A DNA stretch of 64,000 bases from positions 44,764,001-44,828,000 of the forward strand of contig CM114271.1 in the NCBI GenBank assembly GCA_050084515.1, in the 5' to 3' direction. The stretch comes from Blasia pusilla (taxonomy: Eukaryota). This document shows positions 1 to 64,000 of this stretch, piece after piece. The notes beneath the pieces are model-generated. The model saw nothing but the letters and a program-made list of their open reading frames with translations, searched no databases and was not told where the DNA came from. Within the stretch, counting starts at the first letter, position 1; every line of letters starts with the position of its first letter. The position numbers and the translations under genes were made by a program.

Positions 1-1110
1 ATTTGCATGATAGGGCAATATTATTGCTTGCTAGGGTCCATGGGCGAAAACAACCGGAGGAGTCATCCATTTGCTCATGGGCCCTAGCAATTTCCACTGT
101 TTCATGTGGACCCTATCAAGCATTATTGATTTCCATGGCCCTATGGAAGAAATCCATCTCCACCATCGTACCAAACACCAATTTTCTCTCTTCCATTTAC
201 ACTATTTGGAAAATAAAAAAGCTTTAAGATTTACAAACATCTATTTACTCGAAAATACAACAGAAATATATATATATATATATCTTTGCACCTCAATGCA
301 ACAGCAATTAAAAGAAAAAAGATTTCCTATATTTCCCGTGGCTCCACACGGCATCAACTGCCCAGCAAATATGGTTCGAATCATTTTGCTCACTCCCGTA
401 TGACCTCCCGTCCGTGGAAATGCCGGTGGTGATTTGTGACGGATCCCGTGTACCGGGGCAACTGAACCGAGTAACAGGTTTTTGGCGAAACAGAGTGTCT
501 GGAGGCTAAAACAAGCGGCGGTTGGGAAAACATCGCACGAGCTAAATAAATTACGCACTCCCTCTAGAGTCTAGTCTACCGTTACATTAATTTGCAATAT
601 CCCTTGAAGGAGAGCGGAGCGGAGCGAGCGCCCGTCTGACAGGACCACAGTGGCACGCAAATCAGCGGACTCTGCAGTCGTCATCAAATCTGGCCAAAGT
701 GGACCGCTTCCCATTGGTCCGAAGTCATAACTCCCGGACACCATCGAAATTACCACTGCTGGATCGCGGAGGACCACAGCGACATAAAATCGAGATCTTT
801 CGAGCGAAGCGCCACAGTAACTCCGCCTCGGGACATATTTTTACCAACGCCACCAATGGGAAGCCTCCCCGCTCGCGGAAACCACTTCACCCGTGGGCTG
901 CGAAACCAGGCACGCATAATAATACCGGGCACCCGATATTCTTCCTAACCCGTGAGCATTCACCGACCCCGGTTACATCGAGGTTACCCGGCCTCTTTAA
1001 CCCGCCAGAGCACAGGGCGATAATAATAATAATAATAAATTCTTGTTCGCGGCCGTAAGGAAAACAGGAGAACGTTCCCGCGATCCACGGAAACCCTCCC
1101 GTCCCCGACT

Positions 1111-1156
1111 CCCCGCCCCCCCCGCCCCGCCCCGCCCCGCCCCGCCCCGCCCGCCC
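1111..1156. repeat. (CGCCC)n GC-box array in a GC-rich, promoter-like island
   Basis: Tandem CCCCG/CGCCC units read directly; (ATA)n run nearby at ~1020-1039. Confidence 0.85.
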
Positions 1157-3567
1157 TTGCCTCGGACACTATAGCGAAGGGAGGAGCGCGAGAAGAGCGG
1201 AGAGAGCGAGAAGCACGTTCACCGAGAAATTGTCTCGTTTGACACTTTAAAGCGCACTGACACCTTCCGCTGAGGCTAGAGGCCGCTACTACATTTAGTA
1301 CTAGACGCGTACTACCACAGTGGACGATCTGTAAAATCAGCGTATTAACTGATTTGTTCGATATTTATTGCTTTTTCCGAAGTGAGAAATATTTTTCCCC
1401 TTACTTTTCTCGCGAGACTGGACAGCCGGGCACTTTTGGAAATTCCATGTTGGACTGATTTACACACGTACTAATGTTGTTATTATTTTATAAATAAATT
1501 AAGCCTTTAAGGGCTCCACATACCCACTCTCGTGGACTAACACATCTAGTCTTTATGATATCCGTATTAATACACAAACTTCTAAGCATTTCATCACTCC
1601 AATACATGAGGAATGAGTTTTCACATGAGGATATCCTCAAATAATCATTTTCTTCAATGCAATCCATGGTGATAAAGACCCATAACAAAACCCTTTTAAA
1701 CATTGTGGGTACAAGTCTTTGAAAATTCATCTTCTACAATGCTCTTCTCCAAATGGTTCTAGTCATCCATGTCCACCAAGTCAATGTAGTCACTAAAAAT
1801 GGCCATAGGAAAATATGATGGAAAAAATGGAAATGATACATGATTGTTGATATTATTCAAGGTTTGAATCCCCCCAATATCTCATCTCTAAGGCATACTT
1901 GCACAAAACTCTCTCCATGATTTTCTACCATCCAATTAAGATGATTCAAAAGCATAATCCCACAAGGTGAACAAACTCACCAATCTCCATAACTTAAGAA
2001 TCTAGCACCTTCTTGGGTGCATTAAAATGATAGAGCATACAATATAAATTGTATAAACATCTCCTTCAGGCAATCAATCTGGTTGGATGTACCATCGATT
2101 AAATCCACGTAATTCGGAAACTATTCCTTTATAAAACTAGATAAATTCAACATCAATTCATTTATTCCCCTAAAAGACTCCATCTTCTTCCTAAGAATAT
2201 TCGTGGGAACACTTAGGAGGAGGAGTTGAATTTTCTTACACAACATTTTTTTACCTTTTGAAGTTACACAGACACATTGTGAATCCCTCAACTGTGCTCA
2301 ATTTATTTCCCAAAAAACTCTCTCTCAAGTGGGTTTATCGCCTTATTCAAATAGTATATCTATCACATCCATGAGAGGATTGAGGTTTTCCCTTTATCTG
2401 AATTTTTTTCCATATCTTCTACAATTGCAATTGAATGCATATATGCAAATTACTTTGCATATAACGAATGTTCCACGCAAACATTAAAGTATCATCCTTC
2501 TTTCTCAATTCAAACTCATTTCCAATCAAATGCATATTAACGTGCTTGAATATCAATTACATCCCCTAAAAGATCTTATTCCTACATCAAAATTATCATG
2601 GAATCTCATTTGTATGTATATACTCAAATACTCTCTTATGCTCTTTAAAGAGGCGACATACACTTGGCTTCTTCTAAAAAAGATTCGTCCAAATTATTTG
2701 TAGGAAATTGCAAAGCCCCTATCTGACCACACATGGACACAATATTGGACCAAGTCCATTTCCATCGTATTATCCCTTTTTATTATCTATATTGATGACC
2801 TACAATACCTATTTGATCGAATCCCCAAAACGATGTTATCTTTCGATGCCCTTACCCTCATTCTTATAGAGTGAACTGACTTCTACTTCACGCTATTTTG
2901 TAACATATTTGTTATCACAGTCCTATCAAGCCATTTTTCCCTCCCAATCCCCACCATTGTATATCTTCATTTGTGAGATTTCTACAAAGACTACCTTTAT
3001 ATATTATCTCACTAAATTCATAGCTTACCTTCTATCTATTCCATATACTTCACTCAATTATTAAGCTTGTCTTTAAGAAAACTAGTTTTTAATTTATCAA
3101 AAAGTAAAGTAGAGAACTTTTTTTAAGCCCAACACTACATCCACAATCATTAACATGAACTCTCTATATTATTAGCATAGTTGTAAAATTAAAACCCTAA
3201 TTACTTCGAAATGTCATGAGAATCCCACTAATCATGTAATTTCCAAAGATCATGATCCTCATACTCTATCATAAAACATTCATAATGCTATAAATTCTTG
3301 TCTATTTATCCACATACCTTATCATCAATATCATTGTTTAGACCAAGTTGTAACCTTCATTAATTCTAAAGTACCCTAAACAAATTTTAACTCAACCTAC
3401 GTACCATATCTGTCGTCCCTTCGAGCCCTTACTCTCTCATACCCTTATGGGTCTACATCCCTTTGTGCAGCCTACGCCTATCTTGCTCCCGAACTCCAAA
3501 ACTCCTTCCTTACGAGCAACTAACATGACTTTACTCTTTCAGCTCCCGCTCCTCTTGATCATGGTCA

Positions 3568-3735
3568 TGGTTGTACAAAATGGACAAGTCTGTCCTTGGG
3601 ACAGATATGGACGGACAAGTTTGGACATGTCCATGGACATAGATCGCAAAACGTGGGGCCAACGTCTATAGTTCATGGTGGAAGGCAAGGTAAGGGCCAG
3701 TTGGGCAATAAGGGGGGATGAAGTGGAGGTGGAAG
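3568..3735 (+). repeat. Dispersed repeat, diverged copy of 30507-30675 (probable LTR/TE end fragment)
   Basis: ACAAAATGGACAAGTCTGTCC...GGGCAATAAGGGGG...AGTGGAGGT aligns by eye with ACAAAAATAGACAAGTCTGTCC...GGGCAATAAGGGGG...AGTGGAGGT at ~30510. Confidence 0.7.
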
Positions 3736-6212
3736 AAGGAAGAAATGAGAAGTGTGGATCACCAAGGCAAGTTGGGGGGATGAGAAAGAAGGGGAAGATG
3801 GGGCCCACATTGGCAAGTCCTTCTATAGGAGAGACGTAAGTCCACTCACTTTGTTCAAATACAACCTTGGTCACGAATACACCCACACGGTGCACTATGC
3901 ACCTCCTCTGCCCCGCCTTTGCACTATCTGACCGATGCCTACCCTGTCTCTTGGATGTTCCGTGCACACTTCCCTATGGAGCCTCATTCTGCTCCCTCCG
4001 CATCTTTGAAGAACTTTTATACTCAAAGGGTCTTTGGCCTTGGATCTCATCATCACCAATTGACTCCACTAGTTTCAAGAGTTTGTCACAAGTCTTTAGT
4101 AGCTCAACCATTTGAAAATGGTATTTTTACCATTGGGCTTAAGTCCACCAAAGAAGATCGATCTTAGGAAATGAGTTCCACTTTACACTTTACTCACATA
4201 CATACTACATAAGCGCTTAGCCCCCCACTAGCTTGAAATACAAAAACTCCGTATCATTCCAAAACTCTTGGTATGCTATTGTGAATCGATCTCCAATCAA
4301 CACTTTGGACTCCTCCTTACTCAAAGAAGACATAATGGCTGAATATTCCTCACATTGGGCGATCCACTATTCGAGCATATGATCTTGAACAAACGTGCAA
4401 GGCTCTCATGCATCCTTTAGAAATCCGATTGTCTTTTGGCCATTCCCCTTCAAATTGAAGCACTAATTTCATAAGGAATTCCTTGACATTACATGAATGC
4501 CCCATTTGTATGAATGGGATGGGAAAATTTATCTCACAAAATTTCCCGCAAGAGATGGATGCTCGGTCCATCTCTAACTCATAGATTTACTTACTTTGTT
4601 ACGTCATTCATTCTGACATGATCTCCATGAGGTCCACCACTTGAGCATAAAGTGGTGGTCATTCAAGCTTGAAGCTAATTTCCTCGTTGACATATCTTAA
4701 CTTACAACATTCTCATGCCTAGAACTTATTGGTATATCATAGACGCGAGTCTTCTTCTCTGGCTCATAGTGAAGTAAGACTTCTTCTCTTGGTTTTTGGG
4801 ACTTGATTGGAAATTTTGGGGACAGTCCACCCACCGTCACCATCTTCAAGCCCCGATTCATTCAAATCATTTCCTTTCCTCTTGTATCCCTCCCCAAGCA
4901 TCCAGTCACTACTTGTGACCATGAGGTCAAGCTCACTAAGAAAAGGCTATGATGCCATTTTTCATGCATCTAATCTCTTAAATATTTTATTTATGTGTCA
5001 TGGAAGCTTATGTTATGTAAGTGACTCGCTTGTTATTGATTTGCACCTAAGCACACTTATATAAGCCATGGTTTAGATCAACTGGCTAGCTTTGCGTATT
5101 CCGAGTGTGGATCTTGGGTAACCCCTCAAGTTCAATAGATCTAGATAAGGTTAGTATTCACCCCATCTGGATATATAGTTATCATAGACTTCTTTGAAAG
5201 TCTAGGAACTTGAAACAATGTGAGCATGCTTGATGGTCCTACTTAAATTGTCTAATGGATCTCAAACTAGTCTCTAATCAAAACTCAATTTTTGAGCCAT
5301 TGGTCAAGGTCCAAGTTTTGCGGCCATAAGTGGACTACCTACACTTGGCTTAGTGTCTAAGATATAATGCCAACCTCTCAATCGATTCCATTTCTTGCCC
5401 TTAGTTCAATTCCCCTATGGTTTTGAAGGAGGGGTTTAAGTTCCAAACTCTCTTGGAAATCCTCTTCCTTACATATGGTTATGGGAAATTTCACCCCCTC
5501 CCTTTATTCTCGGGTTGCTCCTTGTGACCCTCAACCCAAACTATCATTTTCACACTCGAGAATATTTGGATATGTATTTGGTTGCAAAGGTGATGCTTCT
5601 ACAAGTGTTGTAAGATCTACATCATATCCAAAAACATCTTGAACTTAGGGTCATCTACGCCATCTCCATGTCCCACACTTGACTCTAACATTGCCAACTT
5701 GCAATTATGAAATGAATATATTGTGCATCTCCCCCTAATTTCTATGCCCTCAAGAGTGAAACATTCCTCAATAAGGCTGGAACCATGTGTTACTCTTTCT
5801 TATGAGCAAAAGAGCCTCTACAAAGTTACTTGTTGTAGTTAGACACATCTCATTGTCTCATATATCTCTCTCCACATATAAGTATTCTTGAATGCAAAGA
5901 TCACTCTACAAAATACATGGTAGTCAATCCAATAATGATCCATCCAAAGAGATCCATCCTTACACCCTCCTTTGGATAAAACCATGAAATCAGTGTTTTT
6001 CCCAAAGATGAAAATATAACATCTCATGCTACCTTAGGCTTCTCTACTTCAACTCAAAGTGATGCAAGGGCCTCTCTCCACGTTGTGTGTATATGCCCTT
6101 ATGCCCTATACTGATAAAGCTTTGAACCCCATAAAGGCACCTTTCATATATAAGAAGGTGTGATCACGATACCCATTCTCTACTCAGGAAAATTAGCCTT
6201 GGTTATGTCCTT

Positions 6213-6693
6213 TGTCACATCTGAGTAGCCGATAGGCGGAGATCTATCGTGGATAGGGCGTAGGAGCCAGCGGACTATCTTGAGTGTAACTTTGTCCCAC
6301 GGTGTCGGATGAGGTTGGAGATAGGTCCATTGTGTCAGGAACGTCGTTTCTGAAAACTTTCATGTTTGAGGTCTTTCACAACCGGGTGACTTGTTGACCA
6401 GATCACCCGCCCCTGGTAACCTGAGCGCGTAGGTTACCAAGGGGATAGTTATTTTTAGGGGAAGAGCCTTTTGGCTCTTGCCAACCTATATAAGAGAGGA
6501 AGAGGGCTTTCCTAAGCCATCTTTCTCATGTTGGGCTATTGGAGCACCTCTCTTGTATGTGTGTGAGATAGGACTATGGTGCTAGCGTCCAGATTCCTTG
6601 ATAGCACAAGGTGGACGAGGCTCGATATGCCGATGTAGATTGAGGAGTGGAGTTTTAGGCCGGGTGTGCCATTTTTACTACTCTTTATTTTTA
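6213..6693 (+). repeat. Terminal repeat unit A1 (promoter/R/U5-like part of LTR)
   Basis: Direct repeat of 13502-13984; homologous to the start of copy C at 55988. Confidence 0.92.
6487..6531 (+). promoter_or_regulatory. TATA box (TATATAA 6487-6493) and predicted transcript 5' end (CATCTTTCTCATGT 6518-6531)
   Basis: TATA about 30 nt upstream of a motif complementary to the PBS; same layout in A2 and copy C. Confidence 0.65.
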
Positions 6694-6706
6694 CATGAGA
6701 AAGATG
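6693..6706 (+). promoter_or_regulatory. Self-priming-type primer-binding site ACATGAGAAAGATG
   Basis: Lies where A1/A2 homology ends; exact reverse complement of 6518-6531; lacks the TGG start of a tRNA PBS. Confidence 0.75.
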
Positions 6707-7856
6707 TCAGGGGGCTGGTGGGAATTTGTTGTTTGCAGGGAGGCAAGCGAGTTGCCTTGGTCGAGAGCCCCTAGAGACGCGTGTGTTGCGGGTGTTGGTT
6801 ATTTTTCTATTCGGAAGGCTGTGGGCGGAAGCACTATCCGTTTTTCTCAGATTTTGCTGGTGTGGATTGAAGGGGGACAACAACCAAGTGTAGTGTGCGG
6901 TGGGGCGTCGGGTGTACGCGAGTGAGGATGTCGAGAGAGAGAAGAAAAGGGCACGTTTGGATCTTGCAGCTGTCGAGGGACTGTCAAGTAAAGGCGACTA
7001 GGTTAGGTCGCGAAGGCTAGGTTTAGGGTGCGGAGGACGGGCGCGGCCACATGCAAGGGGCGCGGACAAGTGGACAAGTGCAAACAGAGGACGGGCGCGG
7101 CGACGGGCGAGGGGCACGGACGGACGGACACCCCCTCCCCCCGCGCATTTACTACCTTTTTTCGAACGTGGTTGGATGGCAACGTGGTAGGGTTCAGGAT
7201 GTGGTGACCAGGTTATCAGGTTGGAGTTTCTTACGTAGTTAGGAGAGTTACATGGTTAGGGTCAAGATGGACCCTCTACACCGATGAGTTGAAAACGGAG
7301 AGTTAGTGTCCATGATGGCGACGGGTTTTCCGCATCTATTGGCGAGAGGATTGACATGTTGGTTGAGGAGAGTGTTGTGTTGCGGACGTTGTCGTGTCAC
7401 ATGGAGGAGTACGTGTTGACGATGCCGTAGGTTGGAGGGCGTGATCAGGTTACCCATTCGAGCCCCCTTTTCCCACACTTGTCGTGTGTGATAAAGAGTG
7501 CTGGGTATCGGGTAGTAGCTGGTGCTAGGTGGGTGCAGTGATGGTGACGAGAGTAGATTCTTTTCTTGTGTAGCATGTTGGTGGATATACGGCGGTTGCC
7601 GCGTAGGGGTCGCATGTATGACTTGAGAGTGTCGCTAGGTTAGGTGAGTCAGTTGGGAGGCTCATGGTGAGCCCGAGTGTTGAGTGTACGTGAGTTCGGG
7701 TATGTCATCACGGGATTAATGTTAGCATAGTTGAGCTAGTGAGGAGTGTGGGAGACTCTCGATGAGTCTGAGTGCTTGAGCGGGTGAGACAGGGTTGTCA
7801 TCACGGCGTTCTTCCAGGGTTCGGAAGAACAGGGTAGTGCGAGCAGTAGTAGTGAT

Positions 7857-8710
7857 GTGACACGGAGTGGAGTGAGATACCGAGGGGTTATCAGTGAGGA
7901 GCTACCTCGACATCCATCCGTGGCTGGATTGTCATCACTAGACACCGGTCTAGTGACAAGATCGCAGACGGAGGCAGTATCGCTTGGCAGGAGATGGACG
8001 ACATGGGCCATCGGGGCATGCGTCATTTCTCGGGTGCAGTGGGCACCATCAACTTAGATGATTTTATCAAGGAGTTTGACACGTGGTGCGACTCCCAGGA
8101 GATACGGAACCCGACACATTTCAACCCTTTCATGGCATAGAAGGGGTTGTTCCAGCACTTAGAGGGTCCTCCGATGGATGACTGCATGGAGTTCCGATCA
8201 CTATATTCAGTAGAGATCGATGCTTGGAGGATGTATTGGGCTCTAGGGTATGTGTCCACTAGTGGTCGGGAGACATATGATGGGATTGTGAGAGGAGAGA
8301 GACCCACACCATGAGCCCGGAGACTAGATGGAGAGGAGGGCAGTGAGATAGGCGATGTGGCAAAGACCTCTGGTGGTAGAGGACCACCCAGCTTCAGCCC
8401 CACAGTGGAGTTCTTCCGATAGTTGGGGAAGAGCTACCAGGGCGTACGCAGCGATAAGCTTAAGAGTCTTCAGGATTTTCAGCGATGATCGGGTGAGAGT
8501 CTGAGAGAGGCATTCATGCGCGTGAGGAGGCTGATCATTGCTACGTATGGAGTGATTGAGGCGCCGTCAGTCGAGTATTGGTACGGGGTTCTAGACCGAG
8601 AACTACGGAGGAGAGTCCGAGATGCGATGCCGATTCACACAGCGAAGCCCACATTGAAGGTGGTCTTTGAGTTGTCTGTGCGTATTGAGCTCAACATGAG
8701 TGAGGAGCAG
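7857..8710 (+). pseudogene. gag: Gag (capsid-like) of copy A, with stops and frameshifts
   Basis: DDFIKEFDTWCD...KGLFQHLEGPPMDD and GESLREAF...YGVLDRELRRRVRD, matching copies B and C. Confidence 0.8.
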
Positions 8711-8956
8711 GTAGCGGATAGTCCCACGGAGAGACACGCCATGGCGGGTGTCTCTTCCCATGTTGGCGAGACCTCTTCACCATGGTGGGGTACAACTCGA
8801 GAGCTACAGAGGAGTGCCGTCAACCTCGTGAGGCAGGCGTGGAGTCATGCCTTTATCCCGGAGCAACAAGAGTCAGGTGGCGATCGGGCTTCTGGAGTGG
8901 AGACGTTGACCCCACTGGATACCACACCCATTGTGTGGCAGTGTCTAGAGGAGGGT

Positions 8957-9880
8957 GTTAGGGTGTTAGATCTCTTCAGAGGGATTAGCACAGAAGTGGT
9001 TGCAGTATTGCAGGGAGGCACACGGGTGCATCAGTACCTTTATGTGGAGAGAGATGAGACCGCGCGGCGAGTATCAATACGTCACGTGGTGAGATTGGTC
9101 CATAGGTATCTTGAGTTGTTGCTGGTATCTGCAGTACGGGGATATCAGCATACACTACCCACCGATATCTCTTTGGTGGGGGCGCAAGATCTGGATAGAG
9201 TTGGCACCATTCATTTGGTGATTGTTGGATGGCCATGTCAAGGTCATTCGTCAAGTGGCCGAGGATTTGGATTGCAGGATCCGAGGTCAAGGATATTTTG
9301 GGAGATGTTGCGAGTAGTACGATACTTGCAGGAGAGTCAGACATGTTCTCCAACGTACATTTTGGAGAACGTGTCATTGTTGGGAGACACTCGTGCATGT
9401 GTGATGACGAGTGTGCATCAGGTAAGGTCCTGGTTGGGACTTGCTGTGTTGTTAGATGCAGCGAGAGTTGGGTGGCATGCCCATCGTCCATGACTCTGGT
9501 GGACGAATCTGATACCATCAGAGGTACTGAGTCGAGCATACGATGGAGTCCAGAGAGCACCACATCTCACAATGGATGTTATTTTGAGCTCAAGGCGTCG
9601 ATCTTAGGTGGTGACACGGGATGATAAACCACCGTTGGCCATGGCCAATAGGATGGGGGAGTTGAGGGCAGCCTTACCTACATTGGTGAGCTTCCCAGCA
9701 TCCCATGCCTTTCGTCCAGGAGGGCCAGGCATGATTTGGGATGAGGTGACCGAAGCATTGGAGGAGCCTACAGCAGATGAGCGCGAGCGTGCCATGGGGT
9801 TCGCTATCGGTACTACGGCGGTGCCAGGGATGACTGAGGCATCCCGGAGATAGGTGTTGGGGCAGGCGATGGACCTCAAC
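8957..9880 (+). pseudogene. C5 cytosine DNA methyltransferase domain (DNMT3-like) in polyprotein of copy A
   Basis: Motif I VLDLFRGIST, II YVE, IV VIVGWPCQG (Cys codon 9236-9238), VI ILENV, VIII AHRP*LWWTNL, IX ERERAMGF, X RR*VLGQAMD; one frame broken by 3 in-frame stops. Confidence 0.92.
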
Positions 9881-10206
9881 TATCTCACATGGATAGTTAG
9901 CCTAGCTATGGTTGAGCAGAAACGGATGCGAGTGTCATCCATGCCGTCACGTCCACGAGTTGGACCATTGCCTACAGGGTATGTACAGGCATTGGCTGGG
10001 GACGGGACAAGGAGAGATAGGCACCCATGGACTTCCTGGGACGTCGTTCGAGCGGAGAGTGCGAAGGCGGCCAGAGTAGCATATGTTCATTTTTTGGATG
10101 TGGAGCATGGTGTACAAGGTCAGAGTGGAGTGGCTGTTGCGGAGGTGGCTAGGATTGCTACATAGCAACCAAAGCCGGAGGTTGCGTCCCCCCGAGTGAG
10201 ATCACG

Positions 10207-13144
10207 ATGGAGACTTGGAAGCCTGTGATAGGTCTCAAGTTGATAGGAGGAGAGCAACGGCGAGTTCATAGGACTCTGAGAGGGCATGTCAGTTGTTTTG
10301 CCTTCAATATGAGAGACTTGGGTACGCTGAAGGGTCCCGGGATACAGATTGAGTTGGCTAGTGATACGCCGATCTTTCGTCGACCCTAGAGGTATTCCGA
10401 TATGGAGCGAGCCTTGATTCATAGCAGGAGTCAAGACTTGTTGGAGGCAAGAATTGTGGAGTTATCACATGGGGAGTATGCATCTGCCACAATCATACCG
10501 GCGAAGAAGGATATGTATGGCAATTGGACGGATAGGCGGATGTGTGGAGATTACCGTCCTATCAACCGACAGATTAGGTCAGATCGGTACGCCATGCCTA
10601 CTCTTGAGGAGATCTTTTGATGCGGTAGGGCATGCAAAGATCTTCAGTACTTTAGATTTTGGTGCTGGCTATCATCAGCTTCCTATCAGGTTGGAGGACA
10701 GGGAGAAGACAACATTATGGGGGATAGATCTGTTTGGGAGAGATTGCTTGTATCAGTGGCGGTTCTTACCATTTGGGTTGAAGAACGCGCCTGCAGAGTT
10801 TCAGAGAGTGATGGATAGGATTCTACCTGGCTTGGATTTTGTACAATGTTACATAGATGATATTCTTATCTTCAGTTCCACGATTGAGGAGCATGAGTGA
10901 CACCTGGAGGAGGTGTTTCGGCGATTGCAATTACATGGACTGAAGTTACATCCAGGCAAGTGCAGATTCTTTTAGGAGCAGATTGAGTACTTGGGACACA
11001 CCATATACCCAAGTGGGTTAGGCGTTCAGCAAATGAAGGTAGAGGCTCTTGCGCAAATTCCACGCCCTACAGATATGAGTCGAGTCCGAGCATTTCTTGG
11101 ACTGGTGAACTTCTATCGACAGCATGTCAAGGGTTTTAATGCGATCGCAAAGTCTTTGATCTTGTTGACGAGACTTGATCAGGTTTGGTTGTGGGGAGAT
11201 GATCAAGAGCGAGCATTTCAGGAGCTCAAGGACAGGTTGACGTCCTCATCCATTTTACAGAGACCGGTTAGGGGTCGCCCATTCCAATTACATACGGATT
11301 GGAGCATGTTGGGTCTAGGAGCAGTGCTTACTCAGAGGGATGATGAGGAGAGGGAGTTCGTGGTGGCTTACACGAGTCGATCGAACAACATTGTAGAGGC
11401 GAAGTACAACTCCTACCAGAGAGAGTGCTTGGCTGCAGTGTGGGCCGTGGCACATTTCAGGTGCTATTTATTCGACAAACCTTTCACACTTATCACTAAT
11501 CATCATCCGTTGAGGTGGTTGATGGAGTCCGACAAGCTTACGGGAAAGCTTGCTAGGTGGGCTCTATTATTGCATGAGTATGAGTTTGAGGTGGTTCGTA
11601 GGCCAGGTCGGCTGAACCAGGATGCGGACAAGTTGAGTCCTAACCCATGTCCGAGACAAAGAGACGACACACGAGCTCGATGGCACGGAGAGAGTGATGA
11701 GGAGATGGTGCTCGGGTGGCATGCATCTGCCTATCTTTGTTGGTTGACTATGGTTGGTCAGCCACAGGTGATGACTCTAGTGGTGGGGTTGGATGATGAG
11801 TCTTTGGATCCGGAGGTCAGTGAGGAGGCGACAGGTGGTCGTGATATCCATGACAACGTGGAGGTTGTGGAGTTCTTGCGCACTGGCGTCATAGCGAGCA
11901 CAGTGAGTGCTAGGGAGCGGGATCGGATCCTACAGCGAGCCAGGAGGTTCAGGTGGGAGGGGACTCACATTTTTCGGGTATGGGGAGATGGTAGGATACG
12001 AGTGGTATCTCATCCTTCCCAACGAGCACGTGTAGTGCGACATGCCCATGAGGAGTTGGGACATTTTGGAGTAAAGCGTACTTATAGCTTACTCGAGGTT
12101 CAGTATTGGTGGCGCGGTATGCATACTAGGGTACAACAGTTTGTGGCCAGATGTATGGTATGTGATAGAGTGCGAGCATCCTTCAATGCTCCCACTCCGT
12201 AGTTACATCCTTTTCCAATTATGGGTTTAGGTTATCGGTGGAGTTTAGACTTTGCGGGACCATTGCCATTGACTAGGCGTCATCATAGGTACGTGTTGGT
12301 CATGGTGGAGCATTTCTCCAAGTGGATAGATTTGGTGGTACTACCGGAAAAGGCGAGCAAGGGAATAGCTTATGTGTTTCTAGATCGTGCGCTTAGTCAC
12401 TTTGGTGCACCGGCGGAGGTGTTGACTGACCAGGGTAATGAGTTCAAGGGAGAGTTTCAGGCCTTGTGTGATCAGGCGCTAATAGATCACCGCACCACGT
12501 CCAGAGATCATCCTGAGGCGGATGGGTTGGCGGAGAGAGTGGTACAGACGGTGAAGAGAGGGTTACGCAAGTATGGCTTGTAGCGGGGACAGTTGAGGGA
12601 GTGGGACCTACAGTTGCCATGGTTGGCTATGGGTTATCGCCTTAGTCAGTAGGCATCCTTGGCGTCATTTTCACTGTACTTTTTGCTCTTTGGGAGAGAT
12701 CCAGATTTACCTGCAGCCATTCGACGTGACATGGCGGAGGTGTTAGATCTTGATGATCCAGATGTGTGGGTACAAGCATGTTCTCGAAGGGCGGAGGCTT
12801 TTCGTAGAGTTATGCCTATGGCCTTTGAGAACTTAGCTATTGCTCAGTATAGAGATACATTGAGGTACGCGACCATTCGTGGATGAGGTTATCGTCCAGG
12901 GATTAGGAGGTTTCATCCTGGAGATTATGTGTATTTGCAGCAAGCGGCACCCACGACACTAGATGTCACTACAAGACGCACGATCCTACGTGTGCGCGAG
13001 GTATTACCGACCGGAGTCCTCATGTTGGAGGGACGGGATGGTATGGTTTGGAAGGATCATATGCGCAATTGTGCGCCATGTCATCTTTCGAACGTAGATG
13101 GGACAGTGGATCCAAGCTTGGCAATGGTACCTGCATGCTTGAGA
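10207..13144 (+). pseudogene. pol: Reverse transcriptase, RNase H and DDE integrase of copy A
   Basis: RMCGDYRPIN, LPFGLKNAPAEFQ, YIDDILI; LHTDWS...ECLAAVWA; HEELGHFG..CMVC, WSLDFAGP, TDQGNEF, GLAERVVQ. Confidence 0.95.
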
Positions 13145-13279
13145 TGTATGTTGTGCGGATCTACGAGGGGTGCAACCACCATGTTGGTATGTGATGGTTG
13201 TTCTCGAGGGTGGCATATATCATGTCTGACCCCCCCTCTTGATGTAGTTCCCAGGGAACGATGGATGTGTCCGAGATGT
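13145..13279 (+). other. PHD finger (C4HC3) at integrase C-terminus, copy A
   Basis: CMLC...MLVCDGCSRGWHISCLTPPLDVVPRERWMCPRC. Confidence 0.92.
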
Positions 13280-13352
13280 GTATAAGATAGTAGGTCACGT
13301 CAGAGAGATGTGATATTTTCTATCTGGAGTTGGAGGGATCCAACTGCCAGCT

Positions 13353-13362
13353 AGGGGGGCGG
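13353..13362 (+). promoter_or_regulatory. Polypurine tract of copy A
   Basis: AGGGGGGCGG directly before unit B1; equivalents at 43006-43016 and 63694-63703. Confidence 0.85.
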
Positions 13363-13499
13363 TTGTGTGATCTCCATGTATATGTATGAGTTGATTTTTG
13401 TACATGTGTGGATCGACCAATGTGTGGGGAAGATTGGTGTTGTGTGGTGTAGATGTGACCAGCGATGTATGTTGTGTAGCGATATGTATGCGCACGACA
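13363..13499 (+). repeat. Terminal repeat unit B1 (137 bp, U3-like)
   Basis: TTGTGTGATC...GCACGACA, repeated at 13985-14121. Confidence 0.92.
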
Positions 13500-13501
13500 A
13501 C

Positions 13502-13984
13502 TGTCACATCTGAGTAGCCGATAGGCCGAGATCTATCGTGGATAGGGCGTAGGAGCCAGCGGAATATCTTGAGTGTAACTTTGTCCCACGGTGTCGGATG
13601 AGGTTGAGGAGAGGTCCACTGTGTCAGGAACGTAGTTTCTGACAACTTTCATGTTGAGGTCTGTCACAGCTGGGTGACTTGTTGACCAGTCATCGCCCCT
13701 GTAAGTAGCTTTGTCTTGCGCAGTTACTAAGGGGATAGCTATTTTTAGGGGAAGAGCCTTTTGGCTCTTCCCAACCCTATATAAGAGAGGGAGATGACTT
13801 TCCTAAGCCATCTTTCTCATGTTGGGCAAGTGGAGCACCTCTCTTGTATGTGTGTGAGATAGAACTAGGGTGCTAGCGTCCAGATTCCTTGATAGCACAT
13901 GGTGGACGAGGCTCAATATGCCGATGTAGATTGAGGAGTGGAGTTTTAGGCCAAGTGTGTCATTTTTACTACTCTTTATGTTTA
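13502..13984 (+). repeat. Terminal repeat unit A2
   Basis: Direct repeat of 6213-6693, separated from B1 by AC. Confidence 0.92.
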
Positions 13985-14121
13985 TTGTGTGATCTCCATA
14001 TATATGGATGAGTTGATTTTTATACATGTGTGGATCAACCCTTGTGTGGGGAAGATCGGTGTTGTGTGGTGTAGATGTGACCAGCGATGTATGTTGTGTA
14101 GCGATATGTATACGCACGACA
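13985..14121 (+). repeat. Terminal repeat unit B2 (137 bp)
   Basis: Direct repeat of B1; followed by TSD CCTT. Confidence 0.92.
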
Positions 14122-16859
14122 CCTTTGTGTGGATATGGCTGGTAATCACATGTGTTGGCCAAGTAAGGATGTTACAAAATACTACTAGAGTCGGTATCAT
14201 ACTTAGTCAATGCTCTATAACTCCACTAGTAAATTGTATTCGGAGTAAAATAACATATCCATATCCATAGTGCCATTCTAGAGATGACTACCTTTGAGTG
14301 AGAGGTTGTAACACTATGCTCACACTCACATAGAGTTGTGGCAAGCGAGAACATCCTGACATGCCCAACTCCCAATACGGAAAAATCTATGCCTGAAGAC
14401 AATGGAAATCCATTGTCTTCAACCAGAGGTACAAGTCTAGTATCATGTGCTCGACCATATCTTATTGAGATGAAATTAAGAGTGAGCAACCATATTTCTT
14501 GATAGCCCACAATAAAGTTGGTATGTTTTTTTGGTGGAACATGTTGATCTATAAGTCATTAAGATAGAGGTTGTTGCAATGTGCGATTCGAAGGAGATAC
14601 CACATGCATCAACCATAAGAACTACATAGCCACGTACACCTAGAGAGCATGTAGTGACACATTGAGTGCAAAGAGGCTATAGAGAACCAGTGTATCAAAG
14701 ACCCATACCAATTTTTTGCAAGGAAAAAAAATTAGAGTTCACATGTTGGTCATGGGCATAACTATATCATTAGCAAGACTGTATATGCCATGGTAGTGTA
14801 TGTGGATAAGGGGTGCATATGGAGTCCCAACCCATAGGCTAGAGGGACTTTAGAAAGGGGATTTTCATTGCGAACATCATCAATGTTGTGGTCATTATCG
14901 GGATAGGCGTTCTATCTTATATCCTAAATGATGCCTATAAAGAGTACTTGATTAAGCCAGAGCATCCAAAGGAGCCAAAGGTTGAGGCATAGGTGGCCCT
15001 AAAGGATGATGTGGTGGCATGTATGACCAAGGAGGAGGTAGATGCCCACCAACTAGATGAGTCGAGGGACACCTTGGGCATGAATCCGAGATGCCAGCTC
15101 AGATAACTAAAGGAGTGTATTGTAGTAATGGCACTCCAATTTCTTAACGCAAGATTTGTAGCATCTACTTCCTATGGTAGTGGCAAGGATCACGAGGATC
15201 CCAAATGGATGTGCGGGCTCGCCCATGTTAAGGAAACCAACATTGTGATAGAGGAGTAGCCAAAAAGTTGGACCCACAACAAGGTGATACTTGTAAGAAA
15301 ACTAGGTTTCCCCACTCATTTACCTTAGCCAAGGCTATGAGGATCCCAATGATGGTTTGTGATTACACCTCTCAAGGTTTAAGAAGAGTTGGCATAGATG
15401 CATGATAATATAGGGAGATTTGAGTAGATTGACATCCCATGGTGGAGCTTAGGAGGAGCCTATATGGGTGAAATGCAAGGGTGTCCACCGACTTGCTTCA
15501 ATCACCCTATCATCAATAACATATTCTAGCCCTTCATACAAGCTGATGAATTGGTCTATGTGTTCATTATGGGTTGCATCATACGATTAGTCATATGGTG
15601 CATATATTCTAGACACCAATAAAGCCTCCATGGCTTGATCTCTACTACATGCAAAGATGATAACTTATGATAGTTGTCCACCGATGGACCCTCCTAGTAT
15701 TGATATATCATTTCCGAGGAAATAAATGAGTTGTTTTATATGTGCCTTCTGGTGCATGCATATCAACACGCTCCATAATCTACAATGAATTTGTATAGCT
15801 CCAAGATATAAATTAAACTCGAGCATCTTTACAAGATCCACCTCCCACAATGATCTCTTATTTCCCACAAAGTGAAGTATGGTGCCACTAGTGGATCCCA
15901 ATGGCAAGCTTGGGAAATCAATCTCTTGTGTCCATACATTCATAACTCTCAATTCATATATATCCTTGCCTATCAATACAACTCCCAACTACCCAACACC
16001 TTGAGAAAATCCTCACATGTGTAGGAGGGGAGAAAAATTGGATAAATTGGGTATAGTAATAATGACAATGTTACTTTTGAAAAGTGGGAAATTTCATCCA
16101 TCATGTTAGAGCCAAGGTGACTTTCTTGGCACTAACACAACTTTGAGATTAATGATAATGTTATGCCGCTACGAGGAGCACATTATAACGATAGCAACAA
16201 TTATACGGCATGGCTAGAAGAGACACAACACGATAAAAAATAGCAACTATGGTATAGCAATAATAAATGCAATACATTGGGAAAATGAGGACATGCTATA
16301 ACTATGAGCAACATGGATATGACTACTTGTGTAACATCACACCCATGGGCATCCAATGCATCTATAACAATTCCCCCAATTCCCCGATGAGTGTCCTAAC
16401 GAGCCAAACTCATTTAAGGTTATGGGTGGAACAACATACTATGGTGTGCTTATTGAGTGAAGATCTTTCCATACCTATCGAGTTGATTCGCATCACAAAA
16501 TAGTAGCAAATCACATATCAATGAAGATCTAGAACAAGACATTGTAGAAACTCATCATCGATTTTTTATTTTTTATTTTTTTTTTTGGGGGGAGGGGTTG
16601 GTAATTACAATGTTGCACACTTAGGATTCCTACCTCCTTGAAAAATCATCCTCAAGCTACCAAAATCCGACATCCGCCCTTCTCAAGAACATTGAGCAAA
16701 TCCTTTCTACTCCCATGTGAATTACTCCTTATATTTATGTCTAAAAAATATATTCTCACATATTAATGGGCATCACAACATAAAATAATATTATAGTATA
16801 TATATGTTTGTAATGAAATGATAGGCATTATGGGAGGAAAACATTAAATAACCAAACGA

Positions 16860-17600
16860 AGCCTTATTACGATGTAAGATTACATCTTGGACAATATTGG
16901 AAATGATTTGAGTGAAGGATATGCATCAATCATAATTCGGTTCTTGTGGATTGTCGTGTATTAGAGCATTATTGTTCATTTGTTAGGTCTTAGTTAGAAT
17001 AAACTTGATCATAGTTAGTGTGGCTTATAAGCAAGGAGTCAATGGATCAATAGAGTGTGGAAACTCTTAGAATTAATTAAGTAAATTGTTTTGCTTGATA
17101 TGTGGAAATATACAAAAAAACTAGATATCATACGTAGAGTTAATGGTATTAGTCAAATAATAAATCCTTCTCATGTAAGATATCTTGGTGGTACACCAAA
17201 TGAAAATAAGGGTAAAATATTGAGATACCAATTTAAAATTAATAAAATCTAGGATATAAGAGAAGCTTTAGAGGAGTGAAAGTAAGGAATGAGCTAATGA
17301 CATAGAATATAATAGAGGAATTTATGAGTTAGGATACATAATAATATGGTTGTAGAATCGAATGCGTTCTCTTGGGGCATAAAATCAATGTCATTTAATA
17401 ATGGGTAGATTTATTCAAAAAATTATAGGTTTAGTTGATGTAGGCTTTGGTGGATGAGAAAACTCCAAATAGTTGGAGCCTAAATCACGGATTGTTGAAA
17501 GAAAAATGAATATAAAAGTTAAAATTTATTTTTGAGGGTTATATGGTTTTAATATGAGTTGAAGTTGAGGAGGTTAATGATTGCAACAAGTCCAAAAAAT
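16860..17600 (+). mobile_element. Possible highly decayed LINE RT C-terminal remnant
   Basis: Only weak residues such as RYLGG at ~17180 in AT-rich, stop-riddled sequence. Confidence 0.2.
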
Positions 17601-20600
17601 TTAAATACCTTGTAGTGTCATATGTTCATTAGAAAAAAAAAACAAATATTCACTGTCATTTTGTTAAAACCAGAAGGAAAATCTATATATATAGAAATGA
17701 CACCTAACCATAATTGTAGGTAAATTTAAGGCTTCTCATATTTTATCTTTGGATGATATCTTTCCAAATCAAGATAACTCCTGAAGCTTGGTAGAGTGAG
17801 ATTTAAAGCGAGGAGTCCAAAATCCCATGTGCAAGTTCATGTGAACTCTATGCAAAGATAACTATTCAAGATATAATGATATGACTTTGTTTATATTAGA
17901 AGACAAATATTCTTTGACCCTATCTTATACATAGAATGGGAGATAAGGCTCACTCAATTTGGTTGCGCACATTCTCACTTTTCTTGTTTATGCAATGTAC
18001 TTTGCTTTTATGTTTCTCTTGGAAAGATAGTAATTTATACATTCTTTATAAATCATTGAGCACTTTTGGGATAAATCTTAAAGCATGTAAGGTGAGTTAG
18101 AAAAGAATGATAGTAAGTTTATCACAATCTTATGTGCAAGCATTAGAAAAGGAAATAAAACAAAACATCGAGTTGATGTTGATGAGAAATAATAGAAGTC
18201 AAGTGTTTCTCATTAAGGTGACAAAGGAGATAAAGGTGCATAAATTGATATGAACACAACGTAGATTTGTTAACCAACTATCAATTCCTAATAAAACAAT
18301 GTTGATTCTAGTGATGACTATTGTATGTAGGCAAACCAATGATATAAGCATATTCATGCAAGCATTGTGTTAAAATGCAAATGATCAAGAGTGACAAACC
18401 TTATATGATATATTGAGAACTATGTATATTTTCTTTTTGTTTTGAGACTTTGATAATCACATAAAAATAAAATTTCCCATATACTATCACAAAAAACTCA
18501 TTTATAGAATTAAAAATAATATTAATTTGCATTAGAGATAATAATTTCTCAATGAAGAAAATATTTCCCTATCCTTTGTGGAATCTCCTTTTTGGTGGTA
18601 AATACAATATAAATTTTATGTTATCCATATTTGACTATAAGCCATCTAATACTTTATAATTATTGATATCTATCAAATCAAGATCTACAACTTTTTCCTT
18701 GGTAGATTTGTAGATATTGAGATTATACACTTTACCTCATTATTATATATATTATTCAATTCAATTATTTATAAGAATGGTTTTTCCTATATTTTATTAA
18801 TATGTAAAATATTCAATTCTATTATTTCTAAAATAAGTTCCTTGTATTACTTGGAATAGCCGTTTTGATTGCAAGTTTCTAGTTAGCTAGAATAATCATG
18901 GAAGCTAAGTCTTAGTCTATTATCTTATAAATAAATACACCATAAGAATAGTGAGAAAACTTATGAGCCAATTTATGAGTTTATTGACTTCAAATTGAGT
19001 TTTAAGGCATTTGTAAGTATTTCCTTGTCTCGAATGGACCGAATTCAATTTTTAAATATGTTTTTTGAAGTCCTTATATTTCCTTACCATTTTCCGATAT
19101 ATTTTCTATTGATACCGTAGAAAAATAAAAATGAAAATTATCCCCTGTTCATTGCCCTCCTTCTTCTCTCAATCTGGAAGAATATAATGCTTGAGTGAAA
19201 AGTGATTGTTACTACGAATGATTCTATTACTCCTTTGTATTAACTTATGTATTTACCAATTCTTACAAGTTAAATCGAATATTAATTCAACGATATATAA
19301 TATTAGGCCTCCAACAATAAAGCCTCCTTGTAAGAATATGAATAAATTTGATCCTTCACAATTGATACTACGTACAAATCTAGAGTTGTCTTAATTTTGC
19401 TAATTTTTCATTTGTTGTTCTCACAATTTTTTATCTTCCTAATATTTCTCATATGCCCTTTCTATATTTTCACTATTTCTCTTATTATGTAATACAAGTG
19501 GATGTCGTATGATGCATGAGGTTATTTACAATAGCTAAGGGTAATTACCTTGTGACTAAAAACTTAATTAAACTCTAAAACTCTTAATTGACCTCTCAAA
19601 TCCCAAGTTTGAATGATCCTATTGGTTGAGAGATCAAGTGATACTATTGGCTAAGAGGGCTTTTTGTCAAGAAGAGAGGTATTTGAAAATCAAAGTGACA
19701 TTCTCCAATCAGAAGTTTTATATATATATATATAATTCAAATACAATGTCGATCTTTTGATATATTCGCAATCCATGTTTCCAAACTAATACGAGATACA
19801 TAAGTCTTAGCACCTCTTACACTCACCCATCGTTTATTTTCAATTGTAGAAAGAAGCATTTGACCTCTATAGATAAAATAAATATATTTATACTAATAAT
19901 TCTTCCATCACAAATGATATATAGGAAATATTTATTCTTCTATATTTCACATTTTTGCAACATTTGGAATCATTGCAAGTTGACTATATGCAACCAAAAC
20001 ATTTGATATTCCTAGAATATCCTTTCCTTTTTCCCCCTATAAATATTGACTTCAAAATAAATATTTATCCAACCATATTTGATATATACTCAAGGAACAT
20101 CCTCAAAAGTACTTTCTTACTTTTTATTTTTGGATAATATTCCACATAATAATTTTTATAATTCATATGCGACCCTGTAAGCTGGAAATGTTGTTATTGT
20201 GCCTCTTAATATTTTTGATATCATAGAAAATCAGAAATATATGTTGCAAAAGTTTATAAATTATTTTTTAAGATTTGGAGACATTGCCACTTTTCATTGT
20301 AGATTTTTAATTACGTCCCTACATTGCAGATTCTAAGTGGTGCAACTCTTTATGCCAAGTTCTAGAAGGCCATCATTTGTTCATCACTTCTAGAAACGTA
20401 AACCATCACCTCCTTGCAAACATAAGAGTTTTTCTTTTCTCATATTTTGGCCATTCTATATGTTCAAATTCTCACCTATTTTGGTATACTCATTGATGAA
20501 CAAAACTTGAATAGAAATTAAAAAATACATTATACCAATTTACTTCATCCAAAAAAATCCATCATAATTTGAACTTTACTAACTTAATTCTTCCTTTTCC

Positions 20601-23600
20601 AAGAAAATTGAATGCACAAGTTAAGGACTAAATAAGTATGTATATAGTACTCCATTCATTATGTTTTCAAAAGTGAAAACCAATATCTTCTTCCTTTTTA
20701 CACACTATACTTATATGGTACTTGCAATATTTTACTCTATATCCCCAAATTAAATATAATTTGGGGCCATGCTAGGTCAATTTTCTTGGCCATATAAGAG
20801 ACTCCTATTTCTATTTCTCTATATATTGATGACGTTAATATCTATTTTCTTATTCATGATTCCATTTATTTTCCTCCTTATCCCACCCATCTTGAATACA
20901 TAGAATTATAATACATTTTTCTTGTTCAAATTTTAAATCATTTTGCTAATACCGTCCTTCTTTTGGTCAATTGTTTGCCATTCCATCCATTTCCTTCTTT
21001 GCGTGCACTATTTATAGTCTTCATCGTCTATCTTTCTATCCATTTCATGAAACTCAAATGTCTCTAAGTTTTTCTTATTCATTTAGACCATTCACCTTGT
21101 TGTCCATACCATCTCTTTAAGTCGTATGCCTTTCTGTGATTCCTTTTGCTTTGATATAACACGTGCTGCATGTGATTTGGACCTTGATTATTCATTTTAT
21201 CCTGATTTTCCATGTATCCTATTCTTATTGGGTTCCTAGCAAATATCATTGCAAAATTATAGATGAAAATCATCCCAACTGGCAAAGAAAGCAAAGAATA
21301 AATAAAGGAATCCCTCGCCCCATTCCATCTTTTCCTTTGTCTATCTTGCCATTCTTCTCTCCATCACATCAAACATGCGATTTGAGGTATTGTTCATTGA
21401 TCTCATTAATATGCTATATTCAATTTTTTTGGGGGTTCGGAAGAAATCTATCATATGATCCATGGAGTTTTTCCGCGATAACATGTACATTGCCATTATT
21501 TTCTAACCTAAAATATTAATTCCAAAATTTTAACTGGTTTTTAGATATTTATCAAACACAAAGAAATGCCTCATAAGATTTGAAAATGAAATAGAAACTT
21601 CTGATTTTAACCGACTAGGATTACTCATAATCTAACACAACATTGACGTACACTAATTGGAAGATACATATTTTAAATTTGGAGTAATTTAAATGATGAA
21701 GGAGACCATGTATCTATGCTACTAAAATAAAATTCATCATTAAGTACATAAATGAATAAGTAAGGCTTTCGATTAAAATAAATAAATTTTAAAAGAGTTT
21801 ATTTTAGATTAATTAAAAGGTATTATATTCGTAGAATACGTTTGTACTCCACCACAAAGATTAGTTCTGGACTCAGAAAGAGGACAAAGAGCAGTCCCGA
21901 GTCCCGACAGTCTGGAAAAACGTTTAAGATAACGCATAAAATACTAAGTGAAGCTGATAATAAATAATAATATGCGATAATATAGATGACTGCGCGGGCG
22001 GCTGGAGCTTCGCCTTTGGCTGCGGGTTTTGGTCAGGTCTGCTGCCACGTATCGTAGCTCCATTGGCAGAGCCTTGCCTGACTGGTAAGTTCGGACAACG
22101 ACTACGTGTAGGATTTGTCGGCTTGCGGCCCTCGAAAGCGCATGTTCTTTGACTCCAGCATTTCCTTCGATCTCATTGGGGAGTTGCCTTCCTATGGTGG
22201 GGCCGGGTGGTCAATCCATCTTGTCCTGGACCGGTTGGTCAAAATCCAAGCGCCGGAAATAATCGCGAAACAAGCTATTCCGTGACTGGCGCGCGGGGAC
22301 ACTCCACTCTTTGAGGAAGTTACAGCGAGATTTGGGGGCTGCGACGTCGGCCTTTCATTTGCTCGTCCGTCCGCTTACCGTCCCAGTTCCTTCACCCGAC
22401 GAAGTGGCTGCTAGCGACGACGACGACGACGACTACATCCGCACCTCCTCTCCGTAACCGTCATGTCCAGCGACAGAATTCTAAACTGGGCTGGCTGACA
22501 TGATGGCTGCAGCGGACTGGTTCTTTGTAGTTGTGGCATCATATAGGCTTGCCTCCATTTATATGACTAGAGCATGCATGATACCACGCCAACCATTAGC
22601 AAATGCCTCATGATGACTGTCATCACCATGAGGCATGGTGTGGGAGTGGCCTTTCTTCCTATGATTTGCCAAGCCAACATATTAGTGATTTTTAGCGTGT
22701 GCAACCAAGATGAGAAAGTGAGGACCCCTCAGGAAACAGTAGTACTTCCTTATGAATCTTTGCGGTAAGAAATGTTATGTGGAGCAAAACACCAATCACT
22801 TTCGTAAATCTAGGCACTCCTTTGTTCATGATTATAGGAAACAAAAAAACCTTTGTTCATGATTGGACTATGTTTCATTTCCCCACTTCTATGTTCTCGT
22901 GCTCTCAAAGTGAACTTGATAGAAGCCTCTCGCTCCTTCATTGTAGGTATGCCAAGAACATGCCACGTGCTTATGCATCTTTGACTCTAGTTAGATTTGA
23001 GTTAATATAAAATAAGTTTATTTTTAATTCAATTCGATGTTTTATATATTTATATTATTATGGGAGAGCGCTAATTGACTATGTCGCTAGCTAGCTGAGA
23101 ATACATTTTTTTCAGTGGCTCAAAGAGTAGATGGATTTAACATATTAGAATAATCGAGAAATAGGGAACCTAATCGTTCACCCGTGCACCAACTAATATC
23201 TTAACATTTCCACATGAGCGTGTAATGGCCCATATGGGCCTCCTAATTCCACATATGCACAGGTATTTTAACATTCCATATTCACATGCGCGAGATTCTC
23301 TCTAAATGGCAGTCGATGCTTTTAAATGTTTTAAAATGAAATTGGAAGATAAAGTAAGAGATTTGACCTTCACACAATCTGCATAAAACTAAACTAACGT
23401 ATTAAACCCAAGAAAATGAATCTAAACCTGATGCACTTTTCAAAGAAATAAAACCACGACACACGGGCGAAAAGAGGATGTTCTTTCCTTAATTTTTTCG
23501 AAACGGTACACAAAGAGGAGGGCGTCAATGAGCAGTAGTCTCCAAAGATGCATGAGATTTCGTCTCCAAAAACAAAACAAAAAAGAGTTTCCTTTTCCCT

Positions 23601-26600
23601 ATTTTCCAACTTCCTTATTCCCTGAGTGCAGTGCTTTCAACCAGTTATATACTTGGTTACCTTATGGTAATAAGTATATAATAATAGTAAGTATATATCG
23701 GACATTGTAGCGGCGTAGCCTCTCTGATGGCGAGCTTAGATGCGATGGTACAGGTAGCAGGGGGTGGTGGATTGCAGATCACGGGCCCGGAAAGCGAATT
23801 CGTGATTCTTACGGACTCTGTTTACGGGCAGTGGCACGGTATCCACCGGCTATACAATGTTCTCGGTAGAAACTCTATCCGGTAGGGTTTGCTACGCCAA
23901 CTGAGTCTTTCACTGTGGTGGTCACTGTAACCAATGGCACTGTTGGTAAGCGCCAGGAGAAGGAGGGTTTTGGATGTTCTCCACTTTTCTTTTCTTTTCT
24001 CCGATTTCGTCGGAAAATTGTCACTCCCATTTGTTTTTCTTTACTTTAACTAATCACGCCTTTTTCTAAAGACCCTAAAACCGATATTTTATGACATCCC
24101 ATTTGATGTCTCATTTCTGGTCAAAGCATTCTTATGATTTTATTTCTTCACTTCATATTTCAAGACTTGTGGATGAAGTAGGAATGATAACATAAGAGTC
24201 ATGATGCCTTTGAAAAATCACAACGGATAGACAACACACGACAAAAGGACATAGCAAATGAAGTCATGAGAGGGCACACATTTGTTAGAACGAATGGGGA
24301 CGGACTCTTTCATTGTTTGCTTCCGTGATTGCTATTCCCCCCCACCCTCCATCCATATGCATTGAAGCAAACGAGGCAAGAGGGGCGAACGTATGTGCAT
24401 GAAAAGGGAAGACCACGTTAGGAAAGACACATTTGAGAATCAAAAGTTTACATAGATGCTAAGAGGATTATGGTCGAGAAAGTGAAAAGGTATTCAAAAG
24501 ACGCCAACAACGTCGTGTTCCTAGAAGACAAGGAAGGTGCTCCCTGCTCACTAGAAAAATTAAAAACTACCAGTCTCAAATATTTACGAAAATAGAGAAT
24601 TATATCTACGGTATAATGAATCAAAGGAAAAAGAGACTATGAAAGGAAGAAATAAAATATATGTAGAAAAAGGATGGGAAACCCATCACCATACAAAAGA
24701 GGGGATCAAAAAATAGACCTCAAGATACAAAAGAGGGGGTCAAAAAATAGACCTCAAGAGGCCAGAACCGGCCCCGTGGAACTACGAAACAGATAACAAG
24801 GGGAACTAAGTGGTCCACAAAATCATTAGTGCCAAGTTGTAGTTGATAAGGCAATACACACTTTTTTTTCAACCAAGTCTCCATTGAAGTTGTCCTCGTC
24901 TCACACCGATTTATGAGTTGAAAAGTACTTTTTAGGATGGGGGATCTTCCTTTTGAGTGAAGTCGGTTGGAACATTGAAAAGGTAGTGTATTAAACACAT
25001 CCATTTTCGGAGTCGTTCTTGAGTCAATCAATCATGGCCACTCCATCCAAAGTGAAAAAAGTATTCATATGCTTCAAAATGGTCAGCTCCGTTATAAAAA
25101 ATCGATTCTTGGGTTGTGAAATGATGAGGGTTGCTTGAATCTATCTAGGGAGGGAATTTTAAATATTACCAAAACTATTAATTTTTATTGATGCGAGGGA
25201 ATTTCATCACCTTCCATTAATTCCCTTAAATACGTTTCACCCAATCCTTTAGAGGAAAAAAATAATTAGCCGTCGGCGAAGATTCACACTTACATAATGT
25301 TTCAATATCATGTTTAGAGTGATATTTTTCTCAAGAACTTTGGGAATTTACATGTGTTGTTAAGTGTCGTCCTAACTAAAAAAGCAAGAAGAGAAAGCAT
25401 ACCAAGGTGCATCTCGTTGCTGGTTAGAATTCAGCACAAGATATTCTTACTGGACATATTTATCAAATCAAAGAATCGATATGAAATAAATTACCAAAAT
25501 CCTATGTCCGCAAAGAAATCGGGTTACGTGCTGACATGGCCGGTTTAAATCTAAATATTTATTTATTTATTTAGTCGTTGATAAGAAATGGACTAAAATT
25601 CCGGGGCCTGTTTGTATTTTGTATCAAAAGTCGACGGGAATTGAGTCAACCGAAGAAATTACTGTTCGACGGAATACATACCGGGAAAGAACCAGTCCCA
25701 AAAAAATAAAAGAAAATTCCTAGAGAGTGTTTTTATAGTCCGTTTATAAATATAAATATAAACCATGGAACAAACCTGTTTACGTACTCATGGATTTGAC
25801 TCACACATGAGAGTGGAAACCATCCAAGGAACCTATTGATCTACTCAAGAGGTCCATGTGTTTATTGAAAGATCAAACATGACACCCCTTGTGACACAAG
25901 TAATGACACCCCCATATGATTAGGGAATAAAACATAACTATTCTACGAAGAGCTGAAAAGGGCAAGTATGGTTTAATATGTGCGCTATATCAAATGAAGT
26001 GCTTCTTTTTCATGTTTCTCAAGAGGTACGAAAGGTTTCCCGAGCGACGTCACTAAAATATATAATGATTTTTTGTCAACCACCTTTTATATATTATTCA
26101 ATGGGATGGGCTTATTTTCTTCCTTTTGCTTTGTGTATGATCGATCTTCCCTTTTTCCAGTTTAACTCCGATTTTATTGCCGAGTTATGATGGATAGTTT
26201 TTTCACTCTCCGTGAACCTTTCTGGTTTTTTAAGATTTAAATCATATCTTACGATGACGTGCACTACAACCCAGCAAACTAAAATGGAAAAATAAATAAA
26301 TTCCCGAACTCCAGGTAGAATACTTTCCTATTTCCTCACGATCAAAATCTAGAGGAAATAAATGAGATGGCCCACCACAAAGTGGCGGGTCCTTGACCGA
26401 AGGCACAAAATAAACTGATATTCTAATGGAGTTTTCCCATAAAACATGAGCTTTATATCTGACATGACTCCAAAATTGGACGAGCCCAATTTTCGAGTAC
26501 ACCGACTCTTGGTTGCGCGTGTAGATTATGCAAGTCCTTTTTTCCATTTCAATCGGTGTGAGCATAGCCATTCATGTTTTCACATCGTGCACAACCTCTC

Positions 26601-27851
26601 CCAGGGCCCAAAATGAAGCCCTATTTGGGGCTCTATGGAGTTTTGCGTATAACAATATCGACATTAGAATAAATTGGACTTATTATTATGTACAAAATGG
26701 ATTTGGAAGAGGGAGAATTCTGTACCCCGTCCGACCGCCAGGAAAACGACTCTCGGTGGTCGGAAGGAAGAAACCGGTGCGAATGAATTTGGAGTTGTAA
26801 TTTTAGTCATGTGGATGGATATTTGGTCGTTTCCTTCCAAGGGTCGGAATGAAGGAGAGGGCGTAAAGCTGCTCCGGGGGGAGGGAGGGGGGACTGAGGG
26901 ACCTAGGGGCAGGAAGACTCCCGGAAGACGAGCATTCTCGGGGACATCAAAGCGAAGAATCTAATACGGATGTAAAGACATCTGTCATCATTGCGATGCC
27001 GCTGTGAATTTCCCGTCGATGGGGGGGATAAGATTTGGAGCCGGTGAAGCTCCCTCCTGCCCTGCGCGAAGTGATGTGGGGGCTGAGCTGGACGTGACAG
27101 GAGAGACGGAGGACGAACGGAGGACGGGGCTGCGATGTGGGAGACGTGGTGAGGAGTGGGACAACTCTTTACAGCACAGTTATGGCTATTTCCTTCCGCC
27201 ACCCTCTCCAATAGCTAGGGGCCGTACCTGTCGCTATTTCCTTCCCCAGGAATGTCCCCGGGACGACGACGACGGACGGATAAATGCGTCTTACCTTCCG
27301 CGCCTATCTAAGCTAGGTCTAACTAACTCGGCGTGGCTGCTCCGTCCACGGCAGGAACTCCTCTACTTCTCGGAGTCTCAGACTCAGACGCAGAGGCAGG
27401 ACTCAGGAGAGCGGTTCCGCACGCGGCCCGGCCCGGCCCCCGGCGAGAGTGGAGGCCGCCAGAAGTAGCGGAGTCCGTGGGAACTTACTATACTGGGAAG
27501 GTAGGTTGCTGCAGACCCCTGCGTGTCGCTCCCAGCTCCTACCGTAGGAGATGGGATCATGGGAGGACACGCGGGGGACTCTGCAGGAAGCGAAACAGCT
27601 CGACAGACGCCAGACCAGAGGAAGGAAGAAAGCGAAGCAATTGATCGCCTGCAGTGGCTGCTGCCGGTCTTCATTGTGTCCGCCTCGTCTCCTGCCCGAT
27701 GTTCGTTATGCGAATCCAAGGAAAAGTGGCAGGAGCTGTCGTTGCAGTCGTCAGCGTGCGTTGAGTTCATCGAGAAAGGAATCGGAAGGAGGAGTGGGGC
27801 CCCGGCAGGCAGGCAGGCAGGGCAGGGCATGGAGCCAAGGGAGACTCGGGG

Positions 27852-27886
27852 AGATAGATAGATAGATAGATGGATGGATAGATAGA
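27852..27886. repeat. (GATA/GATG)n microsatellite in GC-rich, UTR-like island
   Basis: Read directly; (GGCA)n, (TCGC)n and (GTTT/GTTC)n also occur within 27800-28520. Confidence 0.85.
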
Positions 27887-30506
27887 TTGAGAGACGGACG
27901 GGCAACGGGGAAATGCGGAGGTTGGGGACGGGTGAAATCGGATGGATCCTTATCCTCCGCTCTTCAATGATGCAGGTCAATGATTTTCAAGTTGGGCTCG
28001 AAATTGCGTACGATGTTGAGAGATCTTTTCGTTGCTATCGAGAGAAACAGGAGGAACAATTCTCGGGTCCAGAAAGCGTCCCGTTTCCGATTCCCAGACC
28101 TCCTCTGTGGTTCCGGAAACAAACAGGACAACTCCCTGGAGAAACCCGATCCTCCCTCTTCTCACCCTCTCGCTATCGCTCTCTCTCTCTCGCTCGCTCG
28201 CTCGCATGCAGGGGAGAAGATGGATCAGGTGGAAGACCTGGAGCGGGATCCGACGACAAAGGCTAAAAGAAACTCAATCAACGACTCCGTAAAGCGTGCG
28301 CGGTAGCCCTCATCCTGATCCCGTGGGCGTGGGTGGGGATTGGAAGCAAGGCATCTCTCTCGTCCTCACTACCGATGCATGCACGTTGCTCCAATCGAGG
28401 GAACGGGTCGCTCTTGACACGGGAGACAAGTTGGTGGAGATGTGGCTTGCGAAAGGAAACTCACCAAACACCCCAGCGCTTGTTTGGTGAGTTTCCGCTC
28501 GTTTGTTTGTTCGTTCGTTCGCTCCTCCCAACTCCCACGACCGCTTCTCTTTGGTCGTTTGCTTTCTACCGCTTTATCTGCTAATAATGTCGCGCGGCGG
28601 CTCTTGTCACGCTGCGAGATTAGGCTTCCCGTCCGTCCGTCGCCCTTGTGCTCACCTTCCGTTCTCTTAACCCCCAGAAAGGCGGTCAATGCCCTCGGCC
28701 TCGGCTACCGCCCTCGCCTGAAACTTCTCGCCACCATCAAGTCGTACGTTTTATGTCTCGCTCTTCTTTTCATTTCACGTACGTTGATTCTCGTTCTTTC
28801 TTGGCCATTAGCCGACGGTTATTAGTACCCCTCTATCTAATATCTGTCCATGCTGCGAGTTCATGGAGGGCTCCATTCCATCCATGGCTATGCTCGCCTA
28901 TGCTCTAGGTCATCCTCTCGAGCTCTCATCGGGAAGACAAAAGGCCGTACTATCTTAACAACAAATATCTATTTTGGTATTCTAACATTTCTTCGGGCTT
29001 AGGAGTCGATAGGACCATGCTTTCCAAATACCATGCGGTATTCGCTTTGTGATTCCTTAACCCCGTTTGAAATCTGGAAGGTGGTATTAATGCATCGGGA
29101 AATAATAATGTAGCTTGGAGGTGGTTTTGTAAATCTGCTATATTTCTCTCCACGAAATTTTTATATGGGGAAAATTACATCCCAATATGAAATTCTACCT
29201 CGAAATACACTTTCTTTTTTCTTCACTATCTAACTTATCCATGTGTCTATCACACCAATCTAATAATTAATTCTCCTCCCCAATTCCCCCCTCTCAAGGC
29301 CACACAAAAGTTAATGTTAGATCTATTACTTGGTGTTTTCGGGTCCCCATGATGCAATGGGCCATAGGAATCTTTCTTGACCCCTCCTCAAAAGGTTCAT
29401 TCCTCTTTGTCTCTATGGTCTTAGTCAATATGTCCCATCCTCCCTTACCCTAGGCTTATCTGTTGGTAAGAATGGAGAGGGTAGGAGGAAGCTTTGTCCT
29501 TTCCTCCTCCCATCCCTTGTAGCCTTTATCGCCTTCCAAATTTACCTCCTATATCTCATCCCATAGAAATATGGAATTAAAAACTTTCTTATGTAAACTT
29601 CCGCTATTGAAAATGTATATCGCCTCCTCTCCGCCTACGGAATTCAACACTTCAAATTCTTATTAAAAAAAACTCTTCATGAGGAAATCCTGCCTTTTTT
29701 TAAATTTCTCCTTTGATTTCTAATTCCCTTTATTGAAAATTCAATTTTCGGAATAAAAATCAAACACTTGGAAAATCTATTCCTTATGAATCCCTCAGAA
29801 AATTTATCCATCTCTCCTTCTTCTTACCTTCCCCAATTGAAATAAGTTCAACCTTATGTCTATTCCCCACATTTGCAAATGAAACACTTAAAAAAAAAAT
29901 CTTTATAAAACCCTCCCTTTTTGAAAATTTCTCCATTTTTCTCTTCCCCTTGCCAACTAAAAATTAAACATTATCTCTTTCCCCCGTTTCTAGAAAATCA
30001 AACATATAAACAAGGTTTCCTCTGGAAGCTTTCTAATGTTGAAAATTTATCTATTTCCCTCTTCCCCTCCCCTAGAGGTTTATCAAGCCTTGCATATACA
30101 TCTATATTATCATTTGTGCTAGCCATGTTTATTTGTGTTTCTATTTTAGAATGGCCCTATTTTGGGGTCTTATTTGACATTTCGGATAGTAAAAATGGCC
30201 ATAATGTGGTTTGCTTGATAAGGATTAGATTCGCCACCAATATGCATAAGTGAACCAGGCAATCCTTCAAATAGTGAGGGAATATGACCATAAGAGATTT
30301 GAACTCAGTTTGTGATTGTTGAGCTTACTAGCATGAAGAGCCCCATGCTTTAATTTTTCCTGGTTAATAATCCAAGTCTATTTTCTAAAAGACTAGCCTT
30401 GGATTGACCATGACCTTTGAAATAGTTATGTGAGAGTTTGTCGATTGCGAGAGCTTCATTATGTTAATATCATAGGGTGCGATAGAAAGTTATTGGAATA
30501 TTTCAT

Positions 30507-30675
30507 TGTTGCACAAAAATAGACAAGTCTGTCCCTAGAACAAACATGGACACACAAGTCTCGACATATCTACGGACATGAATTGTAAGAGATGGGACCC
30601 ATAGTTATAGCTTATGGTTAAAGGTAGAACAAGGGTGGGTGGGGCAATAAGGGGGGGGGGAGGGAGTGGAGGTAG
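30507..30675 (+). repeat. Dispersed repeat, copy of 3568-3735
   Basis: Aligns by eye with 3568-3735; lies just upstream of a gag-pro fragment. Confidence 0.7.
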
Positions 30676-31055
30676 GGGAATATATATCAGAGATAAACGG
30701 ATATATATATAAAATGATAATGAGAAGATGTTTCCTCACCTTACATATGATTCGTCTCATTTTAAGCCTAGATATTACTACATCTTTTAGGATATGGTGG
30801 AAGATAGGGTGTTGGAATCCAAATGTCCTCATGATGGATTATCGATGTGGCTTAACAATATTATCTGTCATTAAAAATGGAGTTAGTGATATATGTCATT
30901 TCTACTTCAATATTACACGAGAAAGATATGATTTTCTCGTAGCGACTAGATATAGGAGTAATGATATAATATGGTGGATAATAATATTGGTGAATGGAGT
31001 GACGGCGATGGCGTTGAACAACGTAGAACCAATGCCATAACTGGTGGATTAGAAT

Positions 31056-33200
31056 GTGTCGGGTTTATCCAAGGAGATGGATCATTACTGTCGTACGAGG
31101 CAACGTGACTCATTAGCAGTTGCCATCGCCTCTGCAGAAGCTTACAAGGCCTCGGAGAAGTCCTGGCGGACGCGGAAGAAGAGAGACAAGCTCTTCATCA
31201 GAGGAGTCTTCGCCGTCTTCCGACTCTGCGGATACCTCGACAGGCAGCACTAGCAACGAAGACTCAGAGTCTAAGGAGGACTCCAAGGGAAACAAGAAGA
31301 AGAAAGCAAGACGCCCAAGGCGGTCTTCATCCTCAGGGAAAGGGCGTAGGGACCAGAGCGCGAAGACAGAGAGCCGTAAGTTGGTAAGTCCCACCCGTAA
31401 GACTAAGAAGGATGGGGAGAAATCCGCCATCAGTGAATTGACAAAAAAATGGATGAATTAAAGGTACACTTGGCGGCCCAAAAGGATCCTCGAAGAAGGG
31501 CGGGTCTTATGCGGCTTAACATATGGTGCAGTGCTTGTGGGACTCAAGGGCATACAGTGGCGTAGTGCCCGTTGCAACGCGATTTACGTTGGATGCAAGA
31601 AGAACCCTCAAGGGAAGAAGGATGGTATGAAGCAGACCACTGGGAGGGATGCTATGCGATTCAGGAAGTTCCTGGGGCTAGTACTTCTCGTAGGTGGATC
31701 CCCAGATACGTGCCGCTCGAATATGGAGACCAGAGGCCTCTACGTTAGATCATGGGACCCGTAGCATTCACCCCATCCATCAAAAGAAATTGCTACAATA
31801 ATTGTAGGGCAGTCGATCACTGGGCAAACAACTGTCCCAACCCAAAGAGACCAATGGGGTTGAATCCCATGTGTGGTAATTGCAAGAAGGGAGAACACAC
31901 TACGGTGGAGTGCCCGGAACCTCAAGTGCCGCGACTCTTGGTCAAATATGTCACCACCCCATCAGCACCAACCAAAACCAAGAATGATGTTAATGTACAG
32001 CTAGTGCGTGTGGAAGATGTCACCTCACCAAGGATGCCAAGGAAGAAGACAATTAAGGAAGAAGACCCTACAACAAAGATCGAAGAAGAGTCCTCAGATT
32101 GGCCCGAAGACATTCTCAACAAGGTTTTCGTAGTGGAAACCAGGTCCAAATCTAAGAAGAAGACTGTGAGAGCGGAGACCCCAAAATCTTCATCATCTCG
32201 AAGTGTTCCGTCTACGAAGAAACCGGTTGAGACGTTTCGAGCGGGGAAAGCTATTTTGAAAGGTGATGAGGACCCGGATTTTGATCGTAACCATCCAAAG
32301 TACTTCCATCCAGAAGTAGCGAAGCGGGTTTGTAAACAAGTTCAGGAAGAACAAGCAAGGGGAGTCTTCGCGCAAGGATCCTTACACAAGCACAAAGAGG
32401 TAAAAATGGAGACCTCGCTAGCTTCCCTTTTGGTGATGGAAGCTTACAACTTGCTGAAGGATTTAGCTGCCAGCCAAGCAAATATATCCTTATTGCAGTT
32501 ACTTATGGATAATCCCATTTATGGGAAAATTCTCCAACATTTGAAGGTTGGACATAAGAAGAAGGCAGGAGCAAAGAAGCTCCCAGTGGTGGATTTGCTT
32601 CGCATAGAAGTTGAAGACATTGGTGCGCCGCAAGTGGAAGTTGAAATTGAAGGGCATACCATCAAGAAGGTCCCTATAGATTTCGGAAGTGGGATCAACA
32701 TCATGACAGAGCAGACCGCGCATGCTTTGGGTTACACTAAGTATGAACCCACCGATAAGTATTTACGCATTGCGGATAAGTCTCGTAAGCGGCCCTTGGG
32801 GCAGCTTACCCATATACCCCCTATGATAGGAGAGGTGCTATTTCTAGTAGACTATCTGGTCCTTCAGCCTTTGGCACTCACAGGTTACCCCTTACTTGTT
32901 GGAAGACTGTGGCTTTATGAGGCTCAAGTCAATACGGATTGGAAAAGACGAAGATTCGCTTTCTAAGCTCCATCCAATACTTCAAAGAAGTTGGTGAAGT
33001 TGTCTTGGAAGTCTTGGCCGTCTCAGGGAGAGACATCTGCCACGGATGAGGGGTATACCTCGGATCAAGACCTGGAAGTTGATACAGAGTCCTCGTCCTA
33101 TGTGTGCTATCTGGAGTGCTATGAGATAGATGAAGAATTTCTACAATGAGAGCGAATCAAGTCTCGTCCAAGGGAGGAGGAGCTCAACGAGTTTTACAAG
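31056..33200 (+). pseudogene. Truncated Ty3/Gypsy gag-protease of an unrelated family
   Basis: Zinc knuckles CSACGTQGH, CYNNCRAVDHWANNC, CGNCKKGEHTTVEC; protease VPIDFGSGINIM...LLVGRLWL; no RT follows. Confidence 0.8.
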
Positions 33201-33219
33201 ACGGTGAGAACAAACCTTT

Positions 33220-33638
33220 GGCGTTGATCTAATAAATGCGGACCCAAATGGCTAAATCCACCGGAAAGCCCTCAAAAACACCTCCAAAGTTTTATCACCA
33301 TCAAAGCTCCACCTTAAATTTGCATCCAGTGAGCTCCGAACAAAATTTCCTTCTCCCAAACTGAAATTTTGCCTTCTCTTGCCTCACTTCTCTCCTCAAA
33401 CGCCAAAAATTTCAAGTGATGTTCTTCTATAACTCTGATACCATGTAGAAAATTGCTAAAGAAGCATAACTGGTGGGAAACATCACTCTCACTTGTATAC
33501 CACAATGGAGAACGAAATTTTGCAATGAGAGAATGAGTGGAGGTTGATCCCCTTCTCAATTATGTAGGGTATGTACAAGCAACCCTAACCCTAATCTTGA
33601 CCATAGTCTTGAGTTAGACTAACTATGATTAATTAACA
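33220..33638 (-). mobile_element. 5' fragment of an LTR element: short LTR (~33444-33638), tRNA-iMet PBS (33433-33443) and leader
   Basis: Minus strand reads TGTTAATT...TTCTACA then TGGTATCAGAG; boundaries approximate. Confidence 0.6.
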
Positions 33639-34177
33639 TATCGTACGTCTACTCTCCTTGAACGTTAATCTTTATTGTTGTGAAAGCGTGTGTTCAGTAG
33701 GTCACTCTCTCAACGATGATCTGCATCCAAACACGCACTCACGTTAGTCGGGTTTGGATCAATCAACAGTTCTAACTCGCCAAGTCCTCGACTCGGCCTC
33801 TCATGACGCTTGTCATGACCATACGGATTATGTCGTAGAGTATAGTGTGCTAGTAGAGGCCATACCTTATGTAGGGCCATAATGTCTAGCTAGAGATGCG
33901 GTTTCATACATAGGGTTGGGGGTTACTCAGTTGAGGGTGACTTTTCCAGTAGGGCCCGCTCTTAGGTTGGAGGATATAGTGTGGAGTGCACTCAAAGAAC
34001 AGTTAGTTCTTTGAGTTGACCCTGTTGCGTTGGGAGTTAGCCTTGGTAGTGAGTAGAGCTACTGGCTATGGTGGTTCCCGCAAGCTTCGACCTGGATTAT
34101 CCCATCGTGGAGTGGGTTTGGCTTGATTGTATGTGATTCTATACGTATTTTATGACAATAGGTCTTTCAGGGATTTC

Positions 34178-34190
34178 ACTCAAAGAACTA
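34178..34190 (+). promoter_or_regulatory. Self-priming-type PBS of copy B (ACTCAAAGAACTA)
   Basis: Exact reverse complement of TAGTTCTTTGAGT at 34004-34016, about 30 nt after ATATA at 33974. Confidence 0.65.
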
Positions 34191-35694
34191 GAGTAGATCG
34201 ATGGTAGCTTCGATTGTGGATCAGTAGGATCTGGTTAGGGCTGATTGTGTACTCAGCTGTGGATGTTCGTGGCTTGTGGCCTATGTTGGAGGTGGAAATC
34301 TGGTGCATGATTGGTTGGGAAAGAAGCGCCTTGTTGAGAACTTTCCAACGCGCTTTAGATCGCCAAATTTTGTCAAGGGAGTTGGAGTTATCAAGGATTG
34401 AAGATTTTGTTTCGTGTTCGACGGTTTTTTGATATGGAGAGCTTGGAGTGCGGAAGCTCTATTGAAGTTCATCCAGATCGGGTGAGAGGTTCCTATTGCT
34501 ACATGTATTGTGATCTCATGTGAAGCTATCTGGTTGAGTGTGTGGAGCGTTGCGGAATCTGGGCGGAAGCGTTGTCCAATTTGCGATTCTGAAGGTGAAT
34601 GGATAGCAAGTTTGTCTGATTTTTAGCTTGGAGTATGGAGCTTGGTTGTAGCTGATTTTTTGTGGAGAGATAGCTATGGTGGCCAATTGAATTTTGGTTG
34701 AAACAGATTCAATTTTGGTTGATGTTTTGTGGAGTAATTGCTGATCAAAAGTTTGCGGACTAGCTCAAGGTTTGGCTATGGTGGACAGCAGATCGGAGGG
34801 GTTGGTTGGTTGGTTGGTGATTCGTCCATTGTTGGAGACGCCTATCCCATTGGGGGCGCCCTGGTTGGGCCTCTCTCCATAGCGAAGCATGGCGAAGCGT
34901 GGCGAACGGGGCATGTCTCGAGCATTTTGAGGCTTTGAGGCAACTGGTGGTAGCTCGGGGCGAGTGGGTGTGAGAGGCGGAGTAAGGAGCAAGGAGCAAG
35001 TAAGCAAGCTTGCTTGCTTGGGCGTGAGGCAATTTTGCTGGATTTGTAATTTGAGTGTTGCATAAATGATCACCCATCTTTGGGCTATTCTGCCTGGAAG
35101 ACGCTTAACTGCTAAGTTCTTAACTATGCTAGTGTACACACTGGTGTAGCTCATTTGGTGTTGTTTGGAGATGTGTTAAGCGCTTTATGCATCTCAGGTT
35201 TTTGGTTGATGGACCTCTAGCGCATAGTACGGTGTAGCCTCTTCATGCACGTGATATTTTCAGGTGCTGCGAGTCCGACCAACACGTCATCGACCCGCAT
35301 CGTAGTAGCTAGTGCGTTAGAATTGTGTGGTGGGTTTTGTGGATTTAGGGGGGCGCCACGTTTGGTGGATTGTGTTACCTTGATTTCCATTTGCGATTGG
35401 AGGGTTATCGTTGGACTTCCTATGTTTGGATCCCCTCCATCGTTGCTTCTTGCTTGCGCGCCCATTGTTAGAGTTGACGCTGATTTCCAGAGTAGTGTTA
35501 CTCCTGTGTGCTACCGGTAGTGAGGCTGGAGTGATGACCAGTAGACCGTGGGAGGCTTCTTGTGGTGATGATAGGTTAGGTTGCCTACACCCATAGCTAG
35601 TAGAGCTAGAATAGTACATCGACATCGGCGTCACTTGGTTACTTAGTGATGGTAATTTGGTGGTGGTGCGGCATCGACGTTAGTCATCACGGAG

Positions 35695-37110
35695 TTGTCT
35701 GGTGGTCTGGTTGTGGACCGTGTTGCGGAGAGTGGTGGTTTTACACGGAGTGGATTGAGGTATCGACTACCTTTTCCACTTCCCACGGTTGATGAAGAGG
35801 AGGACGAAGGTGTTCCAAACATCGAGTCTTCTACGTTGTTATCGAGTGTTGCAGCTCCATTGATTTGGGACATGGACGGGATATATGGGGCCATGAAGGG
35901 CCCACGACAATACTCAGGTGAAGTGGGCACCATTAAGTTGGAGGACTTCATTCAGGAGTTTGATACGTGGTGTGATATGCAGATGTTGCGAAACGCCACG
36001 TTGTTTACACCCTTCTTGGCTTGGAAGGGGTTGTTTCAGCACTTGGAGGGACCACCCATGGATGATTACCATGAGTTTAGGAAGGACCATGTTGCTTAGA
36101 TTGAAGCGTGGAGACAATATTGGTCTCCAATCTATGAATCTCTCACCCATGGTGGTATTGGTAGTAGTGCTCCTACTATGTCAGCCAGCCCGACGTTGAG
36201 TGGTACGAGTACGAGCCGGAGTGGGGGTAGCCATGGAGGTACCAGTGGAGGTACTAGTGGAGGTACTAGTGCCCCACCATACTTCAGCCCGGTTGTAGAG
36301 TTCTTCAAGATGTTGAAGAAGAACTATCAGGGAGTGAAGACAAAGAAGTTGAGGAGTCTCCAAGAATTTGAGCGAAAGACTGGTGAGAGTCTTCGTGAGG
36401 CATACACTCATATGTGACGCTTGATTTAAGTTATCTAGGGTGTGATTGAGGCTCAGGAAGTCCAATTTTGGTATGGGATCTTGGACAGAGAGTTGCGCCG
36501 CAGGGTACGTGATGCTACTCTTATGAGTGATGATTCACCCACATTGACCCATGTATTTGCTCTATCTGAGAAGATTGAGCTTAACATGATGGAGGAGAGA
36601 GTGGTGATATCCGCATTCAATAGGGATACAACAACTACTTCTCGTGTTCAGCAGTTCACCTCAAAGTCTCGTAGTAGTGGTGGTGGTAGTAGTAGTGGGA
36701 GTCGTGGGAGGTACACACGACCTCAGTCAGGTCCTAGAGGGATACTTGCGTAGAGACCATTGCCTTCATTTGCTGCCCCGCAGCAAGGACAGTCATGTTG
36801 GACATGTGGAGGTGATCATGTTAGAAGGGTTTGTCCCCAAGAGGATGGGAGACGGACTTTGGAGGATGGGCCTCAGTCGGCCCCAACTCAGTGTGATCAT
36901 TGCGGGAGACCAGGTCATCCTCGAGAGCGTTGCTTTGATCTTCATCCTGAGTTGAGATCAGGCTGCGGCCATGGTGGAGTAGCTCCGAGAGGCCGAGGTG
37001 GTAGAGGTGGTAGGGGTGGTAGAGGTGGACCAGTGGTTGGAGAGCCTACGTTGGCTACCCCTACCACTATGACAGAGTCAGCTATGGCTGCCAGGATTGA
37101 GCAGTTGGAG
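35695..37110 (+). pseudogene. gag: Gag with two zinc knuckles and RGG tract, copy B
   Basis: EDFIQEFDTWCD..., CWTCGGDHVRRVC, CDHCGRPGHPRERC, RGRGGRGGRGG; single frame with stops. Confidence 0.85.
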
Positions 37111-37806
37111 TAGAAGTTGGGTACTATGGCTGGTATTCAGCATAGAGCAGGTTCGAGAGCAAGGGATTCCACCTCTTATGGAGGGGATGATCTCTCTTAT
37201 ATGGCGAGTGCAAAGACCTGAGGTTGAGGCATCACAGCAGCGATTCTGAGAGGAGCCACTCGAGCGTCAGAGCCACGTGGTGCTACTGTAGAGTTGGACC
37301 CATAGAGGGGTGAGGCTGGGAGGCAAGCTAGGCTTCCCCAATCATTCTTATTGTCTGAGGTGCTTAGGACTCCATCCATGGTTCCTACGCATCCTATTGA
37401 GCCTACAGTGGGGACTGAGGCATCTACATCGCATGTAGTAGACACGGACGCAGCATCTAGTGCAGTATTGCGGATGGCAACTTCAGTGTTGGGATTCCCA
37501 TTGTTTTCGGTCACAGAGCTGATGGCTTTAGGAGTTGACTTAGCTCCTGTATTTCAGCTAGCAGCCACGTTGTGTGAACGTGGGGGTATTACTGCTACAC
37601 GTGCTGAGGTCGATGAACGTGTTACGGTGGAGCGACCCTCTATGTCAGGTATAGCATTGAGTACCAGTGCTACTTGGCAAGCAGCAGCAGCGAAGATGGA
37701 TGCATTACCAGCCCGACCAGCCATTGATCGTGAGAGGCTTACACTTGGTGTATGTATGTTGGACAACCGGAGTGGGATATTCCGATTGGTGAGTCCTACA
37801 GGATAG

Positions 37807-38106
37807 GTGTATAGACCAGATAGAGTCTTGTTAGAATCTGGTGCCCAAACTTTGATGTTGCGAAAGGCGGCATGTATTGGTTTGGGTATTCGGAGGTCAA
37901 AGCTTGAGCCTTGCCCATTCCAGATTCAAACATCATTTGGAGGAGCCAATGATAGGTCTCAATTCATGACACGGGAGAAGTTGTCTGTACAATTGAGACC
38001 AGATCATGCGACTGATAGCTCCCGGTTGGGAGTACCTACATTGGTCACATCAGTCGAGCAGTATTGTAACCGATGGGTTTTCAGATGGACTACTGGACTG
38101 AGATAG
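37807..38106 (+). pseudogene. Aspartic protease, copy B
   Basis: VLLESGAQTLML (copy C has FLLDSGAHPLML). Confidence 0.75.
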
Positions 38107-38537
38107 CGTCTTAAAGACCTGGTTGGCAGTCCGAGGATGGACATATGAGCCAGATTCTTGTGAGATTTATTTATGGGGCTCGACCTGGAGGCTCTTCCCC
38201 AACGGTGTTAGCATCTGTGGCTGGTTTTAGTGGAGTAGTCACTTGGCCATGAGACTTTTTGGAGGGTAATCTTTGTGCTATGGATTCTCCTTTGCATGAG
38301 GAGGTAGAGGAGGTCCCTAGTTTTTCAGAAGTGGCATCCTCATCGTTGGATGTGCCACTTTGGAGTTCAGGCGGTGCACTACCGCAAGAGGCTGATCGCC
38401 TAGTGCAGGAGGCTTGGTGTGAGGCTGTTATACCTCATGAGGAAGAGGAGGCCCCATGGCGGACTCCTACTTCTGGTCCAGTTGGGTTATGCCCTTTGGA
38501 TACTACACCCATTGTATGGCATTATCCGCCGGAGGGC

Positions 38538-39470
38538 ATTTGTGTGTTAGATCTCTTTGGTGGGATTAGCACTGGTTTGGCTGCAGTGTTGCAGACCGGT
38601 ATTCTTGGGCGGAGATACGTGTATGTGGAGGGAGATGAGATGGCCCAGAGAGTCTCATCCCGACATATCGGTCAGTTGATGCGGAGATATCCTGAGTTGT
38701 TGCCACCATCAGCTATTCGTGGGTACCAGCGTGCTTTGCCGTCACACATTGCATTGTTGGGGGCGTAGGACCTTGAGAGGGTTGGTCCTGTGGATTTGGT
38801 GATTGTTGGATGGCCATATCAGGGTCATACACGTGCTGGTCGTGGTGAGGGATTACACAACCCTAGGTCTCGATTATTTTGGGAGATGTTATGGGTGTTA
38901 CGACATCTTCACGTTCATCAAGCACGTGCTCCAGCTTACATTTTGGAGAATGTTCCATTGTTGGGTGACACTTGGACCCGGATGATGGCAAGTGTTCATG
39001 AGGTGCGGTCTTGGATTGGACCAGTGGTGTTGTTGGATGCAGCGCGAGTTGGCTCGCGTGCACATTGTTCACGCTTGTGGTGGACAAACTTGTTGCCTAG
39101 GGAGGTTCTACGTCGAGCATATGATGTAGTGCAGCGGGATCCTTGCCTTACAGTGGATAGTATTTTGGATACAGGGCGACTTTCTCAGGTGGTGAGGGTT
39201 ATTGATCAGTCACCCATGGCAGTGGTGAACCGTGTGGGCCAGCCTAGGATGGCACTACCCACATTTGTGAGTTTTCCCTCGTCACATGCCTACATGGAAG
39301 GTGGTCCTGGGCTTGTATGGGATTCTCATGTGCGACAGTTGGTGGAGCCTAACGCTGATGAGAGAGAGTGTGCGATGGGATTTGCTACCGGTGTGACAGC
39401 AATTGCTTCCATTTCTGAGGCTTCACGAAGTCATATGTTGGGTCAAGCCATGGACTTGAATTGTTTGACC
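38538..39470 (+). pseudogene. C5 cytosine DNA methyltransferase domain (DNMT3-like), copy B
   Basis: VLDLFGGISTG, YVE, DLVIVGWPYQG (catalytic Cys to Tyr, TAT 38817-38819), ILENV, AHCSRLWWTNL, ERECAMGF, LGQAMD. Confidence 0.92.
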
Positions 39471-39737
39471 TGGATTTTGAGTCTTGGGATGGCCAAGCAG
39501 CGTCGACTTTGGACTATGTCTATGGGTCTTCCACCCCTTGTGATGAGATTGATGGCTACCGGGATGGTAGAGACATCGGCTGGGGGCGAGGAGAATAGCA
39601 TTTTGCATCCTTGGAGTAAATGGGATGTAATGGTTGGGCATGTGGAGTTGGTTGCTCATGCCGGTGGAGGAGTTATTTGCTCAGATGATGGTATAGCTAA
39701 GGGTGTACCATCTTGTGAGGGGGTTGCCTAGCAGCCA

Positions 39738-42701
39738 ATGGCGTCCTCCTCTCCCTCTAGTGTGCCAGTGGAGGAGACTTGGGAGCCATTACTTGGGCCC
39801 AAACTTAGGGGAGGTGAGAAACGACGCTTGACACAATTCCTACGTGCTTATAGGAGTTGTTTTGCCTTTATCATGAAGGAGTTGGGTGCTTTGGTTGGAC
39901 CTGGTATACGGATTGATTTGGCTAGTGATTCGCCAATCTTCCGTCGTCCCTACCGATATAGTGATATGGAGAGGGACTTGATTCAGAGTAGGACGTTGGA
40001 CCTTTTGGAGGCTGGATTAGTGGAGTTGTTGCATGGAGAGTATGCATCAGCCATTGTCATGCCTGCTAAAAAGGATGTGCATGGCAACTACACGGATAGG
40101 CGGATGTGTGGAGATTATCGTCCTTTCAATCGGCAGACCAAGGCCGATAGGTATGCCATGCCTACACCTGAGGAGATCTTTGATGTGGTGGGACAGACAA
40201 AGATTTTTAGTACTTTGGATCTTCGGGCATGATACCATCAGTTGCCAATTTGAGAGAGTAACAAGGCCAAGACAACATTTTGGGGTGTCAACTCTCATGG
40301 CAAGGATTGTTTGTACCAATGGAAATTCTTACCCTTTGGGTTGAAGAATGCATTTTCCGAGTTTCAGAGAGTGATGGACAGGATCCTAGCAGGGTTGGAT
40401 TTTGTTTGGTGTTACATTGATGATATCTTGGTGTTCAGTAACACGGTGGAGGAGCATTAGATACATTTGCAGATTGTGTTTGAGCGGTTGAAAGCTCATG
40501 GTCGACGTTTGCATCCAAGAAAGTGTAAGTTCTTCCATGAGGATGTAGAGTACTTGGGTCATGTGATCTATGCAGGTGGTTTGGGAGTTCAGCAAGCAAA
40601 GGTGGAGGCTATTGCACTTATTCCTCGTCCGGTAGATGTGAGTAGAGTTTGGGCATTCATGGGATTAGCAAACTACTATCGGAGGTATGTAAAGGGATTT
40701 AGTGCTATGGCAAAGCCTTTAAACCAATTGCTGAAATCATATCAAGAGTGGCACTGGGGAGATGATCAGGAGAGAGCTTTTGTGGAGCTCAAGGCCCCGT
40801 TAGTGACGGCGCCTACCTTGAGGAGACCTATCGAGGGGCCCATTTTGGATTACACCGATTGGAGTAGGTTGGGACTTGGAGCGGTGTTGACACAACATGA
40901 TGATGAGCACATAGAGTTTGTGATGGCCTATGCAAGTTGTTCGAATAATGCAAATGGAGTCAGCGCTATAGTTCATATGAGGGATAGTGCTTGGCAAGAG
41001 TATGGGAATGTGGGCACACTTTAGGTGTTACTTGTTTGGCACACAGTTTACCCTTATTCGATCACCACCGCTCAAGTGGTTGATGGAGTCCGACAAGCTT
41101 ACAGGAAGCTTGCACGGTGGGCTCTTATCTTATAAGAGTATGACTTCCGGTGGTACATAGACCCAGAGTTGCCAACCTTTATCCGATGGGTTGAGTAGGA
41201 ACCCATGTACTAGCCAAGAGGATGCAATTGGGGCTAGATGGCATGGCGAGGTTGATGAGGAGATGGTGCCAGGTTGGCATGCATTCGACTTTTTATGTTG
41301 GTTAGGGGTGGACTCTAGTATGGAGGACCACATGACATCTTACTCTAGTCAGATGGCCAGCCTTCAGATCCTAAGGTTGGAGATGGTGGTACGGATCAGC
41401 GTGTTCATGATGATGCGTTGGTGTTGGAGTTCCTACGGACCAGTAGGGTGCCAGGCATAGTGAGTGCCAAGGAGCGAGACCGTGTTCTTCAACGTGCTAA
41501 GAGGTATAGATTGGAGGGAACACATATTCTCCGTGTGTGGGAGGATGGTAGAGTACGAGTAGTCCCGCATTTGGCTCAGAGAGAGCGCATTGTGCGACAT
41601 GCCCATGAGGAGTTGGGACATTTTGGGGTAAAGCGTACGTATAGCTTACTCCTTGGTCAGTATTGGTGGCGTGGCATGCATACTCAGGTGCAGCAATTGA
41701 TGTCACGTTGTATGGTTTGTGACCGGGTGAGGGCATCATTCAATGCCCCTACACCATAGTTACATCCCTTGCCTATTATGGGGTTGGGTTACCGTTGGAG
41801 TGTGAACTTTGCGGGACCGTTACCGTTGACTGTATGACATCATCGATATGTGTTGGTGATGGTGGAGCACTTCTCAAAGTGGATTGAGTTGGTGGCATTA
41901 CCTGACAAGGCAAGTGAGGGAACGGCGTATGTATTTCTTGATAGAGTGCTTAGTGATTTTGGTGCACTAGCTGAAGTGTTGACCGACCAAGGTAGAGACT
42001 TTCACGGTGAGTTTCAGGTCTTGTGTGACAAGGCGTTGATTGATCATTGGACCACGTCTCGAGATCATCTAGAGGCGGATGGTTTTGCTGAGCGTGTGAT
42101 TCAGACGGAGAAGAGGGCATTGCGCAAGTATGGCCTACAAAAGGGGCATCTTGGAGACTGGGAAATTCAGTTGCCATGGTTAGCCATGGGGTAAAGGTTC
42201 AGTTGCCAAGCATCCTTGGCTTCCTTCTCACCTTATTTTGTGTTATACGGCCGAGATCCAAACTTGCCAGCAGTAATTTGTTGGGAGTCTAGTGAGGTGG
42301 TGAACCTTGATGACCCAGAGATGTGGATGAGAGTGTATTCTCAGCGGGCCGAGCTCTTTCGTAGAGTTATGCCAACAGCCTTTGAGAATCTTGCCATTTC
42401 TCTACACAGGGATACGTTGCGGTATGCAACCATTCGAGGTGGAGGTTATTGACCATCGATTCGTAGGTTCCATGTGGGGGACTATGTCTATTTGCAGCAG
42501 ATTACACCGACAACGTTGGATGTGACGGCAGGCCGCACTATTTTACGAGTGCGTGAGGTGTTAGCTTCTGGAGTTCTCATGTTGGAGGGTCATGATGGAG
42601 TTGTTTGGAAGGACCATGTGCGTAATTGTGCGCCATGTCATCTTGCAAATATGGATAGTACTATTGACCCAAGCTTAGCCATGATACGTGCTAGCTTGAG
42701 G
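39738..42701 (+). pseudogene. pol: RT, RNase H and DDE integrase, copy B
   Basis: RMCGDYRPFN, YIDD, YTDWS, HEELGHFG..CMVC, TDQGRDF, GFAERVIQ. Confidence 0.95.
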
Positions 42702-42842
42702 TGCATATTGTGTGGGTATGCTGGTAACGCAGCCCGTATGTTGGTGTGTGATCGGTGTTCTAGGGGTTGGCACATGATGTGTTTGACTCCACGTATGGAT
42801 GTTGTTCCTATTGGAAGGTGGGTTTGTCCTCGATATACTTAG
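42702..42842 (+). other. PHD finger at integrase C-terminus, copy B
   Basis: CILC...MLVCDRCSRGWHMMCLTPRMDVVPIGRWVCPRY (last Cys to Tyr). Confidence 0.9.
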
Positions 42843-43121
42843 GAGTGGTAGATGACTTGATCTTTGCATGATATGGATTACAGATGGGCGACTAACGATG
42901 GGGCAACCTAGCACCCGTATTTCTGATTCGTGCACCCAAGAAGGTGTATAGCATGTAGTAGATGTATAGGGCTACTTGGGAGTTAGAGGGACCTAACCGC
43001 CAGTTAGGGGGGCAAGTTGTGATACACTTGTGTTTGTGGATGCTCTTGTCTATGTTGTGTATGTATGTGAATATGGTATGTCAGCGATGTATGTTGTATG
43101 ATGATGTGGATTCGCACGACA

Positions 43122-43995
43122 GACTCAACCTTCTTAGTTTTGCAGTTTACACCACAGGCAAGTCTCAGAAGACTTGGGACAAACTTTCTGGTCGGTTTAG
43201 GAACCTCAATTGGCGTTTCGTGCTTGGCGGTTCCAACTATCCAATAGACATCCAATGAGTCCCTTGCCGCGAGTCACAAAAATGAATCGTGGGTTGGAAT
43301 CCAAGTGTGGCTTACGAAGTCCACTCTCTTGGATCGCGTTTGGGTTTCGAGTTCCAACACAAACTCTCGTTCCATCTCATGCCCTTGAGACGCCGTTTGG
43401 TGCTCAAAGTGGAGTTTGTGTTTGAAGACTTCTTGGAGAAACTCCCCCTTACTAGTACTTCTAGGGATCACCGTGGTCCCCTAACTTTAGGGAAAGAAAG
43501 TCGGGCCCCTCACATTGGCCCTCAACCCGATTGCTCTCATAGTCGTTTTTGGCCAATATCTCAGCCTTTACTAATGCGTTTGCTAAGATCTTTAATGTTT
43601 TGAAAGCGTCTCAAGATAAGATTTCCAAAGCGCCCTTATTTGTCCCAAATGCATCTTGGAGCTAAATGTTATGGTCCAAAATACATTCAAATTCCCCAAA
43701 CGCTAGTCGTGTTCCAAAATTGGTTCTCACATCTTTGGCAACCAACCTTCCAAGACTCAACTCATCTCAAGTCTTGGTTCACGTTTGGTGTAGGTTTCCT
43801 GATCGCAACCACTAACGCATGACACGCACAACTCTATTCCGCGTTTCGTCTCTTGGACTTTTCTAAGAGACCTTACCAAAAGCCTCTCCAAAGCGCAATC
43901 ATCGTAGAGTGAGTCCACTAGAGTTTGGATGTTTCGCTTGGCGCCTATTTGGTGCTCGTTTGGTTATGAGGGTCGTGACACTCACCCTCCTTAAC
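43122..43995 (-). repeat. Chromovirus PPT (43981-43995) and 3' LTR (from 43980), interrupted by copy B
   Basis: Minus strand GTTAAGGAGGGTGAG then TGTCACGACCC; LTR remainder probably ~33680-33810. Confidence 0.75.
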
Positions 43996-44676
43996 AGGTT
44001 GATGTCCTCATCAACGCAAATATTTTTTATGTTAAGTTTTGGGAAGCCGATCTTTTAACACTCGATCGCGTTATGGTAGCTAACCCACAATTCCTCTTTT
44101 GACTTAAGTGTTAGGCTATTGCTTGTAGCTCTTAGATTTATTAGCTTTTCCACTTCAATTCGCCTAGACCAACTCTGCAGAACTAATCTAAACTATCGAA
44201 ATAAGCTAACTAAGTCTGCAACCTTACACTTCATTTACTCATTATTTATAAACAACTGCATGTTTACCTAGCCGATTTGTACTACTTATGGGTCACTCAA
44301 ATTATACTTAAGCATGTCACTGAGTTCACTCATGTAACACGAATGAGATCACCACAAATCCCAAGACAGACTAATCTGCCCCGTCGAAGTTAGGGGAGCC
44401 CAAACATTAGTACTTCAACACTTGGTCCTGATCTAGATGCCTTATCCGAATACAAGCTTTCACCTCAAATACTCATTGTTTTGCCTCCTTTACCTACATC
44501 CTAAGCATAGGAAGAACTTCTAATTTCCATGCACTATCAAACTCAAAATCGCAATCACTAGCATCGAATCTCCAAATCCATGCATTCTTTATTGCGAGAA
44601 CTAAACTTTTCTAGTTACAACTGGTTATCGGCCCAAGTTTTTTGGTCACAAGTTATGCCCTTTGCTTCATCATGTA

Positions 44677-46062
44677 CTAACGTATGTGCCTATCTTGCAT
44701 CCATTTTGAAGTCTCGCACGCCTCTTGCGTGTGTTCAAGATCTGACTTCGCAATCCAAGTTGCCTCTTTCACATGGTAGCCTTTCCACTTGACCAAGTAC
44801 TCATACTTGGTGGCTCTACGTGTGGAACGCAAAATGTTCTCCACCTCAAACTCTGATTCCTCATTTTTTATGATCGGTTGTGGTCTCAACACAAAAATCC
44901 TTCGCTCCAGACTCATATTGTCTTGAAGACACTTCTTCAATAATGCCACATGGGAAGTCGGGTGAATCTTTAACTTGTTTGGCAGCTCCAAAGTATATAC
45001 ATCCTCAAACGGCTTTGCCTTGATCACATTCGGTCTAGTATACTTGGCTGACAATTTTGCGGAAAATTCGTTCAAAAAAAGAGATTCTTTACACTTTACC
45101 ACACTTGTTCCCCAACTTGGAAACTCACTTGGAACCAAGTTTTGATAGCATGCGTCATATACCTTCGTTGAGCTTAAACAAGGCTTCTTCTTGCTTGCTC
45201 TTGTCGTTCTTGCATTTCCACTAACAAACATTCCGCCGTTGCTTGACGAGTGTGTGCCGATGTAGCGCCCCTCAAAAGGGCCAAGTCAAGAGGCCCATCT
45301 GGTTCTCTTTGATACGCTCGAAGAAACAGAGATTCTCCAGTTGCACAATGCTTGGTCGAGTTGTAACAATACTCAGCCATGTTTAGCCACTTACCTAATC
45401 TTGTTGGTCCGCACTCATGTAATTCCTTAAGTATTGGTTTACGAATGAGTTTACTTTTTCTGTTTGTCCATCCGTTTGAGGATGGAAAGTTGTACTAAAG
45501 TTGAGTTTGGTCTTGAACCTCATGAATAGATGTTTCCAAGGCACTGGTAAACTTTGGATCTCGATTGGACAAAATGCTCCTATGCAATCCATGAGCTCGC
45601 CACCAACTATCCAGGAACATTCAAGAAGTCGTATAGGTCGTTGTAGAATATCTCGTCAGCACAAACCTCCCCAACTTGCTAAACCGATCAACTATCACAA
45701 GTATAACTTTTATCCCTTAGATTCCGAAAGATTTGTAATGAAATCCATGCTAACGCTTTGCAAGGGTCCCTCCAGGATCAGCAACGGACTAAGTAAGCCT
45801 TGCTTCTTTGCATAAGAAAATCTGTTCGCTTGACAAGTCACACAAGTCTTCACATATTGAGCAACATCTTCCTTCACGTTGGGCCAGAAGAACCTCTTGG
45901 CCAAAATAGGAAGAGTGGATTTCTCCCCTTTGTGTCCTGCCAAAGGTCCGTCATGACATTCCGCGAACACTTTGGTCCATAGCTTGCCTTGGCCCACATA
46001 GATCCTCCTCTTCTTAAACCTTAGCAAACCGTGCCTCAAACTTAGATTGGCCACCTTCTCAC
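44677..46062 (-). pseudogene. pol: Chromovirus integrase plus chromodomain
   Basis: HDGPLAGH..CVTC, SVSMDFI, FHPQTDGQTE, IHPTSHVALLK, EFEVENIL...YLVKWKGY..EATW. Confidence 0.92.
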
Positions 46063-47173
46063 CACTAGTATAAAAACCCCCTCTGGATGACTTAGAAAAA
46101 TGACTAGATGTTACTCAAAGTGGGCCTGTGTGACTAAGTAATTACTTAACCAGACTCTAGTCATAAAAATTAATCCTAGTCATATAAGTTGTTACTAAAA
46201 CCAAGGGTAGTCACATCTGAGTCTCTTTTTTGTTACTCAACATAGTCACTAAATATGACTTCACCTAGTCATAAAAAATGACTAGGTTAAGTCATAAGAA
46301 ATGAGTGTACGAGTCATAAAGAATGGCTAGACGAGTAATAAAGAATGATTGGAGGAGTCGTAAGGATTGACTAGACGCTTCATTAAAAATATCTAGACAA
46401 GTCATTAATAATGACTAGGTGAGTCATTAACTATGACTACTCAGAGTAATAAATAATCACTTCATGCGTCATAAGAGAATAACTAAGTCATTAAAATAAC
46501 TTGTCCATGTCATTTACAATCCTATTCACTGACAATATCCAAATAACTATACCAAGCATTATGTATTACAGATTGCTTTATTGCTGATAGAAATATGTAC
46601 ATGAAATTGGCATTTTTGTCCATTTTGTATCCATGAATATGAATTACTCCTTCCTACCTATCCTCCCTACACCTATCACTACTATTCTTACATCCATGCA
46701 ATGGAGATGCGATTATGTATCTGTTGTACAGTCCTAATGCTACCAGCATCGTATGAAAGCATACAAGCACATTACTCGTGTACCAACCCATCCATTTTAT
46801 AGAATGTGATCATATCAGTTTTTCATAGTAAAAAATCCTTATCTATTGAAAGATATAGCTAGCAAATGTTTCTTACATCCAATTGTGGCCATAAGTCCAA
46901 AGCTACAAAATGTATCCATACACCCTCAAATGGAATATTTTCTTACGTCAGAAGAATGCCTGGTGAATTATAGTGAAAGATAGTCATCAATGGAAGAACA
47001 CAATATCTACTTCTCATTGCAAACTCCCCACTCTGATATTCTCAAAATTGAGACATGAAAATCCAAGTATATTTATATTGTCATACTCAAAACTGAAACA
47101 CAAACATCAAATTCCTCTACTTATGAGTACAAAAGTCACAAGTATATGGAGATCGCCACACTCAAGAGGGATG

Positions 47174-48900
47174 TCAAAGGGAAGGTTTATTCAAAAATTC
47201 CACACACAAAATGAAGGTGCCCCTGTTTCTGAAAGGCATAACAAGATGAGAGGGCCATAACCCTACACTATCAATGGCATCTCCACCATAAATCTGCACT
47301 CGATCGTCAACCATATTTGGAAACGGAAATACATATTTCTTCTTGCAGACCTCTCTCAAATGGAGAACAGAATGCCCATCTGGAATGTCACGTCCATGGA
47401 AAGTAGAAAAACCATCATGCAGGCTGCCATAACCTACAACCATAGAGGGGTTCTCACGTGATACCAATTGCTGCAACGGAGGCACAACAGATTTCAACAC
47501 CGGCTTGGTAGCCTCTCGGGTCCTCTTCCTAAGTGTTGCTCTTCTCACCACCATTGGCTTTTAAAAAGATCCAACAGATCCGACTCCATGGGTCCACCAC
47601 TCCCCAACATCCTTGCACTATCCTCATTCTCCTCTGAAAATACCGTGGCCTCCAAATTGCATCTCCGCGATGTCCTCACTTGGCCTTTGCCTACAACGGC
47701 CGGGGCCTCATATGTGGTCTCTACAATCACAATCAACAAGAACGTCTCACTACCCTTTCAAATAGATAAAGATTTTCAGCAACTTCAAAGTAAAATGCAC
47801 AACATCACTCTAAACTCACATACTTGAACTCAAAGGGTCACCCTCAAACACAAGTAGCTTTAACCTCTCTTGTGCCTCCCTTTTTCTTTGGACCAGTTGG
47901 TGCAATGCCAACGTCTATATCTAGTCCTCTTATTGTATGAACACCCTTGGAAACCTGTGGAAGAACTGGAGGCGAAGGCACAATAGTAACGAGCTTGGAG
48001 AGGGTGCACCCTCCCTTGAAGGCGGTCCGCTGATTGGGTGAGAAGAGGATACACTCAAAAGCATAGAGGCAAGTGCTCCACTAGGAGCAGGGTCTCAATC
48101 ATTAACTCTATGAGGAGAGGAAACAACTCTTGGATTTTCCGATCTCTCCTTAGAACCCCTTATGTCCTCATGGTCCCTTCTCAAGCTCATGGAAATCAAT
48201 TCCATCAACTTTGTGAAGTTCTCTTGTTGATTAGCAAAAACAGTCATTATGCTTGCCTCTAGCATGTCCATGTTGCTGGAGAATACATCCATGCGATCAA
48301 TTATGTAAGTCATAGACTCAGGAAACAACTCCTCCATAGACTTTAATCGGGCAGAGATCTCTGTCAACTTAGATGTTCCCGGCGCCTGAAATACAAGACC
48401 TGGATCTCAATCTATATCAACATGCATGTACTAGAAATACAGTAGATTCACCTCTATTCTAAAGCAACCTGCTTTGACACTATACTTGTACCATAACTCC
48501 TTTGGTTCTTTGCCTCCTCATGCACCTGCGCATTAGTAGGGGTTTGTCCTTTTTCTTTTCTCTACAACACATGTAATATGGACCAAGTTCAGTCTACCAA
48601 ACACCAATTGCCAAACTATATGCATGGTGGTAATAGAAATTAAAGATGGTTCCTTCAATATTATTCATACCAGACGTTCTGCAATTGGTGCATTCCCTTT
48701 TCTTCCTGCAGGGTTTGGATTGGTCACCGTTGCCCATGATTTGGACATGTGCCCACTCTTTGTCTTTGCACTCTCGCTCATGAAGTGCGTAAGTAATCTC
48801 CCCCATTGGTTGGGGTCTATATGAGGTGGTGGGGCCACTTTCTTGCCTCCTCCAGCTTCTTTCCATGTCTCACGCAATCTAAATCTCTCTGTCTTGAGTA
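47174..48900 (-). pseudogene. CACTA TnpA/Ptta-like gene exons
   Basis: PPHIDPNQWGRLLTHF...AGRKGNAPIAERL (Ptta/En/Spm-like) and FHGRDIPDG...FPFPNMVDD...GDAIDSVGLWP (Tnp1-like); exon boundaries not resolved. Confidence 0.65.
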
Positions 48901-49570
48901 TTCGTTTAGAAATTGTTCTACGACTTGAGCGAATGCATACAAAGCCCCCTGAGGTTACATATTCCCAAGTATTACAATATTCAAGAAAAACCTCTACCGT
49001 GTGGCCATCATCCCATTGTTAGGAAGGCACAAGCCATCATTGATGGCTTGTGCCTTCCTAACAATGGGATGATCCTCCCCAGGGAGAATCCCCCCTGCAT
49101 CATGACAGATATGAAGAGTGACTTTGCGGGTGACCCCAAGCATTAGCCATGCTAATAGTGCTCCTCTATCCTCCCTCCACACAACAATGTCTATAAATCA
49201 AACATACACATGGCGATTTTCTAAGCGGAATAGCCAATTCCTAGTTTGCCTTTGTCGCCTATTTGGGGTCCAATAACGGTTAGAGTAAGCATGAAAGTAA
49301 CAAATGTTTGCCCTTGCAGATTGTGGGAGGGCAAGGATATGGTCCAAGAGACTAGTAGGCCTGCTCATGGTAAAGATCTTGACCTTCACTTCAAAAGGAA
49401 GGCTCCTTAATCTGGACAAAAAGTACCCTCGGTTGTTTTGAACCATTGGTTGGAAAGAAACACCTGCCATCACTCTGATGCCATCCAGAGAAGCTCAAAG
49501 CTCTAATAGCCACCAACGATTATAACACTTGAATCTTTGCACCAACACTTTATGGTCAACACTCACACTT

Positions 49571-49713
<143 letters not shown>

Positions 49714-52700
49714 TCATTAAGTAATGCCCGTCGTAGCCTTGTGACCATAGACCCCGCGCCCTGGTTTGACGGTGCTTGAGACTTGGGATGGTTGTAGAGA
49801 GAGAGAAGCAAGTGAAGAAGGTACCATATGAGAGGAGGGAGACACACTTATATAGTGTGAGTGCTGACCAAACAACGTGTTTGTGCAGAGCTTCCAAATG
49901 TCAACCAAGAAACTCTTCACCACACCATCTACTTTACCTCATTGAGATCCCCAATAGACATTACTTACCAGTGCAACAACTTTGGGCAATGAATCAAGCC
50001 TATTGAACGTGTTGAACAATTTTGGTGCTACCAGCTTAGCAATATTAGCATATGCTCTTGCTATGTGTGTTGTGAATTTTGCGTAGGAGACCAAGTAATG
50101 ACTAGAGGTTTCATCCCCATCGTCACACAAGGCGCAAGAGTTTAGTTGTGTTCCCATCCGGCTTTTCTTATGGTTCAAGGGGATTGCTCCCGTTCTGAAC
50201 TCATTAAGTAGTTGTGTTCCCATCCTACTTTTCCATCCCTTTTGGTCACTTGGCCACTTAGCCACAGATTATCTTGCCTCTAGCCACTATCCAGATTAGT
50301 ATATACTCTGCGGCTTGATTAAACATCATACATGAAGTTCTCCATAAAGTTTAGATGCAGCTTTACAATTGTATCATTACCATTGTGTATTCATCTCTTA
50401 TATATTTCTAAGAGGTTCATGGGAATCACGGTGGTTTCCATGTTGGATTCTTTGATGGTTCTGATTGGAAAGAGTGGAAGAATCGTGTTCACAATCTTCT
50501 TCTTTACAGAGATTAATGGGGGGCTAAACGAGTATATTAATTTGTGGATGCGTTGCTACCTCTCCTTCTAAAATTGCAAATAAAGCACCTCAAGTATGTG
50601 TCAACGATATCAAACAATACAATTAATGAAAAGTTAGAAAGTCAACCTCTCCTTCTAAAATTGCAAATAAAGCACCTCTCGATCTTGTATGTATGTTCGT
50701 TGTCGTAATTAAACACATTATCTATACTACATTCAAGCATCCATGAAAAGTTCGTTGAAAAGTCACCTTTAGATTTTTCAACTCAACTCAAGATTACTGC
50801 AAATAATCTTGTTTTATTTGACACATCGAGAACTTTTGCTATTAGCAAACTTCTAACTGAATACAAATCTTCATTCACTCAAGAAGTATGGACCTTCTTT
50901 TTGATCTTCAAATTGAGAATTATGAACTAGAGAAACCTTCCAAATTTGAAAGTTCTATTTCCAATACTATTCATAATTTTACAAGAAACATCCATTTAGT
51001 CTAAACTCATTATCAAAGAAACATTCCTCGGAGGAGTTGCAAAACTTGTTATATTTGCAGAAAGATGACATCTCAAACAAATGTCATAATAGAAAATTTT
51101 CAAGAAATTCCGTGAGTATTGCAAACTCAAGATTCTTTGCTAGTCAAACTTCACCTAATCATTGCATCACATCAAGACCACTTATTTCATGATACAAAGA
51201 TCCTCTACATATACTTTCCCAAATCTTTCCAAATTCTTGACTTTTCCATGTTTAGCAAACTTCTCCATTTCTCCAATTCTCATTTTTGGAATACAAATGG
51301 AAAAATATATCATTCAACTATTGATGAAATACAAGCCTTTTCTTTTGAATTACATATCTTCAAATTGAGATCATTCTTACAAGAACTAGAAGAAACTTCC
51401 AAATTTGAAAGTATTCTAGTTACCCTTTTCTATTTCATAATTTTGAACTCAAAACATCCATTTTTTAGGTCTAGTTTTCTAGCATGACATGTATCAAAGT
51501 CAAACATTTGAGGATGGCAAATCCATTTTTATAGCCATAAGTTCATCCAATCTGTTATATTTCAACAATCAAGCATTTAGAAAGATGACATCTCAAACAA
51601 ATGTCAAATAGAAAATTTCTCAAGAAGCTTCAGAAACATATCGTGAGTATTGCAAAAAAACTCAACTAGAAGATACCTCTATTTATCTTTCTAGTCAAAA
51701 TACAAAGAAATCCTTTGTCTATATTCTTCACAAGAAGCATTAACATGTCTTTTCACATTCCGAGGAGTTCAAAATCATGCTTGAGAACCACTCTATGGAT
51801 TCATGATGAAAAAAGATCTTCTTTCCAATCTTTCCCAAATCTTTCTTCAAACTTTGGATCCTTGAGAGTTCAAATTTCCATGTTTGTCTCTCAAAGAGAA
51901 TTGTTCTCTAATTTCCTTCCTAGAGAGAGATTCTCATTTTGGAATAGGCAATGGACCAAAAATATATGCTAGGCTGGGAACTACTAGAATGTTCAATTTA
52001 AGCTCTTTGTCAAACAACGTGTTTTCGAATTAGTCATACTCTTTTCCAATCTACTTTCATTTCTTACAAGACAACACAATATTGTTTTTGTGAAGAAACT
52101 TGCTGAAAACTCTATAGATACCCTTTTCTATTCTCACAATATGTCTTTTGAACTCATCAAACAAGGTCATTTTTTTTGTTTTTCCAAGCATGACATGTAT
52201 CTAATTGAATGTCAATCTTGTACTCCATTTTGATAGCCATAAGTTCATCCAATCTGCACAATTTTATGGGACATCTCAACAATGACTAGATTTATTGCAA
52301 CCCATCAACAAAAAATGGTTCAAGATCTAGATGGTTCGATGATCTCAATTGAATGTACAAGTTGTGCTAAAAGCAAGCGGGATATCAAAGAGAGAACATA
52401 TCCATCTTTATTCTGCCGTGAGCGTTTGAGATCGGTATCCAAGATGTTCAAAAGCTTGGATCTACAATCTCTTGAACCTTTTCATCCAAGATTTGGCCTC
52501 TTTTACGGTCTTCTTTGGGTCTAGGTTTTCCCAATCAAGACACCCTAGTCCATTTATGTACATTTTCTGGACCAAAATCCTCAAAGGGTTCCACATCTTT
52601 GATCTCACACCAATATATATATGACATCATATACGTTCGGCTGCCGCACTTCAAGCCTATCCTTTGTTTGGTGTTGGCATCCCACATATATGCAAAATAT

Positions 52701-52738
52701 ATATGATGTGATGTAGAGGAATATATAGAGTCTTCTTA

Positions 52739-52930
<192 letters not shown>

Positions 52931-53906
52931 AGAGTGAGAGTCATTGGCTTACCTAAATCGTCGCGAAAATGAGCGGGGAGAAAAATTAAAGTATCGACTG
53001 CGGGACAAGAATGATGAAGATTTGGGTAAGAGAGAAGAGTAAGAGGTTGCGGGCTTACATAAATCGCTGCGAAAATGAGAGGGCAGATATATCTGGTGCG
53101 GAATGCGGGTGAACCGATTTCAACACATCATGCAGATGAGAAACAAAAATGAAGGTGGGAGCACGTACGTGGGCAATTTCGGAGAAGCTCAGTCTGTCCG
53201 AGGTAGCGTACAATGTACATCCAAAATCTGGCTATGAGATCGAAGTCAACTGCAAAATTTTGAAGAATTGTAGAGAGAGAGAGAGCACCACCACCGCTCG
53301 ACAACACTCCTTAATCACCACTCAAACCGCCACAATGTTTTTGCCAACTTGTGCAAACTCACAAAAGAGAGATGACAAAGCACAATATGATTGCGGGCTG
53401 CATCCTTCAAAGGAAAACCCTAAACGTGCTCTCACGCCGAGCGCTCTCTGGCTTCACGTGTGAGACACAACTCTAGTGCTAATTCCAAGAAACGTTGAGC
53501 CAAGGTGTGGGAGAACTTTACAAAATATTTGCATACGTGCTCTTTGAGTCTAAGCACCCTAAATCCACGCCCTTCCTCTAAACCCTAAGTGCCCTAAAGC
53601 CAAAATTAACCCTCCCAAAAGACAAAGATGATAGGGTTTAATTGCCTAAGTAGTGTTTCATTATCTTCCATATCCATTTACCCTATATCCAACCATACAA
53701 GGCTTTGTGTTTGATTTAAAAAACTCAACTTTGATTGTATTATACCTCGTCTAAGTTTACACTAGTCACTAATTGTGACTAAACCATTTTGTGAGTAATT
53801 AGCGAGTCATTTGATCAATTTCTAAGTAACTAAGTGAAACTAGAATGACTCTTAGTAACACGAGTCACAAACATATGGGTTAAAAATGGCCTCTTTTCTA
53901 CTAGTG

Positions 53907-55987
53907 CAACCTGCTTCAACTTCCCAAGATACTCACTCGCTTACGCATCCTTCATGTATCTGTCACAAATCCTTCTTTTGAGGTCTGTTTCATTAGGGAA
54001 CATTGCTCTCAAGACTTGTGTCGTCGATGGCATATGCTCATCCTTATGACCTTACGCATCTAGAATGCGATTATCTTTCCCCAATTTGTGGATACCTCCA
54101 CATTCGTCAACGCCAAGGTATCATGCCATCGAAGTTGCTCTGGTGTTACGCGATCCTGGGTCTCAAAATACTTGAGCGATATGTTATCTGTGAATACTCG
54201 AGTCTTGTGAAGTCCCAAACACTGATGCCACTTCCTCAAACAATGAACCACCACAAAAAACTCTTTCTCATGAGTGGACCATCTCCTTCGGTATCGCCAC
54301 TTCCTCAAACAATGAACCACCACGAAAAACTCTTTCTCATGAGTGGACCATCTCCTTTGGTATCGCTAAGCTTCTTGTCTCGTACATAACATGTCTCCCT
54401 TTTTGTACCAACATTCCTGCAATCGCGAAATCACTAGCATCTCTAGTGTTTTCGAATAGATGAGTATGTCATCTATGTAAATGATCCCATATTCATTTGT
54501 CTCTTTATGAAAGATGGAGTTCATCAAAGTGGTGAACATTGGACATGGCATTACCACAAAATCGAACAAACTGTATCTCGTCCTACACGCAATCTTCTCT
54601 ACATCCGCTTCGGCAATCTGAATCTATTAATATCCTCATTTCAGGTCGATCCGAATGAAATACTTGGCACTTGACAATCGATCAAAGAGGTCATCCATCC
54701 TCAAAAGAGGATAGTTTTTCCTTACCGTCACTTTCTTCAGCGCTTAGTAATCGACACAGACTCTCAACTTTCCATCCTTCTTCTTCACAAAGAGAACGGG
54801 TGTTCCATAAGGTGACTTGCTAGTTTGGATGTAACCCCTCTGTAGGAGTTCACCCAACTTTTTCTTCAACTCAACAAGTTCTTCTTGATTCAACCTGTAT
54901 GATGCTTTTGAAGGTGGTTGAGATCCGGGTATCACCTCTATCTTATGATCAACCGCCCTATGTGATGGCAACTCACCCAGAAGCTTCTTAGTCAAAACAT
55001 CTCCAAATTCTTTCACAATTCTCTAGCTTGAGTGTTTCAGGGATTTCCCTTGAAGCTGAGTTCTAATCTCTACATCTGGCGCTTGCGTCATCCTCTACTT
55101 GTCTCATCAAGCAAAGGAATCCTTCCTCTAACTCTTTCAAACTCTTCCTCGTGATGGCGTTCACCAACTTTGTCTTTCTAGGAACCTCATGAACCAATCT
55201 GACGTGCATCCATTTGCCATTCACCAAGACGCTCAACCTCAAAGGTCTTTGCCTAAGTTCCACCTCATATGCATCTAAGAACCTGTTCCCCAAGAATCCA
55301 TCAATTTTGTCCATATTTCAAACTGTGAAATTCTCCTTCAACTCAAATACCCCGCATCCCACAACTAGTCCTAAAACGAACTCTAAGGTCTGGTGAGACT
55401 TGCCTCTTGCGAAACCCAACCTAATGGGTTCTTCCGCCTTAGTGGTCAACAACCCCAATGTCTTCACGATTCTGGGGCTCAAGAAGGAGTGCGTAGCATC
55501 TATATCAACGAGCAACATCACATCGCGATTAGCAATCTTGGATCCTAGGTAAACCAAATTGGGCATCCTCTTGGTGACTTGGAGAGATGTATCTAGGTCT
55601 CTCGCCAATAAAAACTTAGTAGAAAATGCAATCATACTCGGTTTACTAACCGTGGGCCTGACACATTCCTTAGCCATATGCCCAGGTTCGCCACAATTGT
55701 AACAAATCACTTTGGCTTTTGTTGACTTTGAGTACGGCGGCCCTCTTGGCTTTGTGTTGAATACCACTCATTTTGTTGTTGGCGCAAGAGACTCTCCATG
55801 CTTGCGCTCATCCCCATTCCAAACCCTCTAGGACGTCCCTTTATTTTTCGGTAACTTCGAAAAACTTTTATGCTCGAAGGGTTTCTGGCTTTGGACCTCA
55901 TCGTCCTGAATCCACTCCGTTAGCCTCAAAAGCTCCACGCACGTCTCTGGTAGGTGAGGCATAGATAAGAGGGCCTTTTTGGCGCTT
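53907..55987 (-). pseudogene. Chromovirus gag C-terminus, CCHC, protease, RT and partial RNase H
   Basis: CYNCGEPGHMAKEC, LLVDIDATHSFL, KKKDGKLRVCVDY, IYIDDILIYS, VVHCLRKW...VFTDN. Confidence 0.9.
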
Positions 55988-58182
55988 TATCACATCTCAT
56001 TTCAACGAAGGTAGAGTTCTATCGCGTTGACGACATAGAGAATCAGTGGGCTATTCGAGTGTAACTTCATCCCGGAATGTCGGATGAGGTTGGCGAGAGG
56101 TCTGTTGTATCAGGAATATTGTTTATGGTGATTTCCCTATTTTGGTTTTAGGCTGTCAGATGACCCGTTGACCGAGTCAACAATCACTCGGTAACTTGTG
56201 CACGCAGGTTATCGTTTGGAGGCTATTTTTGGGGGAAGAGCCGTTTGGCTCTTTCCAAGAGTATAAGAGTGAGAGAGATGGCTTTCTCAAGCCATCTTTC
56301 TCATGTTGAGCCTTATGAGCACCTCTTTTGCATAGACATATGTGGGTGTGTAGGAGTTAGGGTACTAGCGTCCGGATTTCCCCACTAGCGTTCGATATGT
56401 CGATGTAGATTCATGAGTGGAGTTTTAGGCCGGGTGAGCCATTTTTCCTACTTTTGATTTTACATGAGAAAGATGCAAGGGCAGGGGGAATTCATTGTTT
56501 GCAGGTAGGCAAGCGAGTTGCATCGGTTGGGGAGCTCTTGGAGACATATGTGTCGCGTTTGTTTGTCTTTTTTAAAGTTTGAGAGGCCGTGCACGGAAGC
56601 GCTGCTCATTTTCTCCTGATTTTTGCGGGTGGCGGACTAGAGTAGAGAAGCAGCAGAGTGGCGGACATGGTGCTCGAGTGTAGCACAGAGAGAGAGAGAG
56701 AGAGAACACATTAGGTCACGAAGTGCAACCACCTTGAGGAGGCCGGCCAGGCTAGGTTGCAATTTAGGGCAAGACATTTAGGTCAGGGGCACCGCTCAAG
56801 TTTTGTATAGTTGCGGGTGGAATTTCGGAAGCCAGGGGTAGGCGGGTGGAGTCCGCAAAGTTGAGGGTAAGGAGCCGTTGAGCTAACGCACGAGGTGCAA
56901 AGATTGGGGTGCAGAGTGCGTGGACAGGAGTTGAGAGGCCGTAGGGGATAAGGAAGGCCATTAGGGTCGGGTGACGTACATACGTACATGCCTTTTAACA
57001 TATGTACCATTAAGGGCGGATGCAAGGCCGCATAGGGTGGCGAGCCCGAATGTAGTTGGGCTAGGGAGAAAGGGACGGGGAAGGATGAGGGCACGGGCCA
57101 AGGCCTTCCCCCCCCGGCCGCCTCCATTTAAGTCTGGGAAGGGGTAGAAGGCATTATGGCTCCAAGACAGTAGGAAGGAGTAAGGGCTGGCTCATAGGGA
57201 GCCGCGCCACGCAAGCAGAGCAGGGAGGTAAATGTTTGGGGCTAGGTGAGAGCGACGGGAGGGCTTGGGCCGCACGCTGGGAGACGCCGCACCGGGCTAG
57301 GAAGGAGGAAGGAACGAAGGTGAGAGCAAGGGATGGCTGCATAGGGCGGCGTGCCCGGAGCTCCAAGGACATAGGAAGCTTCATAGGGCAGCGCACCAGC
57401 CAGTCAAGTAAGGGCCGCGGATGGGGCAGCCAGAGTTGGAGAAGGAGATGGGTTGGGAGTGGCTTGGACGGTGTAGGGGTTGAACGTGGTAGGGCAGTCC
57501 GACATGGTACCACAGTTGATGGAAATGACGTGGTAAAGTTGGACGTGGTTGGGGTTGAGCGTGGTTGAGCATTGGTGACACTTGGTGTTTCGCGAGCATG
57601 ATGGGATTCGCGATGGGAGTTTGGCAGTTATTACAAGTCGGTTGGGGGTCAACTCATTAGTTCTTCACCGACTGGGAATTGCGAGGGTTGTGATGGGGAC
57701 ACACGCGCCAACGCAAACGGGAAGGTCAATGTGTTGGTCAAAGAGGGTGTCGTGTTGCGGAGGTTTTCATATCACATGGAGGAGTGAGCGTTGACGGTGC
57801 CGTAGGTTGGAGGGCGTGATCTGGTTACCCATTCGAGTCCTTTTTCTTGCACTTATCTTATGTGATTGAGAGTGCTGGATGGCGGGTAGTTTCTAGGGCT
57901 AGATGGATGTAGCGATGGTGACGAGTGTAGACACCTTTCATATGTAGCATGTTGGTGGATATACTATAGTTTCCAAGTAGGGGTCACGTGTGTTAGTGGC
58001 TTAGGTGAGTTAGTTGGGAGGCTCATGGTGAGCCCGAGTGTTGAGTGTGTGTGAGGCCGGGTGTGTCGTCACGGGATTTCCATTAGCGTAGGTGAGCCAC
58101 GGAGGAGTGTGGGAGATTCTTGGTGAGTCTGAGTGCTTGAGCGGGTGAGACACGGTTTGTCATCACGACATTCTTCCAGGGT

Positions 58183-60684
58183 TTGGAAGAACGGGGTATT
58201 ACGAGCAGTAATAGTGGATTGACATGGAGTGGTGTGAGGTATCGAGGGGTTTCTAGTGAGGAACCACACCAACTTCCATCCATGGCTGGATCGTCATCAC
58301 TAGACAACGGTTCTAGTGATGAGATCTCAGACAGTGACGGTGATACATGGAGAGAGATCAACGACATGGGCCACCAAGGCATGCATCGTTTCTCGGGTGC
58401 GGTAGGCACCATAGATCTACATGATTTCATCCAAGAGTTTGACACGTGATGCGACTTTCAGGAGATACGGACCCCTACGCGGTTCAACCCTTTTATGGCA
58501 TGGAAAGGGTGGTTCTAGCACTTGAAGGGTCCGCCGATGGATGACTGCATGGAGTTCCAATCTCTATACTCTACAGAGATCGATGCTTGGAGGGTCCGCC
58601 GATGGATAACTGCATGGAGTTCCAATCTCTATACTCTACAGAGATCGATGCTTGGAGGGTGTATTGGGCTCCAGGATATGCGTCCACTATTGGTCGCAAG
58701 GCGTATGATGGGATAGTGAGGGCGGAGAGACCTACACTATCAGCTTGGGAATGAGATGGAGAGGATGGCAGTGAGACTGGTGAGGTGGTAGAGACCTCTT
58801 GTGGTAGAAGACCACCAAGTTTCAGTCCTACAATGGATTTCTTTCGATAGTTGGGGAGGAGCTACTAGGGCATGCGGATCGACAAGCTGGAAAATCTACA
58901 AGATTTTCAACGGAGATCGGGTGAGAATCTGAGGGAGGCGTTCAAGCGAATGCATTGGTTGATCGTTGCCTCAAATGGGGTGACTCAGGCGCAGTCAATG
59001 CAGTATTGGTATGGGGTGCTGGATGAGGAGCTATGGAGGAGAGTTTGAGATGCGATGTTGCTTCACATGGGGAAGCCCACATTGAAGGTGGTCTTCTAGT
59101 TGTCTGAGCGGATAGAGCTCAACATGAGTAAGGAGTAGGTGGTGATCACGGGATTTTTGCGAGATACGATAGATCCATGAGTAGAAGTAGACCCATAGAT
59201 CCCCCAAAATACATCAGTACCACCAGAGCAAGCCTCTGGGCCCAGAGAGCAAGGCGGGTATCATATGCCGATGAGGCAACGACCCGTACCGACATATGTT
59301 TCCCAGTAGGGACCAGGGTTGGCTTGTTGGACGTGTGGTGGGTCACATAGGCAAAGGGACAGCCCACAACATGGGAGAGGGCCACGGGTGCCTCCCATTG
59401 CTCAGGAGCCACAGAGGATGGCCCCACCACACTTACAATGTGATCATTGTCACCAATATGGTCACACTAGGGAAAAGGTGTTATGATCTTCGCCGGGAGG
59501 TGCGTCTTGAGGTAGGCTGAGGACTTTGGGGCGAGAGAGTTGGTGGAGATTGAGTGGTAGATGATCGTGGTGGTAGAGTGCCATCACCAGTCACGGGAGA
59601 TGGAGGACGTGCACCCGATGCAGGGCTCCTTACGCGCATTGATCAGTTGGAGCAAAGGATTGCTGCCATGACGATGATGCAGTTACAGGCAGGCGCGGAG
59701 CTGAGAGTAGCTAGTGTAGCGCCAACCTCCACATTATACCATGATGTTGGTGAGGATTGTGCGGGGATGGGATTTATGTGTAGTACGGCTCAGGTTGAGC
59801 CTACTGCGGTGATGAATCGGGGTGCTGCAAGAGTAACCAAGCCATCGAGAGGTGGGGTTGAGATTGACCCATAGGAGGGGATTGATGGGCGGCAAGCCAG
59901 GGTTCCCCAGTCATTCACATTGTCGAAGGCACTACATACACCGTCGATGGTGCCTCGATGATCGGTAGTGTCCACGGGTGGGATAGGTGCGTCGATGTCA
60001 CAAGGAGTTGGAGAGATGACTCCTATGCCGGCTCGAGAGGAGCAAGTGTGGACCACGTTGTTGGAGATGGCCACTAGGATGAGCCACGCTCCGTTTTTTT
60101 CCGCCATGGAGTTGGCGACTTTGGGAGTTGGACCAGTGGATGTGTTACGGCTAGCCGCCACATTGTGTAGGCATGGAGAGTTGATTGCCTCTCGTTCAGA
60201 GATAGTTGAGGAGGTGGTGGGCTTGCCCTCGGAGCAGGAACTCACAACGTTCCCCACTAAGTCATGGCATGTGGCGGCGGCGGAAGTTGGTAGACATGCC
60301 AACTCGACCGGCCATAGAGTGAGCCATGACCACGCCAGTTGTGGTGTTGTTGGATAACTGAGAAGGAGTTTTTCTCTTGGTTAGTCCCACAAGTACGATG
60401 TACCACCCGCAGTGCTTCCTACTTGATTCTGGAGCGCATCCCTTGATGTTAGGGAAGGCGGCATGTTTGGCATTGGGATTACGGAAAGGCAACATTGAGC
60501 GTTGTCCCTTTCAGATACAGACCTCTTGTGGGGGCGTATCACCCACACAGTTCATGACTTGACATGATTTGGTGGTTAGACTCCAACCAGAGCATGAGTC
60601 GGATAATGCAATGGTGCGCAATCGGGCGATTACGACACCGACAAAGTCATATGATGTGTTGGTAGGGGGTACACTGTTGTACCC
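58183..60684 (+). pseudogene. Gag, linker and protease of copy C
   Basis: DFIQEFDT, GPPMDDC, IELNM, FLLDSGAHPLMLGK; many stops. Confidence 0.8.
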
Positions 60685-63231
60685 TTGCTAGATTGGATTC
60701 AAGTGATTCCAATATGCTTATCGAAGACGGGAAAAAATTCAGCTTCGGGAAGCCGCAAAGTCACGCCGACTCGCAAAGCAGTTCAAAGGCGACATCCACA
60801 TACTTCGGCTTTGGGAAAAGACGAGGATTGAACCGAACTTCCAAGACCAAAGCGTGGAAGGGTAAACTTTGAGATGCCTTCAGAAACGGACGCAATGCCC
60901 CAAGAGGATCCTGATGAGACACCCGGCACTAGCGACGAGCCCCCCACTCTTCGTCACATGACACACACAGCAATGCACCTTGTGTGGTTTCTTAATGTGG
61001 CCGTTCCCGTCATGAATCAACTACAACGGGTATTATACTTGGGCGACGAAGCAGAAGTGGACAAGTATCTATAGGCGCTCGATGATATGAATTGTAGGGC
61101 ACAAGCTTTGTCAGATAATGAAGCACAATGAAGAGTGGCACGGAAACAGCTCCAGCTTTGCAATCAAGAACTCAAAGACACTAAAGCGACGCTTCATAAA
61201 ATTCAGACCGAGTTTGTACAAGCCCAGTATGAATCACAAAATGCACGCGAATGGGAAATCTTGGCAATCAATATGGAGTTTGGGGTGGATAAGTTGGTGT
61301 CTCAAGTCAAGGAAGCTTCGCAGCCGGTTTGACAGTACCAACACCAAGTGGCTCTTCTCAAAACAAATTTCAAGAAAGTAGCGGCGCAAAACGCCCAGAT
61401 GTCTAAGTTAACTTCAAGATCAATAGGAAACCAACACAGACTTGGTAGCACAATGGTCATAAGCCATAGGGAGGATCTCAATCTTGGAAGCCGAACAAAA
61501 GCTTCTCAATGAAGTGTAGCTAGACCCTAAAGATGGCAAGGAGATTGTCGAGGAAGCAGGGAAGAACTTCGAACAACAGATGATCAAAGAAATCACCTAT
61601 GTCAACAAACACTAGAAACGCCAGTTCGATAATCATACGAAGTCTCTCCCAGAATTAACACCCACCCTTAGGGTCAGTCTTGAAGAGCTTCCTTCGTTTA
61701 CACCCTCGGATGTCTTAGTCCAAAATGAAGTGCTTGGGACTTTGCTGGTCGTTATTAAGTGGCGAGAGAAAATGAGGAATCACACGCCTTATATCATCAA
61801 CAAACCTTTGACTATCCATGACCGTTTTCCTCCTGCAACCGAGTTTGATAGCCTAGAAGACACATTTATGGATTTAGATGTACCACCACGAAGTGTTCCC
61901 TGGGGCGTCTCACATTTGAGGGAGGGGGTATGTGATACCCAAAATTTTGTAATTTTGGAGATTTATACATTTTGATTCAAGGAATGAAGACTCTTTGAAG
62001 TAAAGTTTGTATATACAAGGCTATCTTGGATATTATTTTTACGTATTGGAAGAATGAGGAGTATTGGAGTGGATCACGAAGCTCCTAGGATAAGGCAAAG
62101 ACGTGGAAAATCAAGGACTTGCCTTGGAGGAGAGGGAAATAAGGTAACGAAGTCTAAAGACCAAGAGCGAAGCTTGAAAAAAAAAAACAATGAAGCCTTA
62201 TTAAGAATGTGTTTATGAAGTGCTTCACTCTTGAACAAAGCACGATGAAGAAGAAGAGGAAGAGGTACTTCGTTCGTCAACGAAGAACAAAGAACAAAGC
62301 ACTTGGAACAAACACGAAGAATGCATCGCTTTGTCCTCAGACAAAGAGGAAGAGCTTCGTCCTCAAAGGAAGAAGAAGAGGTTCTGACTTCGCAGTGAAG
62401 CTAAGACTGGTCGCGATTTCAAACGGCACACCGTGAGGGTAGTTAGGCTAGGAAGAGACGTGGTTTTTGGGACCACATAGAAAGTTAGAACAGTTATGAC
62501 TAGCGGATTCATAAGGATCATAGGAAAAGATAAGAGAATTGTAGATCAAAGTAGTTAAAAGATCCCAATAGGTACCTGCTCAACAAGAAGCGCTTTAGAC
62601 CTTTAGGACTACTACTGTCTCGAAAGATATTTAAGAAGCATGAAAGTAGTTATCAACATCATTCTCTCACAACGTCCTTATGTTGTAGGAATGGTCCAAG
62701 CAAGGGAGTAGTACCCTCTCATGCTTATATACAGTTTGAAGCTTTCTTATTCTTGATGGAATAGTAAAGAATTCCCTTCCGTCATTCTGATGTGCGACAT
62801 GTATTCATGAATAATCTCATTGGGACTGCAGGATGAAGAGTAGATCGGGAAAGCACTTTAACAATTAGAATAATCAACAGCAAGTTGTAAGAAATTTGTT
62901 CGACAGAGAGTAGCCTGCCAAGATGGATTGAGTTCCGAAAGTAGGAGAAGTCTTCTTGTTGAGATCTCAGTGAGGTTCTTTGGTGTTGAGTGAGTATCTA
63001 CCTGAGTGTGAATTCAATTTCATTGGAGAGAATCGAGGAAATAAATTGTGGTACTAATGAAGAAAATAATACAATGATAACTAATTGAATCCAAATTGTA
63101 TACACTTAATTATAACTATTGCAAGATAAACGCCAACTTAAACTCTCTTTTCAGATAATCGTAATCCTCTTGGGGATCGAACTCATTAAATTACCATAAA
63201 AGATCAATTATTATAATTCAAGGACATTACA
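60685..63231 (+). mobile_element. 3' fragment of an unrelated LTR element: decayed extra ORF, PPT (61916-61930) and ~1.3-kb LTR (61931-63231)
   Basis: TTGAGGGAGGGGGTA then TGTGATACC...CATTACA; copy C homology stops at ~60684 and resumes at 63232. Confidence 0.75.
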
Positions 63232-63519
63232 GCCATCTATTGGTGCAGTTTGCACGGAGTAGTGCTGGTCAACCACGTGGGAATACGGTGACCACGTTGG
63301 CAGCATTCACATGTGGTGTTTGCTGATCAAGAGGGTTCGGGGAGAGGATCACACATGCGGAGGACATTCCCGTAGCAGATAGTCCCACGGAGAGACATAC
63401 CACAGTGGGTGTCTCTTCCCATGGTGCAGAGTTGCTGTATTATCATTGGGTACGAGCTTTGAGATGCGTGGAGTGCATACGAGCTCGTGAGACACGTATG
63501 GAGCTGTGTTTATGTTTGG

Positions 63520-63597
63520 AGCAGGGTATAAGAGTGTTAGATCTCTTCAAAGGGATCAACACTACGGGTTGTTGTAGTGTGGCAGTGTTGCAGGGAT
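63520..63597 (+). pseudogene. Residual DNMT motif I in copy C
   Basis: EQGIRVLDLFKGINT...VAVLQG, then jumps to sequence matching the PHD end/3' UTR of copy A. Confidence 0.8.
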
Positions 63598-64000
63598 GAC
63601 GCCATCGATGGTACTAGATGTGTATAGGATAAGAGATCTTGTCGGGAACATATGTGTGTGCTATCTGGAGTTAGGGGGAACCAAGTTCCGACTAGGGGGG
63701 CGATTGTGGGATCCCAATGTACATGCGTGAATGTATTTCGTTTATGCGTGGATCTACCCGTATGTTGGGGAAGATCGGTGTTGTGTGGTAGGTAGATGTG
63801 ACTTGCGATATGGGTTGTGTAGCAATGTGTATGAGCACGACAGCTTGGCTTGAGTCCACTGAAGAAAATCACCTTCTTCGTAAACTCATCCATAGAAAGT
63901 GAGTTCAATTATGCACTGAACTCTTGCACATAAGCACTAAGGGACCCACTTTGTCGCAACCGCACAAACTCCATGCCATCGCGATACTCTTGATGTTTCG

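Follow-up and report, generated by a model that had tools for sequence, protein, structure and literature searches.

The paired motifs found in three retrotransposon copies of the window, the 64-kb stretch of Blasia pusilla DNA analysed here, are probably the self-primer and the primer-binding site (PBS) of a Gypsy-DNMT3 family that would start reverse transcription in the manner of Tf1. This reading was reached in silico and we give it a probability of about three in four. It agrees with the self-priming originally proposed for these copies. Among the evidence for it, the pairing is kept in four sequence classes, and the X.Y joints, which read like joined cDNA ends, lie at the edge of the predicted duplex or 3 nt inside it.

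Paired arms in the window copies

In copy A, positions 6518-6531 (CATCTTTCTCATGT) are the exact reverse complement of positions 6693-6706 over 14 nt. Copy C contains the identical 14-mer pair (56293-56306 and 56462-56475), and copy B has an exact 13-nt pair formed by 34004-34016 (TAGTTCTTTGAGT) and 34178-34190. Measured from start to start, the arms are 175 nt apart in A, 169 nt in C and 174 nt in B. TATA-like boxes at 6487 (A), 33975 (B) and 56262 (C) are located 31, 29 and 31 nt upstream of the respective 5' arms. Pairs, coordinates and spacings of the original prediction were all reproduced exactly, and the distance of about 30 nt that it gave between TATA box and 5' arm agrees with these measurements. 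Its assignment of the repeat to an LTR ending in U5 had to be abandoned, as X/Y repeat alignments indicate that the repeat is one half of a split direct repeat and that no conventional LTR is present (Table 1).

The same three pairs were recovered by a script that compares the repeat body with the 30 nt spanning the repeat end and reports their longest complementary stretch. Shuffled 30-mers never matched the observed pair length (0/2000 in each of copies A, B and C). Moreover, the 64-kb window contains five distinct inverted repeats of at least 13 nt with arms 100-230 nt apart, three of them being the A, B and C pairs, while 100 windows simulated with a first-order Markov model contained 0.16 on average and never more than 2. 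These figures argue strongly against chance matches. Assembly artefacts or palindromic rearrangement deserve some thought because metagenome contigs of repeat families, such as the one carrying locus L014 described below, can be chimeric; against this, the pattern is observed in independent insertions that have different flanks and target duplications, and also in raw host DNA reads. Taken together, an origin of the pairs by chance, assembly or rearrangement is hardly credible.

In predicted folds of RNA reaching from 5' arm to PBS, the arms paired with a probability near 1 in 8/8 copies. For copy A RNA folded from position 6518, the pairing probability was 0.93-1.00 for nt 1-10 and 0.26-0.37 for nt 11-13.

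Table 1. Features of the three element copies of the window. Positions are those of the 64-kb stretch; X and Y are the two parts of the split repeat.
Feature	Position	Strand	Remark
Copy A, left target-site duplication CCTT	6209-6212	+	Equals 14122-14125
Copy A, repeat X1	6213-6692	+	Starts TGTCACA; contains TATA box (6487-6494) and 5' arm; 91% identical to 13502-13984
Copy A, 5' arm, putative self-primer	6518-6531	+	Exact complement of 6693-6706; 31 nt after TATA box
Copy A, putative PBS	6693-6706	+	Directly after X1; from complementarity; no TGG start
Copy A, C-5 cytosine DNA methylase domain, degenerate	8489-9490	+	PF00145, E 9.6e-08
Copy A, RT, RNase H, integrase zinc finger, integrase core, PHD finger	10418-13282	+	PF00078, PF17917/PF17919, PF17921, PF00665, PF00628
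Copy A, polypurine tract AGGGGGGCGG	13353-13362	+	Directly before Y1
Copy A, repeat Y1	13363-13499	+	Ends ...CACGACA; 94% identical to 13985-14124
Copy A, 2-bp spacer AC	13500-13501	+	Within near-palindrome GACA-AC-TGTC
Copy A, repeat X2	13502-13984	+	91% identity to X1
Copy A, repeat Y2, right terminus	13985-14121	+	From repeat alignment
Copy A, right target-site duplication CCTT	14122-14125	+	Equals 6209-6212
Copy B, repeat X, class 2	33811-34177	+	5' arm 34004-34016; left end TGTCATGACC; 73% identical to class-2 X of L038
Copy B, putative PBS ACTCAAAGAACTA	34178-34190	+	Complementary to 34004-34016
Copy B, polypurine tract and repeat Y	43006-43016 and 43017-43121	+	No X2-Y2 after
Copy C, left target-site duplication GCTT	55984-55987	+	Equals 63843-63846
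Copy C, repeat X	55988-56461	+	Starts TATCACA; TATA box 56262; 5' arm 56293-56306
Copy C, putative PBS	56462-56475	+	Complementary to 56293-56306
Copy C, polypurine tract, repeat Y and target duplication GCTT	63694-63703, 63704-63842 and 63843-63846	+	No X2-Y2 after

Recurrence and covariation of the arms

A scan of metagenome contigs yielded 446 relatives of the element, from which 80 loci were kept, 44 of them at least 7.5 kb long; a scan of viral contigs revealed no relative. Duplicate loci (L003/L024, L069/L074, L046/L047/L052, L061/L062 and L071/L072) were counted once. Across these 80 loci and the window, the arm geometry is shared by four classes whose sequences are unrelated. Class 1 consists of window copies A and C. 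Class 2 comprises copy B, L038 (17 nt), L030, L007 and L071, together with L003, which keeps the 5' arm in X2 only. Class 3 contains L064 and L051 (15 nt), L047, L070 and L069, and class 4 is represented by L014 alone (16 nt), whose contig may have arisen when a repeat family collapsed during assembly. Every class has its 5' arm starting 26-33 nt downstream of a TATA box. In classes 1 and 2 the start of the 3' arm is 0-1 nt away from the X end, and in class 3 this arm overlaps X by 3 nt; the duplex measures 12-17 nt across copies. A TATA-anchored scan revealed no class beyond these four, apart from one candidate pair in L006.

Pairing between arms was scored with a fixed-register script; a MAFFT cross-class alignment had put the arms out of register. 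Within a fixed 13-bp register, 12 copies paired with their own PBS at 11-13 of 13 positions (mean 12.3), whereas the 90 cross-class combinations gave 5-8 of 13 (mean 6.0). At least two Watson-Crick pair types were observed at 10/13 duplex positions. The X1 of L003, L005, L025, L008, L004, the rearranged L010 and L014 were left out of this matrix. Complementarity had been expected to persist in other subfamilies and to covary over more copies, and both expectations are borne out by the four classes and by the difference between own and cross-class pairing. The arms are invariant within each class, so that the covariation rests on about three class switches and not on 12 independent events.

The duplex is kept in 12 of the 16 distinct copies that have X1 and the sequence following it. 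The 5' arm is lost in the other four, by deletion in the X1 of L003, in L005 and in L025 and by partial deletion in L008. The PBS is deleted in L004; the class-2 PBS is present in 10/10 aligned rows, one of which shows a G-to-A change. In classes 2 and 4, the 5' arm doubles as the 3' half of a local hairpin, a possible competitor of the PBS.

These classes also bear on the nature of the primer. The stretch following X could be bound by a tRNA of the host or by an internal fragment of one, in which case the complementary motif near the TATA box would be incidental, and half-tRNA PBSs have indeed been reported in plant copia lineages in the survey of Neumann et al. (2019, PMC6317226). Such a primer would leave the matching copy in R unexplained, and it would have to account for four unrelated PBS classes, each with its own complement at the same place in the element. 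The trinucleotide TGG, complement of the tRNA 3' CCA end, is absent from the PBS start in all four classes, which further argues against a tRNA. We therefore consider tRNA priming very unlikely. ARAGORN detected no tRNA in the window and one doubtful tRNA in the 44 longer loci.

Split repeats, joints and coding content

On the repeat alignments, the element ends are a circularly permuted, DIRS-like arrangement and not ordinary LTRs. Copy A has the layout X-int-Y-AC-X.Y, and copies B and C have the layout X-int-Y. Since copy B is of the X-int-Y form, it has no 3' repeat, and none was found in it by sensitive BLAST. The full X1...Y1-X2-Y2 layout was found in seven distinct outside loci among the 44 of at least 7.5 kb (L003, L038, L047, L054, L064, L069 and L070), and Y1 and Y2 lie about 455-490 nt apart in 11 further loci. 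Terminal repeats are absent in copies B and C and in L005, L007 and L030. With the exception of L012, the polypurine tract before Y1 is conserved in nearly all listed loci. A canonical LTR retrotransposon is ruled out by this organization, the left terminus being X and the right terminus Y, with no LTR at both ends.

Integrated copies begin with TGTCA... (left of X) and finish with ...CACGACA (right of Y). Among the 13 copies with both ends, nine are flanked by identical 4-bp sequences (A CCTT, C GCTT, L003 TCTC, L038 AAGG, L005 TACA, L007 ATTA, L030 TGTT, L064 GGTC and L070 CCAA). Flanks match at three of four positions in L047 and L069 and at two of four in L054 and copy B, whose left flank is CGCT and whose right flank is GACT. 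Host raw DNA reads leaving the element at 13499 and 13500 (1121 and 599 reads) agree with each other at only 0.33-0.34, indicating many different insertion flanks. The inner junction CACGACA-RY-TGTCA was matched by 31 rows in a regular-expression search (28 loci plus the window), three of which were off-target (L061 9902, L062 7499 and window 51483). RY is GC in 13, AT in 6, GT in 5 and AC in 4 of the 28 remaining rows, suggesting that the ancestral form was a perfect palindrome. Random cutting of a 2-LTR circle was considered as a full explanation of the layout and was downgraded: the mirror form that it predicts, X.Y-NN-X-int-Y, was observed at 0/13 5' ends.

In the X.Y joint, the base that immediately precedes the PBS is linked to Y through the last 0-2 nt of the polypurine tract. 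In terms of sequence, such a joint results when the right end of a conventional cDNA is joined to its left end. In host DNA reads, the dominant joint connects 6692 to 13362 (336 reads with 178 start points), which fixes the end of X1 at 6692; minor variants carry extra T residues. The class-2 joint reads TTTTC-AG-TTGTGG in three copies and has -AA- in one, and L003 (= L024) has a 21-nt filler. The class-3 joint, CAAT-ATACATG, is found in 8/10 distinct copies, the two others differing by one base. From this composition, the first base of minus-strand DNA would have been exactly the one that flanks the duplex on its 5' side in classes 1 and 2; in class 3 it would have fallen 3 nt within the maximal duplex. 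A minus-strand start adjoining the duplex is predicted by priming and not by a mere RNA panhandle. A purely templated, DIRS-style origin of the joint was also considered and would fit poorly with a primer adjoining X1.

One rearranged locus, L010, carries X and the PBS followed by the reverse complement of X 3361-3536, ending ...GGTCATGACA, and then flank. Annealing of the PBS 3' end to the 5' arm and its extension would give such a fold-back, which is a single anecdote.

Both observations have to be weighed against another possibility, in which the long-range stem acts in the 5' leader as a structural or regulatory panhandle and the minus strand is primed by something else. Such a stem could mask a poly(A) site in the 5' X copy or have a role in packaging or translation control. 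X2 being followed by Y, only X1 can form the stem, which thus tells the X copies apart; Y is moreover GU-rich and comes just after the U-rich end of X2. A panhandle would not predict that the first DNA base lies at the inner edge of the stem (classes 1 and 2) or 3 nt inside it (class 3), and the L010 fold-back fits DNA synthesis primed from the arm pairing. A stem with a purely structural or regulatory function is thus unlikely, though clearly less so than a tRNA primer, and self-priming is the reading that we retain.

Sense RNA of the family was detected in three RNA runs and spans both the Y-NN-X and the X.Y junctions. In these three raw runs, depth over X1 is only about 1-14 and no peak of read beginnings is listed near 6518. 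Coverage of the R part of X does not exceed that of the U3-like part, whereas an excess would be predicted for terminally redundant RNA.

On their domain content, the window copies are Gypsy-DNMT3 elements with the order DNMT-RT-RNase H-integrase-PHD. Copy A has its PF00145 methylase domain upstream of RT, and its 10418-13282 coding region consists of several open stretches interrupted by stops. Copy B matches RNase H, the zinc finger and core of integrase and the PHD finger; its RT falls below the Pfam cut-off, as does its weak PF00145 methylase match. Both copies are degenerate, one frame of copy A containing 109 stops. No tyrosine recombinase was detected in 41 scanned open stretches of copies A and B, and PF00589 is present in 0 of 120 relatives among the protein matches listed, where relatives combine PF00145 with RT, RNase H and integrase. 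The C-terminus of integrase lacks a chromodomain; a PHD finger (PF00628) is found there in A, B and many relatives. The 4-bp target duplications and the lack of a tyrosine recombinase in the stretches and relatives scanned speak against membership of the DIRS order, and the PHD finger in the place of the chromodomain speaks against a Tf1/sushi chromovirus.

The nearest proteins among the matches listed are from liverworts (Calypogeia with 65% identity and Marchantia proteins with PF00145). A Klebsormidium nitens retrotransposon protein is also found among the protein matches of the window ORFs, and the nearest solved structure is that of Ty3. The family is very high-copy: with about 1% of one host DNA run, most of the element is already covered about 200-650-fold on each strand.

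Proposed replication cycle and relation to known elements

Self-priming could proceed as follows. A start site some 30 nt downstream of the TATA box in X would place the 5' end of the RNA at the 5' arm or immediately upstream of it, and the first 12-17 nt of this RNA would fold back onto the stretch directly after X. RNase H would free the 3' end of these 12-17 nt, as in Tf1, and minus-strand DNA would start at the last base of X. Since the plus strand would copy the primer, the PBS would be rewritten from the 5' arm at each cycle and the arms would stay complementary, which would explain their perfect matches. Plus-strand DNA would start at the G-rich polypurine tract before Y, and the cDNA would consequently carry Y-NN-X LTRs. 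Its ends would then be joined, or a 1-LTR circle formed, and the DDE integrase would open the GACA-NN-TGTC palindrome inside the LTR with a 2-nt stagger, yielding X-int-Y-NN-X.Y or X-int-Y. Integrated copies indeed end at TGTCA.../...CACGACA with 4-bp duplications and not at the proposed LTR ends of the cDNA. As a whole, this scheme of a streptophyte Ty3/gypsy-type lineage with self-primed Y-NN-X cDNA, joined ends and a palindromic att site opened by a DDE integrase is put forward tentatively, as a possibility that we rate slightly below even odds.

Self-primed reverse transcription is established for Tf1 of Schizosaccharomyces pombe and the Tf1/sushi group (Lin & Levin 1997, Butler et al. 2001 and Atwood-Moore et al. 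2006, as cited in PMC6317226). As in Tf1/sushi elements, the Blasia PBS directly follows the repeat, is complementary to the putative transcript start and lacks a tRNA-type TGG, and the order RT-RNase H-integrase is that of Ty3/gypsy; the likeness is one of mechanism. The primer duplex of Tf1 is 11 nt long. The Blasia family differs from Tf1 by a duplex of 12-17 nt, a PHD finger instead of the chromodomain, a DNMT in pol and split repeats instead of two LTRs. Of the Tf1-like setting originally proposed, self-priming is supported, with pairing in four classes, and the ordinary-LTR anatomy is not, given the split repeats, the PHD finger and the DNMT.

Self-priming has also been predicted for the Tcn1 clade (mosses, clubmosses) and the copia lineage TAR (Neumann et al. 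2019, PMC6317226). Like the Blasia family, these are land-plant LTR retrotransposons, bryophytes included, for which that survey predicts self-priming. In its description, Tcn1 elements are chromoviruses with ordinary LTRs, unlike the Blasia elements, and the words "PHD" and "methyltransferase" are absent from its main text.

The closest described organization is that of KnitGypsy-Dnmt3 from Klebsormidium nitens, which combines a DIRS repeat structure with Gypsy domains according to the legend of Fig. 4c in de Mendoza et al. (2018, PMC5890265). "Streptophytes (Gypsy-DNMT3)" are also named in a 2026 preprint (bioRxiv 10.64898/2026.05.21.726589). The Blasia elements share with KnitGypsy-Dnmt3, as depicted in that legend, a DNMT inside a Gypsy pol and a DIRS-like A-coding-B-A-B layout; as a difference, the nearest proteins among those listed for the window element are from liverworts. 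The main-text passages of PMC5890265 on KnitGypsy-Dnmt3 contain no mention of a primer, PBS, target duplication or junction palindrome, and "primer binding" and "PHD" have 0 occurrences in its main text.

Split direct repeats of the form A1-int-B1-A2-B2 are described for Ngaro-/PAT-like elements of the DIRS order by Malicki et al. (2020, PMC7192593), and PMC5890265 describes SymbioDIRS-Dnmt3, a DIRS element with a methyltransferase. The Blasia family resembles Ngaro/PAT elements, as these sources present them, in its X-int-Y-X-Y layout, in the circular or end-joined intermediate that this layout implies and in the methyltransferase that is often present. It differs from DIRS elements by a DDE integrase in place of a tyrosine recombinase and by its 4-bp target duplications. 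DIRS elements are not known to make target-site duplications of the staggered-cut type. The primer of DIRS-1 is stated as unknown in PMC7192593, whereas a candidate primer and a polypurine tract are visible in the Blasia elements.

Cleavage of a palindromic 2-LTR circle junction by a retroviral integrase is reported for foamy virus and HIV-1 (PMC1180852, PMC1905944). The Blasia elements would be similar to these viruses, as reported there, in that a DDE integrase cuts an internal CA..TG palindrome made of two element ends. In the retroviruses of these reports this is a side route acting at a ligated junction with 4-bp spacing; the palindrome of the Blasia elements is spaced by 2 bp, is passed on as part of the LTR and seems to serve as the usual site of integration.

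From the sources cited here, self-priming (Tf1/sushi) and the repeat layout of Gypsy-DNMT3 elements (Klebsormidium, 2018) are already known. The self-primer/PBS pair, the 4-bp duplications, the palindromic integration site and the reading of X.Y as joined cDNA ends appear to be new, as the literature searched yielded no work dealing with how Gypsy-DNMT3 elements are primed, with their target duplications or with their junction palindrome.

Replication of split-repeat retrotransposons is still a paper model. The Blasia family joins the split-repeat layout with readable cis signals, namely a primer/PBS pair, a polypurine tract, a fossil joint and a palindrome with target duplications. These signals give testable predictions for strong-stop cDNA, circle junctions and integrase cleavage, and the tests are practical because the family is high-copy and transcribed in its host. 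Predicted self-priming is thereby extended beyond the Tf1/sushi/Tcn1 and TAR lineages. If the proposed cycle is true, it would give DIRS-like split direct repeats with target duplications, the element would connect LTR and DIRS retrotransposons in terms of mechanism, and split-repeat elements would gain their first defined primer, plus-strand origin and integration site. For the Gypsy-DNMT3 elements themselves, our results add mechanistic detail that is relevant to the epigenetic conflict between transposon and host.

Hairpins and a fold-back at the 5' arm

In classes 2 and 4 of the arm sequences, a perfect local hairpin takes in the 5' arm (the putative self-primer, about 30 nt after the TATA box) as its 3' half and carries a repeat of the PBS core in its 5' half; the PBS is the complement of the arm and directly follows X. 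Such a hairpin is absent from the 5' arm of classes 1 and 3. Three class-2 copies (L005, L025 and, in its first X, L003) have one arm deleted.

A related metagenome locus, L010, carries at 3361–3878 X and the PBS, and behind them the left part of X a second time, as a 176-nt reverse complement. This reverse-complement stretch ends in ...GGTCATGACA and adjoins the flank. The structure looks like an integrated fold-back cDNA primed from the pairing of the PBS with the 5' arm.

Coordinates of domains, hairpins and additional inverted repeats
Feature	Position	Spacing	Remarks
C-5 cytosine DNA methylase	window 8489–9490		copy A, pol region; domain match
C-5 cytosine DNA methylase	window 38769–39728		copy B, pol region; weak domain match
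PHD finger	window 12887–13282		copy A, after integrase core
PHD finger	window 42453–42839		copy B, after integrase core
5'-arm local hairpin	window 33990–34016		class 2 (copy B)
5'-arm local hairpin	L038:1832–1858		class 2
5'-arm local hairpin	L014:8823–8850		class 4
Exact 13-nt inverted repeat	window 706–718/852–864	146 nt	outside copies A, B and C
Exact 13-nt inverted repeat	window 20599–20611/20777–20789	178 nt	outside copies A, B and C

Arrangement of the repeat halves

Among the 13 element 5' ends of the window and the loci, the order X-int-Y-NN-X.Y (X and Y being the halves of the split direct repeat, int the internal coding part and NN a 2-bp spacer) was found eight times and its mirror form, X.Y-NN-X-int-Y, in none. 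Simple cutting of a 2-LTR circle does not account for such a bias. At L014:8520–9317 the order is int-Y-GT-X-PBS-leader, a topology that is that of a 1-LTR circle or a tandem array and that may equally result from assembly collapse of a repeat family.

Inverted repeats and other families outside the copies

Both additional 13-nt inverted repeats of the window fall, like the arm pairs of copies A, B and C, in the spacing range of 100–230 nt; the chance expectation for such repeats over the whole window is 0.16. L006:9522–9690, which is not part of the Gypsy-DNMT3 copy in that locus, holds a TATA box and, 34 nt further on, an arm of 12–13 nt; the complement of this arm lies 120 nt downstream. 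The pair may belong to another self-priming element.

A different repeat family lies immediately upstream of copy B (30503–32966), with a 405-aa open stretch matching weakly to aspartyl protease; a 72% identical fragment of it lies at 3565–3730. Self-BLAST matches between 49588–49710 and 52742–52940 are mutually shifted by 2 nt, suggesting that dinucleotide repeats occur there in tracts separated by about 3 kb.

Coding domains, read depth and composition

The methylase domain inside pol, for which the copy B match is under the Pfam cut-off, identifies copies A and B as Gypsy-DNMT3 elements; their closest relatives are sequences from liverwort and Klebsormidium. Chromoviruses carry a chromodomain where these copies have a PHD finger, 3' of the integrase core, and many environmental relatives share the finger.

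A stretch of the copy A leader (6831–7384) is nearly unique in the host DNA reads, with a depth of about 5–11 per strand, where other parts of the element reach several hundred; the segment is either private or strongly diverged. The coding strand of the elements is G-rich and C-poor, with a GC skew of +0.2 to +0.34 (6001–14000, 34001–42000 and 56001–60000). Differences between the window copy and the host reads are mostly transitions, an excess that fits the expectation from deamination of methylated cytosines.

What the first reader, a model, noticed from the sequence alone, without database searches (positions are those of the whole stretch)
8957..9880. Gypsy retrotransposon family carrying a DNMT3-like cytosine methyltransferase inside its polyprotein
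Seen: all C5-MTase motifs (FxGI, E, GWPCQ, ENV, RxR, ERxMGF, LGQAM) sit between protease and RT in copies A and B (38538-39470), with a motif I remnant in C. A and B are strongly diverged but keep the domain at the same position, so it is a stable family component and not a one-off capture. LLDAARVGxxAHRxRLWWTNL and ERAMGF..T...SRRxVLG resemble the DNMT3 catalytic domain in unpermuted motif order, unlike plant DRM. Known: retrotransposon-borne DNMTs have been reported in dinoflagellates and charophyte algae. Inference: this family could methylate its own cDNA or target chromatin, and its presence in what looks like a land-plant genome may be undescribed.
Basis: partly seen in the sequence, partly recalled or inferred. 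Interest (0 to 1): 0.93.

Follow-up and report, generated by a model that had tools for sequence, protein, structure and literature searches.

The report
Bryophyte Gypsy retrotransposon carrying DNMT3-like methyltransferase
The window holds three decayed copies of a retrotransposon family whose own polyprotein includes a DNMT3-like cytosine methyltransferase, a kind first described in a charophyte alga and here shown to extend to liverworts and mosses.

Summary
Copies A (6213-14121), B (about 35872-43121) and C (55988-63842) belong to one Ty3/Gypsy-type family. A DNMT3-like C5-methyltransferase sits upstream of RT; a PHD finger follows the integrase.

- **Fold and family.** Family profile against PDB: DNMT3A 5.7e-28, DRM 7e-18 or weaker, HhaI/DNMT2 1e-8. 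Foldseek on an AF2 model: DNMT3A/B/C, TM 0.8.
- **Stable component.** 503 of 513 candidate metagenome stretches encode relatives. Deep pairwise dN/dS is 0.16-0.25, like RT and RH.
- **Relatives.** Marchantia, Calypogeia, Riccia, Sphagnum, Closterium and a Klebsormidium nitens protein collinear from protease through DNMT. This is the Gypsy-DNMT3 kind published in 2018, extended to land plants. No searched paper reports that, and one states absence.
- **State of the window copies.** All three are dead. A has three premature stops and has lost zinc knuckle and protease. B has Cys->Tyr in the catalytic motif. C keeps only motif I.

Found in passing:
- a conserved in-frame UAG-CAR-YYA stop directly after the DNMT;
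- split direct repeats (A1-int-B1-A2-B2) with TG..CA ends and 4-bp target duplications;
- a chlorophyte sister clade with the DNMT between RNase H and integrase.

Catalytic activity is untested.

The parts
6213..14121 (+). Copy A, whole insertion. It starts TGTCAC and ends CGACA, and is flanked by the 4-bp target duplication CCTT (6209-6212 and 14122-14125).
6213..6693 (+). Repeat A1 of copy A (91% identical to A2).
7994..8860 (+). Gag N-terminal part of copy A. It matches Marchantia P0280 residues 1-291. Residues about 292-787 (zinc knuckles and protease) are missing in frame.
8957..9880 (+). DNMT3-like C5-MTase domain of copy A. Motif I is FRG at 8972 and PCQ is intact at 9233-9241. Premature stops lie at 9491, 9605 and 9851.
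10163..10165 (+). Conserved in-frame stop after the DNMT in copy A, in the context TAG CAA CCA.
10418..12583 (+). RT (PF00078), RNase H (PF17917/PF17919), integrase zinc finger (PF17921) and integrase core (PF00665) of copy A.
13145..13279 (+). PHD finger C-terminal to the integrase, copy A.
13363..13499 (+). Repeat B1 of copy A. It is preceded by the run AGGGGGG and followed by AC and then A2.
13502..13984 (+). Repeat A2 of copy A.
13985..14121 (+). Repeat B2 of copy A (93.6% identical to B1). This is the right end of the insertion.
35872..43121 (+). Copy B, from the first gag residue matched to the right end ...CGCACGACA. The 5' end was not located and no A2-B2 follows.
37825..38064 (+). Protease region of copy B. 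The active-site motif reads LLESGAQ where Marchantia P0280 has LLDSGAQ. A frameshift lies near 38060.
38538..39470 (+). DNMT3-like domain of copy B. There is a TAG stop at 38766-38768 and the catalytic Cys is replaced by Tyr (TAT, 38817-38819).
39729..39731 (+). Conserved in-frame stop after the DNMT in copy B, in the context TAG CAG CCA. RT homology starts at 39732 in the same frame.
39732..42194 (+). RT, RNase H and integrase of copy B (71.5% nucleotide identity to copy A).
42702..42833 (+). PHD finger of copy B.
55988..63842 (+). Copy C. It starts TATCAC and ends CGACA, with the 4-bp target duplication GCTT (55984-55987 and 63843-63846). Its form is A-int-B without A2-B2. Gag, zinc knuckles and protease lie at 58375-60703, and unrelated sequence at about 60703-63372.
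63523..63585 (+). Motif I remnant of the DNMT in copy C (GIRVLDLFKGIN). The rest of the DNMT through the integrase is deleted.

Best explanation
The window holds three dead copies of a bryophyte lineage of the 'Gypsy-DNMT3' retrotransposons, the kind first described as KnitGypsy-Dnmt3 in Klebsormidium nitens.

Shown:
- The intact family plan is gag (two CCHC knuckles) - aspartic protease - DNMT3-like C5-MTase | in-frame UAG | RT - RNase H - DDE integrase - PHD finger.
- The element is bounded by TG..CA ends and a 4-bp target duplication.
- Its repeats are split direct repeats (A1 - internal - B1 - A2 - B2), not plain LTRs.
- The DNMT has been kept under purifying selection as strongly as RT and RNase H.

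Inferred for active copies:
- The DNMT is the C-terminal domain of the ORF1 product. It is therefore made in Gag-like amounts, while RT, integrase and PHD need readthrough of a UAG-CAR-YYA stop.
- The DNMT is released by the protease and methylates cytosines de novo on the element's own cDNA, or on the new insertion and its surroundings.
- The PHD finger on the integrase tethers integration to nucleosomes with an unmodified H3 tail.

I put about 0.9 on identity and architecture. I put about 0.4 on DNA methylation of the element's own cDNA or insertion site as the function.
For: **Domain order.**
- Pfam on copy A gives PF00145, RVT_1, RT_RNaseH, Integrase_H2C2, rve and PHD.
- Copy B is collinear with Marchantia P0280 residues 1-887, from gag through protease into the DNMT.
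- Relatives show CCHC - Asp_protease_2 - DNMT (P0300, P0302, P0296) and DNMT-RT-RH (P0284).

**DNMT3 type.**
- Family profile against PDB: DNMT3A 5.7e-28 (100.8 bits), DNMT3B and 3C close behind, DRM 7e-18 to 3e-14, HhaI and DNMT2 about 1e-8. No DNMT1 entry appears among the 57 listed.
- AF2 model of relative P0002: pLDDT 82.7, pTM 0.84.
- Foldseek against PDB: top hits are all DNMT3A/B/C, E 1e-18, target TM 0.8.

**Family component.**
- 503 of 513 candidate stretches in metagenome contigs encode relatives.
- The representative library gives 209 hits at E<=1e-30, many inside proteins of 1000-3400 aa.

**Selection.**
- Pairwise NG86 on 52 DNMT sequences gives dN/dS 0.81-1.25 at dS<0.1, falling to 0.16-0.25 at dS>0.4.
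- Controls at dS>0.4: RT N-terminal region 0.17-0.26, RNase H 0.18-0.33.
- Window A against B, DNMT only: dN 0.276, dS 1.51, ratio 0.18.

**Kinship with Klebsormidium.**
- P0173 is GAQ93235.1 of K. nitens. Pfam gives CCHC - protease - DNMT.
- It aligns collinearly with Marchantia P0280 over 569 aa, from protease through DNMT, E 2e-54.
- The split repeats match the Fig. [quoted passage not shown]

**Leaky stop.**
- The first in-frame stop falls exactly 100 codons after motif X in 16 of 72 anchored rows. It falls at 97 codons in B and 102 in A.
- RT homology begins at stop+3 in the same frame in 12 of the 16 and in B. The other 4 gave no downstream hit.
- Contexts are TAG CAA CCA (A), TAG CAG CCA (B) and TAG/TAA CAA CCC (loci).
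- The consensus for type I readthrough is UAG_CAR_YYA (PMC3542737, passage).

**PHD finger.** The nearest solved PHD fingers are KDM5B PHD1, CHD4, KDM5A PHD1, DPF2/3, PHF21A, UHRF1 and AIRE, at E 6e-13 to 4e-8. That these read unmodified H3 is recalled, not tested.
Against: - No activity is shown. The only published assay of this class (the KnitGypsy-Dnmt3 domain in yeast) gave no methylation and was called inconclusive.
- All three window copies are broken.
- Only 4 of 52 full-coverage DNMT matches in the metagenome loci are free of stops. Current activity of the family is therefore not shown.
- RNA reads on copy A are few: 141-161 per run out of 10-12 million records read. Most are 95-99% alike and only partly fitting, so they come from other copies. 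Depth over the DNMT bins is below 1.
- Readthrough is inferred from conservation and context only. The metagenome copies have CCC where the consensus has YYA.
- Closterium and some metagenome relatives have DNMT and RT in one open frame. The stop is therefore a trait of a subfamily, not of the whole kind.
- I had no host DNMT3 or DRM sequences. The DNMT3 assignment rests on PDB ranking and fold, not on a tree.
- I could not confirm that GAQ93235.1 is one of the published KnitGypsy-Dnmt3 copies, because supplements were closed.
Confidence: 0.85

Rival explanations
1. The DNMT-like domain works on RNA rather than DNA. It would place m5C on the element's genomic RNA or on the tRNA primer inside the particle, as DNMT2 does on tRNA.
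For: The domain sits in ORF1 with Gag, the RNA-binding side of the element. The Klebsormidium relative gave no DNA methylation in yeast, and the authors themselves raise RNA methylation for another retrotransposon DNMT. DNMT2 is a detectable though distant match (1e-8).
Against: Sequence and fold rank DNMT3A/B/C far above DNMT2: 5.7e-28 against about 1e-8, and the listed top Foldseek hits are all DNMT3. The region between motifs VIII and IX aligns along DNMT3A in the fold match. The yeast result was also negative for human DNMT3B, so it carries little weight.
Confidence: 0.12
2. The DNMT acts on the host genome, or on rivals (other transposons, incoming viruses), rather than on the element itself. 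This would be a defence or competition module, as speculated for transposon-borne methylases.
For: PMC6338049 (passage) speculates on such a defence role. The PHD finger resembles readers of the unmodified H3 tail, which could aim the complex at host chromatin.
Against: Nothing in the sequence separates this reading from self-methylation. The PHD finger is on the integrase side of the stop, not on the DNMT side, so the two need not travel together.
Confidence: 0.08
3. The methyltransferase open frames are host genes, either domesticated or a one-off capture of a host DNMT3, or chimeric annotations. They would not be a working part of the retrotransposon.
For: Marchantia gene models with this domain are annotated as ordinary proteins. 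Most copies examined are decayed.
Against: The domain lies at the same place in three window copies and in all architecture-resolved streptophyte relatives. It sits inside insertions with target duplications. It is present in hundreds of loci. It is in frame with protease and RT. Pfam finds no host companion domain.
Confidence: 0.03

Closest known systems
KnitGypsy-Dnmt3 of Klebsormidium nitens (de Mendoza et al. 2018, PMC5890265; abstract and passages read)
   Same: It is a Gypsy-type polyprotein with an intronless, unpermuted Dnmt3-like domain. Its repeats are DIRS-like rather than plain LTRs. Ka/Ks on the DNMT is below 0.2. A K. nitens protein (GAQ93235.1) has CCHC - protease - DNMT and is collinear with the Marchantia relative.
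   Different: The host here is a land plant (a bryophyte), whereas the paper frames the acquisition as 'in the K. nitens lineage'. DNMT identity to the window is only about 35%. The in-frame UAG after the DNMT, the PHD finger after the integrase and the 4-bp target duplications are not mentioned in the passages I read. The figure itself was not visible.
Chlorophyte Gypsy elements with RT-RH-DNMT-IN-PHD (Monoraphidium, Haematococcus, Chromochloris proteins and many metagenome contigs)
   Same: The DNMT is homologous (37-41% identity, E about 1e-48 to 1e-59). The RT, RNase H, integrase and C-terminal PHD finger are the same.
   Different: The DNMT lies between RNase H and integrase, not between protease and RT. 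In the DNMT tree this architecture is one side of a branch with SH-aLRT 99. I found no paper on these elements.
Host DNMT3A/3B/3C catalytic domain (PDB 2qrv, 6f57 and others)
   Same: The fold, the motif order I-IV-VI-VIII-IX-X and the PCQ and ENV catalytic motifs are the same.
   Different: Identity is about 20-22%. There is no ADD, PWWP or plant companion domain. Motif X reads GQAMD. The domain is encoded inside a transposon ORF.
Plant DRM (PDB 4onj, 7l4c)
   Same: It belongs to the same DNMT3/DRM branch and is the second-best group in the profile search.
   Different: DRM is circularly permuted. Only profile positions 54-183 match, and they match the C-terminal part of DRM (residues 226-352). 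The window domain is collinear with DNMT3A.
PAT/Ngaro-type DIRS-like elements with split direct repeats (recalled from Poulter and Goodwin; no call)
   Same: The repeat plan is A1 - internal - B1 - A2 - B2.
   Different: Those elements use a tyrosine recombinase and make no target duplication. This family has a DDE integrase (PF00665), TG..CA ends and 4-bp duplications.
Chromoviruses and PHD-bearing Gypsy elements (REXdb clades, PMC6317226; Gypsy-7a_cRei, PMC9940879 figure legend)
   Same: A chromatin reader is attached to the integrase region of a Gypsy element.
   Different: It lies after the integrase, whereas Gypsy-7a_cRei is drawn RH-PHD-INT. The REXdb paper mentions neither methyltransferase nor Marchantia.
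Type I stop-codon readthrough of tobamoviruses (UAG_CAR_YYA; PMC3542737, passage)
   Same: A UAG is followed by CAA CCA (copy A) or CAG CCA (copy B), with the downstream ORF in frame.
   Different: The setting is a retrotransposon and the stop lies between DNMT and RT. No readthrough was measured, and the metagenome copies have CAA CCC.

Membership tests
Gypsy-DNMT3 retrotransposons (KnitGypsy-Dnmt3 kind) | Ty3/Gypsy order RT - RNase H - DDE integrase | tested here: met
   PF00078, PF17917/PF17919, PF17921 and PF00665 occur in that order in copy A. Copy B is 71.5% identical over that stretch.
Gypsy-DNMT3 retrotransposons (KnitGypsy-Dnmt3 kind) | Unpermuted Dnmt3-like C5-MTase inside the element's coding region | tested here: met
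Gypsy-DNMT3 retrotransposons (KnitGypsy-Dnmt3 kind) | DIRS-like (split) terminal repeats instead of plain LTRs | tested here: met
   Copy A shows A1/A2 and B1/B2. Of the 29 loci of 9 kb or more that I examined, 3 show the complete plan (L063, L066, L071) and 4 show a B1/B2 pair only (L012, L043, L076, L078).
Gypsy-DNMT3 retrotransposons (KnitGypsy-Dnmt3 kind) | Sequence kinship with the Klebsormidium element's protein | tested here: met
   GAQ93235.1 (P0173) matches copy B's domain at E 1.9e-45 and is collinear with Marchantia P0280 at E 2e-54. That this accession is one of the published copies could not be checked because supplements were closed.
Gypsy-DNMT3 retrotransposons (KnitGypsy-Dnmt3 kind) | Purifying selection on the DNMT (published Ka/Ks < 0.2) | tested here: met
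   dN/dS is 0.16-0.25 at dS>0.4. Window A against B gives 0.18.
Gypsy-DNMT3 retrotransposons (KnitGypsy-Dnmt3 kind) | Cytosine methylation activity | not testable with these tools
   The published yeast test of the Klebsormidium domain was negative and called inconclusive.
Host DNMT3 genes | Companion chromatin domains (ADD and PWWP in animals, a plant-specific domain in land plants) and a multi-exon single gene | tested here: not met
   Pfam finds only transposon domains beside PF00145. The domain is in frame with protease and RT. It works like a DNMT3 catalytic domain but is not a host DNMT3 gene.
DRM | Circularly permuted motif order | tested here: not met
   The order is I-IV-VI-VIII-IX-X. 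DRM aligns only by its C-terminal half.
DIRS/PAT/Ngaro (tyrosine-recombinase retrotransposons) | Tyrosine recombinase and no target duplication | tested here: not met
   A DDE integrase (PF00665/PF17921) is present. Of 5 insertions examined, 4 have 4-bp duplications (window A CCTT, window C GCTT, L063 CATA, L066 GGTC) and L071 has none.
Chromoviruses | Chromodomain at the integrase C-terminus | tested here: not met
   A PHD finger (PF00628, E 3.4e-11 and 3.4e-9) stands there instead.

The most novel reading that the evidence does not exclude
The DNMT was captured once by a Gypsy lineage before chlorophytes and streptophytes parted, and was later moved within the polyprotein. The lineage survives, still mobile, in liverworts and mosses. 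Its Gag-protease-DNMT product is made in Gag amounts because a leaky UAG holds back RT and integrase, and it methylates the element's own cDNA. The split repeats arise because the integrase opens a circular intermediate at an internal CA-NN-TG junction instead of using the ends of the linear cDNA. That would also explain the A-int-B copies with perfect target duplications.
Probability: 0.15. Interest if true: 0.85.

Novelty: new member of a known kind. Interest (0 to 1): 0.62.

Why it matters
Cytosine methylation is the plant's main weapon against transposons, so a transposon that carries its own de novo methyltransferase is a paradox. So far it has been known from one charophyte and from dinoflagellates, with no activity shown for the Gypsy class. 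Finding the same kind in liverworts and mosses, with many annotated copies in Marchantia polymorpha, moves the question into a land plant. (That the species has genetics, transformation and methylomes is recalled, not from a call.) It also qualifies a printed statement that such elements are absent from land plants. The conserved leaky stop, the PHD finger and the split repeats each give a concrete hypothesis to test about dosage, targeting and integration.

Tried and rejected
- **Whole genome.** Not held, so copy number and DNMT-less relatives could not be counted in the host.
- **5' end of copy B.** No terminal repeat pair was found. No GACT+TG-type start appeared near 34-35.7 kb (22 matches in the window against 22.5 expected, none at the right place).
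- **3' end of copy C.** No A2 follows B.
- **Pfam on pieces of B.** Gag, protease and the N-terminal part of the DNMT gave nothing at E<0.01. They were recognised only through Marchantia P0280.
- **Sequencing runs.** No RNA holder was listed. Several runs, air metagenomes among them, hold only small shares that I did not lay. No conclusion on habitat or expression is drawn from that table.
- **Protein Atlas.** The nearest cluster is a streptophyte PF00145 cluster of 57 members. Two phage PF00145 clusters score equally, so it does not discriminate.
- **My recollection that the Chlamyvir clade carries a PHD finger.** This was wrong; the papers describe chromodomains.
- **Cluster look-up of ten long relatives.** It gave no organism names.
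- **Primer binding site.** I looked by eye after A1 and found no clear tRNA-complementary site.
- **Tree against host DNMT3 and DRM.** Not possible, because no such sequences were available from any tool.
- **Literature.** Searches for the Marchantia gene identifiers found nothing. 'Gypsy-DNMT3' occurs in two papers only.
Full report
**What is in the window**

Self-comparison shows three related insertions on the + strand. All three are richer in G+C than their surroundings and show a positive GC skew.

Copy A runs from 6213 to 14121. It starts TGTCAC, ends CGACA, and is flanked by CCTT on both sides. Pfam on its open frames gives, in order:
- PF00145 C-5 methylase: E 9.6e-8, 32.3 bits, cut-off 22;
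- RVT_1;
- RT_RNaseH;
- Integrase_H2C2;
- rve;
- a PHD finger.

Copy B runs from about 35872 to 43121. It is 68-72% identical to A at the nucleotide level.

Copy C runs from 55988 to 63842 and is flanked by GCTT on both sides. It keeps gag, the zinc knuckles and the protease. It also keeps a motif I remnant, GIRVLDLFKGIN. Everything from there through the integrase is lost.

**The observation**

Copy A, 8489-10165, reads in a single frame. It shows LDLFRGIS, YVERDE, GWPCQG, ILENV, AHRP*LWWTNL, ERERAMGF and VLGQAMD in that order. Copy B shows the same motifs.

All three copies are dead:
- A has three premature stops, at 9491, 9605 and 9851.
- A has a Gly->Arg change in motif I.
- A has lost the stretch matching Marchantia P0280 residues about 292-787, which holds the zinc knuckles and the protease.
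- B has a TAG at 38766 and Cys->Tyr in the catalytic PCQ motif.
- B has Asp->Glu in the protease motif and a frameshift near 38060.

'Between protease and RT' therefore holds for B and for C's remnant. It does not hold for A as it stands.

**What kind of methyltransferase**

Copy B's domain alone finds DNMT3A and DNMT3B in the PDB at about 1e-7, and DRM only at E 0.04 or weaker.

A profile of 18 family members (alignment A1) gives the following ranking:

| PDB group | E-value |
|---|---|
| DNMT3A | 5.7e-28 |
| DNMT3B, DNMT3C | close behind |
| DRM | 7e-18 to 3e-14 |
| HhaI, DNMT2 | about 1e-8 |
| DNMT1 | no entry among the 57 listed |

The DRM match uses only its C-terminal half, as expected for a permuted enzyme.

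An AlphaFold2 model of the intact relative P0002 has pLDDT 82.7 and pTM 0.84. It superposes on the DNMT3A, 3B and 3C catalytic domains at E 1e-18 and target TM 0.8.

The catalytic domain is therefore DNMT3-like and unpermuted. There is no ADD, PWWP or other host companion domain.

**Is it a stable part of the family**

The representative library gives 1611 hits at E<=1e-3 and 209 at E<=1e-30, many inside proteins of 1000-3400 residues. Of 513 candidate stretches in JGI metagenome contigs, 503 encode relatives. I kept 80 loci.

Most copies are decayed. Only 4 of 52 full-coverage DNMT matches lack a stop.

Pairwise Nei-Gojobori estimates on those 52 sequences, with stop codons masked, show the pattern expected of a transposon gene that matters:
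- dN/dS is 0.81-1.25 for pairs with dS<0.1;
- it falls to 0.16-0.25 for pairs with dS>0.4.

Control regions of the same loci behave alike at dS>0.4. The RT N-terminal part gives 0.17-0.26 and RNase H gives 0.18-0.33. Window A against B gives 0.18 on the DNMT, though dS of 1.5 is near saturation.

I did not reconstruct branches, so 'internal branches' are approached only through deep pairs.

**Who has it**

The nearest named proteins are:
- Marchantia polymorpha gene models, up to 76% identity, typically 1150-1330 aa ending just after the DNMT;
- Calypogeia fissa, Marchantia paleacea and Riccia sorocarpa;
- several Sphagnum species.

Further out, cluster look-up names Closterium spp. and GAQ93235.1 of Klebsormidium nitens. 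By Pfam the Closterium proteins are CCHC - protease - DNMT - RT and the Klebsormidium protein is CCHC - protease - DNMT. The Klebsormidium protein aligns with Marchantia P0280 collinearly over 569 residues, from the protease active site to motif X, at E 2e-54.

A third search shows a large chlorophyte group, with named members in Monoraphidium, Haematococcus and Chromochloris. In these the same DNMT lies between RNase H and integrase, again with a C-terminal PHD finger.

I built a quick maximum-likelihood tree of DNMT domains.
- 259 proteins had a full-length match and 96 were used: all 27 with the DNMT upstream of RT, the named ones, 40 random RH-DNMT-IN rows and 20 random unclassified rows.
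- The model was LG+G4, with no outgroup.
- The RH-DNMT-IN architecture is one side of a branch with SH-aLRT 99.

My sample of architectures is biased by how I searched.

**Relation to what is in print**

De Mendoza et al. 2018 (PMC5890265; abstract and passages read) describe KnitGypsy-Dnmt3. It is an intronless, unpermuted Dnmt3 in the Pol ORF of a Gypsy element of K. nitens. Ka/Ks is below 0.2, and the repeats are 'the same as that of a DIRS retrotransposon'. The paper treats it as an acquisition 'in the K. nitens lineage'. Marchantia is not mentioned.

Later papers from the field refer only to that report for streptophytes.

Morozov et al. [quoted passage not shown] The plant LTR classification paper mentions neither methyltransferase nor Marchantia.

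My searches found no report for bryophytes. A mention there cannot be excluded.

I therefore file the window's elements as new members of a known kind, in land plants.

**A conserved stop after the DNMT**

I anchored on motif X and walked downstream in frame through 72 rows, 70 from loci and 2 from the window.
- The first stop falls exactly 100 codons downstream in 16 rows, as TAG in 11 and TAA in 5.
- It falls at 97 codons in B and 102 in A.
- Most of the other close relatives (62% identity or more to P0002) stop earlier, at scattered and evidently premature positions.
- A few of those, and many of the distant subfamily rows, run on further.

Marchantia ORF1 models end at the same place.

In 12 of the 16, and in B, homology to the RT region starts at the very next codon in the same frame. 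The other four gave no downstream hit.

The contexts are:
- TAG CAA CCA in A;
- TAG CAG CCA in B;
- TAG or TAA CAA CCC in the loci.

The consensus for type I readthrough in plant viruses is UAG_CAR_YYA (PMC3542737, passage).

I infer that ORF1 (gag - protease - DNMT) is the main product. RT - RNase H - integrase - PHD would be made by readthrough. The DNMT would then be as abundant as Gag. This is inference from conservation. Closterium and some metagenome relatives have one continuous frame.

**The repeats**

Copy A is not bounded by a plain LTR pair.
- A1 (6213-6693) recurs as A2 (13502-13984) at 91% identity.
- A 137-bp unit recurs as B1 (13363-13499) and B2 (13985-14121) at 93.6% identity.

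The plan is therefore A1 - internal - B1 - AC - A2 - B2.

I examined 29 loci of 9 kb or more.
- The same complete plan appears in 3 of them (L063, L066, L071), which come from two divergent subfamilies.
- Four more (L012, L043, L076, L078) show a B1/B2 pair only.

Four features are shared by the four complete elements:
- a run of G directly before B1;
- a B1|A2 junction of the form ...CACGACA + 2 nt + TGTCA/TATCA...;
- A2 abutting B2 directly;
- no B before A1.

Of 5 insertions examined, 4 have 4-bp target duplications exactly at the A start and the B end. They are window A, window C, L063 and L066. L071 has none.

Copy C is A - internal - B with a perfect duplication and no A2-B2. Copy B also ends at the B end.

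A DDE integrase thus inserts a DNA whose ends are the start of A and the end of B. Canonical reverse transcription from a plus-strand primer site before B would instead give B-A at both ends.

One reading, not tested, is that a circular form is opened at the internal CA-NN-TG junction. That would yield A-int-B-A-B from a two-repeat circle and A-int-B from a one-repeat circle. Recombination between B1 and B2 would also explain copy C.

**The PHD finger**

Its nearest solved relatives are KDM5B PHD1 (6e-13), CHD4, KDM5A PHD1, DPF2/3, PHF21A, UHRF1 and AIRE. From memory, these fingers bind the H3 tail with unmethylated K4. I did not test this. If it holds, the integrase would be tethered to the same chromatin signal that the ADD domain reads for host DNMT3.

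**Expression**

Three RNA runs labelled with the same organism as the best DNA holder put 141-161 reads each on copy A, out of 10-12 million records read.
- Most reads are 95-99% alike and only partly fitting.
- They lie mainly over RT and integrase.
- Mostly the first mate lies on the - strand, which in most stranded libraries means + sense RNA.

These reads come from other family copies. They show weak transcription of the family and say nothing about this copy. Depth over the DNMT bins is below 1.

The DNA contigs of the best holder cover every bin at high word depth, the DNMT bins included. That fits many DNMT-bearing copies, but it is not a copy number.

**Mechanism and odds**

Shown:
- the architecture;
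- the DNMT3-like fold with intact motifs in relatives;
- purifying selection;
- integrase-type insertion.

Inferred:
- de novo methylation of the element's own cDNA or new insertion;
- Gag-level dosage of the DNMT through a leaky stop;
- PHD-guided targeting.

The main weakness is that no enzyme of the Gypsy class has been shown active. The published yeast test was negative and called inconclusive, and human DNMT3B was also negative there.

Rivals are an RNA methyltransferase role (0.12), action on host or competitor DNA (0.08), and a host gene or one-off capture (0.03).

**Verdict**

The kind is known since 2018. Its presence in land plants, the leaky stop, the insertion anatomy and the chlorophyte sister clade appear not to be in the literature I could search.

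Noticed in passing
window 10163-10165 and 39729-39731; loci L001-L003, L005-L008, L012, L015, L016, L020, L055, L057, L058, L061, L072: A conserved in-frame TAG or TAA lies 97-102 codons after DNMT motif X. RT homology starts at the next codon in the same frame. The context is TAG CAA CCA (copy A) and TAG CAG CCA (copy B), which fits the plant-virus type I readthrough motif UAG_CAR_YYA.
   Followed up: partly
window 6213-6693, 13363-14121; L063 5991-15205; L066 5633-14957; L071 159-8728: Split direct repeats A1-int-B1-A2-B2 occur with a DDE integrase, TG..CA ends and 4-bp target duplications. A G-run sits directly before B1, and the B1|A2 junction reads CACGACA + 2 nt + TGTCA, like an end-to-end circle junction. 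How such a form is made from RNA is unexplained.
   Followed up: partly
window 55988-63842: Copy C has the form A-int-B with a perfect GCTT duplication and no A2-B2. It came either from B1/B2 recombination or from insertion of a one-repeat form. It also holds about 2.7 kb of unrelated sequence at about 60703-63372.
   Followed up: partly
proteins P0128, P0138, P0150, P0152, P0205, P0265, P0368, P0396, P0407 and about 130 more: A large chlorophyte group of Gypsy elements (Monoraphidium, Haematococcus, Chromochloris and many metagenome contigs) carries the homologous DNMT between RNase H and integrase, again with a C-terminal PHD finger. In the DNMT tree it is cleanly separated from the streptophyte protease-side form.
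   Followed up: partly
window 13145-13279 and 42702-42833: The PHD finger after the integrase is closest to solved fingers of KDM5B, CHD4, KDM5A, DPF2/3, PHF21A, UHRF1 and AIRE. From memory these read the unmodified H3 tail, the same signal as the ADD domain of host DNMT3.
   Followed up: partly
window 6001-14000, 34001-42000, 56001-60000: The element bodies have G+C of 0.48-0.53 and a GC skew of +0.21 to +0.34 on the coding strand. The flanks have 0.27-0.45 G+C and mixed skew. CpG observed/expected is 0.56-0.76 in the elements.
   Followed up: no
window 44677-45285, minus strand: An open frame of 202 aa ends in a sequence that looks by eye like a chromodomain (…YEYLVKWKGYHVKEATW…). It is probably the integrase tail of an unrelated chromovirus-type Gypsy element. 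I did not test it.
   Followed up: no
window 8625-8916 against 36515-38497: Copy A carries an in-frame internal deletion that fuses the gag N-terminal part directly to the DNMT and removes the zinc knuckles and protease. It is possibly a non-autonomous derivative and not random decay.
   Followed up: partly

Follow-up and report, generated by a model that had tools for sequence, protein, structure and literature searches.

A PHD finger at the end of the integrase in a degraded Gypsy-DNMT3 retrotransposon of Blasia pusilla

The stretch of Blasia pusilla DNA analysed here (64 kb in full length, hereafter the window) contains at positions 6213-14124 a degraded Ty3/Gypsy-type retrotransposon with a DNMT3-like DNA methyltransferase (DNMT), which we call element A. 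Its components lie in the order gag-like region, DNMT, reverse transcriptase (RT), RNase H (RH), integrase (IN) H2C2 domain, integrase core, a barrel, and a PHD finger (Table 1). The Ty3/Gypsy pol order was recovered by Pfam as PF00078, PF17917/PF17919, PF17921 and PF00665, in that sequence, and the protease expected in such a pol was found in relatives of the element. The DNMT was also recognised by PF00145 (E 9.6e-8, frame 8489-9493), and no Pfam family matched the gag-like frame 7898-8140.

Table 1. Features of element A and of its relatives B and C in the window (positions are those of the window).
Feature	Position	Strand	Basis or remark
Element A: 5' terminal repeat 'A1'	6213..6693	+	91% identity over 487 columns to 13502-13984
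Gag-like region	7357..8712	+	~80% identity to copy C 57732-59140; partial match to copy B 35905-36515
DNMT3-like C5-cytosine methyltransferase, degraded	8963..9919	+	tblastn with the DNMT part of P0026, 34% identity
UAG-CAA-CCA, DNMT/RT junction	10163..10171	+	homologous in-frame stop in 15/17 junctions inspected
Reverse transcriptase	10447..11140	+	PF00078 E 1.4e-16; tblastn
RNase H	11276..11662	+	PF17917 E 3.9e-32; tblastn
Integrase N-terminal H2C2 zinc-binding domain	12014..12178	+	PF17921 E 1.6e-16, residues 347-401 of frame 10976-12202
Integrase catalytic core (rve)	12233..12727	+	PF00665 E 4.9e-14; tblastn 12314-12727
Integrase C-terminal region, predicted five-stranded beta-barrel (model residues 14-65)	12887..13144	+	AlphaFold2 model
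PHD finger (C4HC3)	13145..13279	+	PF00628, regular expression, AlphaFold2 model, Foldseek; stop 13283-13285
Short repeat 'B1'	13363..13502	+	94% identity to 13985-14124
Long repeat, 3' copy 'A2'	13502..13984	+	91% identity to 6213-6693
Short repeat 'B2', end of element A	13985..14124	+	94% identity to 13363-13502
Copy B	35656..42842	+	~72% identity to A over pol; gag-like, DNMT, UAG, RT, RNase H, IN core
Copy B DNMT	38538-39500	+	tblastn
Copy B junction stop UAG	39729-39731	+	homologue of the UAG of A
Copy B PHD and stop codon	42702..42842	+	PF00628 E 3.4e-9, 37.0 bits, residues 84-127 of frame 42453-42839
Copy C	55985..63846	+	relative of A; long repeat, gag-like region and short repeat kept

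The second 481-bp repeat of element A is flanked by 140-bp repeats, so that the layout reads A (481 bp)-coding-B (140 bp)-A-B, which is DIRS-like and differs from a plain pair of LTRs. There may also be a flanking duplication of 4 bp (CCTT), for which the signal is weak. The element is dead: stops and frameshifts have broken its pol into many stop-to-stop pieces, and a frameshift has moved the UAG of the DNMT/RT junction out of the RT frame. No clear signature of methylation decay was seen in the window, the CpG observed/expected ratio being 0.55-0.75 in elements and flanks alike, and only 5 of the 34 differences between the two long repeats of element A lying at CpG sites.

Copy B is likewise a pseudogene with its pol split into many stop-to-stop pieces; copies A and B are thus both dead, and therefore nothing functions at the locus now. 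By eye, copy B also has a CCHC-like stretch. Copy C gave blastn matches to A at 55985-56631, 57732-59140, 63372-63426 and 63604-63846, and none to the pol and PHD of A (8765-13261). Terminal repeats were found neither for copy B nor for the relatives L058 and L063, which are short contigs. That three related copies lie so close together, all inside the 64 kb, may be due to their retention in DNA rich in transposable elements, not to targeting.

The finger of element A covers exactly the stretch from the first to the eighth zinc ligand, with the canonical spacing C-x2-C-x11-C-x2-C-x4-H-x2-C-x14-C-x2-C. Translation of 13085-13285 (+) gives the C-terminal end ...CLRCMLCGSTRGATTMLVCDGCSRGWHISCLTPPLDVVPRERWMCPRCV*, closed by a TAA. 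The PF00628 search proposed by the preliminary description of this DNA was run and matched residues 87-131 of the 132-aa frame 12887-13282 (E 3.4e-11, 43.4 bits) as well as the finger of copy B, both scores lying above the curated gathering cut-off of the family (24 bits). The claim that a PHD finger ends the polyprotein of element A was borne out by this match and by intact relatives, in which integrase and finger share one reading frame. That description had further seen a canonical C4HC3 finger in both copies, which is correct for A but not for B: the finger of copy B begins with a Cys at 42702 and ends in CPRYT*, and it is no longer a canonical C4HC3 because the eighth ligand has mutated to Tyr, a loss that had gone unmentioned there, as had the pseudogene state of both copies. 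A strict C4HC3 regular expression applied to all six frames of the window had this finger as its sole site (overlapping starts at 13136 and 13145) and gave no match in 100 shuffles preserving the (local) composition of the window. The finger is a genuine PHD zinc finger and the last domain of the integrase of element A.

The organisation of a functional member can be read from relatives. L063 is apparently intact, with ORF1 (976-5085, 1369 aa) and ORF2 (5086-8229, 1047 aa) in the same frame and a single UAG between them; its ORF1 carries a PF00145 domain (E 1.8e-13) and a weak, below-cut-off match to aspartyl proteases, and its ORF2 carries RT, RNase H, integrase and PHD together. In the family of the window, the DNMT is hence part of ORF1 (protease-DNMT) and the PHD ends ORF2 (RT-RNaseH-IN-PHD), about 1000 residues away. 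Two further relatives, P0283 (2358 aa) and P0292 (2518 aa), are single ORFs of the order protease-DNMT-RT-RH-IN-PHD, with 14 and 4 residues after the finger, respectively, and P0292 also has a CCHC knuckle. Among 26 DNMT/RT junctions, 17 were inspected and 15 of these hold an in-frame stop, with a CAA-CCC context in most; the exact TMV motif TAGCARYYA is present in only 4 of the 26. On the basis of these sequence comparisons, the UAG-CAA-CCA of element A probably marks the boundary between ORF1 and ORF2 and provides a leaky-stop context.

In an alignment of 48 rows with 34-80% identity to the tail in the window, the eight ligands were the only invariant columns among the last 132 residues; these rows had been selected for intact fingers, which biases the count, the unbiased figure being the 66 strict C4HC3 fingers among 72 tailed sequences described below. 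Nei-Gojobori estimates over the 45 PHD codons gave a dN/dS of 0.04 between L058 and L063 (7 non-synonymous and 19 synonymous differences) and of 0.09 between element A and L002, and the adjacent integrase segment gave the same values for both pairs. Thirteen pairs were tried in total: the dS of the PHD was saturated, and the ratio undefined, in six of them, and pairs with very large dS gave unreliable values of 0.19-0.42. Where dS is unsaturated, the values (dN/dS 0.04-0.09) show purifying selection on the codons of the PHD.

To place the tail among its relatives, three samples are available. The last 132 residues of element A, used as query against longer proteins, gave 29 matches, of which 25 have PF00628 in their precomputed domain list and 19 show a strict C4HC3 with only 1-14 trailing residues. 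Proteins of Marchantia polymorpha, Calypogeia fissa and Sphagnum fallax are 75-78% identical to this query, which suggests a bryophyte-like character of the window, and the annotation of several named matches, for example Mp_7g09570, is that of an ordinary hypothetical or PHD-type protein. A metagenome scan yielded 183 stretches with the same tail, of which 80 were fetched and 71 examined after dropping 9 partial matches; these copies are mostly degraded, and 49 of the 71 retain a complete finger pattern, while among the remaining 22 are some in which the matched stretch itself stops short. Where enough sequence was present to judge, a DNMT lies upstream of the RT (23 of 28 metagenome loci). 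Finally, phmmer was run with P0014 (RT to PHD) against 1.84 billion representatives, and the best 150 were classed by local BLAST with segments of P0026. Seventy-two of these pol representatives share the integrase tail, 66 of them with a strict C4HC3; 55 have a DNMT and 48 have both. The 7 representatives with a DNMT and no match to the tail include several that visibly end in or before the integrase core, and the 24 tailed representatives without a DNMT include many that are probably ORF2-only gene models. The remaining 71, ordinary Gypsy representatives, carry neither.

The tailed representatives differ in domain order. RT-RH-DNMT-IN-PHD is the commonest arrangement (39 of 72) and includes named members from Haematococcus lacustris and Chromochloris zofingiensis, followed by RT-RH-IN-PHD (19, many of them probably ORF2-only models), DNMT-RT-RH-IN-PHD (5) and RT-RH-PHD-IN (3), the other 6 being fragments. 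PHD-tailed pols also occur in Tetrabaena socialis and Chlamydomonas eustigma. The PHD of the chlorophyte relatives is not terminal, with a median of 253 residues beyond the finger, and two relatives (P0342 and P0345) have a Dam adenine methylase in place of the DNMT and the order RH-PHD-IN. In a FastTree phylogeny of the integrase region computed without the PHD columns, 78 PHD-tailed rows were separated on one branch (support 100) from 8 ordinary Gypsy rows, with one group of 12 holding the bryophyte-type sequences and another, of 58, holding most RH-DNMT-IN rows; this is a quick tree with poorly supported deep nodes and a long-branch warning. From the counts in the best 150, the tree and the metagenome loci, the PHD tail marks a clade of green-lineage Gypsy elements present in chlorophytes and bryophytes, and the DNMT goes with the tail in most members.

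The preliminary description had held that the PHD finger replaces the chromodomain at the end of the integrase. As a statement of position this stands, since the finger follows the integrase C-terminal barrel. As an evolutionary statement it was rejected: among 23 relatives scanned with Pfam at E <= 1e-4, 19 had PF00628 and none the chromodomain PF00385, which was also absent from the non-PHD homologues among the best 120 of 451 matches and, at E <= 0.01, from the C-terminal frames of A and B. One relative only, P0271, was found with a chromodomain, and there it directly follows the PHD. Nothing thus points to a swap, and neither domain excludes the other. The same description had placed a domain of histone-reader type and a DNA-methylation writer in one element, and here it was right: element A encodes both the PHD and the PF00145 domain, a pairing that recurs in two thirds of the tailed representatives (48/72).

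The C-terminal 132 residues were modelled by AlphaFold2 with a mean pLDDT of 81, as a five-stranded barrel (strands 14-17, 32-39, 44-48, 54-58 and 62-65; pLDDT 84-93 over most of the barrel) followed by the PHD finger (residues 81-132, pLDDT 86-92). The predicted structure has the interleaved two-zinc fold of PHD fingers. Searched alone with Foldseek, the finger superposes at 0.6-1.2 A over 47-50 columns on the PHDs of DPF3b, DPF2, MOZ, BAZ2A/B, UHRF1 and ATXR5, several of the matched structures having been solved with unmodified H3 tails. The best matches of the whole model were Tudor-PHD and TTD-PHD proteins (PHF1, MTF2, UHRF1) at an rmsd of ~14 A, which indicates a common composition in a different arrangement. 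By sequence, the best 60 of 123 PDB matches comprise KDM5A/B PHD1, CHD4, KMT2C/D, PHF12, DPF2/3, PHF21A, UHRF1/2, ATXR5, KAT6A/B, BAZ2A/B, AIRE and the like, with no entry of ING, BPTF or TAF3 among these 60. In PHD fingers that read H3K4me3, the second residue ahead of the His ligand is a cage Trp; the residue that we take to occupy this position in element A is a Gly (C-S-R-G-W-H). The acidic residues by which the best-studied readers of H3K4me0 contact K4 are not obvious in the liverwort-type fingers, where the loop after the second Cys reads G-S-x-x-G-A, and an Asp or Glu appears only in more distant members.

Taken together, these data are best explained, with a probability that we put at roughly 0.6, by a PHD that would serve the integrase as a tether to histone H3 during integration and a DNMT that would be a separate protein. 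That the finger acts as a nucleosome tether is the most likely reading of its position, its conservation and its likeness to readers of the H3 tail. In active members, the PHD would remain joined to the integrase and anchor the pre-integration complex to the N-terminus of histone H3, probably in its unmodified or low-methyl K4 state, and new copies would land in nucleosomal chromatin other than active promoters. The DNMT would be produced from the upstream ORF and act on its own. The PHD would in this way do the job of the chromodomain in chromoviruses, for which passages of two publications provide the precedent that chromodomains direct Gypsy integration (PMC6673714; 10.64898/2026.05.21.726589). 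The geometry of a C-terminal tether is not universal in the clade, because the PHDs of chlorophyte relatives are non-terminal and a few elements have theirs between RNase H and integrase.

The finger might instead be a zinc module with a non-histone role, for example in helping the integrase to multimerise, enter the nucleus or remain stable, or in binding nucleic acid or a protein of the host. Some PHD-like fingers do bind non-histone partners, and the Foldseek list includes the UHRF1 PHD with PAF15 and Stella peptides; the elusive K4-contacting residues of the liverwort-type fingers and the variable position of the finger within pol point the same way. However, the closest neighbours in sequence and structure are almost all H3-tail binders, and the conserved residues other than the ligands (G-W before the His, L-x-P-P, P-x-G-x-W) are common to that group, so that we regard a non-histone role as rather unlikely.

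More doubtful still is a direct coupling of reader and writer, in which the PHD would recognise unmethylated H3K4 on the nucleosomes of a freshly inserted copy, or of its target, and thereby permit cytosine methylation there by the element's own DNMT3-like enzyme. Such a coupling has a model in cellular DNMT3, where the ADD domain works with the enzyme, and it would fit the frequent co-occurrence of DNMT and tail among the representatives and the metagenome loci, the more so as some DNMT-bearing sequences without a PHD match are incomplete. Among solved PHDs, the nearest ones read unmodified H3, and the only solved relatives of the DNMT are DNMT3A/B (18 of 18 solved-structure matches of the copy B enzyme, all weak, E ~7e-4). 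In the chlorophyte relatives, moreover, the DNMT directly precedes the integrase-PHD unit, and a DNMT-IN-PHD polypeptide is therefore conceivable. Against this, DNMT and PHD of the window's family belong to different ORFs, far apart and divided by a conserved in-frame UAG, with a protease present, which weakens the earlier suggestion that the PHD works with the DNMT insofar as a single reader-writer protein is meant. The PHD also persists in the Dam-carrying relatives that have no DNMT and in the tailed representatives without one (although many of these are probably ORF2-only models), and the co-occurrence is that of a single clade, not of repeated independent pairings.

Lastly, that the finger is foreign to the element, be it a Cys/His pattern arisen by chance or a piece of some host gene beside the insertion, has nothing in its favour beyond the degraded state of both copies and is hardly credible, being refuted by the uniqueness of the pattern in the window and its absence from the shuffles, by the same tail in frame with integrase in the metagenome stretches, intact ORFs and named bryophyte and chlorophyte proteins, and by the low dN/dS.

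The preferred reading, that of a tether with a separate DNMT, can be extended to a tentative and rather improbable scenario. A Gypsy clade spanning the Viridiplantae would have kept an H3K4me0-reading PHD together with a DNMT3-like enzyme since before the split of chlorophytes and streptophytes, following in two proteins the logic of an ADD domain plus methyltransferase; its members would choose silent, promoter-free nucleosomes and then methylate themselves, and read-through at UAG-CAR-YYN would set the dose of pol and PHD.

Both Gypsy-DNMT3 elements and PHD fingers in Gypsy elements of the green lineage are already published. REM1, a Gypsy element of Chlamydomonas that Perez-Alegre et al. 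are said to have described in 2005, reportedly has a PHD finger in its pol. Passages of de Mendoza et al. 2018 (PMC5890265) describe KnitGypsy-Dnmt3, a Gypsy element of the charophyte Klebsormidium nitens with a Dnmt3-related methyltransferase, acquired 'in the K. nitens lineage', and a 2026 preprint, in the part concerned with such elements, refers to Gypsy with Dnmt3 as 'streptophytes (Gypsy-DNMT3)' (10.64898/2026.05.21.726589). Like KnitGypsy-Dnmt3, element A combines the Gypsy domain set and a Dnmt3-related methyltransferase in its polyprotein, has a streptophyte host, and shows the DIRS-like A-coding-B-A-B repeats given in the legend of Fig. 4c of PMC5890265, and it thus has two features of the Gypsy-DNMT3 type, the methyltransferase and the repeat layout. 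KnitGypsy-Dnmt3 was reported in those passages from K. nitens only, whereas element A has relatives in several chlorophytes as well as in Sphagnum and liverworts; the best 120 of our 451 homologue matches included no protein from K. nitens. The term 'PHD' is absent from the text of PMC5890265 and from one of its supplements (which also lacks PF00628, Marchantia and Gypsy), and its figures or other supplements may show one.

According to passages of PMC6673714, PHD fingers are widespread in retrotransposons, and they are called a 'common accessory domain' of C. reinhardtii transposons (PMC8557442). In the legend of Fig. 6 of PMC9940879, the Chlamydomonas element Gypsy-7a_cRei, like element A a green-lineage Gypsy with a PHD in pol, has its PHD between RNase H and integrase and no DNMT, whereas the PHD of A comes last, after the integrase, and is accompanied by a DNMT; the order of Gypsy-7a_cRei is that of the three RT-RH-PHD-IN representatives and of the two Dam-carrying relatives. 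Parts of a survey across eukaryotes by Grau-Bove et al. single out PHD and chromo as the reader domains found most frequently in fusions with retrotransposon RT or integrase and include PYGO-like PHDs of cnidarian elements among the PHD fusions, and these passages describe neither a green-lineage clade nor a coupling to DNMT (10.1101/2021.11.30.470311).

Chromoviruses such as MAGGY, in passages of 10.1101/2021.11.30.470311 and PMC6673714, share with A a histone-reader domain in frame after the integrase C-terminal barrel and, if our reading is right, the tethering of integration to a chromatin state. Element A is outside their definition because it has no chromodomain; where their chromodomain recognises H3K9me, its PHD would be expected to bind the H3 N-terminus around K4. 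EpiLTRs resemble A in uniting a chromatin reader and a DNA methyltransferase in one retrotransposon, but as far as the relevant part of the preprint goes they combine a chromodomain, a Dam and a DNMT that is sister to DNMT4 and appended to pol at its 3' end, in contrast to the PHD and the DNMT3-like enzyme upstream of the RT in A (10.64898/2026.05.21.726589). The closest solved sequences and folds are the DNMT3 ADD and the H3K4me0-reading PHDs (PHF21A/BHC80, AIRE, KDM5A/B PHD1, BAZ2A, UHRF1, ATXR5). The family of A may share with cellular DNMT3 the logic of pairing a reader of unmodified H3 with a DNMT3-type enzyme, and differs from it in having reader and enzyme in separate polypeptides and in lacking evident acidic contacts to K4. 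A full-text search of a limited library of papers, which for PMC5890265 took in the text and one supplement, found nothing on a Gypsy-DNMT3 element ending in a PHD or on a PHD-DNMT pair spanning chlorophytes and bryophytes. Element A is a bryophyte-type addition to the published Gypsy-DNMT3 kind, and our data provide evidence for a PHD-DNMT pairing far more widespread than described.

Across the green lineage, Gypsy-DNMT3 elements are thus much more widespread than their first description, from one charophyte, had indicated, and this spread matters for counts of 'DNMT3' and 'PHD' genes in annotations of algae and bryophytes. If the finger is a tether, LTR retrotransposons would have a second, independent way to read chromatin at integration, using the H3 N-terminus through a PHD instead of H3K9me through a chromodomain, and paired with a DNA methyltransferase. 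The choice of safe landing sites and the self-marking of new copies by a transposon DNMT would then be testable in Marchantia, Sphagnum and Haematococcus.

The polyprotein gene of element A, a degraded Ty3/Gypsy-type element of the window, is divided at the junction between the DNMT3-like methyltransferase (DNMT) and reverse transcriptase (RT) by an in-frame UAG followed by CAR-YYN, which separates ORF1 (protease-DNMT) from ORF2 (RT, RNase H (RH), integrase (IN) and PHD finger), both in the same frame. The same arrangement is found in the related copy B and in two metagenome loci of the family, L058 and the apparently intact L063 (see table). A stop occupies the homologous position in 15 of 17 examined junctions, taken from a set of 26, being TAG in 12 cases and TAA in three, mostly within the context TAGCAACCC; the exact motif TAGCARYYA is present at only 4 of the 26 DNMT/RT junctions. 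The UAG-CAR-YYN context is similar to that of the leaky stop of tobacco mosaic virus, which suggests that the pol of this family is produced by read-through of the junction stop.

Positions of the junction stops, the terminal repeats of element A and the segments of strong GC skew
Feature	Location	Positions
In-frame UAG then CAR-YYN, DNMT/RT junction	Element A, window	10163-10171
In-frame UAG then CAR-YYN, DNMT/RT junction	Copy B, window	39729-39737
In-frame UAG then CAR-YYN, DNMT/RT junction	Locus L063	5083-5091
In-frame UAG then CAR-YYN, DNMT/RT junction	Locus L058	4661-4669
Long repeat	Element A, window	6213-6693; 13502-13984
Short repeat	Element A, window	13363-13502; 13985-14124
Strongly positive GC skew	Window	8001-12000; 36001-44000; 56001-60000

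The termini of element A are not a plain LTR pair, being instead split direct repeats in the order A-coding-B-A-B, where A and B denote the long and short repeats. The same layout has been reported in DIRS-like elements and in KnitGypsy-Dnmt3 (PMC5890265). CCTT at 6209-6212 and 14123-14126 is a weak candidate for a 4-bp flanking duplication.

A third related copy, C (55985-63846), still has both the long and the short repeat along with a gag-like region. Nothing in it matches the stretch of element A from DNMT to PHD, and its interior (59140-63372) holds about 4.2 kb of unrelated sequence. Between element A and copy B, an open frame of 405 aa (31749-32966) has a weak, below cut-off match to an aspartyl protease (PF13650, E 0.009) and may be a further retroelement remnant, which would fit a transposon-rich neighbourhood. 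GC skew on the coding strand is strongly positive (0.19 to 0.30) in all three copies. Over much of the remaining window it is negative or lower, rising to 0.14-0.18 in 32001-36000, in 60001-64000 and in 12001-16000, the last of which still includes where element A ends.

Domain order varies among protein relatives of the pol. P0271 (2306 aa) reads RT-RH-DNMT-IN-PHD-Chromo, and its chromodomain (1993-2043) starts 26 residues past the PHD (1923-1967), placing both readers in tandem on one integrase. In the Gypsy pols P0342 and P0345, a Dam-type adenine methyltransferase (PF05869) separates protease from RT, and the PHD comes after RNase H and before the integrase; the finger is thus also paired with the other kind of DNA methyltransferase. 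Chlorophyte-type RT-RH-DNMT-IN-PHD representatives (e.g. P0035, P0037, P0041) have a long tail after the finger, without a Pfam match at E <= 1e-4 in this group; the median number of residues following the PHD is 253 (66 representatives with a whole finger).

P0318, a PHD-tailed Gypsy pol, is filed by NCBI under a 'Minisyncoccia bacterium' metagenome-assembled genome, where it is probably eukaryotic (algal) contamination. Four Marchantia proteins annotated as host 'hypothetical' or 'PHD-type domain' (Mp_7g09570, MARPO_0060s0038, Mp_2g26090 and MARPO_0091s0058) are pieces of this PHD/DNMT retrotransposon family, and they can make PHD and DNMT genes seem more numerous than they are in annotated bryophyte genomes.

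Follow-up and report, generated by a model that had tools for sequence, protein, structure and literature searches.

In textbook LTR retrotransposition, the repeat produced by reverse transcription is also the unit that the integrase recognises. Tyrosine-recombinase retroelements are not known to duplicate their target site on insertion. The PAT-like DIRS elements, Ngaro and VIPER, all of which encode a tyrosine recombinase, have split direct repeats in the order A1-internal-B1-A2-B2, with the internal repeats placed 3' of the gene for the integration enzyme, and DIRS elements too can have a methyltransferase domain (PMC4157794, in its accessible sections). The initial annotation of the locus described here regarded split repeats as typical of such elements, in agreement with that source, and as foreign to Gypsy elements, which overstates the case: the legend to Figure 4c of de Mendoza et al. 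(2018; PMC5890265, accessible part) gives KnitGypsy-Dnmt3, from Klebsormidium nitens, a DIRS-element repeat structure with Gypsy domains. The accessible main text of that paper mentions no target duplications, primer-binding site, polypurine tract, circles or mechanism for it ('target site' and 'circular' each have 0 occurrences). A mechanistic account of split-repeat Gypsy elements was not found in the literature covered (subscription journals, Repbase reports and supplements lying outside its scope), in which the 2018 legend alone mentions such elements.

The present locus lies in a 64,000-nucleotide stretch of Blasia pusilla DNA, called the window below. It holds three copies of a Gypsy-type family, one of the form A-internal-B-A-B (copy 1) and two of the form A-internal-B (copies 2 and 3; Table 1). 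Since its primer-binding site adjoins A1 and its polypurine tract adjoins B1, the reverse-transcription repeat of copy 1 is B+A, while the unit enclosed by the target-site duplication starts with A and ends with B. As inserted, the element is bounded by the two halves of the internal CA-NN-TG joint in U3, and at the A2/B2 junction the end of U5 is fused to the start of U3. All of these features had been described for copy 1 in the initial annotation, together with its assignment to the DDE-integrase Gypsy elements; each was recovered, and the layout holds family-wide. Copy 1 itself is old and broken by stops, with BLAST identities of 91% between A1 and A2 (487 columns) and 94.2% between B1 and B2 (137 columns).

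Table 1. Features of the three family copies, by position in the window
Feature	Position	Strand	Remarks
Left target-site duplication CCTT, copy 1	6209-6212	none	joint CCTT/TGTCAC at 6209-6212/6213; identical 4 bases follow B2
Copy 1	6213-14121		A1-internal-B1-A2-B2; first bases TG, last CA
A1	6213-6693	+	begins TGTCAC; contains 3' U3 part, TATA box, R, U5
TATATAA	6487-6493	+	31 nt 5' of self-primer sequence
Predicted RNA 5' end/self-primer CATCTTTCTCATGT	6518-6531	+	14-nt perfect complement to 6693-6706
Self-priming primer-binding site (predicted) ACATGAGAAAGATG	6693-6706	+	at A1 end
C5 DNA methyltransferase frame	8489-9493	+	PF00145, 32.3 bits (cut-off 22); motifs GWPCQG, ILENV
Reverse transcriptase fragment	10418-10900	+	PF00078 (RVT_1), E 1.4e-16
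RNase H and integrase H2C2 zinc domain	10976-12202	+	PF17917, PF17919, PF17921
Integrase catalytic core (rve)	12203-12583	+	PF00665, E 4.9e-14; one in-frame stop divides core from upstream frame
Integrase C-terminus with PHD finger	12887-13285	+	PF00628, E 3.4e-11
Polypurine tract AGGGGGGCGG	13353-13362	+	adjoins B1
B1	13363-13499	+	first 137 nt of U3; last bases CACGACA
Internal B/A joint CACGACA-AC-TGTCAC (CACGACAACTGTCAC)	13493-13507	none	proposed integrase site; its halves equal the element ends
A2	13502-13984	+	repeat comparison and BLAST against A1
Self-primer copy within A2 (predicted R start)	13809-13822	+	minus-strand match 13809-13823, 1 mismatch
A2/B2 junction, ...GTTTA joined to TTGTGTGA	13984/13985
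B2	13985-14121	+	attached to final A2 base (U5 end to U3 start); last bases CACGACA
Right target-site duplication CCTT, copy 1	14122-14125	none	joint CGACA/CCTT at 14121/14122-14125
A1/A2 matching blocks, copy 1	6213-6366, 6433-6486, 6485-6693 with 13502-13655, 13723-13776, 13776-13984		94-95% per block
B1/B2 match, copy 1	13363-13502 with 13985-14124		94%
Copy 2	33811-43121	+	A-internal-B; ~70% identity to copy 1; 5' end 33811 uncertain; flanks CGCT and GACT agree at 2/4 bases, no confirmed duplication
Copy 2 self-primer	34004-34016
Copy 2 primer-binding site	34178-34190
Copy 2 polypurine tract	43006-43016
Copy 2 B	43017-43121		flank follows
Copy 3	55988-63842	+	A-internal-B
Copy 3 target-site duplication GCTT	55984-55987 and 63843-63846
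Copy 3 A	55988-56461
Copy 3 self-primer	56293-56306
Copy 3 primer-binding site	56462-56475
Copy 3 polypurine tract	63694-63703
Copy 3 B	63704-63842

The pol domains of copy 1 stand in the Gypsy-type order of reverse transcriptase, RNase H, H2C2, rve and PHD, and like other Ty3/Gypsy elements the family combines a reverse transcriptase-RNase H-integrase order with TG/TA...CA ends and a short target duplication; it departs from them in having no LTR pair at its outer ends, the left end being A only and the right end B-A-B or B. None of the 25 ORFs of at least 80 amino acids that were scanned matched any recombinase family at E <= 0.01; they represent 25 of the 27 ORFs listed in 5500-14800, and the two omitted, 13950-14270 and 14226-14555, are located at the 3' end of the element or past it. 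A domain search found no chromodomain at the integrase C-terminus, where the PHD finger (PF00628) takes that place, and the integrase is conserved throughout the family. The PCQ motif region of the copy 1 methyltransferase aligns to M.HaeIII/HhaI and gives a weak match to DNMT3C. Copy 2 retains the same motif region in degenerate form (BLASTP), PF00145 was detected in 0 of 15 open frames from copy 2 and five related loci (L001, L007, L017, L044 and L064), all of them decayed, and a Marchantia relative (P0138) combines DNMT, reverse transcriptase and RNase H.

We surveyed the layout in 80 related metagenome loci, obtained by a scan based on five closer integrase sequences, and in the window copies, merging contigs that share one flank. 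The permuted boundaries recur in independent metagenome contigs, and the lineages concerned share only 44-77% integrase identity with the query. At the 3' ends in these loci, 14 unique cases of internal-B-A-B compare with about 20 in which internal-B runs directly into flank. A majority of canonical BA...BA copies, which the initial annotation had set against its own reading, was not encountered: B preceded A at none of the 14 5' ends that are visible, and a long canonical repeat pair occurred in none of the 80 loci. Perfect 4-bp duplications flank 9 of the 12 elements with both ends visible, where chance would give 1/256 each. They comprise all five A-internal-B-A-B elements (CCTT, AAGG, TCTC, ACAA and AATC), whose ends are TG/TA...CA, and four of seven A-internal-B elements (TACA, TGTT, TGTG and GCTT), the other three agreeing at 3/4 (one) or 2/4 bases (two). 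Within each element the A1/A2 and B1/B2 divergences are of like size, which is consistent with one insertion event. All of the copies examined are old and broken, with repeat identities of 84-98% and many stops.

The signals for reverse transcription are equally regular. A polypurine tract lies immediately 5' of B in 19 of 19 B-A-B rows, and a primer-binding site lies immediately 3' of A, its perfect complement lying 155-161 nt 5' of it and 27-32 nt 3' of a TATA-like motif; one locus (L062) has a weaker pair of 9 nt with a spacing of 127 nt. The pairs vary by lineage (CATCTTTCTCATGT/ACATGAGAAAGATG and AGTTCTTTGAGT/ACTCAAAGAACT), and in three lineages the primer-binding site and the predicted RNA 5' end show covariation. 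Judged from these sequences, the site is probably a self-priming one of the Tf1 type. The B/A joints have the form CA-NN-TG/TA in 15 of 15 clearly read unique cases, with a 2-nt spacer that varies (GC, AT, AC or GT), and a further joint (L047) is only probable. The A2/B2 junction consists of the U5 end, the final two nucleotides of the polypurine-tract region and B; L010 retains 3 nt of that region, and L006/L007 carries a 17-nt filler plus CGAG. Among DNA reads of organism A, joints of the A end to the B start contain an extra T, CT, TTT or CA, or a filler and the whole polypurine tract, in 2-3 reads each. Such heterogeneity fits that of retroviral circle junctions, and it could equally be explained by template switching of the reverse transcriptase. 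At the 3' end of L048, a snap-back pairs a copy of the primer-binding site with the self-primer, and an inverted A start acted as the CA end; six organism A reads have an analogous joint.

Both joints (B/A and A/B) are spanned by DNA reads, which, because the genome itself contains the A/B junction, do not distinguish extrachromosomal end-joined cDNA from genomic copies. For a sister subfamily, RNA reads in sense orientation span the B/A joint, and RNA depth drops 3-5 fold past the end of A; neither a read-start pile at 13809 nor a clear poly(A) site was found in three raw RNA runs, in which coverage is sparse and at the level of the family.

Compared with a normal element, each copy is a circular permutation, with the integrase ends lying inside the reverse-transcription repeat. 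We think it rather probable that this is a Ty3/Gypsy-type family in which the repeat boundaries for integration differ from those for reverse transcription, the integrase opening end-joined cDNA inside the B/A joint. The RNA would start about 30 nt 3' of the TATA box within A, its first 12-14 nt would fold onto the complementary primer-binding site just past A, as in Tf1-type self-priming, and the plus strand would be primed from the polypurine tract just before B. Given a self-priming site past A and a polypurine tract before B, the cDNA would carry the repeat B-NN-A at both ends. The integrase would ignore these reverse-transcription ends, and its recognition sequences, ...CACGACA and TGTCA..., would face each other across the 2-bp spacer of the internal B/A joint, which resembles the LTR-LTR circle junction of retroviruses.

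Before insertion, the cDNA was probably joined end to end, its U5 end to its own U3 start, either in a 2-LTR circle or in an equivalent product. At one B/A joint, the integrase could then nick each of the two strands 3' of CA, which would leave a linear molecule whose CA-3'OH ends are recessed, and this molecule would be inserted with a 4-bp stagger as A-internal-B-A-B. Such a product would remain replication-competent because B1-A2 sits 3' of the coding region. The A-internal-B copies, which lack a repeat, should be dead ends and could derive from one-repeat circles, from cuts at both joints or from a subsequent B1/B2 deletion. The account that best fits the boundaries, target duplications, primer complementarity, junction composition and domain content observed has the integrase opening a cDNA that is circular or end-joined in some other way; within it, we infer the RNA ends, the circle and the cleavage of the B/A joint by integrase.

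A symmetric 2-LTR circle could be opened at either joint, so that the mirror form A-B-A-internal-B is also expected, and it was seen at none of the 14 visible 5' ends, six of which belong to elements with B-A 3' of the coding region. If both forms were produced and retained equally, simple arithmetic puts the chance of 0 mirror against 6 such forms at p about 0.016; a quicker collapse of A-B-A through A/A recombination could conceal the mirror form. This one-sidedness, with 14 unique B-A-B 3' ends on the other side of the element, would follow directly if no circle closed and reverse transcriptase instead extended the right end of a linear cDNA, the plus strand at the U5 end jumping end-to-end to the U3 start and copying B, perhaps with more, giving a B-A-internal-B-A-B linear molecule that the integrase cuts at its left-most and right-most internal joints. 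Template jumps would also fit the junctions with filler or kept polypurine-tract letters, and the L048 snap-back indicates that odd plus-strand extensions happen and that their products insert. However, a B-A-B-A run was present in no read or contig, and the literature covered does not document that a Gypsy reverse transcriptase makes such end-to-end jumps at high efficiency. Such a path further requires an integrase cut at least 137 bp from the DNA end, although the circle model invokes the same internal cleavage, likewise unproven. On balance we regard a right-extended linear precursor as unlikely, but as a serious alternative.

It is also conceivable, if improbable, that A-internal-B is the normal product, excised from linear cDNA at both internal joints, and that A-internal-B-A-B is a rare by-product and the sole replicator, so that the family persists by a minority pathway. 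In the loci, about 20 A-internal-B ends compare with 14 unique B-A-B ends, and in the window the numbers are two and one, so that A-internal-B ends are at least as numerous; four A-internal-B elements have perfect duplications. Later B1/B2 deletion, however, would yield A-internal-B equally well, and full forms are not rare in organism A, where the read depth suggests a copy number of the order of 1000 and B follows 37% of the A ends. Full, short and solo forms are pooled in read depth because the last 40 nt of B are common to sister subfamilies. In any case, this alternative touches only the ratio of products, and joining of U5 to U3 would still be required for the replicating form.

If a DIRS/Ngaro-type element provided a tyrosine recombinase in trans and this enzyme integrated the circle, the Gypsy integrase would be irrelevant. 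Such a pathway would account for a repeat topology equal to that of PAT, Ngaro and VIPER (PMC4157794, in part), but is very hard to reconcile with 4-bp duplications and TG...CA ends typical of DDE integrases, with the absence of a recombinase domain from every scanned ORF and with family-wide conservation of the integrase. Scarcely credible, too, is an artefact or secondary rearrangement of a canonical element with an A+B or B+A repeat by deletion, adjacent solo-repeat insertion or misassembly: copy 1 is indeed old and broken, and repeats are a classic cause of assembly errors, but the boundaries are identical in independent contigs and in lineages with such divergent integrases, and a polypurine tract and primer-binding site stand at the A/B boundaries in all lineages. 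Its specific versions were rejected, since loss of the 5' B from an A+B repeat needs the same deletion in every lineage and disagrees with the polypurine tract and primer-binding site, a solo A-B inserted next to an A-internal-B copy (the chance tandem insertion considered in the initial annotation) is excluded by duplications that lie on either side of the complete A...B-A-B unit in all five cases, and misassembly is countered by the same layout in independent contigs and by reads covering both joints.

Integration of end-joined cDNA thus remains the reading we prefer. The layout itself has practical consequences. LTR finders will overlook elements of this type or misplace their ends, the A-internal-B copies being without any terminal repeat. 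Annotated relatives are present in Marchantia polymorpha, a tractable model in which the mechanism is testable, and the methyltransferase and the integrase PHD finger raise questions of cDNA methylation and chromatin targeting.

Among known systems, Tf1/Sushi and the plant Tcn1 Gypsy elements have, in place of a tRNA-type primer-binding site, one complementary to the predicted 5' end of their own RNA (Neumann et al., 2019; PMC6317226, in its accessible part), a trait that the Blasia family probably shares. Their LTRs are ordinary and they carry a chromodomain, in contrast to the split, permuted repeats and the PHD finger of the Blasia family. With the DIRS, PAT and Ngaro elements the family shares topology and not membership: PAT, Ngaro and VIPER encode a tyrosine recombinase, whereas the Blasia elements have an H2C2 and rve DDE integrase, TG...CA ends and 4-bp duplications (PMC4157794, likewise in part). 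KnitGypsy-Dnmt3 is closer by description, with a Gypsy-type pol, a C5 DNA methyltransferase inside the polyprotein and A-coding-B-A-B repeats; its host is a charophyte alga, whereas the closest named relatives of the Blasia family among the protein matches listed come from liverworts and Sphagnum, with no Klebsormidium protein among the 120 and 19 matches listed, and 'PHD' has 0 occurrences for KnitGypsy-Dnmt3 in the accessible text (PMC5890265).

The integrases of foamy virus and HIV-1 cut 2-LTR circles at their palindromic LTR-LTR junction (PMC1180852, PMC1905944 and PMC4372172, as far as accessible). There, too, facing repeat ends form a CA-N-TG palindrome, and when a retroviral-type integrase cuts it, the circle regains ends that are competent for integration; in retroviruses, however, the palindrome arises only upon circularisation and linear cDNA is the main precursor, whereas in the Blasia family the repeat itself contains the palindrome, and insertion apparently never uses the cDNA ends that reverse transcription produces. 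If the integrase does open end-joined cDNA internally, 2-LTR circles would be productive intermediates for a DDE integrase, and the DIRS/Ngaro-type layout would result from circle integration rather than from enzyme class. Whether these elements form an old streptophyte clade (a charophyte, liverworts and Sphagnum) of DDE-integrase Gypsy elements, with U5-U3-joined cDNA as obligatory precursor, a circle-junction-like palindrome built into U3 and reverse-transcription ends that are never inserted, is in our judgement an evenly balanced question. An older model of retroviral integration through a circular precursor is reportedly due to Panganiban and Temin. Were the circle obligatory here, the family would provide a natural working case of that abandoned model, the 2-LTR circle being a dead end in retroviruses, and a convergent, independent origin of the split-direct-repeat architecture hitherto linked to tyrosine recombinases.

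Copy 1, the first of three members of a Gypsy family in the window, carries two pairs of direct repeats, and the order A1-internal-B1-A2-B2 described in the initial annotation is borne out by BLAST matches between A1 and A2 and between B1 and B2 (table below). The element begins with TGTCAC, ends with CACGACA and is flanked on either side by the target duplication CCTT, while its polypurine tract lies immediately 5' of B1. A conserved palindrome occurs in A just 5' of the TATA box, in copy 3 as well.

Positions in the window of features of the three copies
Feature	Copy 1	Copy 2	Copy 3	Details
Element	6213-14121	about 33811-43121	55988-63842	Copy 1, A1-internal-B1-A2-B2; copy 2, 3' end polypurine tract-B-flank; copy 3, A-internal-B, duplication GCTT
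A1; A2	6213-6693; 13502-13984			91% identity, 487 columns
B1; B2	13363-13499; 13985-14121			94.2% identity
Polypurine tract	13353-13362			AGGGGGGCGG
B1/A2 meeting point	13493-13507			CACGACA-AC-TGTCAC
A2/B2 meeting point	13984/13985			...GTTTA/TTGTGTGA
Palindrome in A	6458-6484; 13748-13775		56233-56259	GGGGAAGAGCCTTTTGGCTCTTCCC
TATA box	6487-6493			TATATAA
Self-primer sequence	6518-6531			Predicted RNA 5' end
Primer-binding site	6693-6706			ACATGAGAAAGATG, 14 bases
C5 DNA methyltransferase	8489-9493	38769-39731		GWPCQG and ILENV kept in copy 1; degenerate GWPYQG in copy 2
PHD finger	12887-13285	42453-42842		C-terminal end of integrase
Segment without match to copy 1			59140-63372	About 4.2 kb
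Tandem duplication			58521-58650	65-bp unit, 97% identical

For a survey of the family, 80 related loci were retrieved from metagenome contigs with an integrase alignment (integrases 41-86% identical to the query); forms were called by self-BLAST together with a segment library for A and B, and contigs with a common flank were merged before counting. This left 14 unique internal-B-A-B ends and about 20 unique internal-B ends abutting the flank. Four unique loci have B then A and are incomplete or aberrant beyond (L039/40, L048, L021, L026), two have A-B ends following internal deletions (L061, L067), and three groups are of ambiguous form (L050/51/55/56, L057/59, L070). None of the 80 loci has a canonical long-repeat pair. 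The A start is visible at 14 unique 5' ends, two further 5' ends being partial, and none of these 14 has B in front of A or reads A-B-A. Target duplications are perfect in all five A-internal-B-A-B cases (CCTT, AAGG, TCTC, ACAA, AATC) and in four of seven A-internal-B cases (TACA, TGTT, TGTG, GCTT), the imperfect ones agreeing at 3/4 bases in L019 and at 2/4 each in L073 and copy 2. The split layout is kept even in the L060 and L062 lineages, whose integrases are merely 44% identical to the query; it is a property of the family, not an accident.

Some loci are rearranged. At L049 (12063-14663) the RNase H region of one member, of the more distant L060 type, holds an insertion of another family member, and the B-A-B end of the L060-type element lies 1.9 kb farther downstream. 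L040 has lost its B/A joint (12020-12050) by deletion at a short TATGAC microhomology, and unrelated GC-rich DNA breaks its A2 at the self-primer sequence. The 123 identical bases at both ends of contig L077 (1-123 and 9049-9171; integrase identity 45%) point to a circular assembly or a repeat collapse from a more distant relative.

The primer-binding site of copy 1 is the exact reverse complement of the self-primer sequence, which sits 31 nt 3' of TATATAA. Copy 3 has the same pair at a spacing of 155 nt, and in copy 2 a pair of different sequence (TAGTTCTTTGAGT / ACTCAAAGAACTA) is set 161 nt apart, as in copy 1. Among the metagenome relatives, six further elements have exact pairs of 10-17 nt, spaced 158-162 nt apart; the pair is weaker (9 nt) in the L062 lineage, L044 and L055 have only 8-nt pairs at other spacings, and five decayed copies yielded no exact pair. 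Such covariation is expected under Tf1-type self-priming, a mode of priming predicted within the Tf1/Sushi group for the plant Tcn1 clade (Neumann et al., 2019, PMC6317226). A therefore ends where U5 ends and B starts where U3 starts, and the earlier proposal that the reverse-transcription repeat is B-NN-A holds on this basis. The 3' end of metagenome locus L048 (3242-3885) reads B1-GC-A2, 17 nt copied from the primer-binding site and then an inverted A, the reverse complement of A running back from the self-primer sequence as far as its start, terminating ...GGTCATGACA at the flank. This is what would result if plus-strand DNA with a 3'-terminal primer-binding-site copy snapped back onto the complementary R start and was extended; it also shows that an inverted A start served as a CA end. 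An analogous joint appears in six DNA reads of organism A, which link 13984 to 13821 on opposite strands. The L048 by-product supports the priming model.

All 15 clearly read unique B/A joints contain exactly two variable bases (GC, AT, AC or GT), the joint of L047 being only probable and outside this count. The arms are conserved as ...C(A/G)(C/T)(G/A)ACA and TGTCA/TATCA, and form a perfect 8-bp palindrome in L002. Nicking by integrase 3' of CA on both strands would place the cuts 2 bp apart, giving CA-3'OH ends recessed behind 5' overhangs of 2 nt; processed retroviral cDNA has this form. In the main lineage the A2/B2 junction consists of the U5 end followed by AG or AA and then B, the dinucleotide being the last two bases ahead of B in the polypurine region, CGAG. 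Three bases of this region are retained in L010, and L006/L007 have 17 nt of filler together with CGAG.

Raw reads from one DNA run and three RNA runs bearing the species label of organism A were aligned to 13100-14400 at 88% likeness. With about 1% of the DNA run read and both orientations summed, depth was about 1000 at the integrase end, 1470 in B1, 1740 in A, 550 in B2 and 0-1 in unique flank; the family therefore has a copy number of order 1000. Some 37% of A ends run on into B. Loose read ends, whose consensus is AT-rich and of low agreement, accumulate immediately past the end of B (13499, 1219 reads; 13500, 653 reads) and immediately ahead of the A start (13502, 620 reads), the pattern that many independent insertions with common ends would give. 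DNA reads that link the end of A with the start of B have additional bases in between, either T, CT, TTT or CA or else filler and the entire polypurine tract, each variant in 2-3 reads. The RNA reads lie mainly in sense-transcript orientation, and their depth drops 3-5 fold past 13984; no pile of read starts was present at 13809, the predicted start of R, in the three runs. They chiefly represent a sister subfamily, and its reads span the B/A joint. What this subfamily has in common with copy 1 is confined to the final 40 nt of B and the initial 10 nt of A (at 13452-13511), a short stretch that is the proposed integrase site.

The best explanation, and in our view a probable one, is that the cDNA ends are joined and that integrase then acts on an internal joint. 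Self-primed reverse transcription would give a B-A...B-A cDNA, its ends would become joined as a 2-LTR circle or equivalent, and integrase would open one internal joint and insert the permuted molecule. A symmetric circle should also yield A-B-A-internal-B, seen at 0/14 visible 5' ends; either that form collapses rapidly, its A repeats being three to four times longer than B and less far apart, or the process has a direction. The A-internal-B copies could stem from one-repeat circles, from cutting at both joints or from later deletion between B1 and B2. The main rival, in which reverse transcriptase makes an end-to-end jump and so lengthens a linear cDNA at its right end, we consider unlikely.

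The internal domains of copy 1 run in the order C5 DNA methyltransferase, reverse transcriptase, RNase H, integrase H2C2 zinc, integrase core and C-terminal PHD finger, in frames interrupted by stops and shifts. No tyrosine recombinase was matched among 25 scanned ORFs of at least 80 aa (27 listed, 5500-14800; the other two lie at or past the 3' end of copy 1). Named relatives of the polyprotein come from Marchantia polymorpha, Calypogeia fissa, Riccia sorocarpa and Sphagnum, and, with regard to the methyltransferase domain, relatives of 46-65% identity are annotated in M. polymorpha, C. fissa and Sphagnum. The PHD finger, also seen in P0040, occupies the position at which chromoviruses have a chromodomain, and suggests targeting via a histone mark. 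The unmatched segment of copy 3 may represent a nested insertion, or the pol region may have been replaced there.

A DIRS-element repeat structure with Gypsy domains is given for KnitGypsy-Dnmt3 of Klebsormidium nitens in a figure legend (Fig. 4c of de Mendoza et al., 2018, PMC5890265), so a Gypsy element that combines a methyltransferase with the split layout is already in print; the main text, as far as consulted, is silent on its boundaries, duplications, priming sites and mechanism. No mechanistic account of permuted Gypsy elements was found in the literature searched. Cleavage of palindromes at LTR-LTR junctions by integrase is reported for foamy virus and HIV-1 (PMC1180852, PMC1905944). 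The window element belongs to a known but barely characterised kind of Gypsy element, for which our mechanistic reading is testable and, within the literature searched, new. Split direct repeats are otherwise described as the hallmark of PAT, Ngaro and VIPER elements (PMC4157794), which use a tyrosine recombinase, whereas the window family combines the same split repeats with DDE-type integrase domains.
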